From the NCBI GenBank assembly GCA_019338205.1, contig GCA_019338205.1_4761.1: a DNA stretch of 64,000 bases. The stretch is one strand, 5' to 3'. Under the pieces are notes generated by a model, which was not told the origin of the DNA, did not search any database, and was given only the letters and a program-made list of their open reading frames with translations. Shown here piece by piece: positions 1 to 64,000 of the stretch. The DNA comes from a phage. Position numbers and translations under genes: made by a program. How positions within the stretch are numbered: position 1 is the stretch's first letter; the number at the start of each line of letters is the position of its first letter.

Positions 1-817
1 AGTGTGCAATGTTATCCCCATTACCAACAATAATTTTATTATACTGCTTAGTAACAAAATCAATAGTTGTGTATGTCACATTGCTAAATGAATTTTTAAC
101 TTTAGCATTGCTCTTAGTCTGCCACTCGAAATTAAAAACCATCAGATTAGGCGACATATCAATAAACTGCCCCATGAGTCTAGGCTCACAGATTATAGCT
201 GGTATTGGCTCATTTTTTAATATTGTATCGTGTCCAGCGATCGTTATACCATCAAAATCTTCCCAGCAATACACGAAAGACTCGGTTTCTACGCTTTGCC
301 CGTATGCCCTCACAAAATCCATATAGTCATTTATGGTACTAACCCACGGACAACGAGGAATAACAACGTTATCACCCTTTATAGTAGGTTTCCATAAAGG
401 AACTTCCTTATAGATGGCATCAATCATGCTAGTTACGTTATTAACCGCGTTATTTGTCAATGAGCGAGAAAATTTAAGGTTTAATGTTTCGTGATAGCTC
501 TTTAACTGGAATGTTAAAATGTTGTCAGATTTTTGGTCAATTGTTACATTACTATGAGAGATCCCATAGATTCGGTTAAACACTTCATCTGTATTAGCAG
601 TGGATAGCGAAATCTGAATGATCTCTCTACCGTTTAATTTTGTATGCATCGCCTTATTATCATAGAATTGCAACAATCCTTCGTTCACCCCACGAATCGA
701 ATCACGCAGAGTCATTGTAACAAAGGTAGCACCCAATTCTATAAAGCGATGATTTAGAAATGCCTCATAATCCTGATAAAGTTTTATTGAGACATTAGGA
801 AACCCCGTTCTTTGCAT
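1..817 (-). CDS. 27: baseplate hub subunit gp27, N-terminal ~272 codons (3' end runs off window)
   Basis: Open minus-strand frame from ATG at 817 (RBS AAGAGG) to window edge; absent from ORF track because no stop in window. N-terminus MQRTGFPNVSIKLYQDY...RDSIRGVNEGLLQFYDNKAMHTK matches recalled T4 gp27; synteny 27-51-26-25. Confidence 0.7.
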   Translation of the reverse strand, partial: MQRTGFPNVSIKLYQDYEAFLNHRFIELGATFVTMTLRDSIRGVNEGLLQFYDNKAMHTKLNGREIIQISLSTANTDEVFNRIYGISHSNVTIDQKSDNILTFQLKSYHETLNLKFSRSLTNNAVNNVTSMIDAIYKEVPLWKPTIKGDNVVIPRCPWVSTINDYMDFVRAYGQSVETESFVYCWEDFDGITIAGHDTILKNEPIPAIICEPRLMGQFIDMSPNLMVFNFEWQTKSNAKVKNSFSNVTYTTIDFVTKQYNKIIVGNGDNIAH

Positions 818-1565
818 TGTTTGCCTCTTTTACGTCTTTCTCGACCAGTGTCAGTGCAATGTTTCTCTCGACGGGTAACATGTCCATAAGATCACTGATA
901 GAATAATTTGATTTTGCCAATAGATGGTTTATTCGATAAAAGATGAATAACTCATCTGGATTCAACAACAATTTGAATAATGGAAGAAGACCTATGTATT
1001 TCAGGTCATGACTCTCACAACAAGATATCTTTTGTTCGATCTTGATTGTGTGCATCTGCTTAACAACTTCTTCAAATTCAGAAAATGAGATTGAATCGAT
1101 AACCTGTTCTCTAACTTCTTCCGGCAATTCAGTCCATAGATAGTCATTAATACCATCAGATACACGCTCTATCGCATCCAGAAACGTTTTTGCATAGTCG
1201 GTTGATGGTTTAACATACCGGAAAGTTATTTTAAGCCCTGCGGCCTCTAGAACGATTGGTTTTAGTGCTTCAACCTGTAAGTTAAGCAACATTCTTCTTT
1301 CTTTGTTGCAAGTCGGGCAAGTAAAACAAAGCGGTATCTTAGTTTTACCAATTGAACTAGTAAAGACATTCAGGAAAATATATTCACGAAATGCCGGATC
1401 TACGTCTGGATATATTTCTTCTAATAGCTCATCAAGAATCGTTTGTTCTTCTTCTGGATTCATCTTAATTTCAGTTGACACCAGAAGGAAATCTCTATAA
1501 TCTTTTACCGTGAATGGTTTAAATCTCTGCACACCTTCCGGCAGTTTTATTCGGATAATATTCAT
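795..1565 (-). CDS. 51: baseplate hub assembly protein, gp51-like (256 aa)
   Basis: ATG with RBS AGGGGG; lies between gp27 and gp26/25 as in T4; size close to T4 gp51; CxxC motif (CPTCNKE). Assignment by synteny and size. Confidence 0.5.
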   Translation of the reverse strand: MNIIRIKLPEGVQRFKPFTVKDYRDFLLVSTEIKMNPEEEQTILDELLEEIYPDVDPAFREYIFLNVFTSSIGKTKIPLCFTCPTCNKERRMLLNLQVEALKPIVLEAAGLKITFRYVKPSTDYAKTFLDAIERVSDGINDYLWTELPEEVREQVIDSISFSEFEEVVKQMHTIKIEQKISCCESHDLKYIGLLPLFKLLLNPDELFIFYRINHLLAKSNYSISDLMDMLPVERNIALTLVEKDVKEANNAKNGVS

Positions 1566-1585
1566 GGTATAATCCCCCTTTCGGG

Positions 1586-1593
1586 TATTTATA
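1586..1593 (-). promoter_or_regulatory. T4-type late promoter (TATAAATA) upstream of gp51-like gene
   Basis: Plus strand reads tatttata; exact TATAAATA on minus strand 21 nt upstream of ATG at 1565. Confidence 0.5.
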
Positions 1594-1635
1594 AAATACT
1601 AAATAATTCTATGTGTTTATAAAGGGTGTTTTATT

Positions 1636-2265
1636 ATGCAATACTTTTTCAAGATCCAATTAGGCGAAAAGTTGATACACGCCCGTGCTTTCACCTTCGG
1701 CGAATTTCAAAAACTGGTAGCAGCAAAAGAGACTGGCAAGCTGTCAGAGGTTGTTATAGAGATCATACATGAATGTACGGGGATCAATGCATTAGAGCTA
1801 GAGAAATGCGAAGCAGAATATATTTTTCTTCTCTTATGGTGTCACAGCCTCAATAAGATGAAAATTGATGCTACTTGGGTGTGTGGTGTATGCAATAAAG
1901 AGAAAGTATACTCTCTTGATGTTTCACGCACACAGATACCAGAAGTTGAACCGTATATTCTGGACTTAGGACAAGTAAAAATCAAGTTTCGTCAACCTAA
2001 GTTTACAGAAGATGTTGATATTATGCAGATGGTAATTGCATGTATCGAATATATCGTGATCGGCGATCAGCAATTCAATATAGACGACCTGAACGCACAG
2101 GACTTTGACCGCGTGCTGGATATGCTTACCACGGATAAAGTGGAAGAAGTGATCGACGAGCTAACAAGAAATCAAATCACGCTGGCAGTACCGATCAAGT
2201 GCGAATGCGGGGAATCTGGTGTATATTCATTATCAGGTCTATCCAGTTTCCTTAAAATTCTTTGA
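1636..2265 (+). CDS. 26: baseplate hub subunit, gp26-like (209 aa)
   Basis: Immediately upstream of gp25 on same strand; length matches T4 gp26 (208 aa); CxxC motif (CGVCNKE); paralogous-looking to the divergent 256 aa ORF. Confidence 0.5.
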   Translation: MQYFFKIQLGEKLIHARAFTFGEFQKLVAAKETGKLSEVVIEIIHECTGINALELEKCEAEYIFLLLWCHSLNKMKIDATWVCGVCNKEKVYSLDVSRTQIPEVEPYILDLGQVKIKFRQPKFTEDVDIMQMVIACIEYIVIGDQQFNIDDLNAQDFDRVLDMLTTDKVEEVIDELTRNQITLAVPIKCECGESGVYSLSGLSSFLKIL

Positions 2266-2273
2266 GGTATAAC

Positions 2274-2660
2274 ATGGCAACTATTAATCAGATGTATACT
2301 GATTTGGATCTCAATATATCCAGATCGTGGAATAACGACGTTAAAAAGAACATAGGGATTAAAGCGGTTAAGGATTCTATTCTACTGATCGTGACTACTC
2401 GCAAGGGATCTCGTCCATTTGATCCACTGTTTGGATGCGATCTCAATAAATCACTGTTTGAGAACATGAACCCACTGACAGTGGACACCTTATCAAAAAA
2501 CATCAATGAGGCGATCCGAAACTATGAACCACGGGTCCGAAACCTGACAGTAGAAGTAACTCCGCAGTACGACGATAACTCAATCATAGTATCAATCTAC
2601 TTTTCAGTAATAGATAACCCAGATGATCTTGAACAACTACGCATAAGACTTGCAAAGTGA
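2274..2660 (+). CDS. 25: baseplate wedge subunit gp25 (gene 25-like lysozyme family)
   Basis: RBS GAGG then ATG at 2274; sequence ...TTRKGSRPFDPLFGCDL...RNYEPRV...FSVIDNPDDLEQLRIRLA closely matches recalled T4 gp25; 128 aa. Confidence 0.9.
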   Translation: MATINQMYTDLDLNISRSWNNDVKKNIGIKAVKDSILLIVTTRKGSRPFDPLFGCDLNKSLFENMNPLTVDTLSKNINEAIRNYEPRVRNLTVEVTPQYDDNSIIVSIYFSVIDNPDDLEQLRIRLAK

Positions 2661-2707
2661 TTTTGTGTGTGATATGATATAGGTCTTAGTGTGAATAAGG
2701 GGATATT

Positions 2708-3115
2708 ATGGACCTAAACGATTTGAAAGAACAATTAGAAGCTGACATGAAGATCGATGCGACTAAGTTGCAATGGGAGGCGCTGAATAATCCGGTAGTA
2801 TACTCAAAGTGGTTAAGGATTTACAGCGAGGCGAAAAGAGAGACGATTGCTCTTGAGGCTAAAAAGAAAAAGGCTATGAAAAATCGTCTTGACTTTTACA
2901 CTAACCGTAGTGATGACTGGTGTCGCGCTGAATATGAGAAATCAGAATTGAAAGTTGTCATGGCAGCAGACGACGAGATCTTACCGCTTGATACGAAAAT
3001 TGCATATTACCAGATGGTAATGGATTTTGCTGGTCGCGCACTTGATATCGTTAAATCTCGTGGATTTGCGATCAAGAATGCTATAGAATTGCGTATGCTG
3101 GAATCTGGACGCTAA
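2708..3115 (+). CDS. uvsY: recombination mediator UvsY
   Basis: 135 aa; DATKLQWEALNNPVVYSKWL...KSRGFAIKNAIELRMLESG aligns with recalled T4 UvsY (137 aa). Confidence 0.9.
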   Translation: MDLNDLKEQLEADMKIDATKLQWEALNNPVVYSKWLRIYSEAKRETIALEAKKKKAMKNRLDFYTNRSDDWCRAEYEKSELKVVMAADDEILPLDTKIAYYQMVMDFAGRALDIVKSRGFAIKNAIELRMLESGR

Positions 3116-3136
3116 ATACATGCAGGAGGAATTTTT

Positions 3137-3313
3137 ATGAAAATCTGTATTTGTTGTAAACAACCTGTCGAGGATGCGTTATCCGTCCAGACAGAAAACG
3201 GCGTTGTTCACACTGGCTACTGCTTACAGCTAGTAACAGAACGTTCGATTAGTGAAGATGCGAACGGCGAAGAACAAGAACAACTCGTAGAGCAAACAAT
3301 GCTGTTAATGTAA
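3137..3313 (+). CDS. small Cys-rich protein (58 aa) downstream of uvsY, uvsY.-2 position
   Basis: ATG 3137 with RBS AGGAGG; MKICICCKQP...; below ORF-track length cutoff; position matches T4 uvsY.-2. Confidence 0.35.
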   Translation: MKICICCKQPVEDALSVQTENGVVHTGYCLQLVTERSISEDANGEEQEQLVEQTMLLM

Positions 3314-3346
3314 TTTGTTGATAACCGATTTTAATTGGTTTATTTT

Positions 3347-3371
3347 GCCCCATCAATGATGGGGCTTTTTT
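3347..3371 (+). terminator. intrinsic terminator after uvsY operon (possibly bidirectional)
   Basis: GC hairpin gccccatca / tgatggggc followed by TTTTTT; A-run on the other side. Confidence 0.6.
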
Positions 3372-3376
3372 ATATC

Positions 3377-3613
3377 TTAAAAATCCTCTTCCGGCTCCTC
3401 TTCTGGCTCGTTGTCCGCTTCCAATTGCTTACGGCGTCCAGCGATGGCATCACGGATCGAAATATCATCAGCAGGTTTCAATTCTGTTTCTTTCTTGCGC
3501 TTCTCATAATATGCCTCAAGTTCATTTAATCCCTCGATAGTATTACAAGAATAAATCTTACTCATGAAACCGTCAATAGCGGCCTCAACCAAAAAACGTT
3601 TAAAGCTAATCAT
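3377..3613 (-). CDS. UvsW.1-like small acidic protein (78 aa)
   Basis: Directly downstream of uvsW on minus strand; RBS GGAG; size as T4 UvsW.1. Confidence 0.5.
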   Translation of the reverse strand: MISFKRFLVEAAIDGFMSKIYSCNTIEGLNELEAYYEKRKKETELKPADDISIRDAIAGRRKQLEADNEPEEEPEEDF

Positions 3614-3633
3614 TTTTAATCTCCGTAGAATAA

Positions 3634-3651
3634 AGGGGCATTAAAGCCCCT
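3634..3651 (-). other. stem-loop between uvsW and uvsW.1
   Basis: aggggc-attaaa-gcccct inverted repeat just upstream of uvsW.1 RBS. Confidence 0.3.
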
Positions 3652-3656
3652 ATTTA

Positions 3657-5159
3657 TTAAATCTCGATTGTTTTCGTGACATATTCGAATCGATCGGTGT
3701 TGTAAATTTTTATTCTTTCAAGCGCGTGTTTAAGAGCATAATTAAGGTGGCTAAACTGTTTCTTAGCATTCTTGCTCTTTGTCTTCACCGCCAGATGATC
3801 TATAAGATCCCAGACCGTTGCAATGTCTTTCGAACCATGTTTACGCAATGCACGACCGATACTCTGACGAACGATAGTTGATTCCTTCACTGGATGACCG
3901 AAAATAACATGATGCAAATTCTTAATTGAAACACCAGTAGAGAACACACCATAAGACGCAACACAAATGATCCCGGTGTCACCCTCCGCCATTTTCTTAA
4001 ATTCATCACGTTCTTCTGTCTTAACTCCACCGTCAATATAATAAACCTTGTCGTGTACCTTCTGTAACGCGTCATACATAAGTTTTCCGTGCTTAGTATT
4101 GCGGAACATAAGGAATACGTTTTCGCCCTTCTTAGCGAGTTTTAGCGCCAAATTACAAGCAAACTTATTTCGTCGTGGGTTAGACGTAATATACTTGATC
4201 TCTTCCGCATATTCTCTCCCCTTAACCGCGCTACATTCCTCATCGGTATAACGAAGGAAAAGACAGTTAATTTTCAGTTTTGTCACCTGCCCTTCTTCCA
4301 TCAGGCGGTCAATACTCACGATCTTAGAAATATCACCGAAAAGCCCGACATACTGCATCATGTTAGCTTTCCCGTCACGAGGGGAACCAGTCATACCGAT
4401 CTTAAATTGGCAATGATCCATATCAGTAACGATGTTTAGCAGGTTTTTAGCAGTGGCTTTGTGACATTCGTCAACAATAACCATCCCAAATTGCTGGAAC
4501 CACTCACGAGGTTGTTTACATGCTGATTGCCACGTACTAACAACGATCAGGCGATCACCTACGTGTTTACTAGTACCGCTCATGATAGTATGAATTGCTT
4601 CATAAGGAAACTGGCGATAATCAACAAAGTCATCACGCATTTGCAGCACTAGCGACGTGGTAGGAACGATGATCAGCACTTTCCCTTCGTAGTTCTCTAA
4701 GTACCAGCGAGACAACATACAAGCAATCGCAGATTTACCAGCGGACGTAGGCAAAACTAACATACGGCGTTTATGATGAATACCTTCAAAGACAGCCTTT
4801 GATTGATACCAATGCGGGGTGATCCTGTTAGCACCGGAATATAATTCTAAGTCATTACACCATTTTGTAATTTCTTCTTCTGTAACTTGTTCTTTTTCGA
4901 ATAAGCGAGGATCTACCCATACACTATAGCCCATATTTTTAGCGAAGATTCCCACGGTTTTAGTTAGGCCGATTGGCAGCTTTCCGTTGTAATCTAAAAG
5001 ACGAATACGCCCATCCCATCCACCATACTTAAATCTTTTTTGAAACCGCGCTCCCTCGACTTCAAAACTAAAATAATCTCGCATTTCTAATAAAATTGAA
5101 TCGCTACATTCAATTTGAACATGGGAGTAGTTCAGAAAGTGAATTTTAATATCTTGCAT
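3657..5159 (-). CDS. uvsW: UvsW RNA-DNA / DNA-DNA helicase (SF2)
   Basis: Start taken at ATG 5159 (MQDIKIHF, RBS GAGG); track start 5174 is a GTG. Walker A LPTSAGKS and DECH box; N-terminus matches recalled T4 UvsW. Confidence 0.9.
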   Translation of the reverse strand: MQDIKIHFLNYSHVQIECSDSILLEMRDYFSFEVEGARFQKRFKYGGWDGRIRLLDYNGKLPIGLTKTVGIFAKNMGYSVWVDPRLFEKEQVTEEEITKWCNDLELYSGANRITPHWYQSKAVFEGIHHKRRMLVLPTSAGKSAIACMLSRWYLENYEGKVLIIVPTTSLVLQMRDDFVDYRQFPYEAIHTIMSGTSKHVGDRLIVVSTWQSACKQPREWFQQFGMVIVDECHKATAKNLLNIVTDMDHCQFKIGMTGSPRDGKANMMQYVGLFGDISKIVSIDRLMEEGQVTKLKINCLFLRYTDEECSAVKGREYAEEIKYITSNPRRNKFACNLALKLAKKGENVFLMFRNTKHGKLMYDALQKVHDKVYYIDGGVKTEERDEFKKMAEGDTGIICVASYGVFSTGVSIKNLHHVIFGHPVKESTIVRQSIGRALRKHGSKDIATVWDLIDHLAVKTKSKNAKKQFSHLNYALKHALERIKIYNTDRFEYVTKTIEI

Positions 5160-5195
5160 AGCGAATAGCCTCACTCAATAAATACAGTATACAAA

Positions 5196-5203
5196 TATTT
5201 ATA
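5196..5203 (-). promoter_or_regulatory. T4-type late promoter (TATAAATA) for uvsW
   Basis: Exact TATAAATA on minus strand 37 nt upstream of uvsW ATG; uvsW is a late gene in T4. Confidence 0.55.
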
Positions 5204-5230
5204 CAAACACCCCCCAATCAGGAGAATAAC

Positions 5231-5956
5231 ATGTTTGATAAAGAATATTTCGAAGAACTCCGCGCTATTGCGGCGTCCGACGACAAAGAAGCACAGAAAA
5301 CAGCTAAAACAGAATTAGCTGACTATGCAAAACAATTTGATATTAAGGTCAAAAAGACGCTCTCGTTAGAGAACATGATCGAGTTCGTAGAAACCGAATT
5401 AACTAAACTGGCTTCCGAAATGGAAGAAGAAACTCCGGCAGAAGGAACCAGTATTAACGATCTTATTCTGGCAGCAGACACCGCAGATGATAAAGTTGTA
5501 TTCGACGAAGTTGATCCGTCTCTGGTTGAAGCAATGAAAGAACCTGAGATCGTCATTGAAGAAACAAAAGAAGAATCTCCAGCAGTTGAACCAGTGGTCG
5601 AAGAAGTTAAGTCAGATGTTGAAGAAGCACCGGAAGTTAAAGTGGAATCTCCGGTAGCCAACATTTTCTCTAACGAAGCAGAGCATCGTTCCCCAGCACA
5701 TGACACTGATTCATTTTGCGATCTTACTGGCTTCCGTCCGACCATTTGCTTGATCGGTGGCGGTCGTGGTTACTACTCCTGCCCGTGGTGGATTTTCGAC
5801 TGGATCGTTAATACTCCAGATTGGAAGAAGTATCCAGAGCGTTTCCCGCACGCGTATGTACACGACACCCTCAAGTCACTGATCTATTATATCAAACGCG
5901 ATGGGTCTGTCAAGGTGCGAGAGACTAAACATAGCCAATTCCACACACTCAAGTAA
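5231..5956 (+). CDS. hypothetical acidic protein (241 aa), in the position of T4 inh
   Basis: RBS AGGAG; long Glu/Asp/Pro-rich central region, Cys/Trp-rich C-terminus; no motif recognised. Confidence 0.45.
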   Translation: MFDKEYFEELRAIAASDDKEAQKTAKTELADYAKQFDIKVKKTLSLENMIEFVETELTKLASEMEEETPAEGTSINDLILAADTADDKVVFDEVDPSLVEAMKEPEIVIEETKEESPAVEPVVEEVKSDVEEAPEVKVESPVANIFSNEAEHRSPAHDTDSFCDLTGFRPTICLIGGGRGYYSCPWWIFDWIVNTPDWKKYPERFPHAYVHDTLKSLIYYIKRDGSVKVRETKHSQFHTLK

Positions 5957-6221
5957 TTTTTGGGTGATAAAAGTTGTGAAATATTTGTTATAATTTTAAT
6001 TGTAGTTCCGTTATGCAATTAAAAAGAGGATACTACATGTCTAACAAAATCAATGTATTACATCAAACAGAACAAATACCCAGACGAGATCGATACTATT
6101 TCGGCCTCGTTGCATCACTATTCTAATACTCATGTATTGGAATCTCGCAATGGTTATCTGGTTGATGGCAATCAACTATTTCAATTAATTAAATTCGGAT
6201 TTTCTATGGGAGTGGCTTTAT

Positions 6222-7448
6222 ATGGCTTTCACAGTATCAATTAAATCTGACAAAAGATGTTTTCTTGCTGGAGATGGTTTCACCTTAACGGCGACTGTAG
6301 AGGGTGACGAACCATTACCCAGCAATTTGACATATACATGGACAAAAGACGACAAACCGCATGAAAATAACACAGCTACGCTAACTGTAGAAGGCGCAAC
6401 AAGTGAAAATGCGGGTAGCTATAAAGTAACGGTACAAGATACCGATACGACGGAATCAGTAGAATCTGAAGTTTTCCTCATGGAAGAAGCGGAATTAATC
6501 GTAAACATCACCGAACCGCAGCATTTCTACGTATCATCACAAAAAGACGTAGAATTACATGCAACAGTAAAATTTTCGGGTGGGAAGACTCCAGCAGACA
6601 ACTATGAACTACATTATAGTTGGAGTAAGGGCGAAGAAGTTATAGACACAAAACAGAATATTACAATCAAAGAATTTACAGCAGATAAAAACGGCGTGTA
6701 TACTGTAAAAGTGTGGGGTGAGTCGGAAGATTCAGCCAATAGCGCATCGACTAAAATCATGCTGGCAACAATGAACGTAGATCAGGATGTGGTGGAATCA
6801 AAGACCGTGGCACTAGGTAAGGAGATCTTACTTAATTATGTTGTGTCAGAGGACATTGTAGGCGATTCTAGCGGTATGCCTAAATTGACGATCAAACATA
6901 ACTGGTATTTGCAGCGCGCAGGGCAACCGTCACCGACTCTGATCGGTAGTGAGGACGGCGAAGCACTGGAAGGATTTTCTATCATGCCAGACGGTCATAT
7001 GTTCAAAGAGAGTGCTACTTACGATGACACAGCCGAATTCTGGTGTGTTGCTAAACTATATCAACAGATCGAAGAGGAAACAGTCGAAGTTGCATCAAGT
7101 ACAAGCAGAAAATGTTCAATGGAAGTTGTTGAATCTCTTCATAAAATGTTTCGTTACGTACACCCGATCCCGTGGCGCAAAACTTCATTTATCTACATTG
7201 GATGGTGGGTATTTGACGAGATCGTTAAATTCAATAAGGCTGGGTTAGAGTGGCGTAATCGAGAAGTTTATTCAACCAGCAAGTACGCCAAAGATCTGGA
7301 GACGATCGCAGCAGCGGAAGAAAAATATAGTGATTGCACATGCATGGAATCTCGCAATGGTTTCATGTATCATTCCAAAGAGTTCCATAAACTGGACCGA
7401 GAGACGTCAGATCGAGTTCTACGCATTCGTGAAACGCATCCTGCTTAA
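6222..7448 (+). CDS. hoc: Hoc-like outer capsid decoration protein with Ig-like repeats
   Basis: 408 aa; repeated Ig-like strand motifs (AGSYKVTV, NGVYTVKV); sits between uvsW and gene 24 as T4 hoc does. Confidence 0.65.
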   Translation: MAFTVSIKSDKRCFLAGDGFTLTATVEGDEPLPSNLTYTWTKDDKPHENNTATLTVEGATSENAGSYKVTVQDTDTTESVESEVFLMEEAELIVNITEPQHFYVSSQKDVELHATVKFSGGKTPADNYELHYSWSKGEEVIDTKQNITIKEFTADKNGVYTVKVWGESEDSANSASTKIMLATMNVDQDVVESKTVALGKEILLNYVVSEDIVGDSSGMPKLTIKHNWYLQRAGQPSPTLIGSEDGEALEGFSIMPDGHMFKESATYDDTAEFWCVAKLYQQIEEETVEVASSTSRKCSMEVVESLHKMFRYVHPIPWRKTSFIYIGWWVFDEIVKFNKAGLEWRNREVYSTSKYAKDLETIAAAEEKYSDCTCMESRNGFMYHSKEFHKLDRETSDRVLRIRETHPA

Positions 7449-7459
7449 TGAAATCTATC

Positions 7460-7486
7460 AGCCATCCTTCGGGGTGGCTTTTTTGT
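7460..7486 (+). terminator. intrinsic terminator (PeSL-type stem-loop) after hoc
   Basis: agccatcc-ttcg-gggtggct hairpin followed by TTTTTTG. Confidence 0.6.
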
Positions 7487-7494
7487 TTTTGTGC

Positions 7495-7522
7495 TTGACA
7501 GAGCGATTTAGATGCCTATAAT
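7495..7522 (+). promoter_or_regulatory. sigma70-like early promoter (TTGACA-16-TATAAT)
   Basis: cTTGACA at 7495-7500 and TATAAT at 7517-7522, directly after terminator hairpin. Confidence 0.55.
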
Positions 7523-7649
7523 GGCACGCATCGACCTGCTACTGTCCATAGTGAGGCGAAGAAAATATTATGAATATGGGGTTGAAAATGGCTTTAATAA
7601 CTGTTACTGTCCTATTCGCTGTTGTGTTTATGAATGTATGAGGTGAAGT

Positions 7650-7847
7650 ATGAATGAGATTGTACGATTGATCAACGAAACACCAATCGAGATGTATTTT
7701 CTGGCTTTGGTTGCAACAATGGTCTATCAGCTAGTCGCATGTCATGTATGGAAATCAGAAAATGCGTTTATCCGGTTTATTGGTACTGTCATGATCCAGT
7801 TTCCGGTACTGATCACTATCCTGTTAATCGTCAATGGGGCGAAGTGA
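7650..7847 (+). CDS. small membrane protein (65 aa)
   Basis: RBS GAGGTGA; two hydrophobic helices. Confidence 0.4.
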   Translation: MNEIVRLINETPIEMYFLALVATMVYQLVACHVWKSENAFIRFIGTVMIQFPVLITILLIVNGAK

Positions 7848-8122
7848 TGGACAAGAAAACAGCGTTAATGGTTTACATGCTACGCGAAGACCACGGTCTT
7901 AATTTTGTTGATATTGCTAAGAAGATTGGCGGGATCAGCGGACAAGATGCGGCTAAGGCATGGTTGATGGTAAAAGATGCACGAGAGGCTTACGCCAACC
8001 GTGAAAAGGTTGTTTATCGTAAACACCACATCAACAAAAAATTTAAAAATAAAGTTCAAAAACGTGTTGACATGCCAAATAACACTGTTATAATGGACGC
8101 ATTCAAACGGGCAATGTCCTGA
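7847..8122 (+). CDS. hypothetical basic protein (91 aa)
   Basis: ATG overlaps preceding stop (TGATG); in-frame internal start of track ORF 7739-8122; Lys/Arg-rich C-terminus. Confidence 0.45.
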   Translation: MDKKTALMVYMLREDHGLNFVDIAKKIGGISGQDAAKAWLMVKDAREAYANREKVVYRKHHINKKFKNKVQKRVDMPNNTVIMDAFKRAMS

Positions 8123-8168
8123 TTTGTAATTAATATTCTGAATAACTAATCAATAGAGGTGACTAATT

Positions 8169-8606
8169 ATGAAATTCCGTAAAAACCACGTAGCAATGAA
8201 AAAGGCAATGTTCGAAGCATTCAAAGCAGTTGATCAGGGCGGTGTTACTCTGATTGAGCAAATTAATGTTGATGTTTGGCAATCTCCGGCGATCACCTGC
8301 TCCCGTCTTGCTACGGCTGGCCTTCTGAAAGTTCACAGCTCTACCGCATACGACGAAGCATTGCAAGTTATTAAGGCTTTTGCAGGAGACGTTACCAGCA
8401 AGTGGGTCTATGAGAATAAAGGTGAAATTGCGGTTGCTCACGTAGGCAACAATATCCAGATGGAAATCAAGATTAAGGAAGGGTCTAAACGCAATCAGAT
8501 GCTTGTTCGCTTCCAGCCATACAAAACTAACGTAGTGCCGGATGATCTGATCATCTCTAAGAGTAATGTTACCATTCGCCGAAATCAGATCGTTATCAAC
8601 AAATAA
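8169..8606 (+). CDS. hypothetical protein (145 aa)
   Basis: RBS AGAGGTGA; followed by terminator hairpin. Confidence 0.5.
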   Translation: MKFRKNHVAMKKAMFEAFKAVDQGGVTLIEQINVDVWQSPAITCSRLATAGLLKVHSSTAYDEALQVIKAFAGDVTSKWVYENKGEIAVAHVGNNIQMEIKIKEGSKRNQMLVRFQPYKTNVVPDDLIISKSNVTIRRNQIVINK

Positions 8607-8614
8607 TTAACATT

Positions 8615-8640
8615 AGCCGTCCTTCGTGGCGGCTTTTTTG
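8615..8640 (+). terminator. intrinsic terminator
   Basis: agccgtcc-ttcg-tggcggct hairpin plus TTTTTTG. Confidence 0.5.
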
Positions 8641-8697
8641 TATCTGTTATTAACATAATTTTAGTTTACATGTGCACAATATTAATACTGTTTGATT

Positions 8698-8752
8698 AAA
8701 TTATGATCAAAACGAAGAAAGATCTTTAGAACATAGAAAATGTATCTTTGGT
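8698..8752. repeat. intergenic repeat element, copy A (aaattatgatcaaaacgaagaaagatctttagaa...)
   Basis: About 50 bp motif shared with 8847-8900 and 45762-45815. Confidence 0.5.
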
Positions 8753-8846
8753 TAATTATTAATCACTACATATTGTAACACAAATGTTATACTCCGTAGG
8801 AGTTCGCGAAGCGATATCCTTTTGTGTAGTTTTTACATGTATGATG

Positions 8847-8900
8847 AAATTATGATCAAAACGAAGACTTATCTTATAGAATAATAAAAATTTGTTTCGA
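8847..8900. repeat. intergenic repeat element, copy B
   Basis: aaattatgatcaaaacgaagacttatcttatagaataataaaaatttgtttcg; degenerate direct repeat of copy A about 150 bp upstream. Confidence 0.5.
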
Positions 8901-8966
8901 ACATTTATTAATCAATTATTGGAAGTGTTTTATTGCTCGCTGTGCTCGCTTCCGCTACGCGGATAC

Positions 8967-8995
8967 TTGTATTTGTTATTAACTTGTAGTATGAT
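8967..8995 (+). promoter_or_regulatory. candidate sigma70-like promoter (TTGTAT-17-TATGAT)
   Basis: -35/-10-like hexamers with 17 nt spacer, 25 nt upstream of ATG 9020. Confidence 0.35.
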
Positions 8996-9019
8996 ACTGC
9001 TTTCTATGGAGGAAATATT

Positions 9020-9607
9020 ATGTTTGACCAGTTACAAGATCTATTTGGAGTAAAACCACTTCGTAGATGTGCTTTAATAGGCTCTAGAAAAGCGCCTAGC
9101 GACATTTTGATAATGGCTAGTACCATTGGGAGGGTATTGTCAGAAAATCGCGTTGTAGCGCATTCTGGAGGGGCTTACGGTATGGACAATGCTTTCATGA
9201 AGTATTACGATCCAGATTATAGAAAAATTTTCATTCCAAATTGGAAGTTTTATGACCACAAGCATAACGGTCATGATGTTATTGCATGGCAAACCTTAGA
9301 ACAAAAAAATCTGGCGATGGATGAATTAGAACATGTTTATGATAATCCTCGTTCTATACCGTTATACATGCAAAATCTGTTTTCTAGAAATGTTGCTCAA
9401 GTCTTAGGTGAGACACTTGATGATCCGGTAGATTGTGTGATATTCTGGGCGAAAGAAGTTAATGGAATCGTTTCGGGAGGAACTAGAATTGCTGTTTATG
9501 TTGCCCGTAGACATGGGATACCATGTTTTAACTTATATCATCAAGAAAATAGATCCGCCGTCGAAAAAATCTTGGGCGGATCTGACTTGTCTTGGTTAGA
9601 TATTTAG
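9020..9607 (+). CDS. DprA/Smf-like Rossmann-fold (SLOG superfamily) protein
   Basis: 195 aa; ALIGSRKAP...HSGGAYGMDNAF and ...GIVSGGTRIAVYVARRHGIPCF resemble DprA-family motifs; occupies the 24-hoc variable region. Confidence 0.5.
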   Translation: MFDQLQDLFGVKPLRRCALIGSRKAPSDILIMASTIGRVLSENRVVAHSGGAYGMDNAFMKYYDPDYRKIFIPNWKFYDHKHNGHDVIAWQTLEQKNLAMDELEHVYDNPRSIPLYMQNLFSRNVAQVLGETLDDPVDCVIFWAKEVNGIVSGGTRIAVYVARRHGIPCFNLYHQENRSAVEKILGGSDLSWLDI

Positions 9608-10849
9608 TTAAGCGTTGTCAATCTCAAGCGGTGGCAGTTCGATTCCTAAAATGTAGGACATTTCAGAGCGTCCAGCCATTTTACCCCAATCGTCACCCTT
9701 GATGACCTGGTGTTCTTCCTGATCAACTTTTGATGTATATGGGTTGACAGAGAGTGAATAACGATTCATAATAGCTACATGATGCTGGAAGCTATTAGGG
9801 TCAATTACACTCTTATACGCGCCAGCGCCGTCGGCTTCTGTATATGGGGAGTAGAACAGAGAACCTACACTCTCCATATCACCGATCATGTGCTTACAAC
9901 CAACGAGCATATAATCGAAAGGTGTTGTCGTGTCTGCGTACACTTCCAGACCGCAACGTAGACGACCTTCGCTTAGAGCATTGTCGGTTTCTTCCATCCA
10001 ACCGGAAGATTGCAGGAGGCCAACCACGCGAGAAGACGCCAAAACGTATGTACCAGCAAAGGAGGAAGTCCGCAACATTTGATTGCTCATTTCGCAAGCA
10101 TAGCGGTAAAGTTCACGCGCTTGTGCTGGTGCATCCTGAACGCTAACGAGAGAAAGTACGCCGTCAGGGGTGATCCCTTTAATTTTATAGCGAGATGATA
10201 CAGTGATCAACTTCTGAATAATATCTTTGTTGATCTCTTCGGAAGCGATCGTAGCCAGAAGATCAATTACAGAGTTTTCAGAGTTGATTTGGCTTGCCTC
10301 AAGATCCTGCATCAATTCGGTCGTGAATGAGGTTTTCAGTTTACGAGAACCTACATTAACCTGCCATTTATCAAACTGCATAGAGGTAGACGAAATTTCG
10401 GTGTTTTTATCTTCAAAGTATTCTACCGATGCACAATCGCTATAGAAACGAATTTTGTTTGTCATTACGCCTTTAAAGATTGCAGCTTCTGGAGTTTCGG
10501 CATCTGCACCGACTGTACCAGCGGTCACAACTTCGTATACAACATTGTCTGATTTGAACAGTGCGCCTTCGTCATAAGATTTTTCTTTTGAAAACTCTTC
10601 GATCTCTGTGCGATCACCAGCCGCGCCACCGTAGGTTGTAGCAGTTCGGAAAGTCATCTGACCATCACGATTAAGATAACGTAGTCCGTACAATGCAGAT
10701 ACTGGTTGATCCGTTGGCTGGATTGCTACCAGATCAGAGAAAATCAGGTTGTTTACCGCGCGAGTTAATGATAATAGTTGCGGTCGCGCTGTCTGGTTAG
10801 CTACTGAGGAAGTAGATTCCCGCAACAGTTCAGTAAAAATATGAGTCAT
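9608..10849 (-). CDS. 24: capsid vertex protein gp24
   Basis: Start set at ATG 10849 (MTHIFTELLREST..., as in recalled T4 gp24 N-terminus); the track start at 10897 is a TTG. Paralog of gp23. Confidence 0.9.
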   Translation of the reverse strand: MTHIFTELLRESTSSVANQTARPQLLSLTRAVNNLIFSDLVAIQPTDQPVSALYGLRYLNRDGQMTFRTATTYGGAAGDRTEIEEFSKEKSYDEGALFKSDNVVYEVVTAGTVGADAETPEAAIFKGVMTNKIRFYSDCASVEYFEDKNTEISSTSMQFDKWQVNVGSRKLKTSFTTELMQDLEASQINSENSVIDLLATIASEEINKDIIQKLITVSSRYKIKGITPDGVLSLVSVQDAPAQARELYRYACEMSNQMLRTSSFAGTYVLASSRVVGLLQSSGWMEETDNALSEGRLRCGLEVYADTTTPFDYMLVGCKHMIGDMESVGSLFYSPYTEADGAGAYKSVIDPNSFQHHVAIMNRYSLSVNPYTSKVDQEEHQVIKGDDWGKMAGRSEMSYILGIELPPLEIDNA

Positions 10850-10886
10850 GTTTATGAATCCTGTATTTGCCTTAATGGATATATCA

Positions 10887-10894
10887 TATTTATA
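10887..10894 (-). promoter_or_regulatory. T4-type late promoter (TATAAATA) for gene 24
   Basis: Exact TATAAATA on minus strand 38 nt upstream of ATG 10849. Confidence 0.6.
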
Positions 10895-10933
10895 CAAAAA
10901 GAAAAAGGAATCCGAAGGATTCCAAAAATAAAC

Positions 10934-11086
10934 TTACTTCTTCCTAGAAACATTATCAACGCTACGGTTAACTTTGTTTACCAGATTAATTGCATGATCA
11001 GAACGAATAATTGCATAAGCTAATGCTAACATCAATTCGTTGTATTCCTTACGAGTCATAACATAGCTGTTTTCTTTCTTACTCAT
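10934..11086 (-). CDS. small hypothetical ORF (50 aa) in the 23-24 spacer
   Basis: ATG to TAA, MSKKENSYVMTRKEYNEL...; no clear RBS. Confidence 0.2.
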   Translation of the reverse strand: MSKKENSYVMTRKEYNELMLALAYAIIRSDHAINLVNKVNRSVDNVSRKK

Positions 11087-11361
11087 GCATTCCTCCTTAT
11101 GGAGAATTTTGGGTTAATTCAGGGAACAGCGTACCAAAACCAAAAATTACCTCTAGCGTCACGCTGAAATGTCATAACAAGGCCGATCTGTATATCTACC
11201 AAATCTATCCGACCCAATATCAACATGAACGCTCATTTCATTCATTGGTCCCTTTGTCATGCAGTTACTACGGAAATTGGTGGAATTGTTTGTTGTGTGT
11301 ATCTATTTTAGCTCCCAATAGAATATAGGCTTGCAACCTTATTTATAACGGGTTATAATAC

Positions 11362-11392
11362 GCAAAAAGGGAAGACCCTTTCGAGTCTTCCC
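11362..11392 (-). terminator. intrinsic terminator downstream of gene 23
   Basis: Perfect 8 bp stem GGGAAGAC / GUCUUCCC followed by UUUUUG on minus strand; a second hairpin at 11434-11452 immediately follows the gp23 stop. Confidence 0.65.
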
Positions 11393-11470
11393 TTTGGAAT
11401 TAACACTTTACACTGTCATAAGGTTTATGATAAGTCGGGCATTGCACCCGACAGGAGTTTTCAGGAATGA

Positions 11471-13057
11471 TTAGCAACCTTTAACCCATACACGACGGAA
11501 GTATGCGTTTTTACCTACGCTGTCTTTGCTCAACATACCGGAGGTGATGCGAGCGGACGGTGCCTGGGATTTGCTGTCTGCAAACGGGTTAATACCGATG
11601 CCGTAGCGAGTCTTGAAGCCCAGAACCGGGTGGAAAGACTGCGGGTCAGTTGCACGCAGCGGAGTCAGAGCAACATACGGAGCATAGTAGATACCAGCAT
11701 CCATTTCGTTGTCGCCTTTGTAACCTACAGTGAAGTAGTCCTGACGAGCATACTGGTCGATGAACACTTTGTACTTACCAGCCAGAACACCAGCGAAAAC
11801 AGCTTTAGTGGTGTCGGTATTCAGACCTTTTGCAGCACCCTGCATAGCAAGACTGATACCCTGATCAGCAGACGCCAGAATGTTTACAACGTTACGGGAA
11901 GCGATAACAAAGTTACCCGCACCGCGACCAGTCTGACGAGCGATTTCAGCAGCTTCTTTGTCGATCTGGTAGATCAGAGATTTGAAGGATTCACCAGCCC
12001 AACGAGCACCGCGAGTATCGATCGGGTCTTGCAGGTCAAATACACCAGCTTTAGAACCAACGGTCTGAGTCATACCAGTTTTACCAACCTGAGCGGTAAA
12101 GTTGATCACATCAACGATTTCGCGGTTGATTTCCAGCAGAACTTCGTTAGCCAGAATAGCATTCAGTTCGGCGTCAGCGTCCATACCGTGTACAGCACGC
12201 AGATCCTGCGCAACTTCGATAGAGTAACGGGCTTTCAGTTGGCGAGATTTCGCTTCAACAACCTGTTTGTCAATACGCATTGACATTTCAGCCCACGGGT
12301 TATTCTGAGAACCGTTAAAGCCTTCCTGAATTTCGGCAATGGAAGTCGCCATACCGAAAGCGATTTCAGCCAGTTTACCTTCTTCCATCAGCTTCATGAC
12401 AACTTCATCATCTGACTCGCTGCCAGCTTTGGCCGGGGTTACTGCGCCGGAGGTAACGTTTTGCAGATATGCAATGCCAGTTTCTGCGAAGGTGTGGTGT
12501 ACAATATCACCTGCTTCAATCTGATTATTGAGAGTTAGTTTAGCAAACGGAGTCCCGGTCGGAGAACCGACAATTGCACCTTTAGCAGCAAGAGAGCTAT
12601 GGAACGCATCAGGAGCATACATCGGATGGAATGCTTCTTTCGCCTGAGATGCCAGCGGGTTAGGACCATATACAGAACGGATTGCAAAGATCTGGCTAGT
12701 CGGGGTGCTCATCGGCTGAACGCCACAAATATCAAATGCGATCAGATTAGGGATAGCACGGCGAACCATACCGATAACAGCCGGACCTACGTTGGTGATT
12801 GCACCAGTAGTCTGACCAGACGCGATATTAGATGCGTCATAACCGTGGTCTCCAGCAACTTCGGCTTCTGCGATAAAGCCACCGAATGCTTCAACAACTT
12901 TTTCATCCTTATAGATCGGGTCTACAGCAAAATCCGCTTCCTGAGATTCCAGAATTTTAGCAACCAGTTTCTGCTTAGACGCAGTTGCGATTTCCGGCAG
13001 TTTTTCGTTCTCCAGCAGCGGGGACCATTTTTCCATCAGTTCTTTGGTAGTTTTCAT
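11471..13057 (-). CDS. 23: major capsid protein gp23
   Basis: 528 aa; near-collinear match to recalled T4 gp23 (LPEIA, GPAVIGMVRRAIPNLIAFDICGVQPM, YYAPYVALTPLR, GIGINPF). Confidence 0.97.
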   Translation of the reverse strand: MKTTKELMEKWSPLLENEKLPEIATASKQKLVAKILESQEADFAVDPIYKDEKVVEAFGGFIAEAEVAGDHGYDASNIASGQTTGAITNVGPAVIGMVRRAIPNLIAFDICGVQPMSTPTSQIFAIRSVYGPNPLASQAKEAFHPMYAPDAFHSSLAAKGAIVGSPTGTPFAKLTLNNQIEAGDIVHHTFAETGIAYLQNVTSGAVTPAKAGSESDDEVVMKLMEEGKLAEIAFGMATSIAEIQEGFNGSQNNPWAEMSMRIDKQVVEAKSRQLKARYSIEVAQDLRAVHGMDADAELNAILANEVLLEINREIVDVINFTAQVGKTGMTQTVGSKAGVFDLQDPIDTRGARWAGESFKSLIYQIDKEAAEIARQTGRGAGNFVIASRNVVNILASADQGISLAMQGAAKGLNTDTTKAVFAGVLAGKYKVFIDQYARQDYFTVGYKGDNEMDAGIYYAPYVALTPLRATDPQSFHPVLGFKTRYGIGINPFADSKSQAPSARITSGMLSKDSVGKNAYFRRVWVKGC

Positions 13058-13090
13058 GTTCTTTAAACCTTGTTTGTTGTTAACCTAAAG

Positions 13091-13098
13091 TATTTATA
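13091..13098 (-). promoter_or_regulatory. T4-type late promoter (TATAAATA) for gene 23
   Basis: Exact TATAAATA on minus strand 34 nt upstream of gp23 ATG. Confidence 0.7.
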
Positions 13099-13116
13099 AA
13101 GTAGATTTGAATTACA

Positions 13117-13911
13117 TTAGATGAAATTCAGGTAGCGGGATACGCCGGAATCTACAGTTGCCTTTTTATCTGATTTTTCGACAGCTTCTGCAATAACATT
13201 CAGCTTGTCGGCATCAGTATTTAGTGATTCTTCAATCTTCGCTGGTTTGTCTTCTTTCTTAGCAACCATTTCGACAATTGCAGTTAATTTCTTATCGAAA
13301 GTTTCGCTATATTCCAGACCTTCAATCAGCGCGGTTACTTTTTCTTTCTGAGTATCGGAAAGATCACGAGTGCTTTCATTGATCGCTTGTTCGCGCTTCA
13401 TGCCACGAATTTCGCTTTCAAGTTGCAGTTTGGCATCAAAGAGTTCAGAGGTTTTTTCTTTTTCTTCTTTGAGTGCTTCGTCAAGTTCAGCAACAACGTC
13501 TACAGATTCTTCCGGTACTACAACATTGTGAGTAACGAAAACATCTTTCAGAGAACCAATCAGGGATTCGCACAGATCCGCTTTAATATTACGGGTAACG
13601 GCTTCTTTATTTTCTGCCAGCCATTTAGCGCCTAAGTGATTCAGGAATTTATCTGCATCTTCGTACAGTTTGGTTTCAATCTCGGTGCGTGCTTCTTCGA
13701 CCTTTGATTCTACCAGTTCATCGGCTTTAGCGGCGATTTTTTCAATGTGGCTTTCTGCCAGAGCAACAGCATTAGCTTTTACCGCCTGAGCGTAGATAGC
13801 ACCAAAATTTTCTTTTACTTCCGGCGACAGTTCGACGGATTCAAACAGGTCATCGAGAGCAACGTCTACGGTGATCTGTTTTGCTTCTTCGAGCAGCATT
13901 TCTTTAAGCAT
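13117..13911 (-). CDS. 22: prohead scaffold core protein gp22
   Basis: 264 aa, acidic, helical; between 21 and 23 as in T4. Confidence 0.8.
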   Translation of the reverse strand: MLKEMLLEEAKQITVDVALDDLFESVELSPEVKENFGAIYAQAVKANAVALAESHIEKIAAKADELVESKVEEARTEIETKLYEDADKFLNHLGAKWLAENKEAVTRNIKADLCESLIGSLKDVFVTHNVVVPEESVDVVAELDEALKEEKEKTSELFDAKLQLESEIRGMKREQAINESTRDLSDTQKEKVTALIEGLEYSETFDKKLTAIVEMVAKKEDKPAKIEESLNTDADKLNVIAEAVEKSDKKATVDSGVSRYLNFI

Positions 13912-13942
13912 GGTTATAACCTTCTTGTTGATAACGACGTTA

Positions 13943-14638
13943 TTATTTATAGCGTTTAGATAACGCTTCTGCGAGCGCCATAAACGCGCTATTATTCGAT
14001 TCTACGATGTTTTGTTGTGAGGCTGTAGGGTTAGTCACTTTTTCGGTTTTATCGCTTTCTGGTGCGTCTGACGCGCTAGAATCGCTATCCATTGACTCAA
14101 CCACCGGAGTTACCCACGCATCAGGTGCGCTCGGACCCCATACAACATCAACACCAACCGTCAACACAAAACCTTCCTGTACAATATTGTATCCGCGACC
14201 GGAGTCTTTTAAACGACCCAACCCACGGGAGGAAACGCCAGGAATCCAGCCAGCGCGAATCAGTGCAGCAAGTTTATCACCTGCGCCTTTATCCCCTTCA
14301 ATAACACGGGCTTTACCCATCACGTTATTACCTTCCCACCATAATTTTTCAATTATGATGCAAGCATTAGATGGATCTGGCATTGCTCTTGCTGGGTGAT
14401 TAAGTTCGCCTAGAGCTTGATGTGTCTCAACTTGTTCATGTATGTATTTAGTAACCGCATTTTCTAGAACACTGCGAGGATACCAGCGTTTATTGCGGTT
14501 TACTGTTTCGGCTTGCAGGAAAATCCCTTGAATATAGAGATTTCCTGTAGCCTTATCATCAAATGATTCAAGCAATGACGAACTACCGCGAGCACAAGGA
14601 ACGCCCCATTGTTCGATCAGTAATTCGTTCTTTTCCAT
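13943..14638 (-). CDS. 21: prohead core protease gp21
   Basis: 231 aa; ...LGELNHPARAM... motif and position as T4 gp21. Confidence 0.85.
   Translation of the reverse strand: MEKNELLIEQWGVPCARGSSSLLESFDDKATGNLYIQGIFLQAETVNRNKRWYPRSVLENAVTKYIHEQVETHQALGELNHPARAMPDPSNACIIIEKLWWEGNNVMGKARVIEGDKGAGDKLAALIRAGWIPGVSSRGLGRLKDSGRGYNIVQEGFVLTVGVDVVWGPSAPDAWVTPVVESMDSDSSASDAPESDKTEKVTNPTASQQNIVESNNSAFMALAEALSKRYK
13944..13951 (-). promoter_or_regulatory. T4-type late promoter (TATAAATA) for gene 22
   Basis: Exact TATAAATA on minus strand overlapping gp21 stop, 33 nt upstream of gp22 ATG. Confidence 0.55.
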
Positions 14639-14649
14639 GTTGTTTCCTG

Positions 14650-15057
14650 TTATAATCCTAACGCCTTACGTTTACGCATTGCTTTTTTGCGCTTACGTTC
14701 CGCATGACGTTCGATAGATGGATTTGCACGTTTGGTTTTTGCAGCACGACGGGCAATTTGACGGCGTTTAGCTTTGCTTAGGCCAGTAGTCATGTAAGCA
14801 TTACGCTCACGGGTTTTGCGATCTTTCTTACGTGCAACTTCCCCGCGTGCGTTTACATGTTTAACCATTGCTTCATTTACAGTAATTCCGTCGATGATAG
14901 ACAGCATTGCCACCGCCAGTTCCGGCTCATCCTCGGAGATACCTTCAACGATTTTCAATAGTTCTTCTGACTCAAACATAGCCAACATGTCCAATTTTTC
15001 CTGTGCTTCCGGCAGAAAAGTTTCTAAGTCAGCTTTAGGAGTAAAATCTTTAATCAT
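14650..15057 (-). CDS. 68: prohead core protein gp68
   Basis: 135 aa with basic C-terminal tail; synteny 20-67-68-21. Confidence 0.65.
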   Translation of the reverse strand: MIKDFTPKADLETFLPEAQEKLDMLAMFESEELLKIVEGISEDEPELAVAMLSIIDGITVNEAMVKHVNARGEVARKKDRKTRERNAYMTTGLSKAKRRQIARRAAKTKRANPSIERHAERKRKKAMRKRKALGL

Positions 15058-15069
15058 GTTGGCTTCCTA

Positions 15070-15309
15070 TTATTCGTCGTCTTCTTTGTCTTTTTTATCG
15101 TCTTTGCGATCTTCGTCTTCGTCGTCCTCATCTTCCATATCTTCATCATCGCGGTCTTTTTCTTCTTCACCTTCGATCATGATACTGGATGCGATTTCGA
15201 CACGCTGGGATTCGATGATCTGGGCTTTTTTAGCCTCCATGATCTTATCAAATTCTTTTTCGATCAGCGTTAGATCGCGAGTTTTAATTGCTTCGATAAA
15301 TTGTTTCAT
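15070..15309 (-). CDS. 67: prohead core protein gp67
   Basis: 79 aa with very acidic C-terminus; synteny. Confidence 0.65.
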   Translation of the reverse strand: MKQFIEAIKTRDLTLIEKEFDKIMEAKKAQIIESQRVEIASSIMIEGEEEKDRDDEDMEDEDDEDEDRKDDKKDKEDDE

Positions 15310-16875
15310 TTAAAAATCCTCTATTTCATCGGGAGTTTGTTTAAAGCGCGGATCGTTCGCTTCTTCTTCGATCTGTTTCTTCTCGGTGTCCATCTGGTCA
15401 TCGGTATATTTCAGAATGTCACGCATCACTGTCTGGTTAGAGAAATATTTACCAATGTAAGGTGTAATACGTTCGATTAGACCGATTCGACGTTCTAAAA
15501 TTTCCGCGTCTTTAACTTCTGTATAGTAAGAGTCCCGATGGAAAACCACCTTGATATTATTTATTTCACGATCCCAATCGTCTTCCGTAATTACATTTTT
15601 GAGAATCAGATTATATTTCAGAGGATCGCGCAATACTTCCGAAAACTGTGATTGCAGAGTTCTAATGAATTTCGAAAATTCCAACTCATCGCGAGTAATT
15701 TCTGAACCATCACCACCGATCACCATATTAGCATCGGAGAGATTGCTGCGTGACAATGGCACACGCAACGCTTCATACAATTTACGGTTAAAGTAGCGAA
15801 TATCATCGATATCACTCATACCGGATGCACCGGGTAAAGTAGTAACGTCGGTGATTGCTTTACCATCTCGACGCTGTAACCAGTAGTCCTCTGTCATTGA
15901 TAGATTTGCTTGCTGGTTTTTAAGTTTACCAGTCGATGCATCATAAACAACGCGGTTTTTAAAAGACTGTGCCACTGAGTTCATGTGCTGTGCAGCCTTG
16001 CGGTTGTTCATGTTTCCGGTATCAATAAAGAACACTCGGCGTTCCGGTGCACGCGTGATACGATAAACGACCATTGCGTCTTCCAACAATTTAAGCTGGT
16101 TTGCTGGCTTAACAGCCCGATGCAAATAACCAATGATATATTTATCATCGCAATCCATCAAGCCGCTGTGAGCGTATGTAATAGCACTACGCGGGATTTT
16201 AACGCGACTATTAGGAGAGAATACTTGACCACCTGCGCAATAAGAGCTATTGCCTACAGTGTAAATGAAATATTCTTTCGTTGCTTTATAAATTTTACCT
16301 TCCGGTGTGTCTTCTGTAATGATCTCGCGAACATATTCAAGATTTCGTGGGTCAAGCTGGCGTAATTCTACGATACCATCTTTTGGATTTTTGCCGATGA
16401 TTTTATGGAAGAAAATACGCGAATCGACATACCAGCGACGGAACATATCCTGACCGCGCCTATCAAACTGGATAGTGTTTAAAAGATCTTTAAATTCTTC
16501 ATGAATGCGCTCTTTTACAGATTCACTAAAGCCAGTCGCCTCAAGATTTAATGAAACAACTTCATGACCTTCTTCAAATACAATCGCATCGTTAACGATA
16601 TTTTGTACAGCGTTTTCGACTTCATGGTTATTCATCAAACCGCGATATGTGTTAACTAATTGCTTAGTTGTGCTGATTTTCTGGTCGGTGCTGTAAAATT
16701 GCTGGGTAAGAGAGTTCCACGCGCTAGCAGGTAAATTATCATTAATTTCTACTTCCGTAGCACCATCATTGTTTTTAGGTGCGGCTATAGACTCTGCTTT
16801 ATCTTTAATTTGTTCTTCGTATTTGTCGTTGTCAAAATCAGCCCAACGCGCAAGCATTTTTAATCTACTAAACAT
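15310..16875 (-). CDS. 20: portal vertex protein gp20
   Basis: 521 aa (T4 gp20 524 aa); synteny between 19 and 67. Confidence 0.9.
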   Translation of the reverse strand: MFSRLKMLARWADFDNDKYEEQIKDKAESIAAPKNNDGATEVEINDNLPASAWNSLTQQFYSTDQKISTTKQLVNTYRGLMNNHEVENAVQNIVNDAIVFEEGHEVVSLNLEATGFSESVKERIHEEFKDLLNTIQFDRRGQDMFRRWYVDSRIFFHKIIGKNPKDGIVELRQLDPRNLEYVREIITEDTPEGKIYKATKEYFIYTVGNSSYCAGGQVFSPNSRVKIPRSAITYAHSGLMDCDDKYIIGYLHRAVKPANQLKLLEDAMVVYRITRAPERRVFFIDTGNMNNRKAAQHMNSVAQSFKNRVVYDASTGKLKNQQANLSMTEDYWLQRRDGKAITDVTTLPGASGMSDIDDIRYFNRKLYEALRVPLSRSNLSDANMVIGGDGSEITRDELEFSKFIRTLQSQFSEVLRDPLKYNLILKNVITEDDWDREINNIKVVFHRDSYYTEVKDAEILERRIGLIERITPYIGKYFSNQTVMRDILKYTDDQMDTEKKQIEEEANDPRFKQTPDEIEDF

Positions 16876-16902
16876 TATTCACCTCGAATTGGGAGAAATT
16901 AG

Positions 16903-16921
16903 GCGGGGAACTTCTCCCCGC
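16903..16921 (-). other. intercistronic stem-loop between genes 19 and 20
   Basis: gcgggga-acttc-tccccgc inverted repeat; weak U-run, so attenuator rather than strong terminator. Confidence 0.35.
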
Positions 16922-16933
16922 ATGATAATATAT

Positions 16934-17428
16934 TTATTCTACCCAATCGATAGCAAAAGTAACTTCAAACGTTTCAACTTCGTTGTTTTGTTCCCAATCG
17001 AGGGTTACTTCACCAACGTTGGTCGGGAAAATACCGTACAATGTTTTTTCGCTAGTTGATTCTGTGTTACGGTTAAGTTGACGAACAATAGCTTGTTTCT
17101 TATATTGTGCAGGAGTTGCACCAGTGATCGCCGAACCTGTGCCATGTGTCTGATCGCTCCATGCAACGATAGCATCACGGATCTTGTGTGCGTCATCGTT
17201 GAATACAGTGATGGTCCAGTCGTCGTATACACGGTCGCCAGCGATGTTAATTTTACGGTTTTGATAGCCTACCGCAATTTTTTCTACGGTAGCAGCAGGG
17301 ACAGTCGCAGCCTTACATATCAGCTTAAAGTTTTGCCCCAGATACGGGATCTCAACTTCAAACAGGTTAGGACGAGCAAAATCGCCAGACTCGAAACCGC
17401 GTGTAATATCATTCAAATCGAGTGCCAT
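16934..17428 (-). CDS. 19: tail tube protein gp19
   Basis: 164 aa (T4 gp19 163 aa); follows gp18. Confidence 0.9.
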   Translation of the reverse strand: MALDLNDITRGFESGDFARPNLFEVEIPYLGQNFKLICKAATVPAATVEKIAVGYQNRKINIAGDRVYDDWTITVFNDDAHKIRDAIVAWSDQTHGTGSAITGATPAQYKKQAIVRQLNRNTESTSEKTLYGIFPTNVGEVTLDWEQNNEVETFEVTFAIDWVE

Positions 17429-17447
17429 AATTGATATTCCTTAATAG

Positions 17448-17468
17448 AGCGGGGAGAAAATCCCCGCT
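17448..17468 (-). other. intercistronic stem-loop between genes 18 and 19
   Basis: agcgggga-gaaaa-tccccgct 8 bp inverted repeat. Confidence 0.35.
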
Positions 17469-17501
17469 TGATTTAACTTTTAATCTATGCTAATTTACTG
17501 A

Positions 17502-19505
17502 TTATGCCTGGTTAGCTGGACCGATAATTTCGTCAAAATCAGCACCAGTTGCAACAGCAGTGAAATTGAGCATGATATAGTTGATCGATTTTGCTGGTTT
17601 GATGAACATACTAGCAACAAATTCGTTACGATCAATTACATCCGGCGTGTTATTCGTGGTGTCGCATTGTACTCGGAAGTCATAAATGCCACCCAGAGAG
17701 CGAATCGTGCTGAGATATTGCGAAACCTCCATACGGAAGGAAGCGCGAGTAAAGTTATCGTTGTTTTCAAACAGTTTGTATTTGCTTGAATCGCCGATAT
17801 TCTTTTTCAGCATGTTAAACAGACGACGAACGTTAATGCGGTCAAACGGGCTAGGAACAGTCGTAGCGGTTTTATCACCCATCAGGATAAACCCTTCACC
17901 ACCAGCACCGATCACCGGGTTAATTGCAGCCTGATACAGACGATCACGGTGTGCCTTGCGAGGCTCAATAGCCAGTTTAACCACGTTCATGATCTGACCA
18001 CGGTTATAACCTGCCGGACTCATCCACGGTTGAGATACCACATCAGTTCGAGCACATAAGCCAGCAATATCAGCAGCCAACGGAACCCAACGGTTTACGT
18101 CGTTGTATTTGTCATACTGATATTTGTAGTTACCATCAATAACAGCGTAAGTGGTATTAATGTTCATGTTGTTTTCATTATAGTTTCCTGAACCTTCGCG
18201 CCATGCAATCAGGTTATCAATTGCGGTAGTCACCGGAATATTAACAACAGTGCTACGCGGCGGAGAAACCATTACTAAGCAATCCTGACGCTCATCACCG
18301 ATGGAAACAGCATGTTTCTGTACGGTAGAGAACGCATCGCCTTCGCCAGCACATGCACCAGCGATCAACAGGTTTACGTGAATAGATTCACGTTCAGCAA
18401 ACAGATCCCAACCTTGCATCATCGCACCGATGAACGGATCAGCACCAACTCCACCAGTCGTTGCTTCGTTAGCAGAAACGCCACCAGCAAGAGAGATAAC
18501 GCCACTGAAACCATCGACCCAGCCCTGAGCGGTTGCATAGATGTACTGGCTAGAACCACGAGCAAAGAAGTCGTCCATGTAGATAGAATTGCCGTATACG
18601 TCTTTATCCCCTTTCAGAGTAGACAGTACATAGGATTCTACCACAACACCATCTCGACGAACAATAAACGCATATTGATTATCATTCTGCGGTGCATATG
18701 GAATTAGGTTGCGTGCTGCGGCACGAGTTCCGCCGAACGGATACATAGTTAATTCAGGTGCTACCGCGCCACTGAACGAGCTACGTGCCAGAATTTCAAC
18801 TTCCAGAGAGTTGCCGATCTCACCAGCATAGATTGCACTTACCGCTGGCATATCATACTTTTTGAGCTTAGTCAAAAAATCTTGATTGGTGATATTGGCT
18901 CGGGAAGTTTCCAGATCCGTTAACAGAAGACCGGAATCAGTAACAATTTTAGTTACTGACAGCGCCGCACTACCGTTACCTGACGAAGAAGTGAACTCTG
19001 CCGTCCAACCTCCATCAAGTTCTGGATATACACCGATTGCTTTAGCGTGAGCGATAATTTTACCAGTTGGGATAAATACGCCCTTAACTTTACCATCACC
19101 ATCAACTTTAGTTACTTTACCTGCCGTTTCAATATCTTGACGGTTATGTTTAATCTTGATGGTATCGCCTACTTCATAGTTTGAACCTTCGTTTGTGATT
19201 TCAAACTCTACGTTACCAGCTAGGGCAGTTGCGTTTTTTGCTTTTTCTTTATTGAGTACACGAACAACACGCAGGTCATTGCCATACTGGAGGAAGTTAG
19301 CCCCGCTCATGAAATAGTCTGCGGTGTTATTATCCGGCTGACCAAATTTATTAACTAATTCAACTTCATTAGTTACTTGAACAATCTGGAAAGCTGGACC
19401 CCATTGAAATTTACCTACCAGCGCCGCGCGACCAGTCGCAGATTGCACAATGGTAGTGGAGAGAGTAGTTTCTTTCGTTTCGAAACCCGGTGATAATAGA
19501 GTCAT
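17502..19505 (-). CDS. 18: tail sheath protein gp18
   Basis: 667 aa (T4 gp18 659 aa); synteny. Confidence 0.92.
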   Translation of the reverse strand: MTLLSPGFETKETTLSTTIVQSATGRAALVGKFQWGPAFQIVQVTNEVELVNKFGQPDNNTADYFMSGANFLQYGNDLRVVRVLNKEKAKNATALAGNVEFEITNEGSNYEVGDTIKIKHNRQDIETAGKVTKVDGDGKVKGVFIPTGKIIAHAKAIGVYPELDGGWTAEFTSSSGNGSAALSVTKIVTDSGLLLTDLETSRANITNQDFLTKLKKYDMPAVSAIYAGEIGNSLEVEILARSSFSGAVAPELTMYPFGGTRAAARNLIPYAPQNDNQYAFIVRRDGVVVESYVLSTLKGDKDVYGNSIYMDDFFARGSSQYIYATAQGWVDGFSGVISLAGGVSANEATTGGVGADPFIGAMMQGWDLFAERESIHVNLLIAGACAGEGDAFSTVQKHAVSIGDERQDCLVMVSPPRSTVVNIPVTTAIDNLIAWREGSGNYNENNMNINTTYAVIDGNYKYQYDKYNDVNRWVPLAADIAGLCARTDVVSQPWMSPAGYNRGQIMNVVKLAIEPRKAHRDRLYQAAINPVIGAGGEGFILMGDKTATTVPSPFDRINVRRLFNMLKKNIGDSSKYKLFENNDNFTRASFRMEVSQYLSTIRSLGGIYDFRVQCDTTNNTPDVIDRNEFVASMFIKPAKSINYIMLNFTAVATGADFDEIIGPANQA

Positions 19506-19536
19506 TAGAATTTCCTCATCTTTTTATGCATTATCG

Positions 19537-21860
<2,324 letters not shown>

Positions 21861-21873
21861 AATAAATTACCTC

Positions 21874-22707
21874 TTAAAATTCTCTTACAATACGTGGACC
21901 CGGTGGAGTCGGTGCAACTGGTATTGGAGTATCACTAGAATATGATTCTTTGATAGTTCCGTCCCATTCTTCTTGCTCAACATCACGTTTAACAACTTCA
22001 TGATCCACAGATTCAAAATTACCGCTAGGATTTAATTCACGAGAATTAGCATGAAAATCAAGATAAATCGTTCTAATTTCCCCCTTAACGTCGGTAGCTG
22101 GAGGATATATAAACCCGATGAACTCAAACATAATGGTCCACTCAAGACGACGACGAGAAAACTTATCTTCGCCTACCTGTTCATCTGGAGTAATAGAACT
22201 AATTGTGACCTGAATATCTCGATCAATCCATACATCATTACCGTGTAGTTCTTTAATCTTACAGTTAAAATGAGGCTGGAAGTAAGGAAGAATCTGTTCA
22301 ATTATCTGAAACATATCATCTTCGTTACGCGTATAAATCCCTAACTCGAAAGTAAACTTATATGGTACGGGGTTATATTGTGTTACGCTCCTGATTCCAT
22401 CAGCCGTATATTTTGGTACTGTCTTATTTGCAATATTGGTTTTAAAGTTCTGGGCGTATGTCATATCAATCAAAGAAAGACACATACGAGGTAAAATAGT
22501 TTCTACCTTTGCGACGTCTTCCTCGCTTAAGATATTGTTATATTTGTCCAGACTCATCATGAATTTTTCTTTCTTTGCGTAGGTGATAGGAACTTTAATA
22601 AAACGCTCACCGTCACTACGCACCCTTTTAATTTGTACGCCGGAGAATAAATTACCCAGCAATACAATATACCGTCTAATTGACGAATTATAGTGCCAAC
22701 CGAACAT
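21874..22707 (-). CDS. 15: tail sheath stabilizer / completion protein gp15
   Basis: Start set at ATG 22707 (MFGWHYNSSIRRY... as in T4 gp15); track start 22737 is TTG. Confidence 0.8.
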   Translation of the reverse strand: MFGWHYNSSIRRYIVLLGNLFSGVQIKRVRSDGERFIKVPITYAKKEKFMMSLDKYNNILSEEDVAKVETILPRMCLSLIDMTYAQNFKTNIANKTVPKYTADGIRSVTQYNPVPYKFTFELGIYTRNEDDMFQIIEQILPYFQPHFNCKIKELHGNDVWIDRDIQVTISSITPDEQVGEDKFSRRRLEWTIMFEFIGFIYPPATDVKGEIRTIYLDFHANSRELNPSGNFESVDHEVVKRDVEQEEWDGTIKESYSSDTPIPVAPTPPGPRIVREF

Positions 22708-22733
22708 TTGACCCCCTTGTTTATGAGTATTTA

Positions 22734-23474
22734 TCAAAAATCGGCGAAAGGTGAACCCTTGCCATTAATAGGATCAAACGGATCAATAAAATCTTGTCCT
22801 TCGCTTCTGAATTGCTTATCTTCTTTGTACTGATCTAAGTTGATATCTGTTAACCCGTCCAGATTAGTGATCGGTGCAAGATCCAGATCCGCAAACTCAT
22901 CAACATTAATTCCCTCATTGCGTTGTAATTCTGGTCGCAATTCCTCACCGCTATACACGAATTTCTCTGCAATAATTTTACGCATGGCATTTTTGCCAGC
23001 CTGAAAAAACGGCTGATATGGCTCGACGTAATTAATTTCAAAGAGATCATTACTCATTGGAATATAAATTAAGTCACCTGATTTTGGCTCTTGATCGTCT
23101 ACTTGATGCTTGAATAAGTTAGGATTCACCGTAAACGTTAATTCGTCGTTTGCTGTATAACCCATAGATTGAAAAAAGTTTCCTGCACCTTCATACCCGT
23201 CGAAAGAGTTTATATACGCAGCAAATTTCCATGCTTTAGTAAATTTGCTTTGAACATCCTCCCCAAAGATCATATCTGGTTTGACAAATTCACGAGGGAT
23301 GTAATATAATTCTACACCTCGCATCTGAATAGCTTCGGCGACCATAACGTCGGCTAACGTCTGAGTATTTGTATATTTGTGAAAGTTCACATAAGGATTA
23401 AGAATCTCTGTTTGTCGTGTATTCTCGTAGTCCTTCTGCGATTCAAGGCGAGCAAAAAGAGTGTTGTTAAACAT
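22734..23474 (-). CDS. 14: neck protein gp14
   Basis: 246 aa; synteny between 13 and 15. Confidence 0.75.
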
Positions 23475-23488
23475 ATGTTACTCCAAAT

Positions 23489-23504
23489 GGGGGAATACTC
23501 CCCC
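23489..23504 (-). other. intercistronic stem-loop between genes 13 and 14
   Basis: ggggga-atac-tccccc hairpin. Confidence 0.3.
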
Positions 23505-23510
23505 AATAAA

Positions 23511-24443
23511 TCAAATCATGAGGATGCCGAACGGAGGATCTAAGTCAAGTAGTTCTTGTCGCAATTTCTCAATGTCGGCGCGTGCTTCTTCAATGATTCG
23601 GATACCATCAACAGTGACACCGCCGGGTAATTGCAGACCTTGATGTTTAGCCATGATGGACCCCCACACCTCCTTAGTGAAAGCGGTTGCCATGTCTTTA
23701 ACCCAACGGTTATTATATGCGCCCTGCTTGTTATCACGGATCGGTCCCATGCCAGCAACAATCCCGCTTAAACCAGCAGTTGGGTTATCATAAACGGCGC
23801 TAATCCCGCCAGCGGTAGAACATCCTCCCGCATGAGCATAACCAGCAACCGCACCGATCATATCAGGAACGTCTATATAGCTTTTAACATATAATTCAAC
23901 AACAATGAGATCACCTTCTCGAAAATTTCCTGTAATCTTAAGTTGTCCGTTTGCGCTATTATACCAATAATCTGGAAGCGGATTGAGCATATTTTGCATA
24001 GTTGCGCGATAGCTCATAAGCTGTTCGAAATATCCCAGATCACCGCCCATTGCATTTGGACCATAAAATTTACTACAGCCAGATCCTAAACCGCCATTTA
24101 CACCCGCTAAACCCAACAGAAAGTCAGTAAACCACGGATAAACGGCAGTACCGTCCATCGTAGCCGCGCTACCGACGTTTGTTCGAATTATTTTAGTTAC
24201 TGCGAATACACCAGAATCGCTTAAATCAAATACCCCGTGTTGCGCTTGCTCTGCACTAACACGAAATACTTTATATCCTTTATTCACACCATCGAAATGA
24301 TATTCCCCATAGAGTTCTAGTGCTCTCTGAATACAATCGTAAATCTGGTCTTCTGTGACTTCTACGTTAATTACTGGTGCGCCTAAACGACGCAGAATAG
24401 CGTCTTTTAATTCTCTTGGGTTATTGGTTACATATCCTGACAT
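23511..24443 (-). CDS. 13: neck protein gp13
   Basis: 310 aa (T4 gp13 309 aa); synteny. Confidence 0.75.
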
Positions 24444-24460
24444 AATATCACCTATAAACG

Positions 24461-24483
24461 GAAAAGGGGCTTAACGCCCCTTT
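24461..24483 (-). terminator. intrinsic terminator after wac
   Basis: aaaggggc-guuaa-gcccc stem followed by UUUUC on minus strand. Confidence 0.5.
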
Positions 24484-24489
24484 AATTTC

Positions 24490-26259
24490 TTATACCGGAG
24501 AAATTCCAAAGAGGAACTCTTTAATTTGTAGCTGTTGCGCTAATGCTTCTTCGGATACGCCCTTAATGCGAATATCGATCCGGTCGCCCTTTTCAATATT
24601 TAGGAAAGCACTGGTAGAATAGCTAATTAAATCATCAGTTCCATAATGACCATTTCGTACCTCATGTACAATCAGACCATTTTTAGCAATACCGACTACG
24701 AAAGTAGCGTTATGTGCCGCATTTACATAACAACGGAAATCACAACGGAATAAGCCTTTGTCGTTAACCGTAACAAGAGATTCGCTCTTAACTATTCCAC
24801 GCGCAGGAACTTCTTCGGTCATATCGTTTAGCGGGATTCCTTTGTATTGATCTTGTCCGTCGAGAGTAATATCAATCTGAGCGGTGTTTTTAAATGCACC
24901 AGCCGCCCATGCGACCTGAACCCATTCCCCGTGCTTACGTAGATAATGGAAACCATCATCAGGAACGTCTGTTACCTTGCTTGCATTTGATGTGCTCAAT
25001 TCCTTAACAGTTTTCACGATCCCATCTTGTTCAAGCTGCGTGCTTCCTTCTGGATTGCCGTACATGTCGCTTGACAGCTTAATAACCCCGGCGGTTAGAC
25101 CGGAATCTCGATCTCCGATCATCTGCTCGATATCCTGTACGCTAGCTTCTAGTCGTCCCTGTGTATTTTCTACAATTTTTAGACGACCTGCGATAGTATG
25201 ACGCTCACTATCAGTACCAACTGTGTTAGAGATTCGTGCAACCTCACCACGTAGGCCATCAGCACCACTAACACCGACAATAGATTTAAGATCTACAAAT
25301 TCCCGTTCTTGATTAGTCAATCGATAATCAATACTTCCAGCGGCTTGAGGATTGCCAATCGTATTTTCCAGAAGAGTTAAACGAGGACGGATACCAGCGT
25401 CAAAGCCGTTGACTTCATCATTAAGCTGTGTATAATCAGATTGTAGCTTAGTTACTTTAGTCCCGATATCAGGAATTGATTCAAATAGAATCGCTTTCTT
25501 TACTTCCTGAACTTCGTTTGATATACTAGCGATATTGCGAGTATTTGTGCGAAGACGAAGATAAACATTGTCCTGTGTTGCTAGTGATGTATCGCCTAGC
25601 TCGCTTCGCATTTTGTTAACTTGTTTTGTTAGCTCTCCAACGTCAGAATCTTGCCAGTCGTTTTCTAGTTGGCGGATTCGCTGACCGTGGTTGTTTAATG
25701 CTTCCGTATTCTGGATAACTCGATATTTGATACCGGAACCGGAACTACCTGGATCTGGATAACCGTTGATATTGAAGTTAGGGAAAGCGCCCAATTCTTG
25801 TTTGATGAAAGAAATATCATCATATATTGTTCGTGTACTCGGATCTGCTGCCGGACGAACACCAATTTTCTTTCCTGTCTCCGCCAGTTCATCTACTGTG
25901 GTTTGTAATGTCCTTGAAGTTTCTCCTAAATTTTCTTCTACAGACTCAACCTTTGCAATAGTTTGATTGACAATATCAATAATACTACCATCAGCAACCG
26001 CGCCTAAAGTAGTTTTAATATCATTAACTGCGGTAACAACTTCGTTAACTTTTGTTACCGTTGTCTTAGAATTTTCATCCAGACGAACAATATTTTCTTG
26101 AATAGCATAAGGGGCGCGGTTAAGCGTCCCCTCGTGTCCTGTTTCTGTGGTTGCTGCGCTTAGACATTCACCATTTTTAATCCAGCTAATAGAATGCTGT
26201 CCCTCTCCAGGGACACCATCGACGTTAGGGATCTTTCGAATGTTTAACTGTTCGATCAT
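24490..26259 (-). CDS. wac: fibritin (whisker / neck collar protein) with extra C-terminal domain
   Basis: 589 aa; N-terminus ...VDGVPGEGQHSISWIKNGE matches T4 fibritin; coiled-coil body; foldon-like PDDGFHYLRKHGEWVQV followed by about 130 extra residues. Confidence 0.75.
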   Translation of the reverse strand: MIEQLNIRKIPNVDGVPGEGQHSISWIKNGECLSAATTETGHEGTLNRAPYAIQENIVRLDENSKTTVTKVNEVVTAVNDIKTTLGAVADGSIIDIVNQTIAKVESVEENLGETSRTLQTTVDELAETGKKIGVRPAADPSTRTIYDDISFIKQELGAFPNFNINGYPDPGSSGSGIKYRVIQNTEALNNHGQRIRQLENDWQDSDVGELTKQVNKMRSELGDTSLATQDNVYLRLRTNTRNIASISNEVQEVKKAILFESIPDIGTKVTKLQSDYTQLNDEVNGFDAGIRPRLTLLENTIGNPQAAGSIDYRLTNQEREFVDLKSIVGVSGADGLRGEVARISNTVGTDSERHTIAGRLKIVENTQGRLEASVQDIEQMIGDRDSGLTAGVIKLSSDMYGNPEGSTQLEQDGIVKTVKELSTSNASKVTDVPDDGFHYLRKHGEWVQVAWAAGAFKNTAQIDITLDGQDQYKGIPLNDMTEEVPARGIVKSESLVTVNDKGLFRCDFRCYVNAAHNATFVVGIAKNGLIVHEVRNGHYGTDDLISYSTSAFLNIEKGDRIDIRIKGVSEEALAQQLQIKEFLFGISPV

Positions 26260-27662
26260 TATTGTACCCTTATCATGTAGTTTAATGCAAGGCTTTTAAC
26301 GCGAGTTTCGCCAGACGTTCTAACCTGTCTTGCGCTGTCAAAGTTAACAATACTACCCCAATCATCACCACCACCGTTTTTATAGTTCGTGCTCCATTGA
26401 CCGCCTGTGATGGCAAATACACCACCAGTCCAACCGCGCCAACGGTTAGCTACAGGGAAGTTACCTGTCATATGTTGCATGGTGTCGTCTTGATAAGTAC
26501 CAAATCCACGACCTGGGTCTAGTCCTCGACTGTGGTCGCATCCTCTAGCAACAAGCCCTCGCATATCGGGTAGAGCAAAGTTGTCTCCGCCATCTCCGCC
26601 GTAAGTGAAACCGATTCGTGAAAATAATACTGGATATTGGTGTTTATTTAACCATTGACCGTTGCAGATTTTGAATTGTGCGTGGTCGAAACTGTTAAAT
26701 GCTGTAAGAATGATGCCACCAATAGGCATACAAAGACCATCCAGTTCATTTTTAATGATAAACTGGTTTCCGTCGCCTCCACTATGACGATACACATCGC
26801 CAGTAACGACACCACCACTTAGAGGCAATACACGAGCATTTGCCGACAGTGCTGCGTTTGCCTCGCCTGATCCTGGGTTATCTGTTAGCTTAACAACACC
26901 GAATTGTCCAGTGGTTGCTTTAGTGTTCGCAAATTTTTGTGCTGATACTACTACTGTGTTGTCATTACCGTCAATCATTTGTTGTGATGAGGCAATTTTA
27001 ACAGTACCCGCCTGATTTTCATTTGCTCTTGCGTTGGAAAATGCATATGGACTAACGGCAAATCCTTCTCTGATAGTACCAGCAAGCGTTTGTTGGCTTG
27101 TCGCCAGTCTAACTAAACCCTCACGGGACTCGGTCGCCGTGTTTTGTTCTGGAATCAACCCAGGAACAATCTGAGCAATAGCAGCGTGCATCTTTTTAGG
27201 CGTGACCGCCATAGTGTCATCACTACCGATTTTTGCCGCATCCATAGAACAGATTTTAATTGTACCCTGTACGGTTTCCGTTGCTTTCTTATTCTCGAAT
27301 ACATGGGTTAATGTATCAGGACCAATTGCAATATTTGGAGTATCGCCCATAGCTTCATCGTTATTAGCATAGCGAGTGATCCCTTTGACAAGTTTTGTTG
27401 CGTCCGGTCTTGACAGCTTAACAGCCAATGTTTTGGGGGTAACAATTTTAGTTCCATCCAACCCATCATCTACTTCTTGTTGAGTAGCAATTTCAGCAAT
27501 ACCCGCTGTTTCTTCGGTTGCCGTTGGAAGACCTGCAATAGCAAATCCCTGAATAGCGGCTAATGCCGCTTGTACGTTTTTTATATTGCTAGGCCAATTT
27601 CCGGTAGGGTCAAACTTAACATACTGTGCATCGTCTTTTACGTGATTAATAGTGTTATTCAT
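26259..27662 (-). CDS. 12: short tail fiber protein gp12
   Basis: 467 aa; synteny between wac and 11. Confidence 0.75.
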   Translation of the reverse strand: MNNTINHVKDDAQYVKFDPTGNWPSNIKNVQAALAAIQGFAIAGLPTATEETAGIAEIATQQEVDDGLDGTKIVTPKTLAVKLSRPDATKLVKGITRYANNDEAMGDTPNIAIGPDTLTHVFENKKATETVQGTIKICSMDAAKIGSDDTMAVTPKKMHAAIAQIVPGLIPEQNTATESREGLVRLATSQQTLAGTIREGFAVSPYAFSNARANENQAGTVKIASSQQMIDGNDNTVVVSAQKFANTKATTGQFGVVKLTDNPGSGEANAALSANARVLPLSGGVVTGDVYRHSGGDGNQFIIKNELDGLCMPIGGIILTAFNSFDHAQFKICNGQWLNKHQYPVLFSRIGFTYGGDGGDNFALPDMRGLVARGCDHSRGLDPGRGFGTYQDDTMQHMTGNFPVANRWRGWTGGVFAITGGQWSTNYKNGGGDDWGSIVNFDSARQVRTSGETRVKSLALNYMIRVQ

Positions 27663-27673
27663 AATTTTACACC

Positions 27674-28318
27674 TTACGCAATACGCTTAAAATAAAATAG
27701 TGTTGAATCAAATTTTTCTTCCGTTCCCAATCTGGACCATGCACCATAACCATAACGAGCAGGGGAATTTATTTCCCCACGAACGCTAATACCATATTTT
27801 TCTACGACCGTTGCTTCGTGTGCGTTTGAATCAATATACTGAATCTCTATTTTATCGTTGCCAGTACCTTTCCTCTCAACTCTAGAGAATAAGATACTTT
27901 TGTCTTTCAATTCATTAAATTTTGTTGTGACCATTTCGCATAATGCAACATTCGACGTTCCAACATTAACAACAAATGGATAACCCAAAACTTCAATTAC
28001 AACTTTTTTCGCGGCTGGATCGTGTTTATTTGTTACCGTTCCAGTGAAAGAAAGAGTTTCTATTTGTCCCGCCGCTTCCGGTGGAGTTGAATTTGTAGTT
28101 ACCAATACATCACCAACATTAAGCATAGAAATGCTATACAGGTCATCAATTGCCGACTGCACGTTGTTAATAAAAGAACCTTTGCGAGATTGGTCTACGT
28201 TTAATCCACCAATTGGGCGAATGTCACCAATAATGGGGTCTTTCGACCCCGGATCGTATGAAATGAATGCTGCGTCACTAGAAAATACGCTTGCTTTAGA
28301 ACGTGTTTTAGAAATCAT
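27674..28318 (-). CDS. 11: baseplate wedge / short tail fiber attachment protein gp11
   Basis: 214 aa (T4 gp11 219 aa); synteny. Confidence 0.75.
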   Translation of the reverse strand: MISKTRSKASVFSSDAAFISYDPGSKDPIIGDIRPIGGLNVDQSRKGSFINNVQSAIDDLYSISMLNVGDVLVTTNSTPPEAAGQIETLSFTGTVTNKHDPAAKKVVIEVLGYPFVVNVGTSNVALCEMVTTKFNELKDKSILFSRVERKGTGNDKIEIQYIDSNAHEATVVEKYGISVRGEINSPARYGYGAWSRLGTEEKFDSTLFYFKRIA

Positions 28319-28319
28319 A

Positions 28320-30122
28320 TTAACCTACCCTTAACCAGCGATGAACGGTGCGATATGGAGGAAGAATACCCATCATTGATGGATCAGCATTTCCAGAATT
28401 AACTTTTACGATATCCTCTCTATATTTCGTAAACGCTGGACCTGCCGCATCAGGATCAACTTGACAGCCACCAATGATAATTGACCCCGTATCGTCTTTC
28501 ACCAAAACACGATCACTGGATTGTAATTCAGGAATCATATCTTTCTTGATTTGATAGGCAACTTCACCACCAGTACCACCAGCGGTGTGTGTAGGTTGTC
28601 CATGAATATCAAGATCGTTATTGTTTAATGCAAAATTCTGGTCGCTGGCATCGGAAGACCAACCAGCAAGAAATTCTCCTTCCGCATACCGAACCCAGAT
28701 ACCAATACCCATATATGTCGCTGGGTTAGCTGGGTTATGTGCGTTTTCGTATATCGTGCCGATCGGATGGAAAATATCAAACAGTGCATATATATCCATA
28801 ATTCGACCTGAATACTCTTCTGCCGGACGAGTGTTTTTCTGGCTAGGATTCTGGAAGTCGGTATATTCAATTTGTTTTGTTAAATTAACTTCGTCTTCGT
28901 TATTGAGATAAATCTTGTCTGCTTTTTCTTTAATTCCGCCGACACCATCCCATTCTAATAGAGTTCCGATATCGTTATTAAACCAACGAATTGTTATAGT
29001 ATCTCTATTGTCCAACGCTTTAGCTAATTTAATCCCTGTTACAATGCTATTCTCATCAAATACCAGTGAATAATCTTCTCCAGACTGTACCCACTGACCG
29101 CCAGCAAGTGCGCAACTCTCTTCGGTTTCTCCGTCAGCACCTTCACAAACAAACGAAGGAAGATCAGCATCACCAGCTTTAATCATTTGAGTACCATTTA
29201 TTAATAACTCAAATGAATTTGGGTTAATTATATCACGTTTACTAACTCCCAAATCAGCATTGGTAAATTCTTTTTTCGTCGATAAATCACCTACCCACAC
29301 TTCACCCGGAATAGTTTCTAGTGCTGTCATTCCGGTATCATACACTCTAATTGTGTGTGTGATATAACTAGATCGGAATGATGCAATTCCGTCCATATAT
29401 GTAATAATTTGAACGGTATCCCCAGCCGAACAAGGAAAACGAAGTTTTATGCTTTTGCCATCAAGTTCAACAAGTGATCCATCCTCACCAATTGAACCGT
29501 AGTTAGAGTCATTACTAAAAGACTTGCCATAATATAAAAGGTTTCCTCGATAATATACTTCAACATTTCGAGTGTTATATGTGTTAGAACCAAATACATT
29601 AGGGAAATCTGTTTGCCCTTCTGTGGCAATATAAACTTCCTTAGCTACTGTGCTTAGGTCAGACGTGGTGATCGTGTCAACTCGCTTGTTTTCGATATAT
29701 TCCCAGCGTCCAGGCGCACAATAAACCAGTTCAACATCCATAAAATCTTTATACAACTCACGGTCGATTGGAGATCCCTTAATGGTATCACCTTGTGCTG
29801 GCTTAAGTGTTACGTTATGAGACGCCCACGAGCGCCAAACATCACGAAGTTTAATTGTCTTGTTATAATCACCAACTCCACCTTTAGGCAATTCAACAGA
29901 AACAGCGTTGTTCGTTGTATTAATCGCCCATGCATCACCAAAATTTGGTTTTAATACTGGTTGTGTGTGAGTTTTCCACGCGCCGGATGCATGAGGGATA
30001 TCACCATCCCCCAGCTTAGTATAAAGTTCAGAAAAGTTGTCATTAATCTTTTGACCGCCTTTTCTTAGATAATCACCTGTACCGTCATCAACAACGTTAC
30101 CGATATTAATTAATTGTTTCAT
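28320..30122 (-). CDS. 10: baseplate wedge protein gp10
   Basis: 600 aa (T4 gp10 602 aa); synteny. Confidence 0.8.
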   Translation of the reverse strand: MKQLINIGNVVDDGTGDYLRKGGQKINDNFSELYTKLGDGDIPHASGAWKTHTQPVLKPNFGDAWAINTTNNAVSVELPKGGVGDYNKTIKLRDVWRSWASHNVTLKPAQGDTIKGSPIDRELYKDFMDVELVYCAPGRWEYIENKRVDTITTSDLSTVAKEVYIATEGQTDFPNVFGSNTYNTRNVEVYYRGNLLYYGKSFSNDSNYGSIGEDGSLVELDGKSIKLRFPCSAGDTVQIITYMDGIASFRSSYITHTIRVYDTGMTALETIPGEVWVGDLSTKKEFTNADLGVSKRDIINPNSFELLINGTQMIKAGDADLPSFVCEGADGETEESCALAGGQWVQSGEDYSLVFDENSIVTGIKLAKALDNRDTITIRWFNNDIGTLLEWDGVGGIKEKADKIYLNNEDEVNLTKQIEYTDFQNPSQKNTRPAEEYSGRIMDIYALFDIFHPIGTIYENAHNPANPATYMGIGIWVRYAEGEFLAGWSSDASDQNFALNNNDLDIHGQPTHTAGGTGGEVAYQIKKDMIPELQSSDRVLVKDDTGSIIIGGCQVDPDAAGPAFTKYREDIVKVNSGNADPSMMGILPPYRTVHRWLRVG

Positions 30123-30973
30123 GTAGCAACCCCGATTTTAATAGTGTCTACGGCTTTAACTGCTAAACGAATATTTTCGCCAGTAGCCTTATACTCTGCA
30201 TATACTTTATCGCCGGAACCGATGAAATAACGAACCGTGTATAATTCGTCTTCTGTCTTCTGCAAAACTGCATATTCCGTCGCATAAACTTTTCCGGCTT
30301 TAGAATCAATCATCAGTAGCGTTTCACTTGAACGCATTTTTGAACCGGATGTATTGCTAGCGGTAGTTAATAATTTGATGGAAACGTATTCTGTTTTTGC
30401 GGCAATAGCAACGTTTGTTGCTACTCCAGTTACGTTAACTGTTTTATCTAATGGCGTTGTTGTATCGGTAAACATACTTTCGATACCCAATCGCCATGTT
30501 ACGCGACTACCTTCAACGGCAGTACACCAAACAGTGACTTTTGAAAATGGTTGTGTTATTGTAGCATCACCGGAATACCCGCTAATAGAATCACCTGCTT
30601 GAGTTCGAATATTGAGCGGTGTCGTCGTTGAAAAGCTACCGTTACTATTTATGAATACAACACCCTCACCAACCTTTGCTTTAGGTAGAATAGCAATAAG
30701 TGCGCCTTGAGTTGTATCGATATCGTGTAGACTCCCAATCTCAACAGCGGAACCAGCGTAGCTTTGACGTGGATGTTTCTGATAGTATCCGGTTGCATGA
30801 ATAACCATTCTTCCTACGCCGTGGTCTACGTCTTTAAACCGCTGATCAGCAAATGCGTCATATATTGAATCAAAGTTATCGTTAATTTTATTACCGCCGT
30901 CATAGAGGATGTCCCCGGTGCTTGGATTGCCGACAGTACCTGTGTCTATTCTTTTCTTTGGAACTTGTGCCAT
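30119..30973 (-). CDS. 9: baseplate wedge / long tail fiber socket protein gp9
   Basis: 284 aa (T4 gp9 288 aa); synteny. Confidence 0.75.
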   Translation of the reverse strand: MAQVPKKRIDTGTVGNPSTGDILYDGGNKINDNFDSIYDAFADQRFKDVDHGVGRMVIHATGYYQKHPRQSYAGSAVEIGSLHDIDTTQGALIAILPKAKVGEGVVFINSNGSFSTTTPLNIRTQAGDSISGYSGDATITQPFSKVTVWCTAVEGSRVTWRLGIESMFTDTTTPLDKTVNVTGVATNVAIAAKTEYVSIKLLTTASNTSGSKMRSSETLLMIDSKAGKVYATEYAVLQKTEDELYTVRYFIGSGDKVYAEYKATGENIRLAVKAVDTIKIGVAT

Positions 30974-31000
30974 TGTTTAATTCCTCATGTTATGATGTAT

Positions 31001-31008
31001 TATTTATA
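31001..31008 (-). promoter_or_regulatory. T4-type late promoter (TATAAATA) for gene 9
   Basis: Exact TATAAATA on minus strand 28 nt upstream of gp9 ATG, between the inserted cassette and gp9. Confidence 0.55.
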
Positions 31009-31018
31009 AAATACATAC

Positions 31019-31044
31019 AAAAAAGCCGCCCACAAGGACGGCTT
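31019..31044 (-). terminator. intrinsic terminator closing the inserted methyltransferase cassette
   Basis: gccguccuugugggcggc hairpin followed by UUUUUU on minus strand, immediately after the MTase stop. Confidence 0.55.
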
Positions 31045-31048
31045 AGAA

Positions 31049-31888
31049 TTAAATGTCAAACAAATCTGAGAGCGTCCCAGACTCGCTTTCCTGTTTCGGT
31101 AAGGTAATCTCCTTACTTTCTTCTATTTGTTCGTTAGGACGTGATTTAGGCGCTTCTACGGCTTCTTTCTCGTAATACCGAACCTCAACCACTTCCGTTA
31201 AAACGTTGGTACTATGCCATTCATCGCGATAGATTGATGTATCGATCCCACATCCGGCATAAGTCACCAAACCAGTTTGTTTGCTCCATTTTAGATATTT
31301 ATTAGACTTCATGGTCCCGTCATAATAAGGTCTGCCGGAATAGGCAAAACCAGCGGAACCAGTAGGAACAATAAAATAACCTACATCGGCAAACTTCTGG
31401 CCTAATGTCATAACCTTAAATTCAAATTCGCCGCCAGTGTACTCAAATACATCCTTTGTGTCGGTTGTATTGATTTTCCCGAAAGGTGGATTGCTGATCA
31501 CCACATCGAATTTTTCGTTTGACTCAAATTCGAATACATCGCTGGTGATCCATTCTGCCTCCGGTAATAGTCTCTTGCCAATACGCGCAAATTCTGGATT
31601 GAGTTCGACGCATACGATCTTTTCTGGCTTACAACGATGTAACATACAAAAAGATAAGCGACCGATCCCAGCACAAAGATCTAATACTTTTCCTGTGCAA
31701 TGTGCATCGATGGTAAAATCCCATGCAAGCCCTTCTGGGGTAAAGAATGCACCTGAACCGCCTAGACCATCGCCATGATAGTTATTATAGCAAAATTCTT
31801 TTTCTTCATATGTCAATGGGCGATCTGAATTAATTAACTCCATCACCCGATCGTGTAATTTTTGTTCTTGTTTAGAAAGTCGTGCCAT
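31049..31888 (-). CDS. SAM-dependent methyltransferase, N6-adenine DNA MTase-like (279 aa)
   Basis: Motif X-like AFFTPEGLA, motif I VLDLCAGIGRLS, motif IV VISNPPFG in that order (gamma-like); not found between genes 8 and 9 in T4. Confidence 0.55.
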   Translation of the reverse strand: MARLSKQEQKLHDRVMELINSDRPLTYEEKEFCYNNYHGDGLGGSGAFFTPEGLAWDFTIDAHCTGKVLDLCAGIGRLSFCMLHRCKPEKIVCVELNPEFARIGKRLLPEAEWITSDVFEFESNEKFDVVISNPPFGKINTTDTKDVFEYTGGEFEFKVMTLGQKFADVGYFIVPTGSAGFAYSGRPYYDGTMKSNKYLKWSKQTGLVTYAGCGIDTSIYRDEWHSTNVLTEVVEVRYYEKEAVEAPKSRPNEQIEESKEITLPKQESESGTLSDLFDI

Positions 31889-32220
31889 TATTTAACCTTT
31901 GCTGTGACGGTAACGCTATGTCCCAAATAAACATGAGACATAAAGAACACAAAGTTTTTAAATTGCGGATTCTTACGAATCCATCGTTTCAATTTTCGAA
32001 TGCAAGTTATACGATGATCATAATTAGAATAACTAAATTCAATACCCTGTTTCATCATCTCGTGCATTTCTTCGTATGTGTGCCATTGGTTATCATGTTT
32101 ACAAAACCAATGAGTACCATAGAGTTTAGGATCTTGTGCACGTAGACCATAGTAATGCTTTTGCATTGGGAACTTAGCTTTATTCATTGTATAATGCAGT
32201 TTAATATTTACGCGTGCCAT
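31888..32220 (-). CDS. hypothetical protein (110 aa), co-transcribed with the MTase
   Basis: Stop overlaps MTase start (ATGA); His/Tyr/Trp-rich; no motif recognised. Confidence 0.4.
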   Translation of the reverse strand: MARVNIKLHYTMNKAKFPMQKHYYGLRAQDPKLYGTHWFCKHDNQWHTYEEMHEMMKQGIEFSYSNYDHRITCIRKLKRWIRKNPQFKNFVFFMSHVYLGHSVTVTAKVK

Positions 32221-32465
32221 TTTCTAGTTCCCCACATACCGAAAGTTGGATTATACACAAAATAGATAGCTTCGTCGATAGTCTTGAATCGTTTAGTGTC
32301 ATTCATGAAGTTGATACCCTCCCATAGTTCATCGGTGTAATCGGCTAGTGATGAATGAGTATGATCGATGATCTCTCCAATCTTTTCACCGTTCGCGATC
32401 ACATCCCAACCGCAAGGGGATACCTGAATTGCTTCACAATTATCTGTAAATTTACGACGTGCCAT
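32208..32465 (-). CDS. hypothetical protein (85 aa), first gene of inserted cassette
   Basis: Strong RBS GGAGG; overlaps next ORF by 13 nt. Confidence 0.4.
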   Translation of the reverse strand: MARRKFTDNCEAIQVSPCGWDVIANGEKIGEIIDHTHSSLADYTDELWEGINFMNDTKRFKTIDEAIYFVYNPTFGMWGTRKWHA

Positions 32466-32575
32466 AATTTATCCTCCGTTGTTTAGATGTGTGTATTATA
32501 CCTTACCAAATAAGATTGTCAACACCAAAAATGGAAAAAGCCAACTCTCTCGAATTGGCTTTTAAAATCATACAC

Positions 32576-33571
32576 TTAGAACTCAAACAATACAGAAACA
32601 AGTTCTGTTTGATCTAATGACCGAACGATAGGTTGTCGGTTTTCCATGTAGATCATTTCGCCTGAGTGTGGCTCTAAGTCTTGCGGTCGGTACTTATCTT
32701 TGACCGCTTTAACGTCTGGATCGCTAGGGCGTGCTTTCTTTTCCAATGGGTTAAGGATAATGCTTAACTGACGGAAACCAGTATTACCCACTAACGCGGT
32801 AGTTGGGAATTGCGCAGAGTCCATATAAGCCTGAAAACGCAAAGTTACTACTTTCAGCCGATAAAGCAGATTATAGTCATTATACCAGGTGATCACATTG
32901 TCATAGCCCCAACGCGCCGGATCTTGTCGCAGTTCATCGGGGAACGGTACAACAATATGTTCATTGGTGCAACGGTTGATCGCCGCATCAGGTGGAATTG
33001 TGTACAGATATTCCCAACGATACCCATCACCCATATCAATAGAATCGCCCTTTCCTACAGGTGGCGCAATTGATTCATGAGTAGGTGTCCACTTTCCGCC
33101 CAACTTCAAACACTCTACTTTAGCGTCAATGCTTGAAATCGAGCAGTAACCGCGATCAGGAACATCGGTTACGCGATACACCATCCAGCCGCTACCAACA
33201 TCAGTTCGGTTATATGGTGCTGAGTTTACGACAACAATGTCATTGATAAAGAACGTGCGCGGGTTATCCTGTCCGGTATCACCCCAGTCTTTACGAGGGA
33301 TAACCGCATCAAGAAGTGATTTGTTAATCTTAACCGCCCCCATCATATGGGTCCACATGTCAACAACACCAGCCGTTGAATCGGTCGGATAAGGTGGGGC
33401 AAAGCCCACCTCTTTTTCGTTTTCTGACCACGGCTCCGAACGTCCAAACGTTCCATAAATTGTAATTTGATTTGCTCCATCGCCTACAGAATTATAGAAA
33501 TTCAGAAGTTTTTCCGTTCTGAATTGACTAGTAATGATTGAGCGATAGATCACACTATTTTCATTAGCCAT
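32576..33571 (-). CDS. 8: baseplate wedge protein gp8
   Basis: 331 aa (T4 gp8 334 aa); synteny; start overlaps gp7 stop. Confidence 0.75.
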   Translation of the reverse strand: MANENSVIYRSIITSQFRTEKLLNFYNSVGDGANQITIYGTFGRSEPWSENEKEVGFAPPYPTDSTAGVVDMWTHMMGAVKINKSLLDAVIPRKDWGDTGQDNPRTFFINDIVVVNSAPYNRTDVGSGWMVYRVTDVPDRGYCSISSIDAKVECLKLGGKWTPTHESIAPPVGKGDSIDMGDGYRWEYLYTIPPDAAINRCTNEHIVVPFPDELRQDPARWGYDNVITWYNDYNLLYRLKVVTLRFQAYMDSAQFPTTALVGNTGFRQLSIILNPLEKKARPSDPDVKAVKDKYRPQDLEPHSGEMIYMENRQPIVRSLDQTELVSVLFEF

Positions 33572-36500
33572 TAATTTTCCTCTGTGTCGGATTCTTCGGA
33601 TCGCGTGGATTCCCTATATTATCCTTCAACCGTTTATCTACAAGTTCACGGAACATAGAGAATGTTACCGCCGACTGGTCAAACAGTGGACTCATTGCAA
33701 ATCTTCGTTCGCTTGCTTTAAGTCCGTGGAACAATTCGCTGTTCTCCTGATCATATTCAGGGGGAACCGGAAATTCTTCACCAATTAAAGGTGAAGTCAA
33801 ATATAATGCTTTTCCGGTAAGCGGGTCAATCTTAATATTTCCATCAACATCAAGATCAGCAACACGATCAGGATACACGCTAGGCAATCCGCTGTCAAAC
33901 TTATAATTTTTCAGAGATTGAATTATAGTCTCGGTGTGCTTCATGCTCAACCCGCTGTTAATGAACATCGTAAGCAGGGTAACACCGATAAACCCAAAGC
34001 CGACAGGATGAACGAATCGCATTACATCATTTGCATAGCGCGAAACTGGCAATGCGCTTTTAATCTTCATGGTGTATTGGCTTCGTGAGCGGTTGATATA
34101 GTCGATTGAACTACTCAACAACTCTTTACCACGCACACCAACAAGGATCATCCCTTCAAACGCTGTTTTCTCTGATTTGATCACTTGACCTTCTTCGAAC
34201 CGCCCGATCAGGTTATGAATGGTTACTCGCCAGCGTAGGCGACCACCTTCATATTCCCTTTCAAGATACGTCACGTTAGCCCGTCCGGTTGGAGTATAAA
34301 TCGTGCGACCTACGATATCCTCGTCAATGTTCGTTGAACTAACAACAATATCATACTCTAGTCCGGCTTGTGATTCAACCTCAATTTCCACATCTTCATT
34401 ATAAAGTAACTTAAACAAGAACTTATAAGAAGCCTCCACGCCCTTAGTGGAATAAAAATCTGATTTGCGGGATTCAAAGAATCTTACTACCGCATCTCGC
34501 TTGTTTTTATCTGCATAGATGTTTCGTTTGTTCATCTCTGACCAAAGATACTCATATGCATCTTGCTCGCGTGGATATTTGTTTTTAATCAGATTTTTTA
34601 GTTTATTATAATATGTTCCTGAACCATCACTTAAGAATTGCAGATAATATTCAGAGAATTTTCTGAAATTTTCGTTCTCAAGCAAAAAGCTATCCGGTGT
34701 CATCTTATTCAGTAAAGGCCGCAAATCTGGATCTTGCTCTCGATCGTAGTGAACCGGAACCCAGGGAACCTCTCGGACCTGATTTTGCAGTTCAGCAACA
34801 AATGCTACATTTGTAGGCTTCCAATATACACCAACCTGATCACGAACGCGATAGTTAAATTGATAGAATCCTATGATCTCTCCTGTGTTTTTATGGAACA
34901 TTACACCGGATGCATATTGTTTGAATCCTTCAAATTTAACATTGTTAAGATAACAGGTCACGGTCCCTTTATCATAAACTTCTCGGTTGACCCTATTTTG
35001 GTCAAGAATGCCAGATGTATCAACTTCTTGAGTGTAGATAACCTCTGGATAAACAACCAACGGGCGATTATCATTTGTGATCCACACACGGACACCGTTT
35101 CGACGCATCCATGTATAATCGGCCTCATTATAATACGCTTGCGGTCCTAACTCCCAAATACGCAAATCATCATAACTTGCTCTGAAAGTAGTTTGATGTA
35201 TTTTCTTATCAGTTAGATAAGTTGGCTCCTGAGAATATTTTACAGCTTCGCCCAATTCATATTTCGCGGCAGTTTCTGGATCAGGTAAAATGCTTTCGAA
35301 GTGATGATTATAATGGCTTATGAACACCTCATCACCATTGGTTGACATATTACTGAACCCATGCTGAATATATTCCCTTTCCTGCGGAGTGTTGCCAAAT
35401 ACTCTCTGAAAAGACAGACCATCACTCCCTATCAAGTATACACCCGCATCATCTGACGGAACAACGTTTTCTGGTTTAGTTGGATCTTGATAACGCTGTT
35501 TAACTTCACCAGTAACAAATACAAGCAATTTACCGTCGATCACATCCATTTTCTGAATGACAGCTTTATCATTTCCTGTTACTCGAATAACATCAGGATC
35601 GAATATTTTTTCGCCAAACGTAGGCGAACCCTGTACGGTATCAACTGGAGTATTCTTAAGACGAATCCGGCGAATAACATCCTTAGCACCAACCCACAAA
35701 TAGTCATCACTACATGCCATAGCTTCGGCGTATTTTGTGGTGTCCCCTGTTAATCTGGAAAATACACCAAAGACCTCAACGTCAAAGCCTAAATCGTTCT
35801 CGTCACCAACCTTTGCAAAAGTGATCGTATCATCACTAAATCGAACATCGTCCGCGCTCCATCGAGTATCGCTCGCTTGTCGTCCGTAAAAGATTCGATC
35901 ATATCCTAAAACGTAAGTAGTGGTTTTAGACTGATAAACGCATGTACGGGAAACCGGATTGCCTACACGGTCATTAAAAGCCTTGTATGCTTTCCATGAT
36001 TGGCCTTTATCGTTCGACACCTTCACAATCGGCTGGAACCGTTCGAAAAGGTACAAAACACCGTTCATTTCCGCTAACATAGTGCGGTTTATATCAGTAC
36101 AAACTTTTTCTATGTGGTCCTGTATTTCATGAAAGTTCTCATCAACTACAATGTAGTTTGAGATATTTGTCATGTTTGCATATTCAGGACTAAAGACAAA
36201 ATCTTCCTTCATCAATGATGCTTGAATCAGGTCAGTATTAAACTTGACATACTCTCGATTATCGTATGTAAATTTTTCCTTTATAAACTCGTTTGCAAGG
36301 TTGAACTCTCGCATCATAGAAAAATTATATGCGTTTGTTTTAAATGTCTGAAACTCTTCTGTCTCAACCCATTTACTTTGTTCAAATCCTTCTGCGGCTA
36401 CTGCTACACGAAACTTGTAATAATATTCTGGAAAAAGGTTTTTATCCTCAAACCAGTTTTGGTCGGCAGTATATCCCAGGTTTACCCAGCTTAACTCATC

Positions 36501-36650
36501 GACGGGGATGATCTCCCCGTCTCGTGTTCTGGTTTCGGCTAACTCCACAAAATAAAAGAAGTTTTCGCCTACGTCATCCCATGTGATATACGCCTGATTA
36601 GCAGACAATTTTTCTATTGTCAAGCTAGTTACACTAGGCGCTTTAATCAT
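33564..36650 (-). CDS. 7: baseplate wedge initiator gp7
   Basis: 1028 aa (T4 gp7 1032 aa); synteny. Confidence 0.85.
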   Translation of the reverse strand: MIKAPSVTSLTIEKLSANQAYITWDDVGENFFYFVELAETRTRDGEIIPVDELSWVNLGYTADQNWFEDKNLFPEYYYKFRVAVAAEGFEQSKWVETEEFQTFKTNAYNFSMMREFNLANEFIKEKFTYDNREYVKFNTDLIQASLMKEDFVFSPEYANMTNISNYIVVDENFHEIQDHIEKVCTDINRTMLAEMNGVLYLFERFQPIVKVSNDKGQSWKAYKAFNDRVGNPVSRTCVYQSKTTTYVLGYDRIFYGRQASDTRWSADDVRFSDDTITFAKVGDENDLGFDVEVFGVFSRLTGDTTKYAEAMACSDDYLWVGAKDVIRRIRLKNTPVDTVQGSPTFGEKIFDPDVIRVTGNDKAVIQKMDVIDGKLLVFVTGEVKQRYQDPTKPENVVPSDDAGVYLIGSDGLSFQRVFGNTPQEREYIQHGFSNMSTNGDEVFISHYNHHFESILPDPETAAKYELGEAVKYSQEPTYLTDKKIHQTTFRASYDDLRIWELGPQAYYNEADYTWMRRNGVRVWITNDNRPLVVYPEVIYTQEVDTSGILDQNRVNREVYDKGTVTCYLNNVKFEGFKQYASGVMFHKNTGEIIGFYQFNYRVRDQVGVYWKPTNVAFVAELQNQVREVPWVPVHYDREQDPDLRPLLNKMTPDSFLLENENFRKFSEYYLQFLSDGSGTYYNKLKNLIKNKYPREQDAYEYLWSEMNKRNIYADKNKRDAVVRFFESRKSDFYSTKGVEASYKFLFKLLYNEDVEIEVESQAGLEYDIVVSSTNIDEDIVGRTIYTPTGRANVTYLEREYEGGRLRWRVTIHNLIGRFEEGQVIKSEKTAFEGMILVGVRGKELLSSSIDYINRSRSQYTMKIKSALPVSRYANDVMRFVHPVGFGFIGVTLLTMFINSGLSMKHTETIIQSLKNYKFDSGLPSVYPDRVADLDVDGNIKIDPLTGKALYLTSPLIGEEFPVPPEYDQENSELFHGLKASERRFAMSPLFDQSAVTFSMFRELVDKRLKDNIGNPRDPKNPTQRKING

Positions 36651-38551
36651 TGAGCAATTGCCTCCAGACTAATAGTTGTGTACTGAGGACGGAGATCGTT
36701 TTCAAACACGATCAAAGAACCGTCTTTAGTAAAGATGTTATCAGCAATCGGTTTAGCTATCAACTCAATATATGAACCAGTAAAGCGATCGCTATTGATA
36801 TTCAGTTTACCCAGATCCCATGAAATAAGGTCTTCATAATGCTGAACCTCTCCAACCTCAAAGTATAGGTCCGCACCGTCGATAACCTCTTTATCAAAAT
36901 CAGTGCCGGAATAGTGCGGTAAAGCGATTGCAGAACCAACAGGGAAAGGTCCAACCAGCAATTTAGCTAAACCGGATTCTTTGTTCATTTCTGTACTTAC
37001 ATAATGGATCGGATATTGCTTGTCGTCCTTTTCGAAGTTGAACGAACTAGACTTGATTCCGCTCTTATACTGGTTTAAAAACTTGATTCCGGCCATAGGT
37101 GCTTTATAGAAGTTGTCGATCTCTCGAACCATCTCGATTTCTGCACTAGAACCTATCACAGATACATCAGCTTTGTCAATACGAGCAAGCATTTTAGACT
37201 TACTAAATGTCTGGTTAAAAATTTCCACTTCGTCGGTATAATATGCATCAATCTGATCAATAACCGCACCGCGCAACCACTGCTCTGATTCTGACAAGTC
37301 ATTGATTGAATAGGAAACTTTAATATTCTGTTTAATATACAGATAGTTAGGGTCAATGATGCTCGGCGTGATAGGGGCAAGATTATATTTTGCCAGATAA
37401 TCCCGCATATCTTCTTTTTGAACAGTTGTCAAACGCAAGCCAGATTTAGGCTTAACAGCAACAAAAGCATAACCCGGTTTTTCTCGGTCGGTGAAACATT
37501 GTACCGCCTGAACAATACTACCAAAACGGCTAGACACAAAAGCCTCATAGTCGGAAGCAGTTACACAACGACGCTGAGATTCACGCATTACCGGAGCAAG
37601 TTCACGGATACGTTCGATTGATTCAGGATCACCACCACCATCTGCACCGACATAATCACGATCATTTGTCGGATTCTCAATAATTTTAACAATAGAGATA
37701 GATGCAAGGGTATCCGCATATGTAAAATTAACTGAACCGTTTGCTTCCGCGCCCTTAGTGCTAATATATTCGATAACAATATTAGCACCAGTTGACGGCT
37801 TAAGTCCACCAATATAATTTGCTTCCAGCGCCCCGCCAGCAGCAGATAAAGTTGATTCACCTTCACCAAAGAAGATTTCTGTATGACCGTCTACGGTTTC
37901 ACGCATATAGAAAATATTACTAGCGCCAGTTGCATTAACAATACTTTCTCGCGTCCAGTCTTTCCATTCAGCACCGTCTACCCACAACTTAACCTGAGCG
38001 CGGTCAATATCTGGATCGCGGATCAGAATTTGTTTCTTCGGATCAAATAACATTTCTGTACGAACAATACGACCTTGCGCGACTTTAAGCATAGGAGTAT
38101 ATAAACCATTTGAACCTAAAACGCTCACAACGTCTTCTGTAGTAACAAACGGATAAGACGTCTGGTGGTCCACACTTGCAATAAATTTAGTTCCTCGTGG
38201 GATTCGAATACTTGCCGGATTTCGCGGATGTGTTACGTGCAACATAATTGTAGTCGATGCACTAGTTTTACTTGCTGGCAAATATCCTAAATCTTGCGCG
38301 GCTTGAACAACTGAACTACGCTTAATTGCCGTTCTGATAAAAGATTCATATAGAGCGGCGTTGGCGAATTGCTGAATATAAAGGGTATTATATGCGAGCA
38401 AGTCCATCAATACGTTAATACCAGCACCATTAAAATCAAAATCTTTAAATTCTTCCTGGTTTCTCATCCAGTCTGTTAATGTGCTTTTAATTTCATCAAA
38501 CGTAGCAGCATTAAAAATATCAGGAATTTGTGTAATCTTTTGCTTTGTCAT
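36647..38551 (-). CDS. 6: baseplate wedge protein gp6
   Basis: 634 aa; synteny, overlaps gp7 start. Confidence 0.85.
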
Positions 38552-38841
38552 TTTATGAATACCTTCGGTGATGCCATAGCGACGGTATCGCCACAGCTAA
38601 TACGATCTGCCATTTGAATTGCTTTCTTTCCGGTAACAAATACTTTCGGGGTACTGGCGACCGTAGTTCCCCCGTGTGTATCATAAGGCTTTGTTGTTTT
38701 TGTATGTGGTGTAATTGGGTCTCCTTCGACTAATACAGGGATACCCTCAACAAATACCTTAGATTGAGTTGCATTAATTATTGTCGGACCGTAATTACCA
38801 TGTCCAGTAGTTTTTGCTTTGTCATATGATAAACCAGCCAT
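38548..38841 (-). CDS. 5.4: PAAR-repeat spike tip protein, gp5.4-like (97 aa)
   Basis: Start set at internal ATG 38841 (MAGLSYDK...) to avoid overlap with HNH gene; small beta-rich Gly/Thr/Val protein with the size of T4 gp5.4, directly upstream of gp6. Confidence 0.7.
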
Positions 38842-38854
38842 CAAAACCCCATCT

Positions 38855-39394
38855 TCATACATCGTTTAATTTGTTAACTTTTGAATCTCTAGATAATGCA
38901 GCGGTGTTATAGGCAATCGCAGCGTCAATTTCATTATCAAATAGACCTAAACGGATTCGTTTTCCATTGGCTCTAATTCTAGCTTCCCACTTTTTGGAAT
39001 TTTTATTCCAATTAACACCAATATATGAAGATGTGCAATCGGATTGTTTATTTTGGTTGTACATTTGTTGAGTAACGGTTGCTGGTCTTAAATTGCTAAC
39101 TCGGTCGTCAAGGGAGTTTGTGTTAATATGATCTATTTGTAGTGGTTTTCTCGGAGTGTGTCCGTGATGCATATGATAAACAACATGAGACCTCTGAAAC
39201 TCTTTACCATCAACAGCAAGTCTCCAATATCTATATCCACATGGATTTATCTTCAATCCACCAACTAGACTTCCGGCTTTAGAACGTCCACGAGAGAACC
39301 TTCTATAAACCTTTCCGTCAACTTCATAAAATAGTTCATGTAGTCTATTATATAAAATTTCATCTTCTTTGGTGTAATGAATTACTTCAATCAT
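38855..39394 (-). CDS. HNH homing endonuclease with C-terminal AP2 DNA-binding domain
   Basis: HNH core ...[35 protein letters not shown]...; AP2-like [40 protein letters not shown]; RBS GAGGG before ATG 39394; inserted between 5.1 and 5.4. Confidence 0.8.
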
Positions 39395-39395
39395 A

Positions 39396-39965
39396 TTATC
39401 CCTCACTTCTTCTAACATAATCTCTTAACTGTTTACTCCACACATCCCAATTTCCAAAAACGGTTTGAGTATAAACTTTCTCTATTGTGTGTTCGGTTAC
39501 TACCGGAGGCGGATTAGTTTCACCAGCACCCTCTCGGCTACTGGAACCACCACTATTTCCTTCACCAGAACCACCAGAAGACTCTGAAACAGATTGGATA
39601 TAGGTTAGGGTTACTTTATAAGTATAAACCTCCTGTAGACGTGTAGGAGCGTTAAAATAATATAGATCTGCGGTAGTTGGATCTGGTAAATCATCAAAAC
39701 TTCCGGCAGATTTTTTAATTCTATCTTTCGTTATATATTTAAGAGAATCCGCGCCAAGCGAAAAACTATCCAGATACTCACCAGATATTTTAGTTTCTTC
39801 AACGGTAACGCCCTTATTAGGGCGATACTCGCTGATCTTAAACTCTTTAATCGTGTATGTGGTATTTGCATCTGGTGGCGTTGCTTTATAAGAGAACACC
39901 ACCTCAAAGATTTCTCGCTCGCTGATATCCTCCAATTTTGAACTCATCGGAAGAATTTCAACCAT
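39396..39965 (-). CDS. conserved hypothetical protein, gp5.1 position (189 aa)
   Basis: Immediately downstream of gp5; Gly/Ser-rich linker SESSGGSGEGNSGGSSS; assignment by position only. Confidence 0.45.
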   Translation of the reverse strand: MVEILPMSSKLEDISEREIFEVVFSYKATPPDANTTYTIKEFKISEYRPNKGVTVEETKISGEYLDSFSLGADSLKYITKDRIKKSAGSFDDLPDPTTADLYYFNAPTRLQEVYTYKVTLTYIQSVSESSGGSGEGNSGGSSSREGAGETNPPPVVTEHTIEKVYTQTVFGNWDVWSKQLRDYVRRSEG

Positions 39966-39973
39966 TAGTTACC

Positions 39974-41773
39974 TCACCCAAGATCAATACGGCTACCATC
40001 AATTTTAACTGTACCAGATGCAATATCTTTAACGCTTGCACCACAATTACGGGACCAGTCACCATTAACCTGATCTGATTTAGTGCCATTGACGGTCATA
40101 TTAAAATTACCCTCAACGGTTAAATCATAGTTACCTTTAATTGTTTCGGTAGTGTTACCCTCGATCATTAATTCAGCATTACCCTTGACGTTAGCCGTCA
40201 AATTGGCGTCAAGCTGCGCGGTAACATCACCTACAACATGCATATTTGCAGTACCTTCAACGGTCTGATTAACATTGCCACGAATAAATTCAGTGACGTT
40301 ACCATCAACGGTTTGCATCACATTACCCATATAATAAACTTGCGCGTCACCTTCAACAACAACTTGCAGATTGCCTTTAACGTTGACTTTGCGACCTTGC
40401 TTAACGATCAAATAATCATCACCTTCAATCTTTTCTACCCTCGTTCCGTCCGGTCTGGTTTCTTCAAATGTACCAGAAGGATGTTTACGATGATAACGCT
40501 CGTGAGAAGGAGTATCATCAATCTCGATAATATGACCGCTCTCTGACTCGTACACATGGTTATATGGATACCTTGCAGAATACGAACTCTTAGGCTCTTT
40601 AAACATGATTCGTGTGTCTTGTGGGGTAAACGGTGCTTCTGGGTCTTCTTCTGCTCTCTGCGTCTTATAGGCAGCAATACGGGCATTTCTCAAACGTGCT
40701 CTCGGATCATCTGAAACAGTTTCCTCTTTCTTAGGAGCAATTACGCCATATGATTCTAAGTTGCCAGTAAGAATAATTTTAGAAACACGGCTGGAGCGTC
40801 CTGGAGTTTGATTAGCCCATACTGATTGACGTAATCCATCATAGGCTTGTTTCCATTCTTCCGCTAACATCGCAGCAAGACTATTCTTAAATTTACCCAA
40901 TCCACCAACGCCCATTTGAAACGCCATATTTTCTAATGCCATACGACGTGAGGCATTACATTTATTATAGACAGGTGCAATTCGTGGATGTTTGCGCATA
41001 TCACGACGAGTCTTTTCTATATCGTCAGCAAATACTTTACTAACTTCTTCGGCGGTAAGTCTTCCGTTTGTAACTTCACGCCCTACCAGCTTAGAAAGTT
41101 CATTATTGATAATACCCAGATCACTGGTTTTCTTATAAATGATCAAATGCCCGATGCCTATTGTCGGATATCCTTCTGAATCAAGATACCATTTCTCGCG
41201 ATATCCCTCATCGCCCCGCAGCATTTTTTCTATTGTAAAATCAGGATTATCATCAACCGGAATTTGGTCTAATGGCTCGTCGTCTGGATTTACTGCAACT
41301 CCAGTGTTTTCATCTCGAATATAGACACTATCAGGTTTTGTTGTTTGTCCGGTTTCTGGGTTAATACCGCCACGAGCAAGAATATTAACATCATTACCAA
41401 TATAACGAGGATATGCACCAGAAGGGTCGCAAAAACCTTCTGTAGTGAGTGGTTTCTCTGTATATTGTCCGGCAATAGTACCCAGAATAACGCAGTTTAA
41501 ATAACGTTCATCTAAAGCCAAACCAAATACCATTGAACCTTCAACAATACCAGTAGGGCTTTGACCTATACCGGAGATCGCCGCGCTTGTAATATCTTGT
41601 ACTGGCGTAATCCATAATAGATCTTCGGTTGGAAGACCTTGAATGTCACCGTGTGCGGATAGCGAAGGATGTATACCATGAATCCTAACCTGAACACGCC
41701 CCAGCATTAATGGGTCTTCCCTGTTTTCTACAATTCCGGTAAACCATTTAACGGAGTTATTAAACATTAGCAT
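39974..41773 (-). CDS. 5: baseplate hub / cell-puncturing protein gp5 with lysozyme domain
   Basis: 599 aa; OB-fold-like N-terminus, central T4-lysozyme-like domain (GYPTIGIGHLI), C-terminal VxGxxxxxN beta-helix repeats. Confidence 0.9.
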   Translation of the reverse strand: MLMFNNSVKWFTGIVENREDPLMLGRVQVRIHGIHPSLSAHGDIQGLPTEDLLWITPVQDITSAAISGIGQSPTGIVEGSMVFGLALDERYLNCVILGTIAGQYTEKPLTTEGFCDPSGAYPRYIGNDVNILARGGINPETGQTTKPDSVYIRDENTGVAVNPDDEPLDQIPVDDNPDFTIEKMLRGDEGYREKWYLDSEGYPTIGIGHLIIYKKTSDLGIINNELSKLVGREVTNGRLTAEEVSKVFADDIEKTRRDMRKHPRIAPVYNKCNASRRMALENMAFQMGVGGLGKFKNSLAAMLAEEWKQAYDGLRQSVWANQTPGRSSRVSKIILTGNLESYGVIAPKKEETVSDDPRARLRNARIAAYKTQRAEEDPEAPFTPQDTRIMFKEPKSSYSARYPYNHVYESESGHIIEIDDTPSHERYHRKHPSGTFEETRPDGTRVEKIEGDDYLIVKQGRKVNVKGNLQVVVEGDAQVYYMGNVMQTVDGNVTEFIRGNVNQTVEGTANMHVVGDVTAQLDANLTANVKGNAELMIEGNTTETIKGNYDLTVEGNFNMTVNGTKSDQVNGDWSRNCGASVKDIASGTVKIDGSRIDLG

Positions 41774-41784
41774 AATTAATCACC

Positions 41785-42339
41785 TTACACATCAGCCTTT
41801 TCCATTTCTCGAATGAATGCGTTAATAAATTGTTTAATTTGTGTAGGGTCTATGATCTTGATCTTGCGTCGTTCCTCATTGCGGAGGATCGCATCTTCCA
41901 GTGTGTCTACCGCCGATAATGCACCTTGAAACTGCAAATGACGATGATGAATATCCCCTTTATCATACCAATTGCTTGATCCTTTCGGATATTCTGTAAG
42001 ATTCCAATACTTGTTTCCGTCAATATCAACATGGTATAATACTTGATTTCCTCCTACATTTGCATATCGTTGTTCGGCTGATTCATATGCTGTCTCTTGA
42101 TCGGTGATCCAGTCATGAAACGGATCGTATACGTCATTAAGCATCAGCAAGATCCAGTAAAGTTGTTGGTTTCCGTATACTTCATATGCAACTTGTTCCG
42201 GTCGTGGACTACCTTGAATGTAATATGTTTGTATGTTATAATCAGAAATTATTGCGTTGAAATATGCGCGGTAATTGCGCACAATGTCAGTAATCATCTT
42301 GCCGTTGTATTCAATGGCAGGGAAGAAAGAAAAGAGCAT
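41785..42339 (-). CDS. 53: baseplate wedge protein gp53-like
   Basis: 184 aa (T4 gp53 196 aa); immediately upstream of gp5 on same strand. Confidence 0.6.
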   Translation of the reverse strand: MLFSFFPAIEYNGKMITDIVRNYRAYFNAIISDYNIQTYYIQGSPRPEQVAYEVYGNQQLYWILLMLNDVYDPFHDWITDQETAYESAEQRYANVGGNQVLYHVDIDGNKYWNLTEYPKGSSNWYDKGDIHHRHLQFQGALSAVDTLEDAILRNEERRKIKIIDPTQIKQFINAFIREMEKADV

Positions 42340-42371
42340 TTTATCACCCTCAATTGATAAATAGTATTATG

Positions 42372-42379
42372 TATTTATA
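42372..42379 (-). promoter_or_regulatory. T4-type late promoter (TATAAATA) for gene 53
   Basis: Exact TATAAATA on minus strand 33 nt upstream of gp53 ATG in the divergent region. Confidence 0.5.
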
Positions 42380-42394
42380 ATAAAGGGTGCTAAA

Positions 42395-43090
42395 ATGGAC
42401 TATCAAAAACATTATGATCGATTAATTGAACGCGCAAAGCATAGAACGCTTGAAGGATATAAAGAAAAACATCATATTATTCCTCGTTGTATGGGAGGCG
42501 ATGATAGTCCAGAAAATATAGTTGAGTTAACGGGGTCTGAACATTTTGTTGCTCATCAACTTTTAGCAAAAATGCATCCAACACATCACGGAATTGTACA
42601 TGCGGCGAAAATATTGATGGGGTCTACCAACTATAACAATAAACAATTTGAGTGGGTAAGAAAACTTGCGGTCGAGACTTCAAGAAAATTTCATACAGGA
42701 AGAAAAAGATCCGAAGAGACTAGACGCAGAATATCAGAAGCAACTAAAGGAAAGAGAAAAGGAATTAAATTATCTGAGGAACATCGACAGAAATTATCTG
42801 CTTCATTAAAAGGTAGAGTGTTTACAGAAGAACATAAAAGAAATATTGCGTCAAGAGAAATTACACAAGAATGGAGAGACAACATCTCTAAAGCGGGTAA
42901 GGGTAGAAAGTTGTCACAAGAAAACGTAGAGAAATGGAAACGTATTCATAACACGCCAGAAATGAAACAAAAATATAGTGAATTGTCAAAGTCTCGTCCG
43001 TATTTCACCTGTCCTCATTGTGAAAAAACAGCCAATCAGGGAAATTATGTTAGATGGCATGGTGACAACTGCAAGAAGAAGGTGGTATAA
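42395..43090 (+). CDS. HNH homing endonuclease (Mob-like, NUMOD-type repeats, C-terminal Zn-ribbon)
   Basis: 231 aa; HNH core KHHIIPRCMGGDDSPENIVELTGSEHFVAH; repeated basic modules (GRKRSEETRRRISEATKGK, KLSEEHRQKLSASLKGR); CPHC; inserted between 53 and 4. Confidence 0.75.
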   Translation: MDYQKHYDRLIERAKHRTLEGYKEKHHIIPRCMGGDDSPENIVELTGSEHFVAHQLLAKMHPTHHGIVHAAKILMGSTNYNNKQFEWVRKLAVETSRKFHTGRKRSEETRRRISEATKGKRKGIKLSEEHRQKLSASLKGRVFTEEHKRNIASREITQEWRDNISKAGKGRKLSQENVEKWKRIHNTPEMKQKYSELSKSRPYFTCPHCEKTANQGNYVRWHGDNCKKKVV

Positions 43091-43563
43091 TGGGTAATTG
43101 CAACACATATAAGGGTAAATATAGACCTGAAAACCCGGAGAAGTATAAAGGCGACCTGAAAAAAATCGTCTACAGGTCAAGTTGGGAATTACATATAATG
43201 AAATTTTTAGACCGCAATCCTAGAGTTGCAAAATGGGGATCTGAGACCGTAGTAATTCCTTATGAGTCATCAACAGACGGAAAAAGACACAGATACTTTA
43301 TGGATTTTTACGTTAAGTTTGATGATGGCAAGGAGCATTTATGGGAAGTTAAACCAGCTAAAGAGACAAGGCCACCGGAAAAGCCAAAAAGAATGACCGC
43401 GAAGACAAAGCAACGATATATGCATGAAGTATGGACATACACAAAAAATACTGAAAAATGGTTAGCTGCCGTGAAATTATGCCAAAAGCATAACATGGAG
43501 TTTAAGATCATAACCGAACATGCATTAAAGAAAGTGTTTGGCTTTAAAGGGCTTAACAAATAG
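43090..43563 (+). CDS. 4: head completion nuclease gp4-like (PD-(D/E)xK fold)
   Basis: 157 aa; candidate D...EVK catalytic motif (FMDFYV...LWEVKP); position next to gene 2 as in T4. Confidence 0.55.
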   Translation: MGNCNTYKGKYRPENPEKYKGDLKKIVYRSSWELHIMKFLDRNPRVAKWGSETVVIPYESSTDGKRHRYFMDFYVKFDDGKEHLWEVKPAKETRPPEKPKRMTAKTKQRYMHEVWTYTKNTEKWLAAVKLCQKHNMEFKIITEHALKKVFGFKGLNK

Positions 43564-43574
43564 AGGATAATATT

Positions 43575-44396
43575 ATGAGCGTATTTGAAATAATCACAGA
43601 AGACGAAAAGCCGTCTCCCCAAAAACGAAAGTCTAAACAGTGGGTCGAATTGGGTGTAGAATTTGCGAAAGCAAAAGCCAAAGGCATGACAGCTAAAGCA
43701 TTTGCAGATTCTAAGGGAATAGCCTATGCGACTTTCACTAAAAGTATGTCTCGTTATGCCAGCGAAATTAAAACAGCAATAGAAGTTGAAAAACTAAAAG
43801 GGAAAAGTGCAAAGGGTCTCAATAAGCAGCAACGCGCAATGATGATGATTAATGATTTTCGTGCGTCTATGCGTGCTGTATCAAAGAGTCGTCCTAAAGA
43901 AAAATCACAGGAATGGTTTACTAAAACAATAAAAGCGGGAATAAAGGGACACCAGATTGTAAAACCGCAAGTAGGGCGAATCTATACCTTTATGTATGAT
44001 GCTAAGTATAAAGACACTTTGCCATATTGGGATGTTTTCCCACTGATCATTTGTCTGGGTGATTCTAAGACAAAGGCGGGTAATACTGTAATGCTGGGTC
44101 TTAACTTACACTATGTAACGCCTAAAGCCCGTCAGCAGTTTCTGGAAGCACTTTTAAAGCAATATGCATCTACTCCTACCTTGAGTAATAAAACACGCTT
44201 AAAAATCAAATGGAGCGATGTAAAAGGTATGCGTGGTAGTGACCACATGATCAAAGCATATCTACCGGGACACATTAAAACAAAACTTGTTGAGATTAGC
44301 CCGAAAGACTGGAGCAATATTATCTACCTTAACACATATAAATTTGTTTCTAAAGGTAAAAACTATGATGCAAGGAAGGTGTGGAAGGATGCTTAA
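43575..44396 (+). CDS. 2: DNA end protector protein gp2
   Basis: 273 aa (T4 gp2 274 aa); basic; RBS AGAGGA; synteny 4-2-3-1. Confidence 0.7.
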   Translation: MSVFEIITEDEKPSPQKRKSKQWVELGVEFAKAKAKGMTAKAFADSKGIAYATFTKSMSRYASEIKTAIEVEKLKGKSAKGLNKQQRAMMMINDFRASMRAVSKSRPKEKSQEWFTKTIKAGIKGHQIVKPQVGRIYTFMYDAKYKDTLPYWDVFPLIICLGDSKTKAGNTVMLGLNLHYVTPKARQQFLEALLKQYASTPTLSNKTRLKIKWSDVKGMRGSDHMIKAYLPGHIKTKLVEISPKDWSNIIYLNTYKFVSKGKNYDARKVWKDA

Positions 44397-45417
44397 TATT
44401 AATTCCGTGGGGAGCAATCCCCACGTTTATTATCTTCGTCAACCGGAAGAAATAGAATACAGAGTAAACAAGGTAACAAAATCTCCTAGAGAATTTGCGG
44501 ATAAAGTTATTGAAAGGTGTAAACTTGTCGACCATACATTCTTAGGATTTTCTGGAGAATGGAAAGGAAAATTGACTAGATCTGTTATCCAATGCAATAA
44601 GCATGGAACTGTCTATGATGTTTCCAGTAATAGTTTCTATGCTAAAAAGGTTATTGTTGGTTGCCCTCAATGTAGGGGAGTTATGACAGAAGAGGAAGCA
44701 ACCAAATTCATTGAAGAAAAATGTAAAGATCTTGATTATGAATTTTTGGGATTTGTTGGTGGCTGGAAATCACAAATTACTAAGATGATTCTTAGATGCA
44801 AGAAACATGACCATATTTGGAAGAATACAAAGTTCTTTGATTTTAAAAATCATGGTACATGTGGTTGTAAGAAATGTGCGGCTGAACAATTTAAGACGGA
44901 ATATGTCGTTCCCGTGGAAGATGCACTATCTAGAATAGAAGATAAATGTAAAAAGTTAGGGTATGAATATATAGGTGTCGATGGTGAATGGATAGGTACT
45001 GCAAATTCATGGATAAAACTTAAATGTACAAAACATGACGCAGAATTTTCTGTAAGATATTGTACGTTCAACAGAAATGCTAAAGGGTGTCCGAAATGTA
45101 GTTCTTCTGGCTATCGTCCATCTGAGATGGGATATTTTTATATCCAGACGTTAGATGATAAATTTATAAAGTTTGGTGTAACCAATGAATTACCGGAAAC
45201 CAGAATGAAACAACATATGCAGAAATCTAAGTTTGTTCACAAACTTGTTTACGTCAAACAAAGTGTTGATGGCTGGATTCCGTGGGAACTTGAAAAGGAA
45301 ATAAAGAGAACTTATCATTGTGGCGTTGTTGATAAATCCATGTTGAAAGATGGATACACAGAAACTTTACCAATCACGGAACTTGATAACATAATTAAAT
45401 TAGCTGATACATATTAA
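44389..45417 (+). CDS. three-fold Zn-ribbon repeat protein with C-terminal T5orf172 (GIY-YIG-like) domain
   Basis: Three about 60 aa repeats (FLGF.GEW.G...C.KH...C.C, each ending CPQC / GCKKC / GCPKC) then GYFYIQTLDDKFIKFGVTNE...; start at ATG 44389 (RBS GGAAGG); inserted between 2 and 3. Confidence 0.5.
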   Translation: MLNINSVGSNPHVYYLRQPEEIEYRVNKVTKSPREFADKVIERCKLVDHTFLGFSGEWKGKLTRSVIQCNKHGTVYDVSSNSFYAKKVIVGCPQCRGVMTEEEATKFIEEKCKDLDYEFLGFVGGWKSQITKMILRCKKHDHIWKNTKFFDFKNHGTCGCKKCAAEQFKTEYVVPVEDALSRIEDKCKKLGYEYIGVDGEWIGTANSWIKLKCTKHDAEFSVRYCTFNRNAKGCPKCSSSGYRPSEMGYFYIQTLDDKFIKFGVTNELPETRMKQHMQKSKFVHKLVYVKQSVDGWIPWELEKEIKRTYHCGVVDKSMLKDGYTETLPITELDNIIKLADTY

Positions 45418-45423
45418 AATTAA

Positions 45424-45446
45424 GCCCGTCATTGACGGGCTTTTTA
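45424..45446 (+). terminator. intrinsic terminator
   Basis: gcccgtc-att-gacgggc hairpin followed by TTTTT. Confidence 0.55.
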
Positions 45447-45701
45447 TTATAGATCGATAGCATGAGCATAACCATGTAAGAAGTCTTTTAATTCTTCCTT
45501 ATTGGTAACACGCTGTAAAATCTCTAATGCCTTGTCGCGATCACGTAATGCACCTGAAAGGGATTTTATTTGGTCATCCCTTTCTGCAATCTGCTTAAGC
45601 AGATCTGTATTGCATTTAGACAAATAGAGAACTTCACCCCGCAATGTTGCCAATTCGTTATCCAGACGATCATAGAGTTTTAACAAAATGTCTTCTGTCA
45701 T
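45447..45701 (-). CDS. hypothetical coiled-coil protein (84 aa), convergent
   Basis: Heptad-like Leu spacing; only minus-strand gene inside the plus-strand 4-2-3-1 block. Confidence 0.35.
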   Translation of the reverse strand: MTEDILLKLYDRLDNELATLRGEVLYLSKCNTDLLKQIAERDDQIKSLSGALRDRDKALEILQRVTNKEELKDFLHGYAHAIDL

Positions 45702-45761
45702 AAGAAGTCCTCGTATAGTACCCGTTTTATTTATTACTGTATAAAAATATAGTTATTGGTT

Positions 45762-45815
45762 AAAATATAACCAAAACGAAGAAAGATCTTTAGAATAATA
45801 GAAAATTTGTTTCGG
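45762..45815. repeat. intergenic repeat element, copy C
   Basis: aaaatataaccaaaacgaagaaagatctttagaataatagaaaatttgtttcgg; same motif as 8698-8752 and 8847-8900. Confidence 0.5.
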
Positions 45816-45891
45816 TTAAAAAGTAGTCAGTGCCTCCGGCACGTCGCAAAGCGACAATTGTTAATAAATATTTTCATTTGAGGAATCAGTA

Positions 45892-46482
45892 ATGTCTAAT
45901 CTCTTTAACTATGCTAACCCCAGCAACTGGCAGATCAATATTCCAGATGGACAACTAACAAAAGGCTTTACTTTAAATGCTCAAGGTGTTACACTTCCGG
46001 CTATAACCATTCCACCGACTAAGCAAGTTGCTGGTCAATATGGTTTGGCGGTCGCTGATTATCCGTCTAGTCATGTGGAGTTTGACCCGTTGGTAGTCCG
46101 GTTTATTGTCGATGAGCATTTGGAAAGCTATCTAAACCTTTACACATGGATGCTTTCTATAGTAGACTACAATAACGGTAACTCCACTGCGTGGAAGGAT
46201 TCAATGCCGGAAGCCGTTCAAGTTCACATGATGGACAACGAACGCCGTAACATTGTGTGCACTTTTAACTTTTATGGTTGTTGGTGTTCACAATTGGGGG
46301 AACTTGAGTTAACATACACCGATGATATGCATGAATCTCTGGTATGTACTGCAATTCTTCCATTTAAAACGATGAGCATTGAACGTGATGGTCAGCTGAT
46401 CGTTCCTCGCCCAGCAATTCAGGCGGCGGATCGTCAGAGGGTGGAAGGTATTAAAGCTATGCACCCTGCTTTTAGAAAGTAA
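45892..46482 (+). CDS. 3: tail completion / sheath stabilizer protein gp3-like
   Basis: 196 aa; RBS GAGGA; synteny between 2 and 1. Confidence 0.55.
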   Translation: MSNLFNYANPSNWQINIPDGQLTKGFTLNAQGVTLPAITIPPTKQVAGQYGLAVADYPSSHVEFDPLVVRFIVDEHLESYLNLYTWMLSIVDYNNGNSTAWKDSMPEAVQVHMMDNERRNIVCTFNFYGCWCSQLGELELTYTDDMHESLVCTAILPFKTMSIERDGQLIVPRPAIQAADRQRVEGIKAMHPAFRK

Positions 46483-46497
46483 TAAGAGGCTTATATA

Positions 46498-47154
46498 ATG
46501 AAATTGATTGCACTTTGTGGTAAAAAGCGAGTAGGAAAAGATACTGCCGCGTTAATCATTGATGGACACAGTTATCAACTGGCAGCACCGATCAAAGAAA
46601 TCTTATGCGAATGTCAACCAGACTTAGGTCTGACTTATCTTGACTTTGACGGGTTAGGTCGTGACAGAGAAGCCGATCTAGGTATTGATACCTATACCGC
46701 GCATAAGTGGTTTATTCAGTGTCTGCTTATGCTAGATTCGAAGTATGGCGGTAGTTCCTTTACTTGTGATCGTCTGGCTGAGATTTACAAGGTCGTTAAT
46801 GAGATCGGCGAAAAACATAATAACGTCTGGTCTATTCGTCTCATGTTAACCACTCTCGGTACTGATATAATGGTTAACTTGATCAATCCGCTTTATTGGT
46901 GTAATCTCTTCGTGAATGAGTTTATGAAGCGCAAAAATGAAGAAGGGTATTTTGTAGTGGTTGATGTGCGTCAGCCTATTGAAATTGCTCTTATGCGTGC
47001 TATGGGTGCTAAGGTGTTGCATATTCAGCGTGATACTGGTATTGTATCGACTCACTCCACCGAAAAAGGAATTTTGCCTATTGACGGTGAAACAGTTATC
47101 ATAAATAATGGCACATTAGAAGAATTTGAAAGCGAGATTCTCGCGAACATTTAA
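46498..47154 (+). CDS. 1: deoxynucleoside monophosphate kinase gp1
   Basis: 218 aa; P-loop MKLIALCGKKRVGKDT and ...LGTDIMVN... align with recalled T4 gp1. Confidence 0.9.
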   Translation: MKLIALCGKKRVGKDTAALIIDGHSYQLAAPIKEILCECQPDLGLTYLDFDGLGRDREADLGIDTYTAHKWFIQCLLMLDSKYGGSSFTCDRLAEIYKVVNEIGEKHNNVWSIRLMLTTLGTDIMVNLINPLYWCNLFVNEFMKRKNEEGYFVVVDVRQPIEIALMRAMGAKVLHIQRDTGIVSTHSTEKGILPIDGETVIINNGTLEEFESEILANI

Positions 47155-47186
47155 TAAAAAGTTATCAACAAGTAGGAGATGTGAAT

Positions 47187-47447
47187 ATGTCCAATCAGCA
47201 TGAACAAATGATTAATGTCCTGAAAGTACGTCTGTTTGACACTCAAGAAAAGGCCGCATTCTTAGAAGGCCAACTGAAAGATCGTGAGCGTGTATTGATG
47301 GAACTGGTACGCATTCTGGGTATTCAGCCAGACGAAAACGGGACTGTTTCCCTTGATGCTATTGTCGAAGAAGTGAAAGCACTTCTCCCTAAAGACGAAG
47401 CAGCGGAAGACGCAGAAGAGGAAGTAGAACTGATCACGGAGGCTTGA
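47187..47447 (+). CDS. 57A: tail fiber assembly chaperone gp57A-like
   Basis: 86 aa acidic coiled-coil; RBS AGGAG; pattern ...RLFDTQEKAA...GTVSLDAIVEEVKAL... resembles T4 gp57A. Confidence 0.65.
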   Translation: MSNQHEQMINVLKVRLFDTQEKAAFLEGQLKDRERVLMELVRILGIQPDENGTVSLDAIVEEVKALLPKDEAAEDAEEEVELITEA

Positions 47448-47449
47448 TT

Positions 47450-47914
47450 ATGACCCCGTTTAGAGAATCCGTTAAAGGTACATATGCGGCGGTTAAATTC
47501 ACTGAGGATACACTAGACCGCATTGAAAAATTGCAGGAGTTCTACGATCTGCCTAATGCCGTTCCTCGTGATAAACTGCATAGCACTATCTTATATTCTC
47601 GTGTCTATGTTCCGTTTATCCCAGAAGAAGGGGAGAAGTTCTTAGGCTCTCTATGCCATCTGAAAGTGTTTGAAACTCAATCCGGTACTAATGCGCTTGT
47701 GCTGGCATTTGAAAGCGACTACATGCAATTCAGACACGATATCGGCACTGCTTTAGGTGCGACGTGGGATTATCCTGAATATGTACCGCATATCACGCTT
47801 TCTTATGATGTTGGTGCGCGTAAATTTGGCACTGACCTAGAGTTCGATTTAGAGATTGTCCGATCTCATGAGTATGTCGAAGATCTGGATCTGGAGTGGA
47901 CGACCAAACTGTAA
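47450..47914 (+). CDS. 57B: gp57B-like protein, 2H phosphoesterase-type motifs
   Basis: 154 aa; two H-x-T-x motifs (HSTILYS, HITLSY); RBS GGAGG; track start 47444 is TTG. Confidence 0.6.
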   Translation: MTPFRESVKGTYAAVKFTEDTLDRIEKLQEFYDLPNAVPRDKLHSTILYSRVYVPFIPEEGEKFLGSLCHLKVFETQSGTNALVLAFESDYMQFRHDIGTALGATWDYPEYVPHITLSYDVGARKFGTDLEFDLEIVRSHEYVEDLDLEWTTKL

Positions 47915-47921
47915 TTCTATA

Positions 47922-47946
47922 CCCCGAAAATTTTTCGGGGTTTTTT
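47922..47946 (+). terminator. intrinsic terminator (PeSL stem-loop)
   Basis: ccccgaaaa-t-ttttcgggg palindrome plus TTTTTTG. Confidence 0.65.
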
Positions 47947-47957
47947 GTTTTTAGTTG

Positions 47958-47986
47958 TTGACAACCATAAACGACTATAGCATAAT
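47958..47986 (+). promoter_or_regulatory. early promoter cassette type I (TTGACA-17-CATAAT plus conserved leader)
   Basis: TTGACA, 17 nt, tagCATAAT, then conserved leader ATCGAAACGAAACAC...GGAGAATCAAA-ATG. Confidence 0.6.
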
Positions 47987-48023
47987 GCACATATCGAAAC
48001 GAAACACACTTAGGAGAATCAAA

Positions 48024-48404
48024 ATGATGATGATGATGTTTAAAGATAAATTCGAATGTCACTACACCCGTAACTTTGACTTAGTATCCCGCTACTACAT
48101 TCATAAAGAAACTGGCACGCAAGTAGTTCTTGAATCTCACAGCGAAGTAGGATTCGATTCAACAAAAGTAGCAATTAGTGCTCGCTTCTGGGATAACGGC
48201 AAATTTGCTTATATCGCTTGGAACGACGACGAAAATATAATTACAGTAGCTTTCGGTGATGACTACTACACTAAAAAGACTTTCGATAGTAAGCCATCAA
48301 ATGAATACCTGAAAGCGTATGTGCAGCACATGTTCCAACGTGTTCTGACCGGAATGGAAATCAATGTCATGAAAGACATTGTAGACGAAGTAAAATATTC
48401 TTAA
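48024..48404 (+). CDS. early hypothetical protein (126 aa)
   Basis: ATG 13 nt after conserved GGAGAATCAAA leader. Confidence 0.55.
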   Translation: MMMMMFKDKFECHYTRNFDLVSRYYIHKETGTQVVLESHSEVGFDSTKVAISARFWDNGKFAYIAWNDDENIITVAFGDDYYTKKTFDSKPSNEYLKAYVQHMFQRVLTGMEINVMKDIVDEVKYS

Positions 48405-48410
48405 AAATAG

Positions 48411-48439
48411 TTGACAACATGAAACGGGGGTAGTAAGAT
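48411..48439 (+). promoter_or_regulatory. early promoter cassette type II (TTGACA with G5-N10-C5 inverted repeat over -10)
   Basis: TTGACA at 48411; cggggg-tagtaagata-ccccc; leader CGAAAGGAGAATCAAA-ATG. Confidence 0.5.
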
Positions 48440-48470
48440 ACCCCCACAAACAAACGAAAGGAGAATCAAA

Positions 48471-48629
48471 ATGAAATTCATCGGTAAAACTTTTATGTTC
48501 GTAGCTGGTACTCTGTTTACTGCAACTCTGTTAGCTGGTGGCTTAGATATCTTTACTGCCTTTGAAACTTTCGGGTATACTGTAGCATCGGGTGCTCTCT
48601 TCGGATTGGGTTTAGCGATTAGCAAATAA
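48471..48629 (+). CDS. small hydrophobic protein (52 aa)
   Basis: MKFIGKTFMFVAGTLFTATLLAGG...; behind type II cassette; below track cutoff. Confidence 0.45.
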   Translation: MKFIGKTFMFVAGTLFTATLLAGGLDIFTAFETFGYTVASGALFGLGLAISK

Positions 48630-48638
48630 GGTGATAAT

Positions 48639-48842
48639 ATGGAATTGGATATGGTTAAAGCAAAATTTATGGGTAAGGATAAGAGCGGTAAAACATTTGT
48701 TATTAATAGAACATTGTTTAGCTCTGACCTTAAGTGGGTAACACAACAATTTGCGGAAGTCAACGAGGCAGTTGTGACATGCTTCGTTGATGGTAAAAAA
48801 GTTTTTGAAATTGATCGTCGTGGGGTGTCTAATGATCGCTAA
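48639..48842 (+). CDS. hypothetical protein (67 aa)
   Basis: RBS AAGGTGA. Confidence 0.45.
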   Translation: MELDMVKAKFMGKDKSGKTFVINRTLFSSDLKWVTQQFAEVNEAVVTCFVDGKKVFEIDRRGVSNDR

Positions 48843-49029
48843 ACTGTTTAGCAATACTTTGTTTCTGATTGCATTTGTTTTCTTTCTGTGTCTGATCATC
48901 GGTGTGATTGCAGTCGGTAGTTATTCCGGTATTACAATAGATGATTTTTGTATGTTGGTTTTCTTTTCAAGTGTTCCTACACTCCTGATCGCTGTATGTG
49001 GTGCTTTTAGATGGATCTGTGATCTATGA
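48832..49029 (+). CDS. small membrane protein (65 aa)
   Basis: Internal ATG of track ORF 48787-49029; two TM helices; overlaps upstream stop. Confidence 0.4.
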   Translation: MIAKLFSNTLFLIAFVFFLCLIIGVIAVGSYSGITIDDFCMLVFFSSVPTLLIAVCGAFRWICDL

Positions 49030-49136
49030 CTGAACAGGAACGAATGATGTTGATAGGTGGACCTGAGTTCACTAAATTTGATGCAATTCTTATTGCGTTT
49101 GGTTTTCTTATGATCTGTTGTATGGTGGCGCTATGA
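49026..49136 (+). CDS. mini membrane protein (36 aa)
   Basis: ATGA overlaps at both ends suggest translational coupling; hydrophobic C-terminus. Confidence 0.3.
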   Translation: MTEQERMMLIGGPEFTKFDAILIAFGFLMICCMVAL

Positions 49137-49357
49137 GTAGTATAAAATATTTCGCTTTCTTGTGCTTTATGATGTTCTTTACATTCTTTGCATGTGTTTT
49201 CTTTACCTGGCTTGCTCATGTTGATAATGCAACCGGACCGTTTTACTTCTTCTGTGTATTGTCTGTGTTGACTGGTGCTCTTGTTACGTGGATGATTCGA
49301 GATTGTTACGGAATGTATAAGTTTGAAAAGACTCGACCGAAATGGGGCAAACGATGA
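49133..49357 (+). CDS. small membrane protein (74 aa)
   Basis: In-frame ATG of track ORF 49118-49357; two TM helices. Confidence 0.4.
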   Translation: MSSIKYFAFLCFMMFFTFFACVFFTWLAHVDNATGPFYFFCVLSVLTGALVTWMIRDCYGMYKFEKTRPKWGKR

Positions 49358-49536
49358 AATTATTTGCGTGGCTAATTATTTTAAATGTAATTGTTAAGAC
49401 CTTTCTCGCTGGTCTGATGATGGCGCATAGCACGAAACCAGAAGAAGCATTAACGTATTTTGTTGCTTATGTGCTGGGATTCTTGCTTACTGCGTGGATG
49501 TGTGATGAATATCGAAGAATTGAGGTAAAACCATGA
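49354..49536 (+). CDS. small membrane protein (60 aa)
   Basis: ATGA overlap with upstream gene; hydrophobic. Confidence 0.4.
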   Translation: MKLFAWLIILNVIVKTFLAGLMMAHSTKPEEALTYFVAYVLGFLLTAWMCDEYRRIEVKP

Positions 49537-49751
49537 AAATGACTTTTTATATCTTAGCAAGTATCATGCTTGTGATCTCTTCTGCATTATTTGCATTTCT
49601 TACCGTTTGGGGGATCTGTACTGATGCGAAGCCGTGGGATATCGTAGAAAATACGGTTATGTTTATTATTAGTGTCATGTGTCTTTTTGATGCATTTAAC
49701 TCTATCAAGGAAGAAGACCAAAAACGTCGCGATAGAAAGCGATATAAATAA
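49533..49751 (+). CDS. small membrane protein (72 aa)
   Basis: RBS GAGGT; two TM helices and basic C-terminal tail. Confidence 0.45.
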   Translation: MKMTFYILASIMLVISSALFAFLTVWGICTDAKPWDIVENTVMFIISVMCLFDAFNSIKEEDQKRRDRKRYK

Positions 49752-49899
49752 TAGTGAACTAAAGACAGCGCGGTTAGAATGATTTGGACGTCACCTAGCC
49801 GCATTTATTGCAGCGTATGGGCGATCCGGTACGCTAAAGCATTCACTTGCTAGGCCGCTAGCAGGTTGGAGACAAGGAAGATTCGCTACCTTCCCTATA

Positions 49900-49926
49900 A
49901 GCCACTCTTCGGAGTGGCTTTTTTAT
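49900..49926 (+). terminator. intrinsic terminator (PeSL stem-loop)
   Basis: agccactc-ttcg-gagtggct plus TTTTTT. Confidence 0.65.
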
Positions 49927-49952
49927 TGCCTAAAATTTTTTTAAAAAAGTTG

Positions 49953-49981
49953 TTGACACCAGATCCGGCCTATAGCATAAT
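49953..49981 (+). promoter_or_regulatory. early promoter cassette type I
   Basis: A-rich upstream tract, TTGACA-17-CATAAT, conserved leader, ATG 50028. Confidence 0.6.
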
Positions 49982-50027
49982 ACACCCATCGAAACGAAAC
50001 ACACTTTCTTAAACGGAGAATCAAATT

Positions 50028-50213
50028 ATGGCACGTCGCATCACTAAAGCACTGAAAGCAGTAAGCAAAGAAAACGTAGTAGCTATTCTGGTAATCTGGG
50101 GTTATAACGAAGAATCCGCTAAACAGAAAGTTGAAGCAGGGTTTGAACTGGCAGTAAAAGCAATGCCGAATGATGACTCTGTAGGACTGGCAAACTATAT
50201 TGCATATTTCTGA
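50028..50213 (+). CDS. early hypothetical protein (61 aa)
   Basis: Behind type I cassette. Confidence 0.5.
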   Translation: MARRITKALKAVSKENVVAILVIWGYNEESAKQKVEAGFELAVKAMPNDDSVGLANYIAYF

Positions 50214-50221
50214 TAAAAGTG

Positions 50222-50250
50222 TTGACAGGGGAGGATAACTCCCCTACAAT
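50222..50250 (+). promoter_or_regulatory. early promoter cassette type II (TTGACA, ggggag-gataa-ctcccc, TACAAT)
   Basis: Inverted repeat fills the spacer between -35 and -10. Confidence 0.5.
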
Positions 50251-50279
50251 ACAACCATCAACGAAACGGGAGAATCAAA

Positions 50280-50507
50280 ATGATTAACTTTAAAGACGCA
50301 GCAAAAGAAATTATCGACTTTGAGCGCGAACTGTTTGAGATTGAACCGCAGATGGGTAAAATGGAACTGGCTAACCAGATCTGGGCTACTAGACTGAATC
50401 CGACTGACCGCTTAGAGATCATGAACCTTGTAGGTGCAAGCGACATGAAAGGTGGTGCGATGGCTAAACTCCGTAAATGCACCGCATACATTGCAGAACA
50501 ACTTTAA
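50280..50507 (+). CDS. early hypothetical protein (75 aa)
   Basis: Behind type II cassette. Confidence 0.5.
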   Translation: MINFKDAAKEIIDFERELFEIEPQMGKMELANQIWATRLNPTDRLEIMNLVGASDMKGGAMAKLRKCTAYIAEQL

Positions 50508-50519
50508 TTGGAGGGTTTT

Positions 50520-50708
50520 ATGGGAGAGAAACCATTAACGCAACTGAGAGTACGCTATTATCAGATCTTAGCATTGCTTAACGCTGAGGGCGTAGATCCA
50601 TCGGACCGCGAGGCTGTAAAAGCGTGCTTATCTGATACGGTACAGCCAAAACAAAATTATGCTTGCTATATGTACTTTCAAAATCGTTTGAATAACGTTA
50701 AGTGTTGA
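50520..50708 (+). CDS. early hypothetical protein (62 aa)
   Basis: RBS GGAGGG then ATG 50520; track start 50508 is TTG. Confidence 0.45.
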   Translation: MGEKPLTQLRVRYYQILALLNAEGVDPSDREAVKACLSDTVQPKQNYACYMYFQNRLNNVKC

Positions 50709-50717
50709 GGTGATACT

Positions 50718-50906
50718 ATGGAAGACCAAATTGAACAATTACGCGAATCCGCTAAAGAGCATGGTATGAGCGAAGAGTTTGTAGAATGGTTTATTTCTAA
50801 AAAGGCTGATTCCTGCGGGTGCTTTACCTTCATCACTATGTCCATTATGTGGGAGGGTTGGAAAGGTGCTGTAGAAACTGCTCTAGAAATTATGAAAAAA
50901 GACTAA
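50718..50906 (+). CDS. early hypothetical protein (62 aa)
   Basis: RBS GAGG. Confidence 0.45.
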   Translation: MEDQIEQLRESAKEHGMSEEFVEWFISKKADSCGCFTFITMSIMWEGWKGAVETALEIMKKD

Positions 50907-50914
50907 AAAAGTTG

Positions 50915-50943
50915 TTGACACACGAGAGGGTGTATAGCATAAT
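50915..50943 (+). promoter_or_regulatory. early promoter cassette type I
   Basis: aaaaaaGTTGTTGACA-17-CATAAT then conserved leader; ATG 50986. Confidence 0.6.
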
Positions 50944-50985
50944 ACACCCATCGAAACGAAACACGAACTACTAAGGAGTATCAAA

Positions 50986-58789: not shown

Positions 58790-59004
58790 AGAAGCCTAAT
58801 ACCGCTCACATGAAAGAAAACTGCCGATGTGTTAGATGTGGTTGGCCTATTATATTCACTTGCTGTAACGACGATATGCAGCGTTTACCGTGGGGAATGT
58901 GGGATTGGTGGATGTATTGCAGCAATAAAGGTTGCGACCATCATGAAGGTGAAGGAGTCTTTCAGGAAACACCTGATTGGGTGGAGGTGATAGAAAATGC
59001 TTGA
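58786..59004 (+). CDS. small Cys-rich protein (72 aa)
   Basis: CRCVRC...CC...C..C; RBS GGAGT. Confidence 0.4.
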   Translation: MKKPNTAHMKENCRCVRCGWPIIFTCCNDDMQRLPWGMWDWWMYCSNKGCDHHEGEGVFQETPDWVEVIENA

Positions 59005-59290
59005 GACTATCATTAATCTTGTTGTGTGGACTTTTATTTTCGTTATTGTTATTATGGCGGGTGTAGAGATTGTAAAACAATATCTATTGCAATCTCGAAA
59101 TAAACATGTTGTCGTTGATATGGACTCGCAAGGCAATAAGTTGATCCGGTTAGAAGATGGTCGGGAATATTGGGTCGGGTATCCCAAAACTCTGAAAGGG
59201 TTTATCCTTGCCATGAGCATTAACATCTTTTTCATTGGTATCTGGACTTATATCGGTTTAGGTCTTGTTGGATTTTTGGAGATTAATTAA
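58997..59290 (+). CDS. membrane protein (97 aa)
   Basis: N- and C-terminal TM helices; RBS GGAGGTGA. Confidence 0.45.
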   Translation: MLETIINLVVWTFIFVIVIMAGVEIVKQYLLQSRNKHVVVDMDSQGNKLIRLEDGREYWVGYPKTLKGFILAMSINIFFIGIWTYIGLGLVGFLEIN

Positions 59291-59886
59291 TGGCGCAATT
59301 ATATTTCTACTATGCATCTATGAACGCTGGCAAATCAACTTCTCTGTTACAAAGTGCTTATAACTATACCGAACGTGATATGCGAGTATTAATTCTTAAG
59401 CCAGCGATTGATAATCGAGATTCAGAAAGTGAAGTCGTTTCCCGAATTGGCCTAAGTGCCCCAGCGATCACCTTCACTAAATCGGATGATCTTTTCGATT
59501 TGGTTTATCGTGAATCGTTAGGTAAGCGTAGACCGGATCGATGGCGTCCAGATGCAGTTTTTGTAGACGAAGCCCAATTTATGACTAAAGAGCATGTTTT
59601 AGGCTTGTGTGCGCTTGTTGATGATGCTAATATCCCTGTACTGTGCTATGGCCTTCGCACTGACTTTCAGGGCAATCTATTTGAAGGATCTGCGGCATTA
59701 ATGGCATTTGCTGATAAGCTGGTCGAAATGAAGGGTATTTGTCATTGTGGCAAGAAAGCGACTATGGTCCTTCGCGTAGATAAAGATGGTAATGTTATTC
59801 GCGATGGTGCTCAAATAGAAGTTGGTGCAGAGGATAAATATGTTTCGGTGTGCCGTAAACATTTTATTGACGGTACTACCAAATAA
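59290..59886 (+). CDS. tk: thymidine kinase
   Basis: 198 aa; ...YASMNAGKSTSLLQSA..., VFVDEAQF, YGLRTDFQGNLFEGS, CHCGKKA align with recalled T4 Tk. Confidence 0.93.
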   Translation: MAQLYFYYASMNAGKSTSLLQSAYNYTERDMRVLILKPAIDNRDSESEVVSRIGLSAPAITFTKSDDLFDLVYRESLGKRRPDRWRPDAVFVDEAQFMTKEHVLGLCALVDDANIPVLCYGLRTDFQGNLFEGSAALMAFADKLVEMKGICHCGKKATMVLRVDKDGNVIRDGAQIEVGAEDKYVSVCRKHFIDGTTK

Positions 59887-59913
59887 GAGTTAATCATAAA
59901 TAAAGCCCCAGAT

Positions 59914-59921
59914 TATAAATA
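59914..59921 (+). promoter_or_regulatory. T4-type late promoter (TATAAATA) inside inverted repeat, upstream of RI-like gene
   Basis: Exact TATAAATA on plus strand 33 nt before ATG 59954, flanked by CCCCAGAT / ATCTGGGG. Confidence 0.45.
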
Positions 59922-59953
59922 TAACTGAATATTTCAATCTGGGGGAATGACTT

Positions 59954-60256
59954 ATGTCATTTATTCGTAAAACTCTAACAGCGGCAATATGCTTGACTGC
60001 GGTCGGAAGTGTCAGTGCTGATCAATATGATCCAACTGGTGACTTTACTGATTATTTCGACGGCGCAATGATAGTATATGTAAACAAAATATCTCCTTCC
60101 ATTGAAACCAGCCAGAAATTTCATGCCCATATTATGAAGATGTATGCTCGTAGTAAATGTATGGATTCTAGGCAGTGTTTTATTATGGGTGGATATGCCG
60201 CACAACAATTTGTTCTGTTGCATAATATGGAGAATCGAGAACATGAAATTCAGTGA
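59954..60256 (+). CDS. secreted periplasmic protein, RI (lysis-inhibition antiholin)-like
   Basis: 100 aa; signal-anchor MSFIRKTLTAAICLTAVGSVSA; spacing of DP...DF and C.....C resembles T4 RI; tk-adjacent as rI is in T4. Confidence 0.4.
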   Translation: MSFIRKTLTAAICLTAVGSVSADQYDPTGDFTDYFDGAMIVYVNKISPSIETSQKFHAHIMKMYARSKCMDSRQCFIMGGYAAQQFVLLHNMENREHEIQ

Positions 60257-60641
60257 TTTTCTAAAGACTTCCGAAGAGGGAAAGGCTAATAAAGTTGACC
60301 GCTTTATCGGTGAATGTCTGATGAGTGTTACTTATATGCATTCTGCGCATTTTGGGGTAACTGGTCCTGGATCTTATGCAAAACATAAGGCTCTAGAAGA
60401 GTTCTATCTTGAAATGCAAGAATTGGTTGATAATTTCACTGAAACCAATATTGGGATCACTGGTCGTTATCAGCCAAAGTTGGTCGTCCGCAAGGAGATT
60501 AGCGAAATTGCCTATTTGCAAGAGTTAACGCAAATGGCTAGTGAGATTTATAATGATGTTGATAGCTCGTTACAGAGTGTTTTAGACGATATCAAAGCTC
60601 TATGCTTTAAAACAATTTATAAACTCACTCGACTGGCTTAA
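60243..60641 (+). CDS. early hypothetical protein (132 aa)
   Basis: In-frame ATG of track ORF 60144-60641; helical. Confidence 0.45.
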   Translation: MKFSDFLKTSEEGKANKVDRFIGECLMSVTYMHSAHFGVTGPGSYAKHKALEEFYLEMQELVDNFTETNIGITGRYQPKLVVRKEISEIAYLQELTQMASEIYNDVDSSLQSVLDDIKALCFKTIYKLTRLA

Positions 60642-60874
60642 TGTTAGTCACCGTGGGATGCATACCATAAGTAAAAGAATACTAGCATTAACACAACTAT
60701 TTGGCTTCCTCATACTTTCGCGTGTTCAATTACTGCCGAATCGGAAGACCCGTCTAAGACGAGGAAGGGTTATCATTGGAAAGGGATGGTGAATTGGTTA
60801 CTATGTTTAACTAGTTTAGCAAAGGTCGATTCAAACACTACTATACAAATGGACGTGAATAAAATATAATCAAA

Positions 60875-60900
60875 AGCCATCCGAAAGGGTGGCTTTTTCG
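60875..60900 (+). terminator. intrinsic terminator (PeSL stem-loop)
   Basis: agccatcc-gaaa-gggtggct plus TTTTTCGTTTTT. Confidence 0.6.
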
Positions 60901-60910
60901 TTTTTATGTG

Positions 60911-60939
60911 TTGACAACCGGAATAGGGTATAGCATAAT
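60911..60939 (+). promoter_or_regulatory. early promoter cassette type I
   Basis: TTGACA-17-CATAAT, leader ...CATCGACAACAAAGGAGAATCAAA-ATG. Confidence 0.6.
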
Positions 60940-60968
60940 GCACACATCGACAACAAAGGAGAATCAAA

Positions 60969-61178
60969 ATGATTAATCCAGTAGCCGCAGCACTTGCTTC
61001 CGAAGAAACTTTGAAGTATATGGTAGAACATGCAGCAAAGAAAGGAGAAATTGTTACTGCCGATGAGATCGTAGAAACCATGCTCCGCGATCCGAATGGT
61101 AACACTGCAAAGTTTTTCGGTGATCATCTTAAACTGGCTTACAAAACAATTATGGAGACCGTGAAAAATGCAAAATGA
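60969..61178 (+). CDS. early hypothetical protein (69 aa)
   Basis: Behind type I cassette. Confidence 0.5.
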   Translation: MINPVAAALASEETLKYMVEHAAKKGEIVTADEIVETMLRDPNGNTAKFFGDHLKLAYKTIMETVKNAK

Positions 61179-61506
61179 TGTGATTGAAGTTATTATGAAT
61201 CAATACCGAAACCGGATTTGGTCTGGACGTATCAAAGAAGAAAAGGCAAAACGGATCATCGAAAAATATGCTGAAAAGACTAAGCAAGCGCCAACGGCTA
61301 ACAGAGTTATGATTCTTAAATGTCTGGTGCTTTCCGGTGACGATATGCCTATTGATGCAGAGACAGCCACCGATTTTCATAAGACCTATCGCCAGTGTGA
61401 TGTAATTTTTACTTCTGGCTTCGGTAGTTATGACTCTATTATGTGGAATTTAATGCACCTTGACGCAACGATCTGGGATGTACTTTCGGAGGAGGGTTAC
61501 AAATGA
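61168..61506 (+). CDS. early hypothetical protein (112 aa)
   Basis: RBS GGAGA; overlaps upstream gene by 11 nt. Confidence 0.45.
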   Translation: MQNDVIEVIMNQYRNRIWSGRIKEEKAKRIIEKYAEKTKQAPTANRVMILKCLVLSGDDMPIDAETATDFHKTYRQCDVIFTSGFGSYDSIMWNLMHLDATIWDVLSEEGYK

Positions 61507-61853
61507 ACATTGACATTCAACGACTAATTGATCACCTTCACGCGGGAATACCTTATCATGGCGACGTTACCCGTGATATTCTTGATGTGTTGGAATATAC
61601 CCAGCAAGTGATCAACGAAAAGCAAGCATTAGAATCACGGATCGACGAGGCAATAGGAAACATTGCAACCGAAGATGAATTAGATAATCACTTTGGACCT
61701 GTTCTTGATGCTCTTATGGCTGCGCGTGATACCAAACTGAAACAGGATAAACAAGAATTTATCCTTGATGGTTTAGCTCGTTATCACAATGCAATTGATA
61801 TTATGAATAACCAGCATGATTATGCTATTAGTGTTTTGCGAGGTCTGGCATGA
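61503..61853 (+). CDS. early hypothetical protein (116 aa)
   Basis: ATGA overlap coupling. Confidence 0.45.
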   Translation: MNIDIQRLIDHLHAGIPYHGDVTRDILDVLEYTQQVINEKQALESRIDEAIGNIATEDELDNHFGPVLDALMAARDTKLKQDKQEFILDGLARYHNAIDIMNNQHDYAISVLRGLA

Positions 61854-62134
61854 AAGACACAAACGAATTTAACTGTATTCAGGTAAGCCCGAATTTTATT
61901 GTTCCATCACTGGTGACTAAGCTGAATGGTCATATGGTCGCTTTGTCTTCCACACCGCCAGAATCAGGAAAGTTTATTACTATCGTAGTTTATGCGGGGC
62001 AAATTTTCTCTCATGATTGCTGCATGAAAAATGGTCAGTTGATGGTTGCAAATTATGACTACGGCGACCTTGAATGGGAAGTTTTAGGACTGGCTAAATG
62101 CGCTGAAATTCTGGGCTATATTCGATTAATTTAA
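61850..62134 (+). CDS. early hypothetical protein (94 aa)
   Basis: ATGA overlap coupling. Confidence 0.45.
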   Translation: MKDTNEFNCIQVSPNFIVPSLVTKLNGHMVALSSTPPESGKFITIVVYAGQIFSHDCCMKNGQLMVANYDYGDLEWEVLGLAKCAEILGYIRLI

Positions 62135-62152
62135 ATTTTTTCTTAGAAAGTG

Positions 62153-62181
62153 TTGACAGCGATCCGGTGTCATTGCATAAT
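62153..62181 (+). promoter_or_regulatory. early promoter cassette type I
   Basis: TTGACA-17-CATAAT plus conserved leader; ATG 62223. Confidence 0.6.
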
Positions 62182-62222
62182 ACACCCATCGAAACGAGAT
62201 ACACTTTCTAGGAGAATCAAAA

Positions 62223-62444
62223 ATGGCAACTGTTAAAATTATCAAATCTTCCGCTGGTTTCGGTTTCATGCGTGGAGCTAAGTACCCGATGATTATTGAA
62301 AACGTTGCCATCGAAGATGGTATGGCTAAAGTGACCAGCCGTCAATTGTTCGAAGCTGGTGTTAAAACTGCTGAATCATGGGCGCTTCGTTACCCAAACA
62401 AAACTTGGTCTTTCTTCCTGAATGGAGAAGCAGAGGTCATCTAA
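62223..62444 (+). CDS. early hypothetical protein (73 aa)
   Basis: Behind type I cassette; followed by terminator. Confidence 0.5.
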   Translation: MATVKIIKSSAGFGFMRGAKYPMIIENVAIEDGMAKVTSRQLFEAGVKTAESWALRYPNKTWSFFLNGEAEVI

Positions 62445-62462
62445 GTAATATTATTAATCAAT

Positions 62463-62485
62463 GCCCCTTAAATGGGGCTTTTCTT
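62463..62485 (+). terminator. intrinsic terminator
   Basis: gcccc-ttaaat-ggggc plus TTTTCTT. Confidence 0.55.
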
Positions 62486-62498
62486 GTGAGGAAACTTT

Positions 62499-63278
62499 AT
62501 GGCAATATCTTCTGGATGGGTAGGATCATCTGCTGTGTCCGAGACTGGTCAACGGTGGATGAGCGCCGCAATGCAAGCTGTTCGCTTAGGTCGTCCGGCG
62601 TATATGTCGGCAATGGTCGGACGCTCTAAAGAGATTCATTATAGCATTGGCGCTAGTAATAGTTACAATAAAGATACGCTTATTAACTGGATGAAAGCAC
62701 AGTGATCTACTCCGGTAGTAATTACTATCACTGGTAATATTGTTTCCCAATCTACTGGCGTTCCTTGTCTTGACTTCCCTAGCTCGTTAACAAATGAATA
62801 TGTAACATTGATCATTAACTCCGGTGTTCATGTTTGGGGGCGTGGTGGTAATGGTGGCAATAACTCCGCTGGTGGTGCTGGTGGTAATGCAATAAATAAC
62901 GGAATTGGAACTAGATTACGTATTAACAACAATGGTGTTATCGCAGGCGGCGGTGGCGGTGGAGGTGGTGGGTATTATTCTCCTACGAAACCAATGAAAT
63001 TAACTTTTGGTGGTGGCGGCGGTCGTCCGTTTGGTGCTGCTGGTGGATCTGCCAACATGCAATCAGGCGCAACTGCTGGTACTATTTCCGCGCCAGGTAA
63101 AGGGTCTGTCAACGGTGTATATAATGGCGGTAACGGTGGTGATGCTGGCGGTGCTGGTGGTAAATGTAATATCCGTGGACAGGGATCGGAATATAATGGC
63201 GGTGCGGCTGGTAAGGCTGTTACTGGCAATGCCCCTCGCTGGGATAAAGTAGGCACGATCTACGGTGCTCGCGTGTAA
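62499..63278 (+). pseudogene. 38: T2-type gp38 tail-fibre adhesin homolog interrupted by one in-frame TGA (codon 69)
   Basis: MAISSGWVGSSAVSETGQRWMS... then TGA at 62703-62705, then same frame continues ...LTNEYVTLIINSGVHVWGRGGNGG...AGGGGGGGGGYYSP...RWDKVGTIYGARV; both halves match recalled T2 gp38. Confidence 0.6.
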
Positions 63279-63285
63279 TTTTATG

Positions 63286-63311
63286 GGCTATCCTTCGGGA
63301 TAGCCTTTTTG
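63286..63311 (+). terminator. intrinsic terminator (PeSL stem-loop)
   Basis: ggctatcc-ttcg-ggatagcc plus TTTTTGTTTTTT. Confidence 0.65.
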
Positions 63312-63322
63312 TTTTTTGGGTG

Positions 63323-63350
63323 TTGACAATGAAAATCATAGTGCTATAAT
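63323..63350 (+). promoter_or_regulatory. early promoter cassette type I with extended -10 (TGcTATAAT)
   Basis: TTGACA-16-TATAAT preceded by TGc; leader ...CCAACTAAGGAGAATCAAAG-ATG. Confidence 0.6.
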
Positions 63351-63379
63351 GCACACATACCAACTAAGGAGAATCAAAG

Positions 63380-63670
63380 ATGACCGCTGAACAATTAATC
63401 AAACATATCCGCAACATTATTTGGGATCTGTCTGGTGATAAAGAGGAACAGGCTGAACGCATTTTAGCTAAACTCTATGAGCGCCGTGACCGTGGAGTAT
63501 CCGTAAAGAAAGTAGAAACTTTCAAAGAGTTATCTTTCATCGAAGCTAAAAAGGATGGATTAATTTATCAGTTGACAGATGGTTACTGGTGCTATGATAA
63601 TACTCGCTATGACACCGCGACTGATGCATTAAAAGCATGTAATGACCATCTTCGCAAAACTACCATTTGA
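63380..63670 (+). CDS. early hypothetical protein (96 aa)
   Basis: Behind type I cassette. Confidence 0.5.
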   Translation: MTAEQLIKHIRNIIWDLSGDKEEQAERILAKLYERRDRGVSVKKVETFKELSFIEAKKDGLIYQLTDGYWCYDNTRYDTATDALKACNDHLRKTTI

Positions 63671-63680
63671 GGATTATAAT

Positions 63681-63878
63681 ATGAGGGTTAAAACATTGGC
63701 TGATATGGATGAGATCGAGACTCAAGTACATGCGGCGCTAGTCGGTTATGAGTTCGGGCGATTCCTTAATAAGTTCCATGATTATAAATGCTTAAATTGT
63801 GGTGCTCATAACGTAATTGGTGCTTGCTGTATTAATCCTGTTATAGTACCATATAAAAGAAATGAAACAGAAGAGTGA
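63681..63878 (+). CDS. small Cys-containing protein (65 aa)
   Basis: RBS GAGGA; C..C...CC; in-frame ATG of track ORF 63642-63878. Confidence 0.4.
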   Translation: MRVKTLADMDEIETQVHAALVGYEFGRFLNKFHDYKCLNCGAHNVIGACCINPVIVPYKRNETEE

Positions 63879-63888
63879 GGAACATAGA

Positions 63889-64000
63889 ATGAAGACCAAC
63901 GAATCAGTAATACCGCCAGCTTTCGGTCGCATTCCTATAGTTATCACAAAGTCAAATATGTCTTTCGTTGAGGTTGGCGAGCGTACACACATAACAACGA
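63889..64000 (+). CDS. hypothetical protein, 5' part only (runs off window)
   Basis: RBS GAGTGAGG then ATG 63889; open to window end. Confidence 0.35.
   Translation, partial: MKTNESVIPPAFGRIPIVITKSNMSFVEVGERTHITT

Follow-up and report, generated by a model that had tools for sequence, protein, structure and literature searches.

What is the protein encoded between genes 2 and 3 of this phage, and how did its gene come to lie there? The window (the whole stretch of 64,000 nucleotides that was analysed) belongs to Krischvirus, the RB49/Phi1 group of T4-type coliphages, being 94-99% identical to ELT3, G2248, ECD7 and Phi1. The preliminary description had placed between the two genes an unusual protein with a combination of domains that it did not recognize. 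The placement agrees with the ORF coordinates (gene 2, 43575-44396; gene 3, 45892-46482); the novelty does not hold, the architecture being typical of a class of phage homing endonuclease genes (HEGs) that has already been published. The start ATG of the ORF (Table 1) overlaps the stop codon of gene 2 (ATGCTTAA), additional in-frame ATGs are found upstream of it at 44365 and 44368, and the N-termini of homologous proteins are alignable only from approximately residue 14 of the window protein. The search against PHROG assigned the product to PHROG 681, "endonuclease" (E 2e-79); in RefSeq, the gene is annotated as "endonuclease" or as "putative GIY-YIG nuclease family protein", and the Phi1 homologue is ORF130.1. 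Tblastn detected homologues of the protein in 454 phage records and, in the window, no second copy of the gene; the ORF is undamaged in all six copies checked. We regard this ORF as a putative free-standing homing endonuclease gene of the T5orf172 class, residing in Krischvirus, and give this reading a probability of roughly 0.75.

Table 1. Features of the locus downstream of gene 2, in window coordinates.
Feature	Position	Strand	Description
Recoded 3' end of gene 2 (gp2, DNA end protector)	44327..44396	+	divergence between carriers and non-carriers
Putative endonuclease ORF	44389-45417	+	342 aa, open; from the ORF list
Left junction microhomology	44394..44402	+	TAATATTAA; occupied vs empty sites
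G+C-rich hairpin and T-run in codons 6-13 of the endonuclease ORF	44406..44435	+	terminator-like match, CGTGGGGAGCAATCCCCACG TTTATTATCT
CapR-type repeat 1	44479..44679	+	aa 31-97; C69, H72, C92, C95
CapR-type repeat 2	44680..44892	+	aa 98-168; C137, H140, C160, C163
CapR-type repeat 3	44893..45108	+	aa 169-240; C213, H216, C234, C237
T5orf172/MUG113-like nuclease domain, GIY-YIG superfamily	45109..45414	+	aa 241-342
Right junction microhomology	45415..45423	+	TAAAATTAA; spans the stop codon; occupied vs empty sites
Bidirectional intrinsic terminator	45422..45448	.	hairpin 45422-45442 and T-run; scored on both strands
84-aa ORF (Phi1 ORF130, phrog_17832)	45447..45701	-	PHROG match 2e-57

The three tandem repeats reported in the preliminary description are real. 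The units comprise about 70 aa each, and the Smith-Waterman scores of their pairs (86-115, against a mean of 24 and sd of 5 for shuffled sequences) correspond to z values of 13.6-18.5, none of 2000 shuffles having matched the score observed for a repeat pair. The CxxC said to close each repeat is there too, every unit having the form C-x2-H ... C-x2-C with 17-19 aa between the two pairs, and the cysteines are invariant, or nearly so, over 45 homologues. In Pfam, the repeats match the CapR homology domain (PF21817; 55.7 bits against a cutoff of 24.2, E 5.8e-15) in three stretches, the top one of which (aa 108-161) lies in repeat 2. As is asked of a CapR domain, the two predicted ligand pairs of each repeat could hold a zinc ion. 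The name "Zn-ribbon", under which the repeats were first described, is probably not apt: Pfam and the literature speak of a treble-clef-like fold, and the ligands in the window protein are Cys-His/Cys-Cys. The Zn_ribbon_8 profile gave 16.3 bits, far under its cutoff of 34.4. A zinc ribbon would have two zinc knuckles, both of them on beta-hairpins; in the predicted model the C-x2-H pair is located where strand 2 of the repeat turns into strand 3, and the C-x2-C pair lies in a loop or, more like a treble clef, at the start of a helix (repeat 2). Comparison of the whole model with the PDB by Foldseek gave nothing at E <= 0.001, only weak matches resembling tandem dsRBDs and one DUF4379 repeat protein, which indicates that the finger fold has no relative among solved structures. 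Searching the PDB by sequence and by profile, with the full protein and with a profile of its C-terminal domain, yielded nothing meaningful.

The GYFYI...KFGVT motif was found in the C-terminal part of the protein, as claimed. The attribution of this part to T5orf172 is justified by its homologues and by its fold, but not by its own sequence, which misses the Pfam T5orf172 profile. With the full protein as the query, neither T5orf172 (PF10544) nor MUG113 (PF13455) was matched in Pfam at E <= 1, and the isolated C-terminal domain retrieved only GIY-YIG (PF01541; E 0.045, 14.5 bits against a cutoff of 22.6). Among the homologous C-terminal domains, 12 of 19 match MUG113 (best E 5.5e-8) and T5orf172 (best E 1e-7). 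Profile matches via intermediates were also seen for P0010, P0036, P0024 and the JSE-type protein. The predicted fold of the C-terminal 100 aa is a GIY-YIG-type beta-beta-alpha-beta-alpha arrangement, which resembles SLX1/HIGLE, I-TevI and UvrC. The residues invariant in the family are Y251, K261, G263, R272, E302, D321, G322 and E325; the putative catalytic residues among them, Y251, R272 and E325, show no variation across 45 sequences and, from the order of the motifs, should be equivalent to Y6, R27 and E75 of I-TevI. The second Tyr of GIY-YIG is replaced by Phe, likewise in other T5orf172 domains. Membership in the canonical Seg/I-TevI family (PF01541) was considered and rejected, since the match to PF01541 is below the threshold, the nuclease domain is C-terminal, and Pfam found no NUMOD or HTH domain in the window protein. 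Its mode of action would be like that of a Seg enzyme. The fusion of repeated zinc fingers to a T5orf172/GIY-YIG-type domain makes a sequence-specific nuclease the best reading, so that of the two functions proposed initially, nuclease or regulator, the former stands and the latter is kept only as a rival.

The gene constitutes a 1,021-bp insert, carried by 11 of the 59 Krischvirus records (9 phages). Empty loci miss exactly the stretch between TAA-N-ATTAA microhomologies (nine of the nine HEG-less loci opened): empty sites read GCATAA-N-ATTAAGCCCG, and occupied ones have TAATATTAA at the left junction and TAAAATTAA at the right one, these 9-bp copies being 1,021 bp apart. Five of the 59 records harbor at the same site a second gene, encoding a 380-aa protein with CapR/DUF4379 and T5orf172 domains and 27% identity; the phages with this JSE-type gene are JSE, G37-3, AV108 and PTE-Eco09. 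With the exception of the end of gene 2, the flanks of carriers and non-carriers are equally alike (~98% over 2.5 kb), which shows carriage of the endonuclease to be decoupled from the phage background. Sporadic presence at one precise site, by which free-standing HEGs are recognized, is therefore what we observe here.

Identity between carriers and non-carriers falls to 80-84% in the final ~70-100 bp of gene 2 (about 81% for the last ~70 bp), against the ~98% of the remaining flanks. Over the last 40 codons of this gene the window differs from KFS-EC by 19 nucleotides (9 synonymous and 5 non-synonymous codons), and over the first 234 codons by 10. Such a short divergent tract beside the insertion is what target immunity or co-conversion would leave. 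We suppose that the end of gene 2 is probably the target of the endonuclease in empty phages and an immunity tract in carriers; alternatively, it could be foreign DNA that came along at the first arrival of the gene. The endonuclease-less phages MIZ4 and MIZ5 hold the same recoded allele of gene 2 (99%), and in kvi, also devoid of the endonuclease gene, the recoded tract is partial and chimeric; the occurrence of the tract without the gene in these three phages fits conversion tracts or resistant empty sites.

As a homing endonuclease, the protein could act as follows. When a carrier and a relative lacking the gene infect the same cell, the three CapR-type fingers would bind a sequence within the final ~70 bp of the relative's gene 2, and the C-terminal GIY-YIG-like domain would cut nearby. 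Recombinational repair from the carrier genome would then copy the gene along with the recoded, uncleavable end of gene 2, which would place the gene downstream of the gene 2 stop codon and ahead of the resident terminator. We infer that expression of the endonuclease is probably late and low. It may proceed by read-through or translational coupling from gene 2 and be damped by the hairpin in the first 13 codons, which is present in both the MFE and centroid folds, is kept in the Phi1 allele and probably limits read-through expression. Overall, the RNA fold of 44350-44450 is no more stable than those of shuffled sequences (z -1.0), and only the local hairpin stands out. A perfect T4 late promoter (TATAAATA) was looked for upstream of the ORF and is absent; there is only TATAAATT at 44337-44344, restricted to the ECD7-type allele, which is weak evidence.

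The gene might instead have been domesticated or have decayed, its product being a non-homing DNA-binding regulator or a competition or exclusion nuclease directed against co-infecting phages or satellites. Precedents are known for both: PLE CapR, a protein derived from such fingers, is a repressor of the capsid operon of ICP1 (PMC8096241), and in Odn a nuclease of the T5orf172 type has been put to use against a satellite (PMC8263062). The location of the gene within a late structural operon and the position of its nuclease domain under the Pfam T5orf172 threshold would also agree with domestication. However, the putative catalytic residues do not vary over the 45 homologues, the gene is sporadic in the genus and not fixed, the flank is recoded in a site-specific manner, and an unrelated second allele occupies the same site. 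Together, the invariant residues, the sporadic presence, the recoded flank and the second allele point to an active or recently active mobile gene rather than to a fixed regulator, and we consider domestication or decay unlikely.

The terminator and the minus-strand ORF noted downstream in the preliminary description are both there; their tie to the insert was not upheld, as both occur without the endonuclease. In all the empty-site phages examined, the same terminator immediately follows the stop codon of gene 2, and the minus-strand ORF is encoded, at no less than 95% aa identity, in 59 of the 59 Krischvirus records, whether the site is empty or occupied; outside Krischvirus it was not found. 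The presence of the ORF in all 59 members of the genus and of the terminator in empty-site relatives indicates that both are resident and lie outside the insert. The genus-wide occurrence of the ORF (59/59) led us to reject it as a partner of the endonuclease; it was also rejected as a gp57A paralogue, no alignment having been obtained. The presence/absence polymorphism of the endonuclease gene could also be ascribed to ordinary short-repeat or PeSL (promoter/stem-loop) cassette recombination, the protein playing no part in the spread of its gene. PeSL shuffling is behind most of the gene differences between phi1 and RB49 according to Arbiol et al. (PMC2839356), and the insert does have 9-bp microhomologies at its boundaries and a stem-loop close to either end. 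Yet the two stem-loops are unrelated in sequence, the gene lacks the flanking repeat of ~100 bp consisting of an early promoter plus a stem-loop, and PeSL shuffling leaves unexplained both a 70-bp recoded tract confined to the adjacent essential gene and two different nuclease genes at one site, which makes this explanation improbable in our opinion. Least credible of all is an anti-phage or anti-defence effector: T5orf172 and GIY-YIG domains are found in defence systems, but PADLOC gave no meaningful match (best ThsB, E 0.0034, 15 bits), the blank outcome of the NCBIfam, PADLOC and Rfam searches, with nothing relevant in any of them, leaves a defence-system or RNA-element reading unsupported, the phage is strictly lytic, and no partner genes travel with the endonuclease gene.

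The window (ECD7-type) and Phi1 alleles of the putative homing endonuclease gene share their insertion site. Between them the nuclease domain is 100% identical, and the only differences are in fingers 2-3 and in the recoded tract of gene 2 (~70-90 bp). Repeat 2 has 62% aa identity to its Phi1 counterpart (dS ~2) and repeat 3 has 54% (dS ~1.7), dS being saturated in both; finger type and flank type go together in four allele combinations. A donor of fingers 2-3 was searched for in the JSE-type protein, the gene-32-side paralogue, T5.141 and 44 database homologues, and none was found among them, each finger being nearest to the same finger of the other allele. This argues for ancient alleles that are recombination mosaics, and not for a recent import from an identified source. 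It is a tentative suggestion, more doubtful than not, that the ECD7-type and Phi1-type alleles are a natural specificity-switch pair. Should fingers 2-3 read the gene 2 tract, such pairs would document how the specificity of the endonuclease and the immunity of its target have competed in an arms race; if true, this would be a first handle on the DNA-recognition code of CapR fingers, with possible use in modular, programmable nucleases.

The main effect of our reading is to correct the "hypothetical protein" labels in Krischvirus genomes. With it, a known class would gain one more HEG, and T4-type phages would be shown to host T5orf172/CapR HEGs. A single intergenic site in three states (empty, ECD7/Phi1-type and JSE-type) in E. 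coli phages that are easily crossed offers a convenient experimental system, in which natural alleles set apart the finger and nuclease modules and the predicted target tract beside them. These natural variants could help to reveal how CapR fingers read DNA. In the literature searched we found no T5orf172 HEG with a mapped recognition or cleavage site, and no report of binding, cleavage or homing for any Krischvirus T5orf172 gene.

The papers of the Seed laboratory of 2021 and 2023 (PMC8096241, PMC10448857) describe T5orf172 HEGs whose CapR/DUF723 zinc fingers are repeated. Fingers of this type are present in 200 of 229 T5orf172 HEGs, often several per protein, and such genes adjoin essential genes and shuffle their domains; T4 itself has no T5orf172 genes (PMC10448857). 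The same architecture as in the window protein, tandem CapR-type fingers at the N-terminus and a T5orf172-like nuclease at the C-terminus, is found in ICP1 gp165, gp174 and tcgB and in the HEGs of T5-like, Aeromonas and Vibrio phages (CapR/DUF723/DUF4397; Barth et al., 2023, PMC10448857), and the sequence homology of the window protein to ICP1 tcgB and T5.141 is detectable. The window gene also shares the habits of these HEGs, i.e., sporadic occurrence, location beside essential structural genes, and shuffling of fingers and nuclease. Unlike the HEGs of Barth et al., it has a T4-type Krischvirus as the host, a nuclease domain diverged past the Pfam profile, and C-x2-H...C-x2-C fingers in place of CxxC...CxC ones. 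The fingers belong to the same family (PF21817) as PLE CapR of a Vibrio cholerae satellite, which provides the sole experimental evidence of DNA binding by this domain: its sequence-specific binding was demonstrated by EMSA and needs the Cys pairs (Netter et al., 2021, PMC8096241). PLE CapR, however, is a 15.5-kDa repressor without a nuclease, whereas the window protein combines three fingers with a nuclease domain, and the ligand set and spacing differ slightly as well (C-x2-H...C-x2-C in the window protein as compared with CxxC...CxC, with 24-26 aa between the pairs, in CapR).

Among the nucleases, ICP1 Odn (Gp88) is of the same T5orf172 family; it cleaves DNA in a metal-dependent manner and loses this activity upon mutation of a conserved Glu (PMC8263062), to which, by the logic of the alignment, E325 of the window protein should correspond. 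Odn differs in having a RepA_N DNA-binding domain and a domesticated anti-satellite role instead of homing. SegA-G of T4 and I-TevI are likewise genes of T4-type phages, free-standing or intron-encoded, whose products have the GIY-YIG superfamily fold; like the window protein they are laid out as "beads on a string". Their expression is tightly controlled, as that of the window gene probably is, and they cut away from the insertion site, co-converting the flanks (SegG, cited in PMC10448857), as the window protein would. In Seg and I-TevI, however, the nuclease is N-terminal and is accompanied by NUMOD/HTH modules, whereas in the window protein it is C-terminal and accompanied by CapR fingers.

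As judged from its sequence, the window phage belongs to the genus Krischvirus (RB49/Phi1 group) among the T4-type coliphages; with 4.2 kb spanning the locus as query, 59 phage records matched, all of this genus, at 94-99% identity. The endonuclease ORF considered here comprises 342 open codons, its start ATG overlapping the stop codon of gene 2, with two extra in-frame ATGs at 44365 and 44368. A second, unrelated homing endonuclease gene (HEG), of the HNH type with NUMOD3 motifs, separates gene 53 from gene 4 and overlaps the start of the latter with its stop codon; it matches phrog_655 ('homing endonuclease', 5e-64) and varies among phages, being present in MIZ6, ELT4 and PTE-Eco09 and absent from Phi1, KFS-EC, ECD7 and ELT3. 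Gene 4, encoding the head completion protein gp4, gives a strong match to the Pfam TnsA-like endonuclease N-terminal domain (PF08722, E 4e-21, 75.7 bits). In Cognac the place of gene 4, directly upstream of gene 2, is taken by an annotated 1,023-bp minus-strand ORF, which could be a further insertion or reflect differing annotation.

Features of the locus in the window, with the finger repeats in residues of the endonuclease
Feature	Position	Strand	Remark
Gene 5 and gene 53		-	first in the local map
HNH-NUMOD3 endonuclease gene	42395-43090	+	
Gene 4	43090-43563	+	
Gene 2	43575-44396	+	
Endonuclease ORF	44389-45417	+	
Finger repeat R1	aa 31-97		
Finger repeat R2	aa 98-168		
Finger repeat R3	aa 169-240		
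Hairpin terminator	45422-45442		
84-aa ORF	45447-45701	-	
Gene 3	45892-46482		
Gene 1	46498-47154		

The ORF adds a new, uncharacterised gene to a class of homing endonuclease genes that is already known, and comparison with relatives, which the preliminary description had proposed as a check, points to a mobile insert of sporadic occurrence. Its DNA is present in 11 of the 59 Krischvirus records, that is, in nine distinct phages, eight of them with a near-clonal allele (98.7-99.9% identity; ECD7-type, as in the window) and Phi1 with an allele at 84.7%. In every HEG-less locus opened (KFS-EC, MIZ6, ELT4, W115, SSG23, G2494, Makalu_003, FL15 and MIZ4) the site is precisely empty, reading GCATAA-N-ATTAAGCCCG, and the terminator and the minus-strand ORF come straight after gene 2; where the site is occupied, TAATATTAA (44394-44402) and TAAAATTAA (45415-45423) are spaced by 1,021 bp. 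The terminator and the minus-strand ORF adjoin the gene, as had been noticed earlier, but are resident features, since HEG-less loci also have them; for the terminator this holds at every locus examined. The minus-strand ORF (ORF130 in Phi1) occurs in 59/59 Krischvirus records with at least 95% amino acid identity and was not found outside the genus; the searches returned no function for it. In ECD7 the endonuclease ORF opens with an in-frame 6-bp duplication (AATATT), directly on the junction microhomology, so that the protein begins MLNININSVG.

In JSE, G37-3, AV108 and PTE-Eco09 this site between gene 2 and ORF130 holds a different 380-aa protein (JSE-type) with four CapR/DUF4379 fingers and a T5orf172 domain, 27% identical to the window protein. 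Two distinct nuclease genes sharing one intergenic site are typical of homing elements. In PTE-Eco09 the JSE-type gene has its own hairpin and intergenic spacer, and gene 2 is diverged over its whole length.

The three tandem repeats are genuine rather than an alignment artefact: their pairwise local alignment scores are 86-115 versus 24 ± 5 for shuffled sequences (z 13.6-18.5), and 0/2000 shuffles reached the observed score. Each repeat has one C-x2-H and one C-x2-C pair, the cysteines being invariant or nearly so among 45 aligned homologues. In Pfam, three stretches of the protein match the CapR homology domain (PF21817; 55.7 bits, cutoff 24.2), the DUF723 and zinc-ribbon profiles giving weak sub-threshold matches only. 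Each repeat (44479-45108, aa 31-240) is predicted to fold as a helix, three strands and a short helix. Foldseek found no significant match to the repeats among solved structures; its weak, non-significant matches were a DUF4379 repeat protein from the mitoribosome of trypanosomes and, with a probability of 0.23-0.44, tandem dsRNA-binding domains (TARBP2, R2D2, NF90). Given this result, the putative DNA binding by the fingers rests on the experiments with CapR (PMC8096241).

The C-terminal domain of the window protein falls short of both the T5orf172 and the MUG113 profile, and taken in isolation it matches canonical GIY-YIG below threshold (E 0.045). The T5orf172-type (GIY-YIG-like) assignment is nevertheless sound, because MUG113 (best E 5.5e-8) and T5orf172 (best E 1e-7) are matched by 12 of the 19 homologous domains that can be aligned, and the predicted fold is beta-beta-alpha-beta-alpha-(beta)-alpha (pLDDT 96). 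Y251, K261, G263, R272, E302, D321, G322 and E325 are invariant throughout the family. By motif order, Y251, R272 and E325 are probably equivalent to the Tyr, Arg and Glu found in GIY-YIG enzymes; Odn, a T5orf172 nuclease, needs the Glu for cleavage (PMC8263062).

The alleles are mosaic. Between the window and Phi1, protein identity is 100% in the nuclease domain (dS 0.035) and 93-94% in the N-terminus and R1, whereas R2 and R3 share 62% and 54% identity, with saturated dS (1.7-2.0). At the DNA level only two patches diverge, 44290-44379 (the end of gene 2) and 44605-45096 (the end of R1 through R3), against 96-100% identity outside them. Since metagenomic allele P0001 combines window-type fingers and an ECD7-type flank with a slightly different nuclease domain, and P0002 combines Phi1-type fingers and a Phi1-type flank with this same nuclease subtype, finger and nuclease modules recombine. 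Flank type tracks finger type, which, with only four allele classes in close physical linkage, is suggestive of a coupling between specificity and immunity.

We aligned gene 2 and 1.7 kb downstream, with the insert removed, in six carriers and eight non-carriers. Mean identity between the two groups (~98% across the flanks) equals that within them, hence carriage is not tied to phage lineage. Only over the final ~70-100 bp of gene 2 does between-group identity fall, to 80-84%. Between the window and KFS-EC, 19 differences fall in the last 40 codons of gene 2 (9 synonymous and 5 non-synonymous codons) versus 10 in the first 234. By upstream SNPs the window shares the KFS-EC/MIZ6 haplotype, while ELT3, G2248 and Phi1 have that of W115/FL15. 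This recoded tract is 100% identical across all nine ECD7-type records and occurs in three phages without the gene, namely MIZ4 and MIZ5 (99% each) and kvi, the last being chimeric, with a return to empty-type sequence ~20 bp ahead of the gene 2 stop codon. We suppose that the endonuclease would recognize and cleave the gene 2 end of the empty allele and that carriers would be immune owing to the recoding; MIZ4, MIZ5 and kvi could then represent conversion tracts stopping short of the gene, or losses leaving a resistant site. T4 SegG is a known case of co-conversion that starts from a cleavage site at some distance from the gene (cited in PMC10448857). Alternatively, the tract may simply be donor DNA that came along with the gene. 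At 44369, 44378 and 44381, within GACGCAAGGAAAGTTTGG, the window differs from the empty allele by C to T, A to G and T to G; these substitutions are common to ECD7-type, Phi1-type and unrelated JSE-type carriers, a hint that the positions may matter for cleavage or expression of whichever endonuclease lies downstream.

The mode of expression is inferred from the upstream sequence, which contains no sigma-70-like promoter directly ahead of the ORF on the plus strand and no perfect T4 late box. The overlap of the ATG with the gene 2 stop codon suggests translational coupling to gene 2. Gene-linked substitutions convert AAAGTT to AAGGTG, a Shine-Dalgarno-like hexamer 8 nt ahead of this ATG, and, in the ECD7-type allele, additionally give rise to a TATAAATT box (44337-44344) and to both in-frame ATGs that lie further upstream. 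Codons 6-13 (44406-44435) form an 8-bp G+C-rich hairpin followed by a T-run, which is scored as terminator-like and recurs in Phi1; a hairpin likewise precedes the start of the JSE-type gene, in the stretch after gene 2. Because homologues from other phages and bacteria start only at about residue 14, the N-terminal extension may exist mainly for this RNA element. Phage HEGs generally express their nuclease late and at a low level.

A domesticated regulator or exclusion nuclease is possible, CapR and Odn being precedents, but fits the sporadic distribution and the site-specific flank less well. Cassette shuffling of the PeSL type (PMC2839356) finds no support: the sequences of the two stem-loops are unrelated, and the insert is flanked by 9-bp microhomologies only. 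A defence or anti-defence role has no support.

The 342-aa endonuclease matches PHROG 681 ('endonuclease', 2e-79) and has tblastn homologues in 454 phage records, including T5.141 of T5 and tcgB of ICP1, annotated 'putative homing endonuclease'; RefSeq labels the Phi1 and ECD7 copies 'endonuclease' and the Skers copy a GIY-YIG nuclease. T5.141 is annotated as similar to RB49 ORF239c. GEC-3S has a 392-aa paralogue (32% identity) directly downstream of gene 32, where T4 has segG. Homologues in Salmonella enterica (28-30% identity; 'GIY-YIG nuclease family protein' at NCBI) are located towards one end of a lambdoid prophage, where they adjoin chromosomal metabolic genes; a GpA-type terminase is ~7 kb away.

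The preliminary description's observation is confirmed, and its guess of a nuclease with repeated DNA-binding fingers is broadly right, but the protein is not unusual, since CapR-type fingers joined to T5orf172 have already been described (PMC8096241, PMC10448857). The added value is modest and lies in naturally occurring alleles in which the fingers, the nuclease and the presumed target tract come apart, in a phage of E. coli that is easy to cross. Netter et al. (PMC8096241) traced homology between CapR and the N-terminal parts of ICP1 proteins with a T5orf172 domain at their other end, which they proposed to be homing endonucleases. According to Barth et al. (PMC10448857), 200 of 229 T5orf172 HEGs have zinc fingers of the CapR, DUF723 or DUF4397 type, frequently more than one ('beads on a string'), these HEGs adjoin essential genes, and recombination shuffles their finger and nuclease modules, with which the Krischvirus alleles agree. 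With the HNH-NUMOD3 gene also present, genes 4 and 2 of the window are bracketed by two HEGs, an arrangement resembling the 'HEG islands' of the same authors.

Follow-up and report, generated by a model that had tools for sequence, protein, structure and literature searches.

Promoter-early-Stem-Loop (PeSL) cassettes were first defined in the RB49/Phi1/JSE phage group (Arbiol, Comeau, Kutateladze, Adamia, Krisch 2010, Genome Biol Evol 2:140; PMC2839356). In these RB49-like T4-type coliphages, PeSLs punctuate the accessory-gene region and serve as recombination points, and ~52 are present in phi1 and 51 in RB49 (PMC2839356). The definition comprises a sigma-70 consensus, an AT-rich tract upstream, stem-loops at five alternative locations with respect to the promoter, and a 3' end formed by a Shine-Dalgarno sequence and start codon (PMC2839356); the RB49/phi1 signature has been given as TTGACA-N17-TATAAT plus G(n)-loop-C(n) (PMC4122927). 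PeSL promoter and terminator activity was detected in lacZ assays, on other copies than those described here, and mini-circles from PeSL × PeSL exchange were found experimentally (PMC2839356).

We analyzed a 64,000-nucleotide stretch of phage DNA (contig GCA_019338205.1_4761.1; hereafter, the window), in which a first-pass annotation had noted at least ten copies of a mobile-looking terminator, early-promoter and leader cassette. The window exhibits ~97-98% nucleotide identity to JEP8, Sf20, RB49, GEC-3S and Phi1 (JSE, ~97%); by sequence, it is assigned to the RB49-like T4-type coliphages, genus Krischvirus. An nhmmer profile made from the copies retrieved ten strong copies in the window, with E values of 2e-16 to 5e-11 and the next match at E 0.011 (Table 1). 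The exact pattern TTGACA-N17-CATAAT matched six times against 0.01 expected, GGAGAATCAAA with <=1 mismatch nine times against 2.2 expected (8 of the 9 in cassettes), and CATCGAAACGAAACAC with <=3 mismatches four times against 0.78 expected. Together, these results confirm that the repeat family exists, at the coordinates of Table 1, far beyond chance. The count in the first-pass annotation requires adjustment: nine of its copies, all on the + strand, are strong, but it missed the − strand copy at 32522, and it counts a copy at 7460 that belongs to the family only in part. At 7460, a terminator is present and the sigma-70 promoter is perfect (12/12), but family resemblance in the leader stops after ~12 nt, GGAGAATCAAA is absent, and the profile failed to retrieve the copy.

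Table 1. Cassette copies and associated features of the window.
Feature	Position	Strand	Hairpin (kcal/mol; z)	Profile match (start; E)	Parts and setting
Cassette 1	47921..48026	+	−12.8; −3.8	47953; 3e-14	Terminator hairpin 47921-47941 + T-run; −35 47958-47963; −10 CATAAT 47981-47986; GGAGAATCAAA 48013-48023; ATG 48024; 126-aa protein, function unassigned
Cassette 2	48400..48473	+	−14.0; −3.5	48400; 6e-12	A-rich tract; −35 48411-48416; hairpin GGGGGTA...TACCCCC 48426-48445 over −10 TAAGAT 48434-48439; GGAGAATCAAA 48460-48470; ATG 48471; heads dmd-containing block
Cassette 3	49899..50030	+	−14.8; −4.2	49941; 4e-16	Terminator 49899-49920 + T-run; A/T tract; −35 49953; −10 CATAAT 49976-49981; exact CATCGAAACGAAACAC 49987-50002; GGAGAATCAAA 50015-50025; ATG 50028 (61 aa, DUF7421)
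Cassette 4	50211..50282	+	−19.4; −4.5	50211; 2e-12	−35 50222; hairpin GGGGAGG-ATAAC-TCCCC 50227-50245 fills spacer; −10 TACAAT 50245-50250; GGAGAATCAAA 50269-50279; ATG 50280
Cassette 5	50904..50988	+	−14.6; −4.0	50904; 2e-16	−35 50915; hairpin GGGTGTAT...ATACACCC 50928-50949 over −10 CATAAT 50938-50943; exact CATCGAAACGAAACAC 50949-50964; GGAGTATCAAA 50975-50985; ATG 50986; block of ~4 kb, up to terminator 55038
Cassette 6	56260..56331	+	−15.3; −3.9	56260; 1e-14	−35 56272; hairpin GGGGGTA...TACCCCC 56287-56306 over −10 TAATAT 56295-56300; GGAGTATTAAA 56318-56328; ATG 56329; 111-aa ORF, then regB
Cassette 7	60872..60971	+	−16.6; −5.4	60906; 1e-15	Terminator 60872-60897 + T-run; −35 60911; −10 CATAAT 60934-60939; GGAGAATCAAA 60958-60968; ATG 60969
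Cassette 8	62133..62225	+	not significant; −0.8	62143; 2e-15	A/T tract; −35 62153; −10 CATAAT 62176-62181; leader CATCGAAACGAGATAC; GGAGAATCAAA 62211-62221; ATG 62223
Cassette 9	63285..63382	+	−15.3; −3.9	63318; 5e-11	Terminator 63285-63306 + T-run; −35 63323; 16-nt spacer; −10 TATAAT 63345-63350; GGAGAATCAAA 63368-63378; ATG 63380
Cassette 10	32463..32563	−	−15.6; −4.6	32526-32468; 2e-11	Terminator 32563-32536 + T-run; −35 32522-32517; 16-nt spacer; −10 TATAAT; leader ACACACATCTAAAC; GGAGGATAAAT; ATG 32465-32463; 85-aa protein, function unassigned; full terminator + promoter + leader, within late baseplate gene block
Partial member, 3' of hoc	7460..7572	+	−13.5; −3.8	not retrieved	Terminator 7460-7479 + T-run; TTGACA-16-TATAAT 7495-7522 (perfect); leader start GCACGCATCGAC; small ORF from 7570
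Degenerate PeSL-like junction	55038..55117	+	−15.6; −3.6		Terminator 55038-55062 + T-run overlaps weak promoter TTGGCT-17-TATGAT (9/12); 5' of nrdC.11, ATG 55115
regB endoribonuclease gene	56669..57091	+			Pfam PF10715, E 1.8e-48
gp38 cargo example	62463..63278	+			Terminator 62463-62478, then gp38 tail-fibre adhesin gene 62499-63278; between cassettes 8 and 9

The first-pass annotation had described each copy as a GC-rich terminator hairpin with a T-run, an A-rich tract, TTGACA-17-CATAAT and a nearly invariant leader. In 9 of the 10 copies we found a single strong hairpin (z −3.5 to −5.4), whereas none reaches significance at 62153 (fold z −0.8). A terminator hairpin with T-run lies upstream of the promoter in five strong copies (47921, 49899, 60872, 63285 and, on the − strand, 32563) and in the partial member at 7460, but in four copies (48411, 50222, 50915 and 56272) the hairpin instead occupies the spacer or covers the −10 box. 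These in-promoter hairpins lack a U-tract and thus are not canonical intrinsic terminators; a putative attenuator role for such hairpins comes from one lacZ test of a different copy (PMC2839356). The tract 5' of the −35 box is A-rich in the hairpin-in-promoter copies but T-rich, being the terminator tail, in the others, and mean A+T upstream of −35 is 77% versus 59% for the window. The exact −10 box CATAAT is present in five copies, the remainder carrying TAAGAT, TACAAT, TAATAT or TATAAT, and the spacer is 16 nt at 63323 and 32522. Near-invariance of the leader extends only to the 11-nt ribosome-binding module GGAGAATCAAA, GGAG(A/T)AT(C/T)AAA: the rest is variable and weakly structured, CATCGAAACGAAACAC is exact in two copies and within 2 mismatches in four, and between 28 and 46 nt separate the −10 box from the start codon. 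At homologous sites in GEC-3S, promoter and terminator have been annotated independently. The copies thus exhibit the published PeSL features, namely a near-perfect sigma-70 promoter, an AT tract, a stem-loop of variable position, and a 3' ribosome-binding site and start codon. These features, the phage group and the positional orthologues in Phi1 and RB49 support the match to PeSLs that the first-pass annotation had proposed.

Alignment of the copies and comparison of their flanks with those of related phages revealed both orthologous positions and recombination junctions at cassettes. Cassettes occupy the same positions in 12/12 relatives examined, and those of the window have positional orthologues in Phi1 and RB49; given this stability, nothing indicates movement of the cassettes as such. 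Large indels among the relatives have breakpoints in or beside a cassette in 3 of 8 cases (3/16 breakpoints in core cassettes; binomial P about 0.05), two others, a comparable share, arose through insertion of homing endonucleases, and the remaining three have no connection with cassettes. In phiS, a clean cassette × cassette deletion has removed the gp38 adhesin gene: cassettes 8 (left partner) and 9 (right partner) form a chimaera at the junction, with the crossover within their common GGAGAATCAA. In G2248, LF73P4 and KMB43, which have lost gp38, the same leader follows a different PeSL promoter: the promoter half of cassette 9 has been substituted by one whose hairpin sits in the spacer. 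Overall, gp38 is missing at the cassette 8-9 locus in 4 of the 12 relatives. An insertion of 2.0-2.2 kb lies just 5' of the terminator at 60872 (cassette 7) in JK32, G2248 and SSG23, and six relatives carry homing-endonuclease insertions at the 55038 junction. The term "mobile-looking" therefore needs softening: the relatives reveal exchange between cassettes, or recombination at them, rather than relocation of the cassettes.

Could the repeats simply be ordinary early promoters and terminators? Each might independently approach an optimum of UP-element, sigma-70 boxes, initial transcribed sequence and strong ribosome-binding site, recombination would then be incidental, as a highly recombinogenic phage can use any homology of 30-50 nt, and there would be no cassettes in the evolutionary sense. 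Such a view is consistent with the full conservation of positions among the 12 relatives, with the majority of large regional indels, which do not involve cassettes, and with the sufficiency of short homology patches for T4 recombination (PMC2839356). In the nhmmer alignment, moreover, the most conserved parts are the obviously functional −35 box, −10 box and ribosome-binding site. However, similarity also spans TATAG before the −10 box, (A/G)CAC(C/A)CATCGAAAC after it, and AATCAAA after GGAG, which have no known promoter function and which sub-families of copies have in common as extra conserved segments. The junctions in phiS, G2248, LF73P4 and KMB43 fall exactly inside common segments, and PeSL × PeSL mini-circles have been detected (PMC2839356). 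We consider ordinary promoters an unlikely alternative, one that differs from the PeSL explanation mainly in emphasis. Much less probable is that the copies are autonomous or non-autonomous mobile elements (MITE- or transposon-like) served by a dedicated transposase or integrase. They are short, repeated and intergenic, with GC-rich hairpins, and the authors of PMC2839356 speculate on a specific DNA-binding protein for GGGG...CCCC stems; but the copies lack surrounding terminal inverted repeats or target-site duplications, every copy is oriented as its downstream gene, neither RB49 nor phi1 has a known integrase or transposase (PMC2839356), positions are invariant across relatives, and simple homologous crossover accounts for the junctions.

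Each cassette is followed by a short block of small ORFs, just as the first-pass annotation had stated. That annotation had also raised the possibility that the copies are remnants of a single gene family, such that the repeats would be the conserved 5' ends of diverged genes. Two pairs, D10 (50248, 60937) and D16 (62210, 63367), do extend ~20-25 nt beyond the ATG, but similarity lies mostly upstream of the start codon. The first-gene proteins match ten different PHROG families, all of unassigned function, and an all-against-all BLASTP of 13 proteins (first-gene products and those at 8169 and 57177) yielded no pair below E 0.03. The BLASTP and PHROG results refute an origin from a diverged gene family, to which we assign a negligible chance; the downstream proteins being unrelated, the repeat is regulatory. 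We conclude that PeSL cassettes of an RB49-like T4-type coliphage are the best overall explanation (probability about 0.9). The window repeats are, very probably, known PeSLs, correctly recognized as a published feature rather than discovered, and the window contributes only a new isolate's versions of the copies.

The window cassettes share genus, positions and composition with the RB49/phi1 PeSLs (PMC2839356), with no essential difference. The PeSLs/PmSLs of T4/PST and KVP40/nt-1 (Comeau, Arbiol, Krisch 2014; PMC4122927) have the same architecture and proposed linker role in modular shuffling, but differ in promoter (TTTACW...TAYWAT; TTGYVH...TAWWAT) and in stem sequences; they are analogues of the window cassettes rather than sequence homologues. 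An exact-pattern scan for the cassette promoter plus leader start matched four viral contigs only, three of them 137-165 kb. Integron gene cassettes and phage "morons", a comparison that the PeSL authors themselves make (PMC2839356), are likewise short accessory genes that bring along signals for their expression and insulation and that cluster in a plastic region. In contrast to integrons, the window cassettes have no integrase, attC or site-specific recombination, exchange being general homologous recombination between promoter/leader repeats; morons are not thought to move via their regulatory sequences.

The cassette leaders also resemble targets of the T4 RegB/S1 RNase, which recognizes an 11-nt single-stranded site, GGAGRAYARAA, at early-gene ribosome-binding sites (Durand et al. 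2006, PMC1702504; Uzan and Miller 2010, PMC3014915). T4 and the window both have regB. The module GGAGAAUCAAA matches this consensus at 10/11 positions; position 8 is C, whereas the T4 consensus strongly prefers A. We found the consensus at >=9/11 positions in 9/9 cassette-led genes versus 3/40 internal genes (Fisher P 1e-7), and cassette leaders contain seven of the window's nine matches to GGAGRAYNRAA, versus 1.07 expected. The ribosome-binding site of regB itself is GGATAATAAAA, in which an A-rich run comes after GGAU, in agreement with what has been reported for RB49 (PMC3014915). T4 RegB sites, unlike the candidate sites of the window, have not been described within a repeated recombination cassette. 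These data suggest RegB as a candidate trans-acting partner of the conserved GGAG module. Neither the RegB/S1 match nor gp38 loss by cassette recombination is discussed in PMC2839356, and the former is a modest addition to the known PeSL system.

Our analysis demonstrates sequence anatomy, fold stability, orthology and recombination junctions; transcription start sites and RegB cleavage are inferred. Each cassette is a 70-130 nt intergenic module: an A/T-rich tract, a near-consensus host sigma-70 promoter GTTGACA-N16/17-[C/T]ATAAT, one strong stem-loop (either an intrinsic terminator immediately 5' of the promoter or, in other copies, a G(n)...C(n) hairpin located within or across it), and a short, A/C-rich, weakly structured leader whose GGAGAATCAAA ends 0-2 nt before the start codon. 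Immediately after infection, each cassette would recruit unmodified host RNA polymerase, with transcription probably beginning ~7 nt past the −10 box, at the A of CATCG. The stem-loop would stop or attenuate transcripts from the upstream unit, thus splitting the accessory region into about a dozen short, insulated early units. As a near-consensus target of RegB and ribosomal protein S1, GGAGAATCAAA may also allow the first cistron of every cassette-driven mRNA to be inactivated once RegB accumulates. Finally, since the same ~60-100 nt are repeated in one orientation, phage homologous recombination could cross over between copies, deleting, inserting or swapping the intervening genes, and each product would retain a working promoter, terminator and ribosome-binding site.

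By its sequence, the window belongs to an RB49-like, T4-type coliphage (genus Krischvirus): it is 97-98% identical, over the full length of 47.8-52.8 kb, to JEP8, Sf20, RB49, GEC-3S, Phi1 and about 50 other phages, and a 22.5-kb segment, 41.5-64 kb, returned the same pattern of relatives. A tRNA scan found no tRNA genes in the window. Rfam gave no family in the whole window at gathering thresholds, and at a permissive threshold nothing in 47.8-50.3 kb beyond sub-threshold terminator-like matches. The promoter pattern TTGACA-N17-CATAAT, taken strictly, occurs 6 times in the window (0.01 expected); GGAGAATCAAA occurs 9 times with at most one mismatch (2.2 expected), 8 of them within cassettes, and the leader word CATCGAAACGAAACAC 4 times with at most three mismatches (0.78 expected). 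A repeat finder placed the copies in the overlapping families D1, D2, D3, D5 and D8. We then built a nucleotide profile from ten copies and searched both strands of the window: it retrieved exactly ten matches, at E values of 2e-16 to 5e-11, with the next at E 0.011. The repeat family is real.

The first-pass annotation had listed ten copies. Nine of these are true members, because the ten profile matches include a minus-strand copy at 32522, which that list lacked, and exclude 7460. We found that 7460 is a partial member: its terminator is of the same sequence family, its promoter is a perfect TTGACA-16-TATAAT and its leader begins GCACGCATCGAC, but the conserved ribosome-binding module is absent; hoc lies directly upstream. 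The 32522 copy sits in the late baseplate block, between baseplate genes, 3' of a 331-aa ORF and ahead of two small ORFs. In IMG/VR, only four contigs contain the exact promoter and leader-start pattern, and three of these measure 137-165 kb; this sequence version of the cassette is therefore lineage-specific. Separately, the window holds three copies of an intergenic repeat of about 80 nt (core TGATCAAAACGAAGAAAGATCTTTAGAA), found 5' of a 195-aa DprA-like ORF and 5' of gene 3, which contain a 7-bp inverted repeat with compensatory changes between copies (TTGATTA...TGATCAA vs TTGGTTA...TAACCAA).

A promoter-anchored table of all copies and the profile alignment gave the anatomy of the element. 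All ten copies carry the −35 box TTGACA, within GTTGACA, and a spacer of 16 or 17 nt separates it from the −10 box. Five copies have CATAAT as their −10 box; the others have TATAAT, TACAAT, TAATAT or TAAGAT there. The −10 boxes match TATAAT at 4-6 of 6 positions, bringing the whole promoter to 10-12 of 12. The 20 nt upstream of the −35 box average 77% A+T (range 65-95%), vs 59% for the window. Directly 3' of the −10 box most copies have the conserved stretch (A/G)CAC(C/A)CATCGAAAC, then a variable A/C-rich segment of 0-20 nt, and finally the module GGAG(A/T)AT(C/T)AAA, 0-2 nt ahead of the ATG, which places a GGAG ribosome-binding site 7-9 nt before the start codon in every copy. This 11-nt module, GGAGAATCAAA, is the sole nearly invariant part of the leader. 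The copies are intergenic, with the stop codon of the upstream gene at the 5' end and the Shine-Dalgarno sequence and start codon at the 3' end.

Nine of the ten copies fold one strong hairpin each (−12.8 to −19.4 kcal/mol, z −3.5 to −5.4), which lies upstream of the promoter in five, in the spacer in one and over the −10 box in three. The upstream hairpins, including that of 7460, are T-run terminators of −12.8 to −16.6 kcal/mol (z −3.8 to −5.4). The exception, 62153, showed no significant hairpin in the fold test (z −0.8), and a 5-bp remnant, GGTGT...ACACC, is visible there. The uniform anatomy proposed in the first-pass annotation (terminator, A-rich tract, TTGACA-17-CATAAT, invariant leader) thus fits 49900 in full and the other copies only in part.

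These features identify the copies with a known element. In RB49 and phi1, Arbiol et al. (2010, PMC2839356) described about 50 Promoter-early Stem-Loop (PeSL) motifs per genome, concentrated in hyperplastic regions 5' of genes of unknown function, with rare cases in virion modules and beside hoc. In that description the promoter is identical to the sigma-70 consensus and has an AT-rich upstream region, the stem-loop is often polyG plus polyC and defines five sub-classes by its position, and the 3' end carries a Shine-Dalgarno sequence and start codon. Comeau et al. (2014, PMC4122927), the only follow-up that we found in the literature, later gave the RB49/phi1 signature as TTGACA-N17-TATAAT plus a stem of the G(n)-loop-C(n) type. 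The ten window copies have the near-consensus sigma-70 promoter, the AT-rich tract, the intergenic setting and, save for 62153, the stable stem-loop; nine of ten lie at 47.9-63.4 kb, in the hyperplastic region, and 32522(−) and 7460 match the published virion-module and hoc-adjacent cases. Moreover, the nine plus-strand copies stand at collinear positions in Phi1 and RB49 with few differences each, profile matches in loci from relatives (L001-L009) recover the same copies in the same order, each keeping its own variant, and the GenBank record of GEC-3S, independently, has promoters and terminators annotated at homologous positions. Judged on every feature that can be assessed in silico, the copies are members of the RB49/phi1 PeSL family, in line with the match to PeSL cassettes noted in the first-pass annotation. 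The PeSLs of T4/PST and of KVP40/nt-1 are analogous to the window cassettes, not homologous, and integron cassettes and morons resemble them loosely.

In lacZ fusions, PeSL206/205 had promoter activity of about 13,000 Miller units and PeSL211/210 terminator activity comparable to that of rrnB T1; the PeSLs assayed (193/192, 206/205 and 211/210) are none of the copies in the window (PMC2839356). For the window copies, promoter and terminator/attenuator function is in each case a prediction from sequence consensus and fold energies. We overlaid the cassettes on the ORF map and, inferring the start sites, derived the early transcription units that the cassettes would punctuate (table). The map bears out the expectation that a short block of small ORFs follows each copy.

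Cassettes, predicted early units and other features (window positions unless a locus is named)
Feature	Position	Strand	Profile match	Hairpin	Predicted early unit or content
Cassette	47958	+	47953	47921, T-run terminator upstream	ORF125
Cassette	48411	+	48400	48426, over −10 box	seven small genes including dmd; ends at terminator 49899
Cassette	49953	+	49941	49899, T-run terminator upstream	ORF117
Cassette	50222	+	50211	50227, G-run/C-run within spacer, −19.4 kcal/mol	three genes
Cassette	50915	+	50904	50928, over −10 box	about 4 kb; ends at terminator 55038
Weak promoter	55056				nrdC.11 and two ORFs
Cassette	56272	+	56260	56287, over −10 box	111-aa ORF and regB
Promoter, 10/12 match	57114				vs.1 through rI.-1; ends at terminator 60872
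Cassette	60911	+	60906	60872, T-run terminator upstream	four genes
Cassette	62153	+	62143		ORF080; ends at terminator 62463
gp38	62499-63278	+			gp38, then terminator 63285
Cassette	63323	+	63318	63285, T-run terminator upstream	onward
Cassette	32522	−	32526-32468	32563, T-run terminator upstream	two small ORFs
Partial member	7460			7460, T-run terminator upstream	
regB	56669-57091				Pfam PF10715 (REGB_T4)
Structured stretch	49752-49898	+			non-coding, 147 nt
80-nt repeat	8685-8765; 8834-8914; 45749-45829	+			
NUMOD3 ORF	42395-43090	+			231 aa
CapR-domain ORF	44389-45417	+			342 aa (Phi1 ORF130.1)
ORF of about 2.1 kb in JK32, G2248 and SSG23	L004 18196-20334; L007 19591-21735; L009 12024-14171				about 712 aa, hypothetical

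Two details of these units are recorded here. The first gene behind cassette 1 opens with five consecutive ATG codons (48024-48038; MMMMMF...), and the start ATG is chosen differently among the relatives' annotations. A GC-rich, 147-nt stretch separates the terminator of the dmd block from the last gene of that block. Folded together with the terminator, it is predicted to form four or five hairpins (−65 kcal/mol, z −4.1). Among the 59 Krischvirus records with at least 80% coverage of the stretch, identity is 95-100%, making it at least as conserved as the flanking genes. It has no Rfam match and may be a structured 3' UTR or small RNA.

Two other origins for the repeats were considered. Had the copies been remnants of a single gene family, an outcome that the first-pass annotation itself had named as fatal to its reading, the proteins behind them should be related. 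Each of the ten cassette-led proteins, that of the first gene behind the 32522(−) copy included, matches a different PHROG family of unknown function, and BLASTP among 13 proteins (the first-gene products plus 8169 and 57177) gave no pair below E 0.03; Pfam returned only DUF7421 and LPD25 for the first genes, neither informative. The repeat itself is non-coding. A transposable element or MITE is not supported: neither inverted terminal repeats nor target-site duplications flank the copies, and cassette positions are identical among the relatives compared. Since these hallmarks are absent and the positions invariant, there is no sign that the cassettes themselves transpose.

PeSLs are known to recombine with one another, and exchange between neighbouring PeSLs yields mini-circles (PMC2839356). 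We aligned 45.4-63.9 kb to 12 relatives and counted events of more than 100 nt, finding eight distinct events, three of which touch core cassettes. In phiS, 62247-63366 is missing, the overlap in the shared leader being 37 nt. Cassette 62153 contributes the promoter and leader at the junction, and these join, inside the shared AGGAGAATCAA, the coding sequence behind cassette 63323; ORF080 and gp38 are removed. This is the cassette-by-cassette deletion predicted by the published model. In G2248, LF73P4 and KMB43, 62445-63355 is replaced by 37 nt, and the same CATACCAACTAAGGAGAATCAAA leader follows another PeSL promoter, one whose spacer contains a CGGGGAGAAATCCCCG hairpin; the junction of this gp38 replacement falls between the −10 box and the leader. 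Finally, JK32, G2248 and SSG23 carry an ORF of 2.0-2.2 kb immediately 5' of terminator 60872. Cassettes make up 5.5% of the region and hold 3 of 16 breakpoints (P about 0.05, from only 8 events); this count fits the crossover model and is suggestive, although not strong by itself, crossover at cassettes being seen here in a small sample (3/8 events).

The remaining events lie outside the core cassettes. Two sites are hotspots for homing-endonuclease genes in the relatives: such genes occupy 55080-55101, in a degenerate terminator/promoter junction, in 6 of 12 relatives (525/595-nt insertions), and a 644-nt homing-endonuclease insertion occurs at 53890-53912 in 7 of 12; both are absent from the window, and the 53890 insertion and three further events are unrelated to cassettes. 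The inserted ORF of about 2.1 kb, located between rI.-1 and the terminator of cassette 60872 and annotated as hypothetical, is likewise absent from the window. Elsewhere, 42399-43207 comprises 809 nt in the window vs 114 nt in GEC-3S, Phi1, RB49 and G2248 and 8 nt in JK32; because its 231-aa product has a NUMOD3 motif, the ORF there is probably an inserted homing-endonuclease gene, with gp53 and gp4 on either side. A 342-aa ORF is also variable: the window, Phi1 and G2248 have it, and RB49, GEC-3S and JK32 lack it. It contains the CapR homology domain of Pfam (E 6e-15) and ends at a bidirectional terminator (45422-45442).

The gene gp38, which encodes the long-tail-fibre adhesin, the receptor-binding protein of RB49-like phages (PMC9569957), lies between cassettes 62153 and 63323. 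It is absent from this early-region locus (62445-63366) in 4 of 12 relatives, namely phiS, G2248, LF73P4 and KMB43 (loci L005, L007, L008 and L019). In KMB43, the tail-fibre block instead holds a T2/T6-type gp38 (61% identity), which immediately follows gene 37 (L021 3480-4262); Krischviruses therefore have two alternative adhesin locations, of which the early-region one is bounded by cassettes. The window's own gp38 contains an in-frame opal stop at 62703-62705, where codon 69 is TGA; GEC-3S, Phi1, RB49 and JSE have GGA (Gly), and the rest of the 259-codon frame is intact. The stop therefore marks a nonsense mutant, a case of read-through or an error in sequencing.

The ribosome-binding module suggests a further role. 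In T4, early mRNAs are cleaved in GG^AG by the RegB endoribonuclease with the help of ribosomal protein S1, and the full site has the 11-nt consensus GGAGRAYARAA (PMC1702504, PMC3014915). We found that GGAGAATCAAA agrees with this consensus at 10 of 11 positions and departs from it at position 8, which is C where A is preferred. The pattern GGAGRAYNRAA has nine matches in the window, seven of them in cassette leaders (1.07 expected). A site matching at 9 or more positions precedes 9/9 plus-strand cassette-led genes vs 3/40 genes located internally in these operons (Fisher P 1e-7). The plus-strand leaders match at 9-10 of 11 positions and are predicted to be weakly structured, with mean unpaired probabilities of 0.32-0.73. 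The enzyme is encoded in the window: the regB product matches REGB_T4 at E 1.8e-48. The RB49 regB is reported, via secondary sources, to use GGAU as its Shine-Dalgarno sequence and to be cleaved there in vivo (PMC1702504, PMC3014915), and the window regB's own site, GGATAATAAAA, agrees with this. RegB is not mentioned in either PeSL paper (PMC2839356, PMC4122927).

From the consensus match, its enrichment in cassette leaders, the presence of regB and the weakly structured leaders, and by analogy with T4 biochemistry, we propose that the cassette may also carry a shut-off signal for its first cistron, acting via RegB. The published PeSL unit has two described functions, promoter and stem-loop; we would extend it to a plug-and-play unit with four, a reading that we hold tentatively and place slightly below even odds (about 0.45). 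The invariant 3' module GGAGAAUCAAA would serve at once as ribosome-binding site, preferred crossover point and near-consensus RegB/S1 site, such that a gene captured behind a cassette would be expressed early, insulated, strongly translated and then silenced by RegB at the end of the early phase. The gp38 gene would itself be such cargo.

The observation is real, was correctly interpreted and is already known. Because a 2010 study of the same phage group had already described, named and, in part, tested the PeSL system, the cassettes neither raise nor settle an open question. Their value is mainly for annotation, as the early transcription-unit map of the phage; they also mark sites of accessory-gene swaps between relatives, which is useful for comparing therapeutic RB49-like phages. 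Two small and testable points are added here: the ribosome-binding module matches the RegB target, and gp38 is lost via cassette recombination. On the four-function reading, the loss or exchange of gp38 by cassette recombination in 4 of 12 relatives would link PeSL shuffling directly to host-range change.

Follow-up and report, generated by a model that had tools for sequence, protein, structure and literature searches.

The DNA analysed here (the window) is a 64-kb stretch of a phage genome of about 166 kb, and genes 34-37 of this genome lie outside it. At positions 62499-63278 on the + strand, the sequence, the ORF list and the translation agree on a single frame of 259 codons closed by a TAA at 63276-63278. 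The translation is interrupted only once among these codons, by a TGA at 62703-62705, which occupies codon 69. The original prediction that two adjacent ORFs are one frame broken only by this TGA describes the locus correctly, and for annotation both ORFs belong together as one gene 38 (g38) with an internal stop. The features of the locus and its surroundings are the following:

59914..59921, + strand: nearest T4-type late promoter motif on this strand, TATAAATA, just upstream of rI (motif search)
62153..62181, + strand: early sigma70-type promoter, TTGACA N17 CATAAT, for the 73-aa ORF 62223-62444 (motif; a promoter is annotated there in GEC-3S)
62463..62478, + strand: terminator-like stem-loop GCCCC-TTAAAT-GGGGC followed by a T-run, between the 73-aa ORF and g38 (motif; a terminator is annotated there in GEC-3S)
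62488..62494, + strand: Shine-Dalgarno sequence GAGGAAA, with the GAGG core ending 7 nt before the ATG at 62499 (read from the sequence)
62499..63278, + strand: frame of g38, coding for the long-tail-fibre tip adhesin, with one interruption (translation, Pfam, 6F45_D homology, DNA identity)
62499..62705, + strand: N-terminal product, 68 aa and then TGA, with the gp37-attachment domain only (Pfam Gp38_N over residues 1-40, model of the relative P0005)
62703..62705, + strand: opal TGA at codon 69, GGA (Gly) in relatives (DNA alignment, six of six loci); context AAAGCACAG-TGA-TCTACT, the next base being T (UGA-U)
62706..63278, + strand: remainder past the stop, beta-helix and glycine-rich PGII receptor-binding domain, 190 intact codons and TAA (Pfam GP38, dN/dS); presumably untranslated or rarely read through
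62808..63278, + strand: mechanical ORF with a TTG start, 156 aa, without the attachment domain (ORF list)
63285..63350, + strand: stem-loop terminator at 63285-63306, then a perfect sigma70 promoter at 63323-63350, TTGACA-N16-TATAAT (motif)

The ORF at 62808-63278 begins with the first TTG after the TGA, and no Shine-Dalgarno sequence precedes it. Its start is probably not genuine, as both a Shine-Dalgarno sequence and the attachment domain are missing. Reinitiation at this TTG was rejected as a rescue of the gene for the same reasons, and the product would moreover lack residues 70-103. The exact 156-aa sequence was absent from the protein collection (~15 billion proteins).

Both sides of the stop were recognised as gp38 by Pfam. 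The 68-aa head matched Gp38_N (PF21721) over residues 1-40 with an E-value of 1e-19 (70.7 bits; cut-off, 25), the 190 residues past the stop matched GP38 (PF05268) with an E-value of 2e-60, and the repaired protein of 259 aa matched both (E 1e-72). The repaired protein could also be aligned over residues 1-257 to the crystal structure of Salmonella phage S16 gp38 (6F45_D, E 6e-50), in an alignment which takes in all of its glycine-rich motifs. A database search of the flanking sequence had been set beforehand as the check on the proposed identity, and it returned gp38 adhesins for both sides of the stop. Judged from these sequence matches, a resemblance by chance can be excluded and the locus is a T2/S16-type gp38 tail-fibre adhesin gene, a known gene in a known place.

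Regarding domain architecture, the N-terminal gp37-attachment domain is present according to Pfam and the model of a 96% identical relative, and the C-terminal beta-helix with the PGII receptor-recognition domain and its hypervariable loops is present according to Pfam and 6F45_D. The proposed division of the protein into an attachment domain of the T2 type and a glycine-rich receptor region was thus recovered by both Pfam and 6F45_D. The family feature that the locus lacks is an uninterrupted ORF of ~250-270 codons joining both domains, as a TGA stands at codon 69. The N-terminal helical attachment domain, beta-helix, glycine-rich motifs and hypervariable loops are shared with S16 gp38 (PDB 6F45) and with T2/T6-type gp38, whose frames are uninterrupted, unlike the frame in the window. 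In the S16 adhesin, a bundle of helices at the N-terminus fits onto the gp37 trimer; the beta-helix bears a polyglycine sandwich whose distal loops bind the receptor (PMC6851490).

Megablast searches with the locus and with 24 kb of the window found only RB49-like coliphages (Krischvirus). Identity to ELT4, vB_EcoM_011D4, PHB13, GEC-3S, Phi1, JSE and RB49 was 96-97% over long stretches, and the g38 locus itself shows 92-95% DNA identity to the annotated g38 of the closest Krischvirus phages. The window holds a block of baseplate, head, tail and neck genes and then runs through the early region via tk and rI to g38. According to the annotation tables of ELT4, GEC-3S, Phi1 and ELT3, these phages share the order tk, rI, five or six small ORFs, g38 and small early ORFs, with terminators and sigma70 promoters annotated at matching places around g38. 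The g38 of the RB49-like phages listed above is the same gene of 259 codons in the same slot between the rI region and the small early ORFs, with the same flanking terminator/promoter (PeSL) elements; it has GGA at codon 69, whereas the window has TGA.

In T2, T6 and S16 gene 38 follows g37, whereas here it lies ~100 kb from g37, as in all Krischvirus. This arrangement was already published for RB49, in which an unrelated small ORF occupies the position next to g37 (PMC3157838), so the "displaced" g38 is a genus-wide layout and not peculiar to this genome. The original prediction of a displaced gene in the early region behind a terminator is accordingly right about the distance from gene 37 and about the terminator motif, which is real; the displacement, however, is normal for Krischvirus. 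The same prediction had called for a search for a second gp38. By tblastn the window contains exactly one gp38 match, and each of the 106 phage records with a match has one g38 place (106/106). From these records and the single match in the window we conclude that 62499-63278 is the only g38 and not a spare copy; the conserved synteny and single copy are those of the Krischvirus g38 cassette.

The annotation of g38 is uneven among the relatives. The CDS of ELT4 (L001:3372-4079) and ELT3 (L008:13303-14007) start at the internal Met25, and in PTE-Eco09 (L006:1488-2251) an intact g38 is split into three "hypothetical proteins", one of them antisense. We considered vB_EcoM_PTE-Eco09 as a second broken g38 and rejected it, because the gene is intact by tblastn and merely mis-annotated.

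The signals around g38 resemble those described for the group. The terminator and promoter at 63285-63350 form a PeSL-type element that closes the g38 cassette, and PeSLs have been described in the hyperplastic regions of RB49/phi1 (PMC4122927). A 23-nt sequence, GCATAATACACCCATCGAAACGA, occurs three times on the + strand of the window, at 49975, 50937 and 62175; in every case the repeat covers the -10 box of an early promoter together with a conserved transcript leader, which is consistent with the repeated PeSL-type cassettes of RB49-like phages. No recognisable T4-type late promoter TATAAATA was found on the + strand within ~2.5 kb upstream of g38; late transcripts might reach the gene by read-through from the motif at 59914-59921. 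The gene encodes a virion protein and yet sits behind a terminator, and the route of its late expression in Krischvirus is not evident from the sequence. A g38 without a late promoter is a property of the whole genus and not part of the anomaly.

To place the TGA among related alleles, codon 69 was compared at the level of DNA and protein. All six relatives inspected by sequence carry GGA there (ELT4, GEC-3S and Phi1 by DNA alignment; ECD7, PTE-Eco09 and ELT3 by tblastn), and a one-base change of G to T at 62703 converts GGA to TGA. The original prediction of a glycine codon lost by a single G-to-T change is therefore upheld. From 5.8 billion protein clusters, 147 relatives of gp38 were retrieved, and in the alignment of the best 119 of the 147 together with the repaired protein this column is Gly in 118 of the 120 sequences and Ala in the other two, and no sequence ends there.

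The exact 68-aa product was found among ~15 billion proteins only as EHU9813598.1 and on the Logan contig of SRR15243799. The former is a "hypothetical protein KZ558_000545 [Escherichia coli]" from a 165,715-bp contig of an E. coli isolate assembly, a length that matches a complete Krischvirus genome. The collection lacked the repaired 259-aa protein, so a wild-type contig of that sample is not recorded. The TGA allele was also looked for elsewhere. In viral contigs, a degenerate pattern matched ECD7 alone, which has GGA; metagenomes contained no match, and among complete E. coli genomes the one match was an unrelated, partial gp38. A literature search on the run, protein and locus-tag identifiers returned no relevant paper. 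By these searches the TGA allele is private to one sample.

The same 90% cluster as the 68-aa product contains P0004, a 99-aa N-terminal gp38 protein ending in ...PSSLTN from a Logan contig of 96,940 bp, which may be another truncated g38 allele from a different sample. Several further gp38 proteins of Krischvirus are deposited under E. coli, E. fergusonii or even Bacillus cereus, so the data of bacterial isolates repeatedly contain virulent T4-like phages as passengers or contaminants.

The TGA is reproduced in a second assembly. The Logan contig SRR15243799_916 (1,063 bp) is 100% identical to positions 62181-63243 of the window, TGA included. The NCBI and Logan assemblies come from separate pipelines but probably share one read set, and hence do not count as two independent sightings of the phage. 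Given the same TGA in both, an assembler artefact is unlikely, and the agreement of two assemblers means that TGA is what most reads say. The 31-mers at the ends of the Logan contig are not repeated within the 64 kb.

All ORFs of at least 60 aa were taken from the parts of ELT3 that are syntenic to the window and searched against it by tblastn; g38 was the only real gene with an internal stop across the 64 kb. The other flagged ORFs were dismissed as antisense shadows, one gene cut by the window edge, and an insert in the ELT3 terminase that the window lacks. This large terminase of ELT3 (PQ368571.1, L007:20533-23349) has 938 aa with an insert of ~327 aa at residues 169-495, which matches Pfam LAGLIDADG_3 and looks intein-like; TerL of the window (19543-21363, - strand) has 607 aa without the insert.

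Within g38, codons 1-68 show no DNA difference from ELT4, and only three codons differ among codons 1-131, the stop included. The remaining 32 of the 35 codons that differ from ELT4 all fall within codons 132-191 (62892-63071), a segment whose origin differs from both ELT4 and GEC-3S. It is a recombinant patch over glycine-rich motifs and hypervariable loops, typical of adhesin shuffling. The same patch is seen in P0010 (a Logan contig), where 25 aa between Gly runs are deleted, and part of it in P0008, a protein with an N-terminus of the Tequatrovirus type. Downstream of the stop, comparison with ELT4 gives a dN/dS of 0.19 and comparison with GEC-3S one of 0.12; the intact genes of ELT4 and GEC-3S give 0.11 when compared with each other. 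The locus thus carries one lesion and a low dN/dS, whereas a decaying pseudogene is expected to show multiple lesions and a dN/dS near 1. By these comparisons, the part past the stop evolved as a working protein until essentially now.

The explanation we favour, and consider probable, is a very recent, lineage-private G-to-T opal mutation in the sole canonical g38 of a Krischvirus, which knocks down the adhesin and is an accident of this phage population. The GGA of the relatives, the identity of codons 1-68, the low dN/dS and the lack of any other broken ORF together point to a single recent change.

The consequence of the stop was considered on an AlphaFold2 model of P0005, which is 96% identical to the repaired protein with the same length and numbering (mean pLDDT 93.3). 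In the model, helices occupy residues 8-16, 21-27 and 36-39; a hairpin (46-56), a further helix (58-67), a loop (68-72) and the first strand of the beta-helix (73-77) follow, which places the stop just past helix 58-67 and before strand 73-77. As a monomeric adhesin, gp38 would cap the gp37 trimer at each long-tail-fibre tip and bind the host receptor. Nearly all ribosomes are expected to stop after residue 68, and the 68-aa stub would keep the gp37-attachment helices and lack both the beta-helix and the polyglycine receptor-binding domain. UGA followed by U was reportedly found by Poole, Brown and Tate in 1995 to be a comparatively efficient terminator in E. coli. UGA is the leakiest stop in this bacterium, and K-12 reporters put its near-cognate decoding by Trp-tRNA in competition with RF2 at ~2% when grown at 37 °C and up to 4% at 25 °C (PMC10570021). 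Readthrough in the UGA-U context and in non-K-12 hosts would probably lie below 2-4%. A full-length adhesin could arise only by this basal decoding, at most at a few percent, as a G69W protein in which Trp would stand at a nearly invariant Gly. The fibres would then be mostly receptor-blind, the stub may also compete for gp37 tips, and strongly impaired adsorption is expected.

A precedent comes from T6. Its g38am allele (Trojet et al. 2011) is likewise a nonsense point mutation in the adhesin gene, and on non-suppressing hosts the only viable progeny of such amber mutants were revertants (PMC3157838); by analogy with these mutants, g38 of the window may be regarded as essential. The T6 allele is, however, an engineered amber, whereas the window carries an opal allele in a public E. 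coli isolate assembly.

The original prediction had also offered a decaying adhesin copy and UGA readthrough that sets adhesin dose, and neither is supported by our data. A redundant copy decaying in the early region, with a functional g38 beside g37, would fit a gene that is separated from the tail-fibre genes and preceded by a terminator. However, each Krischvirus record has its sole g38 in this one place, the slot after g37 in RB49 is taken by the unrelated ORF (PMC3157838), and a single lesion is followed by signatures of purifying selection (dN/dS 0.12-0.19). Such a copy is effectively excluded, and we attach hardly any credence to it. Programmed recoding, by which a conserved UGA readthrough, a selenocysteine insertion or a frameshift would set the adhesin dose, is equally hard to believe. 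The continuation of the frame past the stop is perfect and UGA is the stop usually used for readthrough, but the stop is absent from every relative examined, with GGA at six of six loci and no stop in the column of 120 sequences. A stimulatory RNA structure and a tRNA gene are also both missing: the RNA of 62685-62790 folds no better than its shuffles (z -0.40) and shows no readthrough- or SECIS-like structure, ARAGORN detected no tRNA gene in the 64-kb window, and RB49 encodes no tRNA (PMC1524935). The UGA-U context, a strong terminator in E. coli, likewise speaks against recoding. The sequence also leaves little room for a frameshift, as the +1 and -1 frames both reach stops within 12 codons. 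A natural UGA readthrough gene of a phage is that of the A1 read-through coat protein of Qbeta. There, too, a long coding extension which the virion would need lies in frame behind a UGA. In Qbeta, however, this UGA is conserved and most of the function rests with the short product, whereas in the window the stop is private and the short product lacks the function. Because the stop is not conserved but private to one sample, an evolved device of programmed readthrough is effectively refuted.

The main alternative to a real mutation is a wrong consensus base. A base-call or consensus error, or a minority variant taken as the consensus, would mean that the phage truly carries GGA and an intact 259-aa adhesin; we regard this as unlikely, although it deserves to be taken seriously. 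A fixed TGA in a replicating population is surprising, since the sole adhesin is cut and strong counter-selection is expected: an adhesin-null virulent phage should not persist, and revertants should outcompete it and sweep. This surprise keeps the error hypothesis alive. The rest of g38 looks perfectly functional, G-to-T is a classic class of oxidative-damage artefact, and the phage is by-catch of a bacterial isolate run, so coverage may be low; the Logan contig over the gene is only 1,063 bp long. Against an error, the two assembly pipelines give the same base, the repaired protein was not found in the collection, and the ORFs of at least 60 aa show no other nonsense or frameshift lesion across the 64 kb, which argues against an error-prone consensus. 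The sequencing error named in the original prediction is thus made less likely by the second assembly, and it is still a live rival. A real TGA could also reflect selected loss of the adhesin, in which low adsorption permits coexistence with the host culture (carrier state/pseudolysogeny) and the leaky UGA gives a trickle of infective particles. The deposition of the genome in an E. coli isolate assembly (EHU9813598.1) implies travel with a growing culture, UGA leakage in E. coli is ~2-4% (PMC10570021) and the stub retains the attachment domain. However, the phage and the isolate could just as well have been sequenced together because the culture or library was contaminated, and no second example was found: the other E. 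coli-filed Krischvirus gp38 proteins we found are full length or cut by contig ends. We find selected loss improbable. Its more specific form, in which the opal allele is a naturally selected adhesin dimmer that reduces gp38 to the level of basal UGA readthrough, perhaps also capping fibres with the receptor-blind stub, and the virulent Krischvirus with its lowered adsorption persists as a carrier-state passenger in the E. coli isolate, seems quite improbable to us and is a speculative refinement of the recent-mutation explanation.

Under the favoured explanation of a recent opal mutation, the change would be an accident in a phage co-sequenced with an E. coli isolate and not an evolved regulatory device. 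It reveals no new mechanism, as the displaced g38 and the modular adhesin are textbook for this group. For host-range prediction the repaired 259-aa sequence should be used, with a warning of a possible adsorption defect. The adhesin dimmer, if true, would explain why the assembly of a bacterial isolate contains a complete T4-like genome. Should the TGA be confirmed in the reads, this phage would represent a natural opal mutant of its sole adhesin. It could then serve as a gauge of the minimum number of functional fibre tips that a T-even-like phage requires, and would test whether reduced adsorption helps virulent phages to ride along in bacterial cultures.
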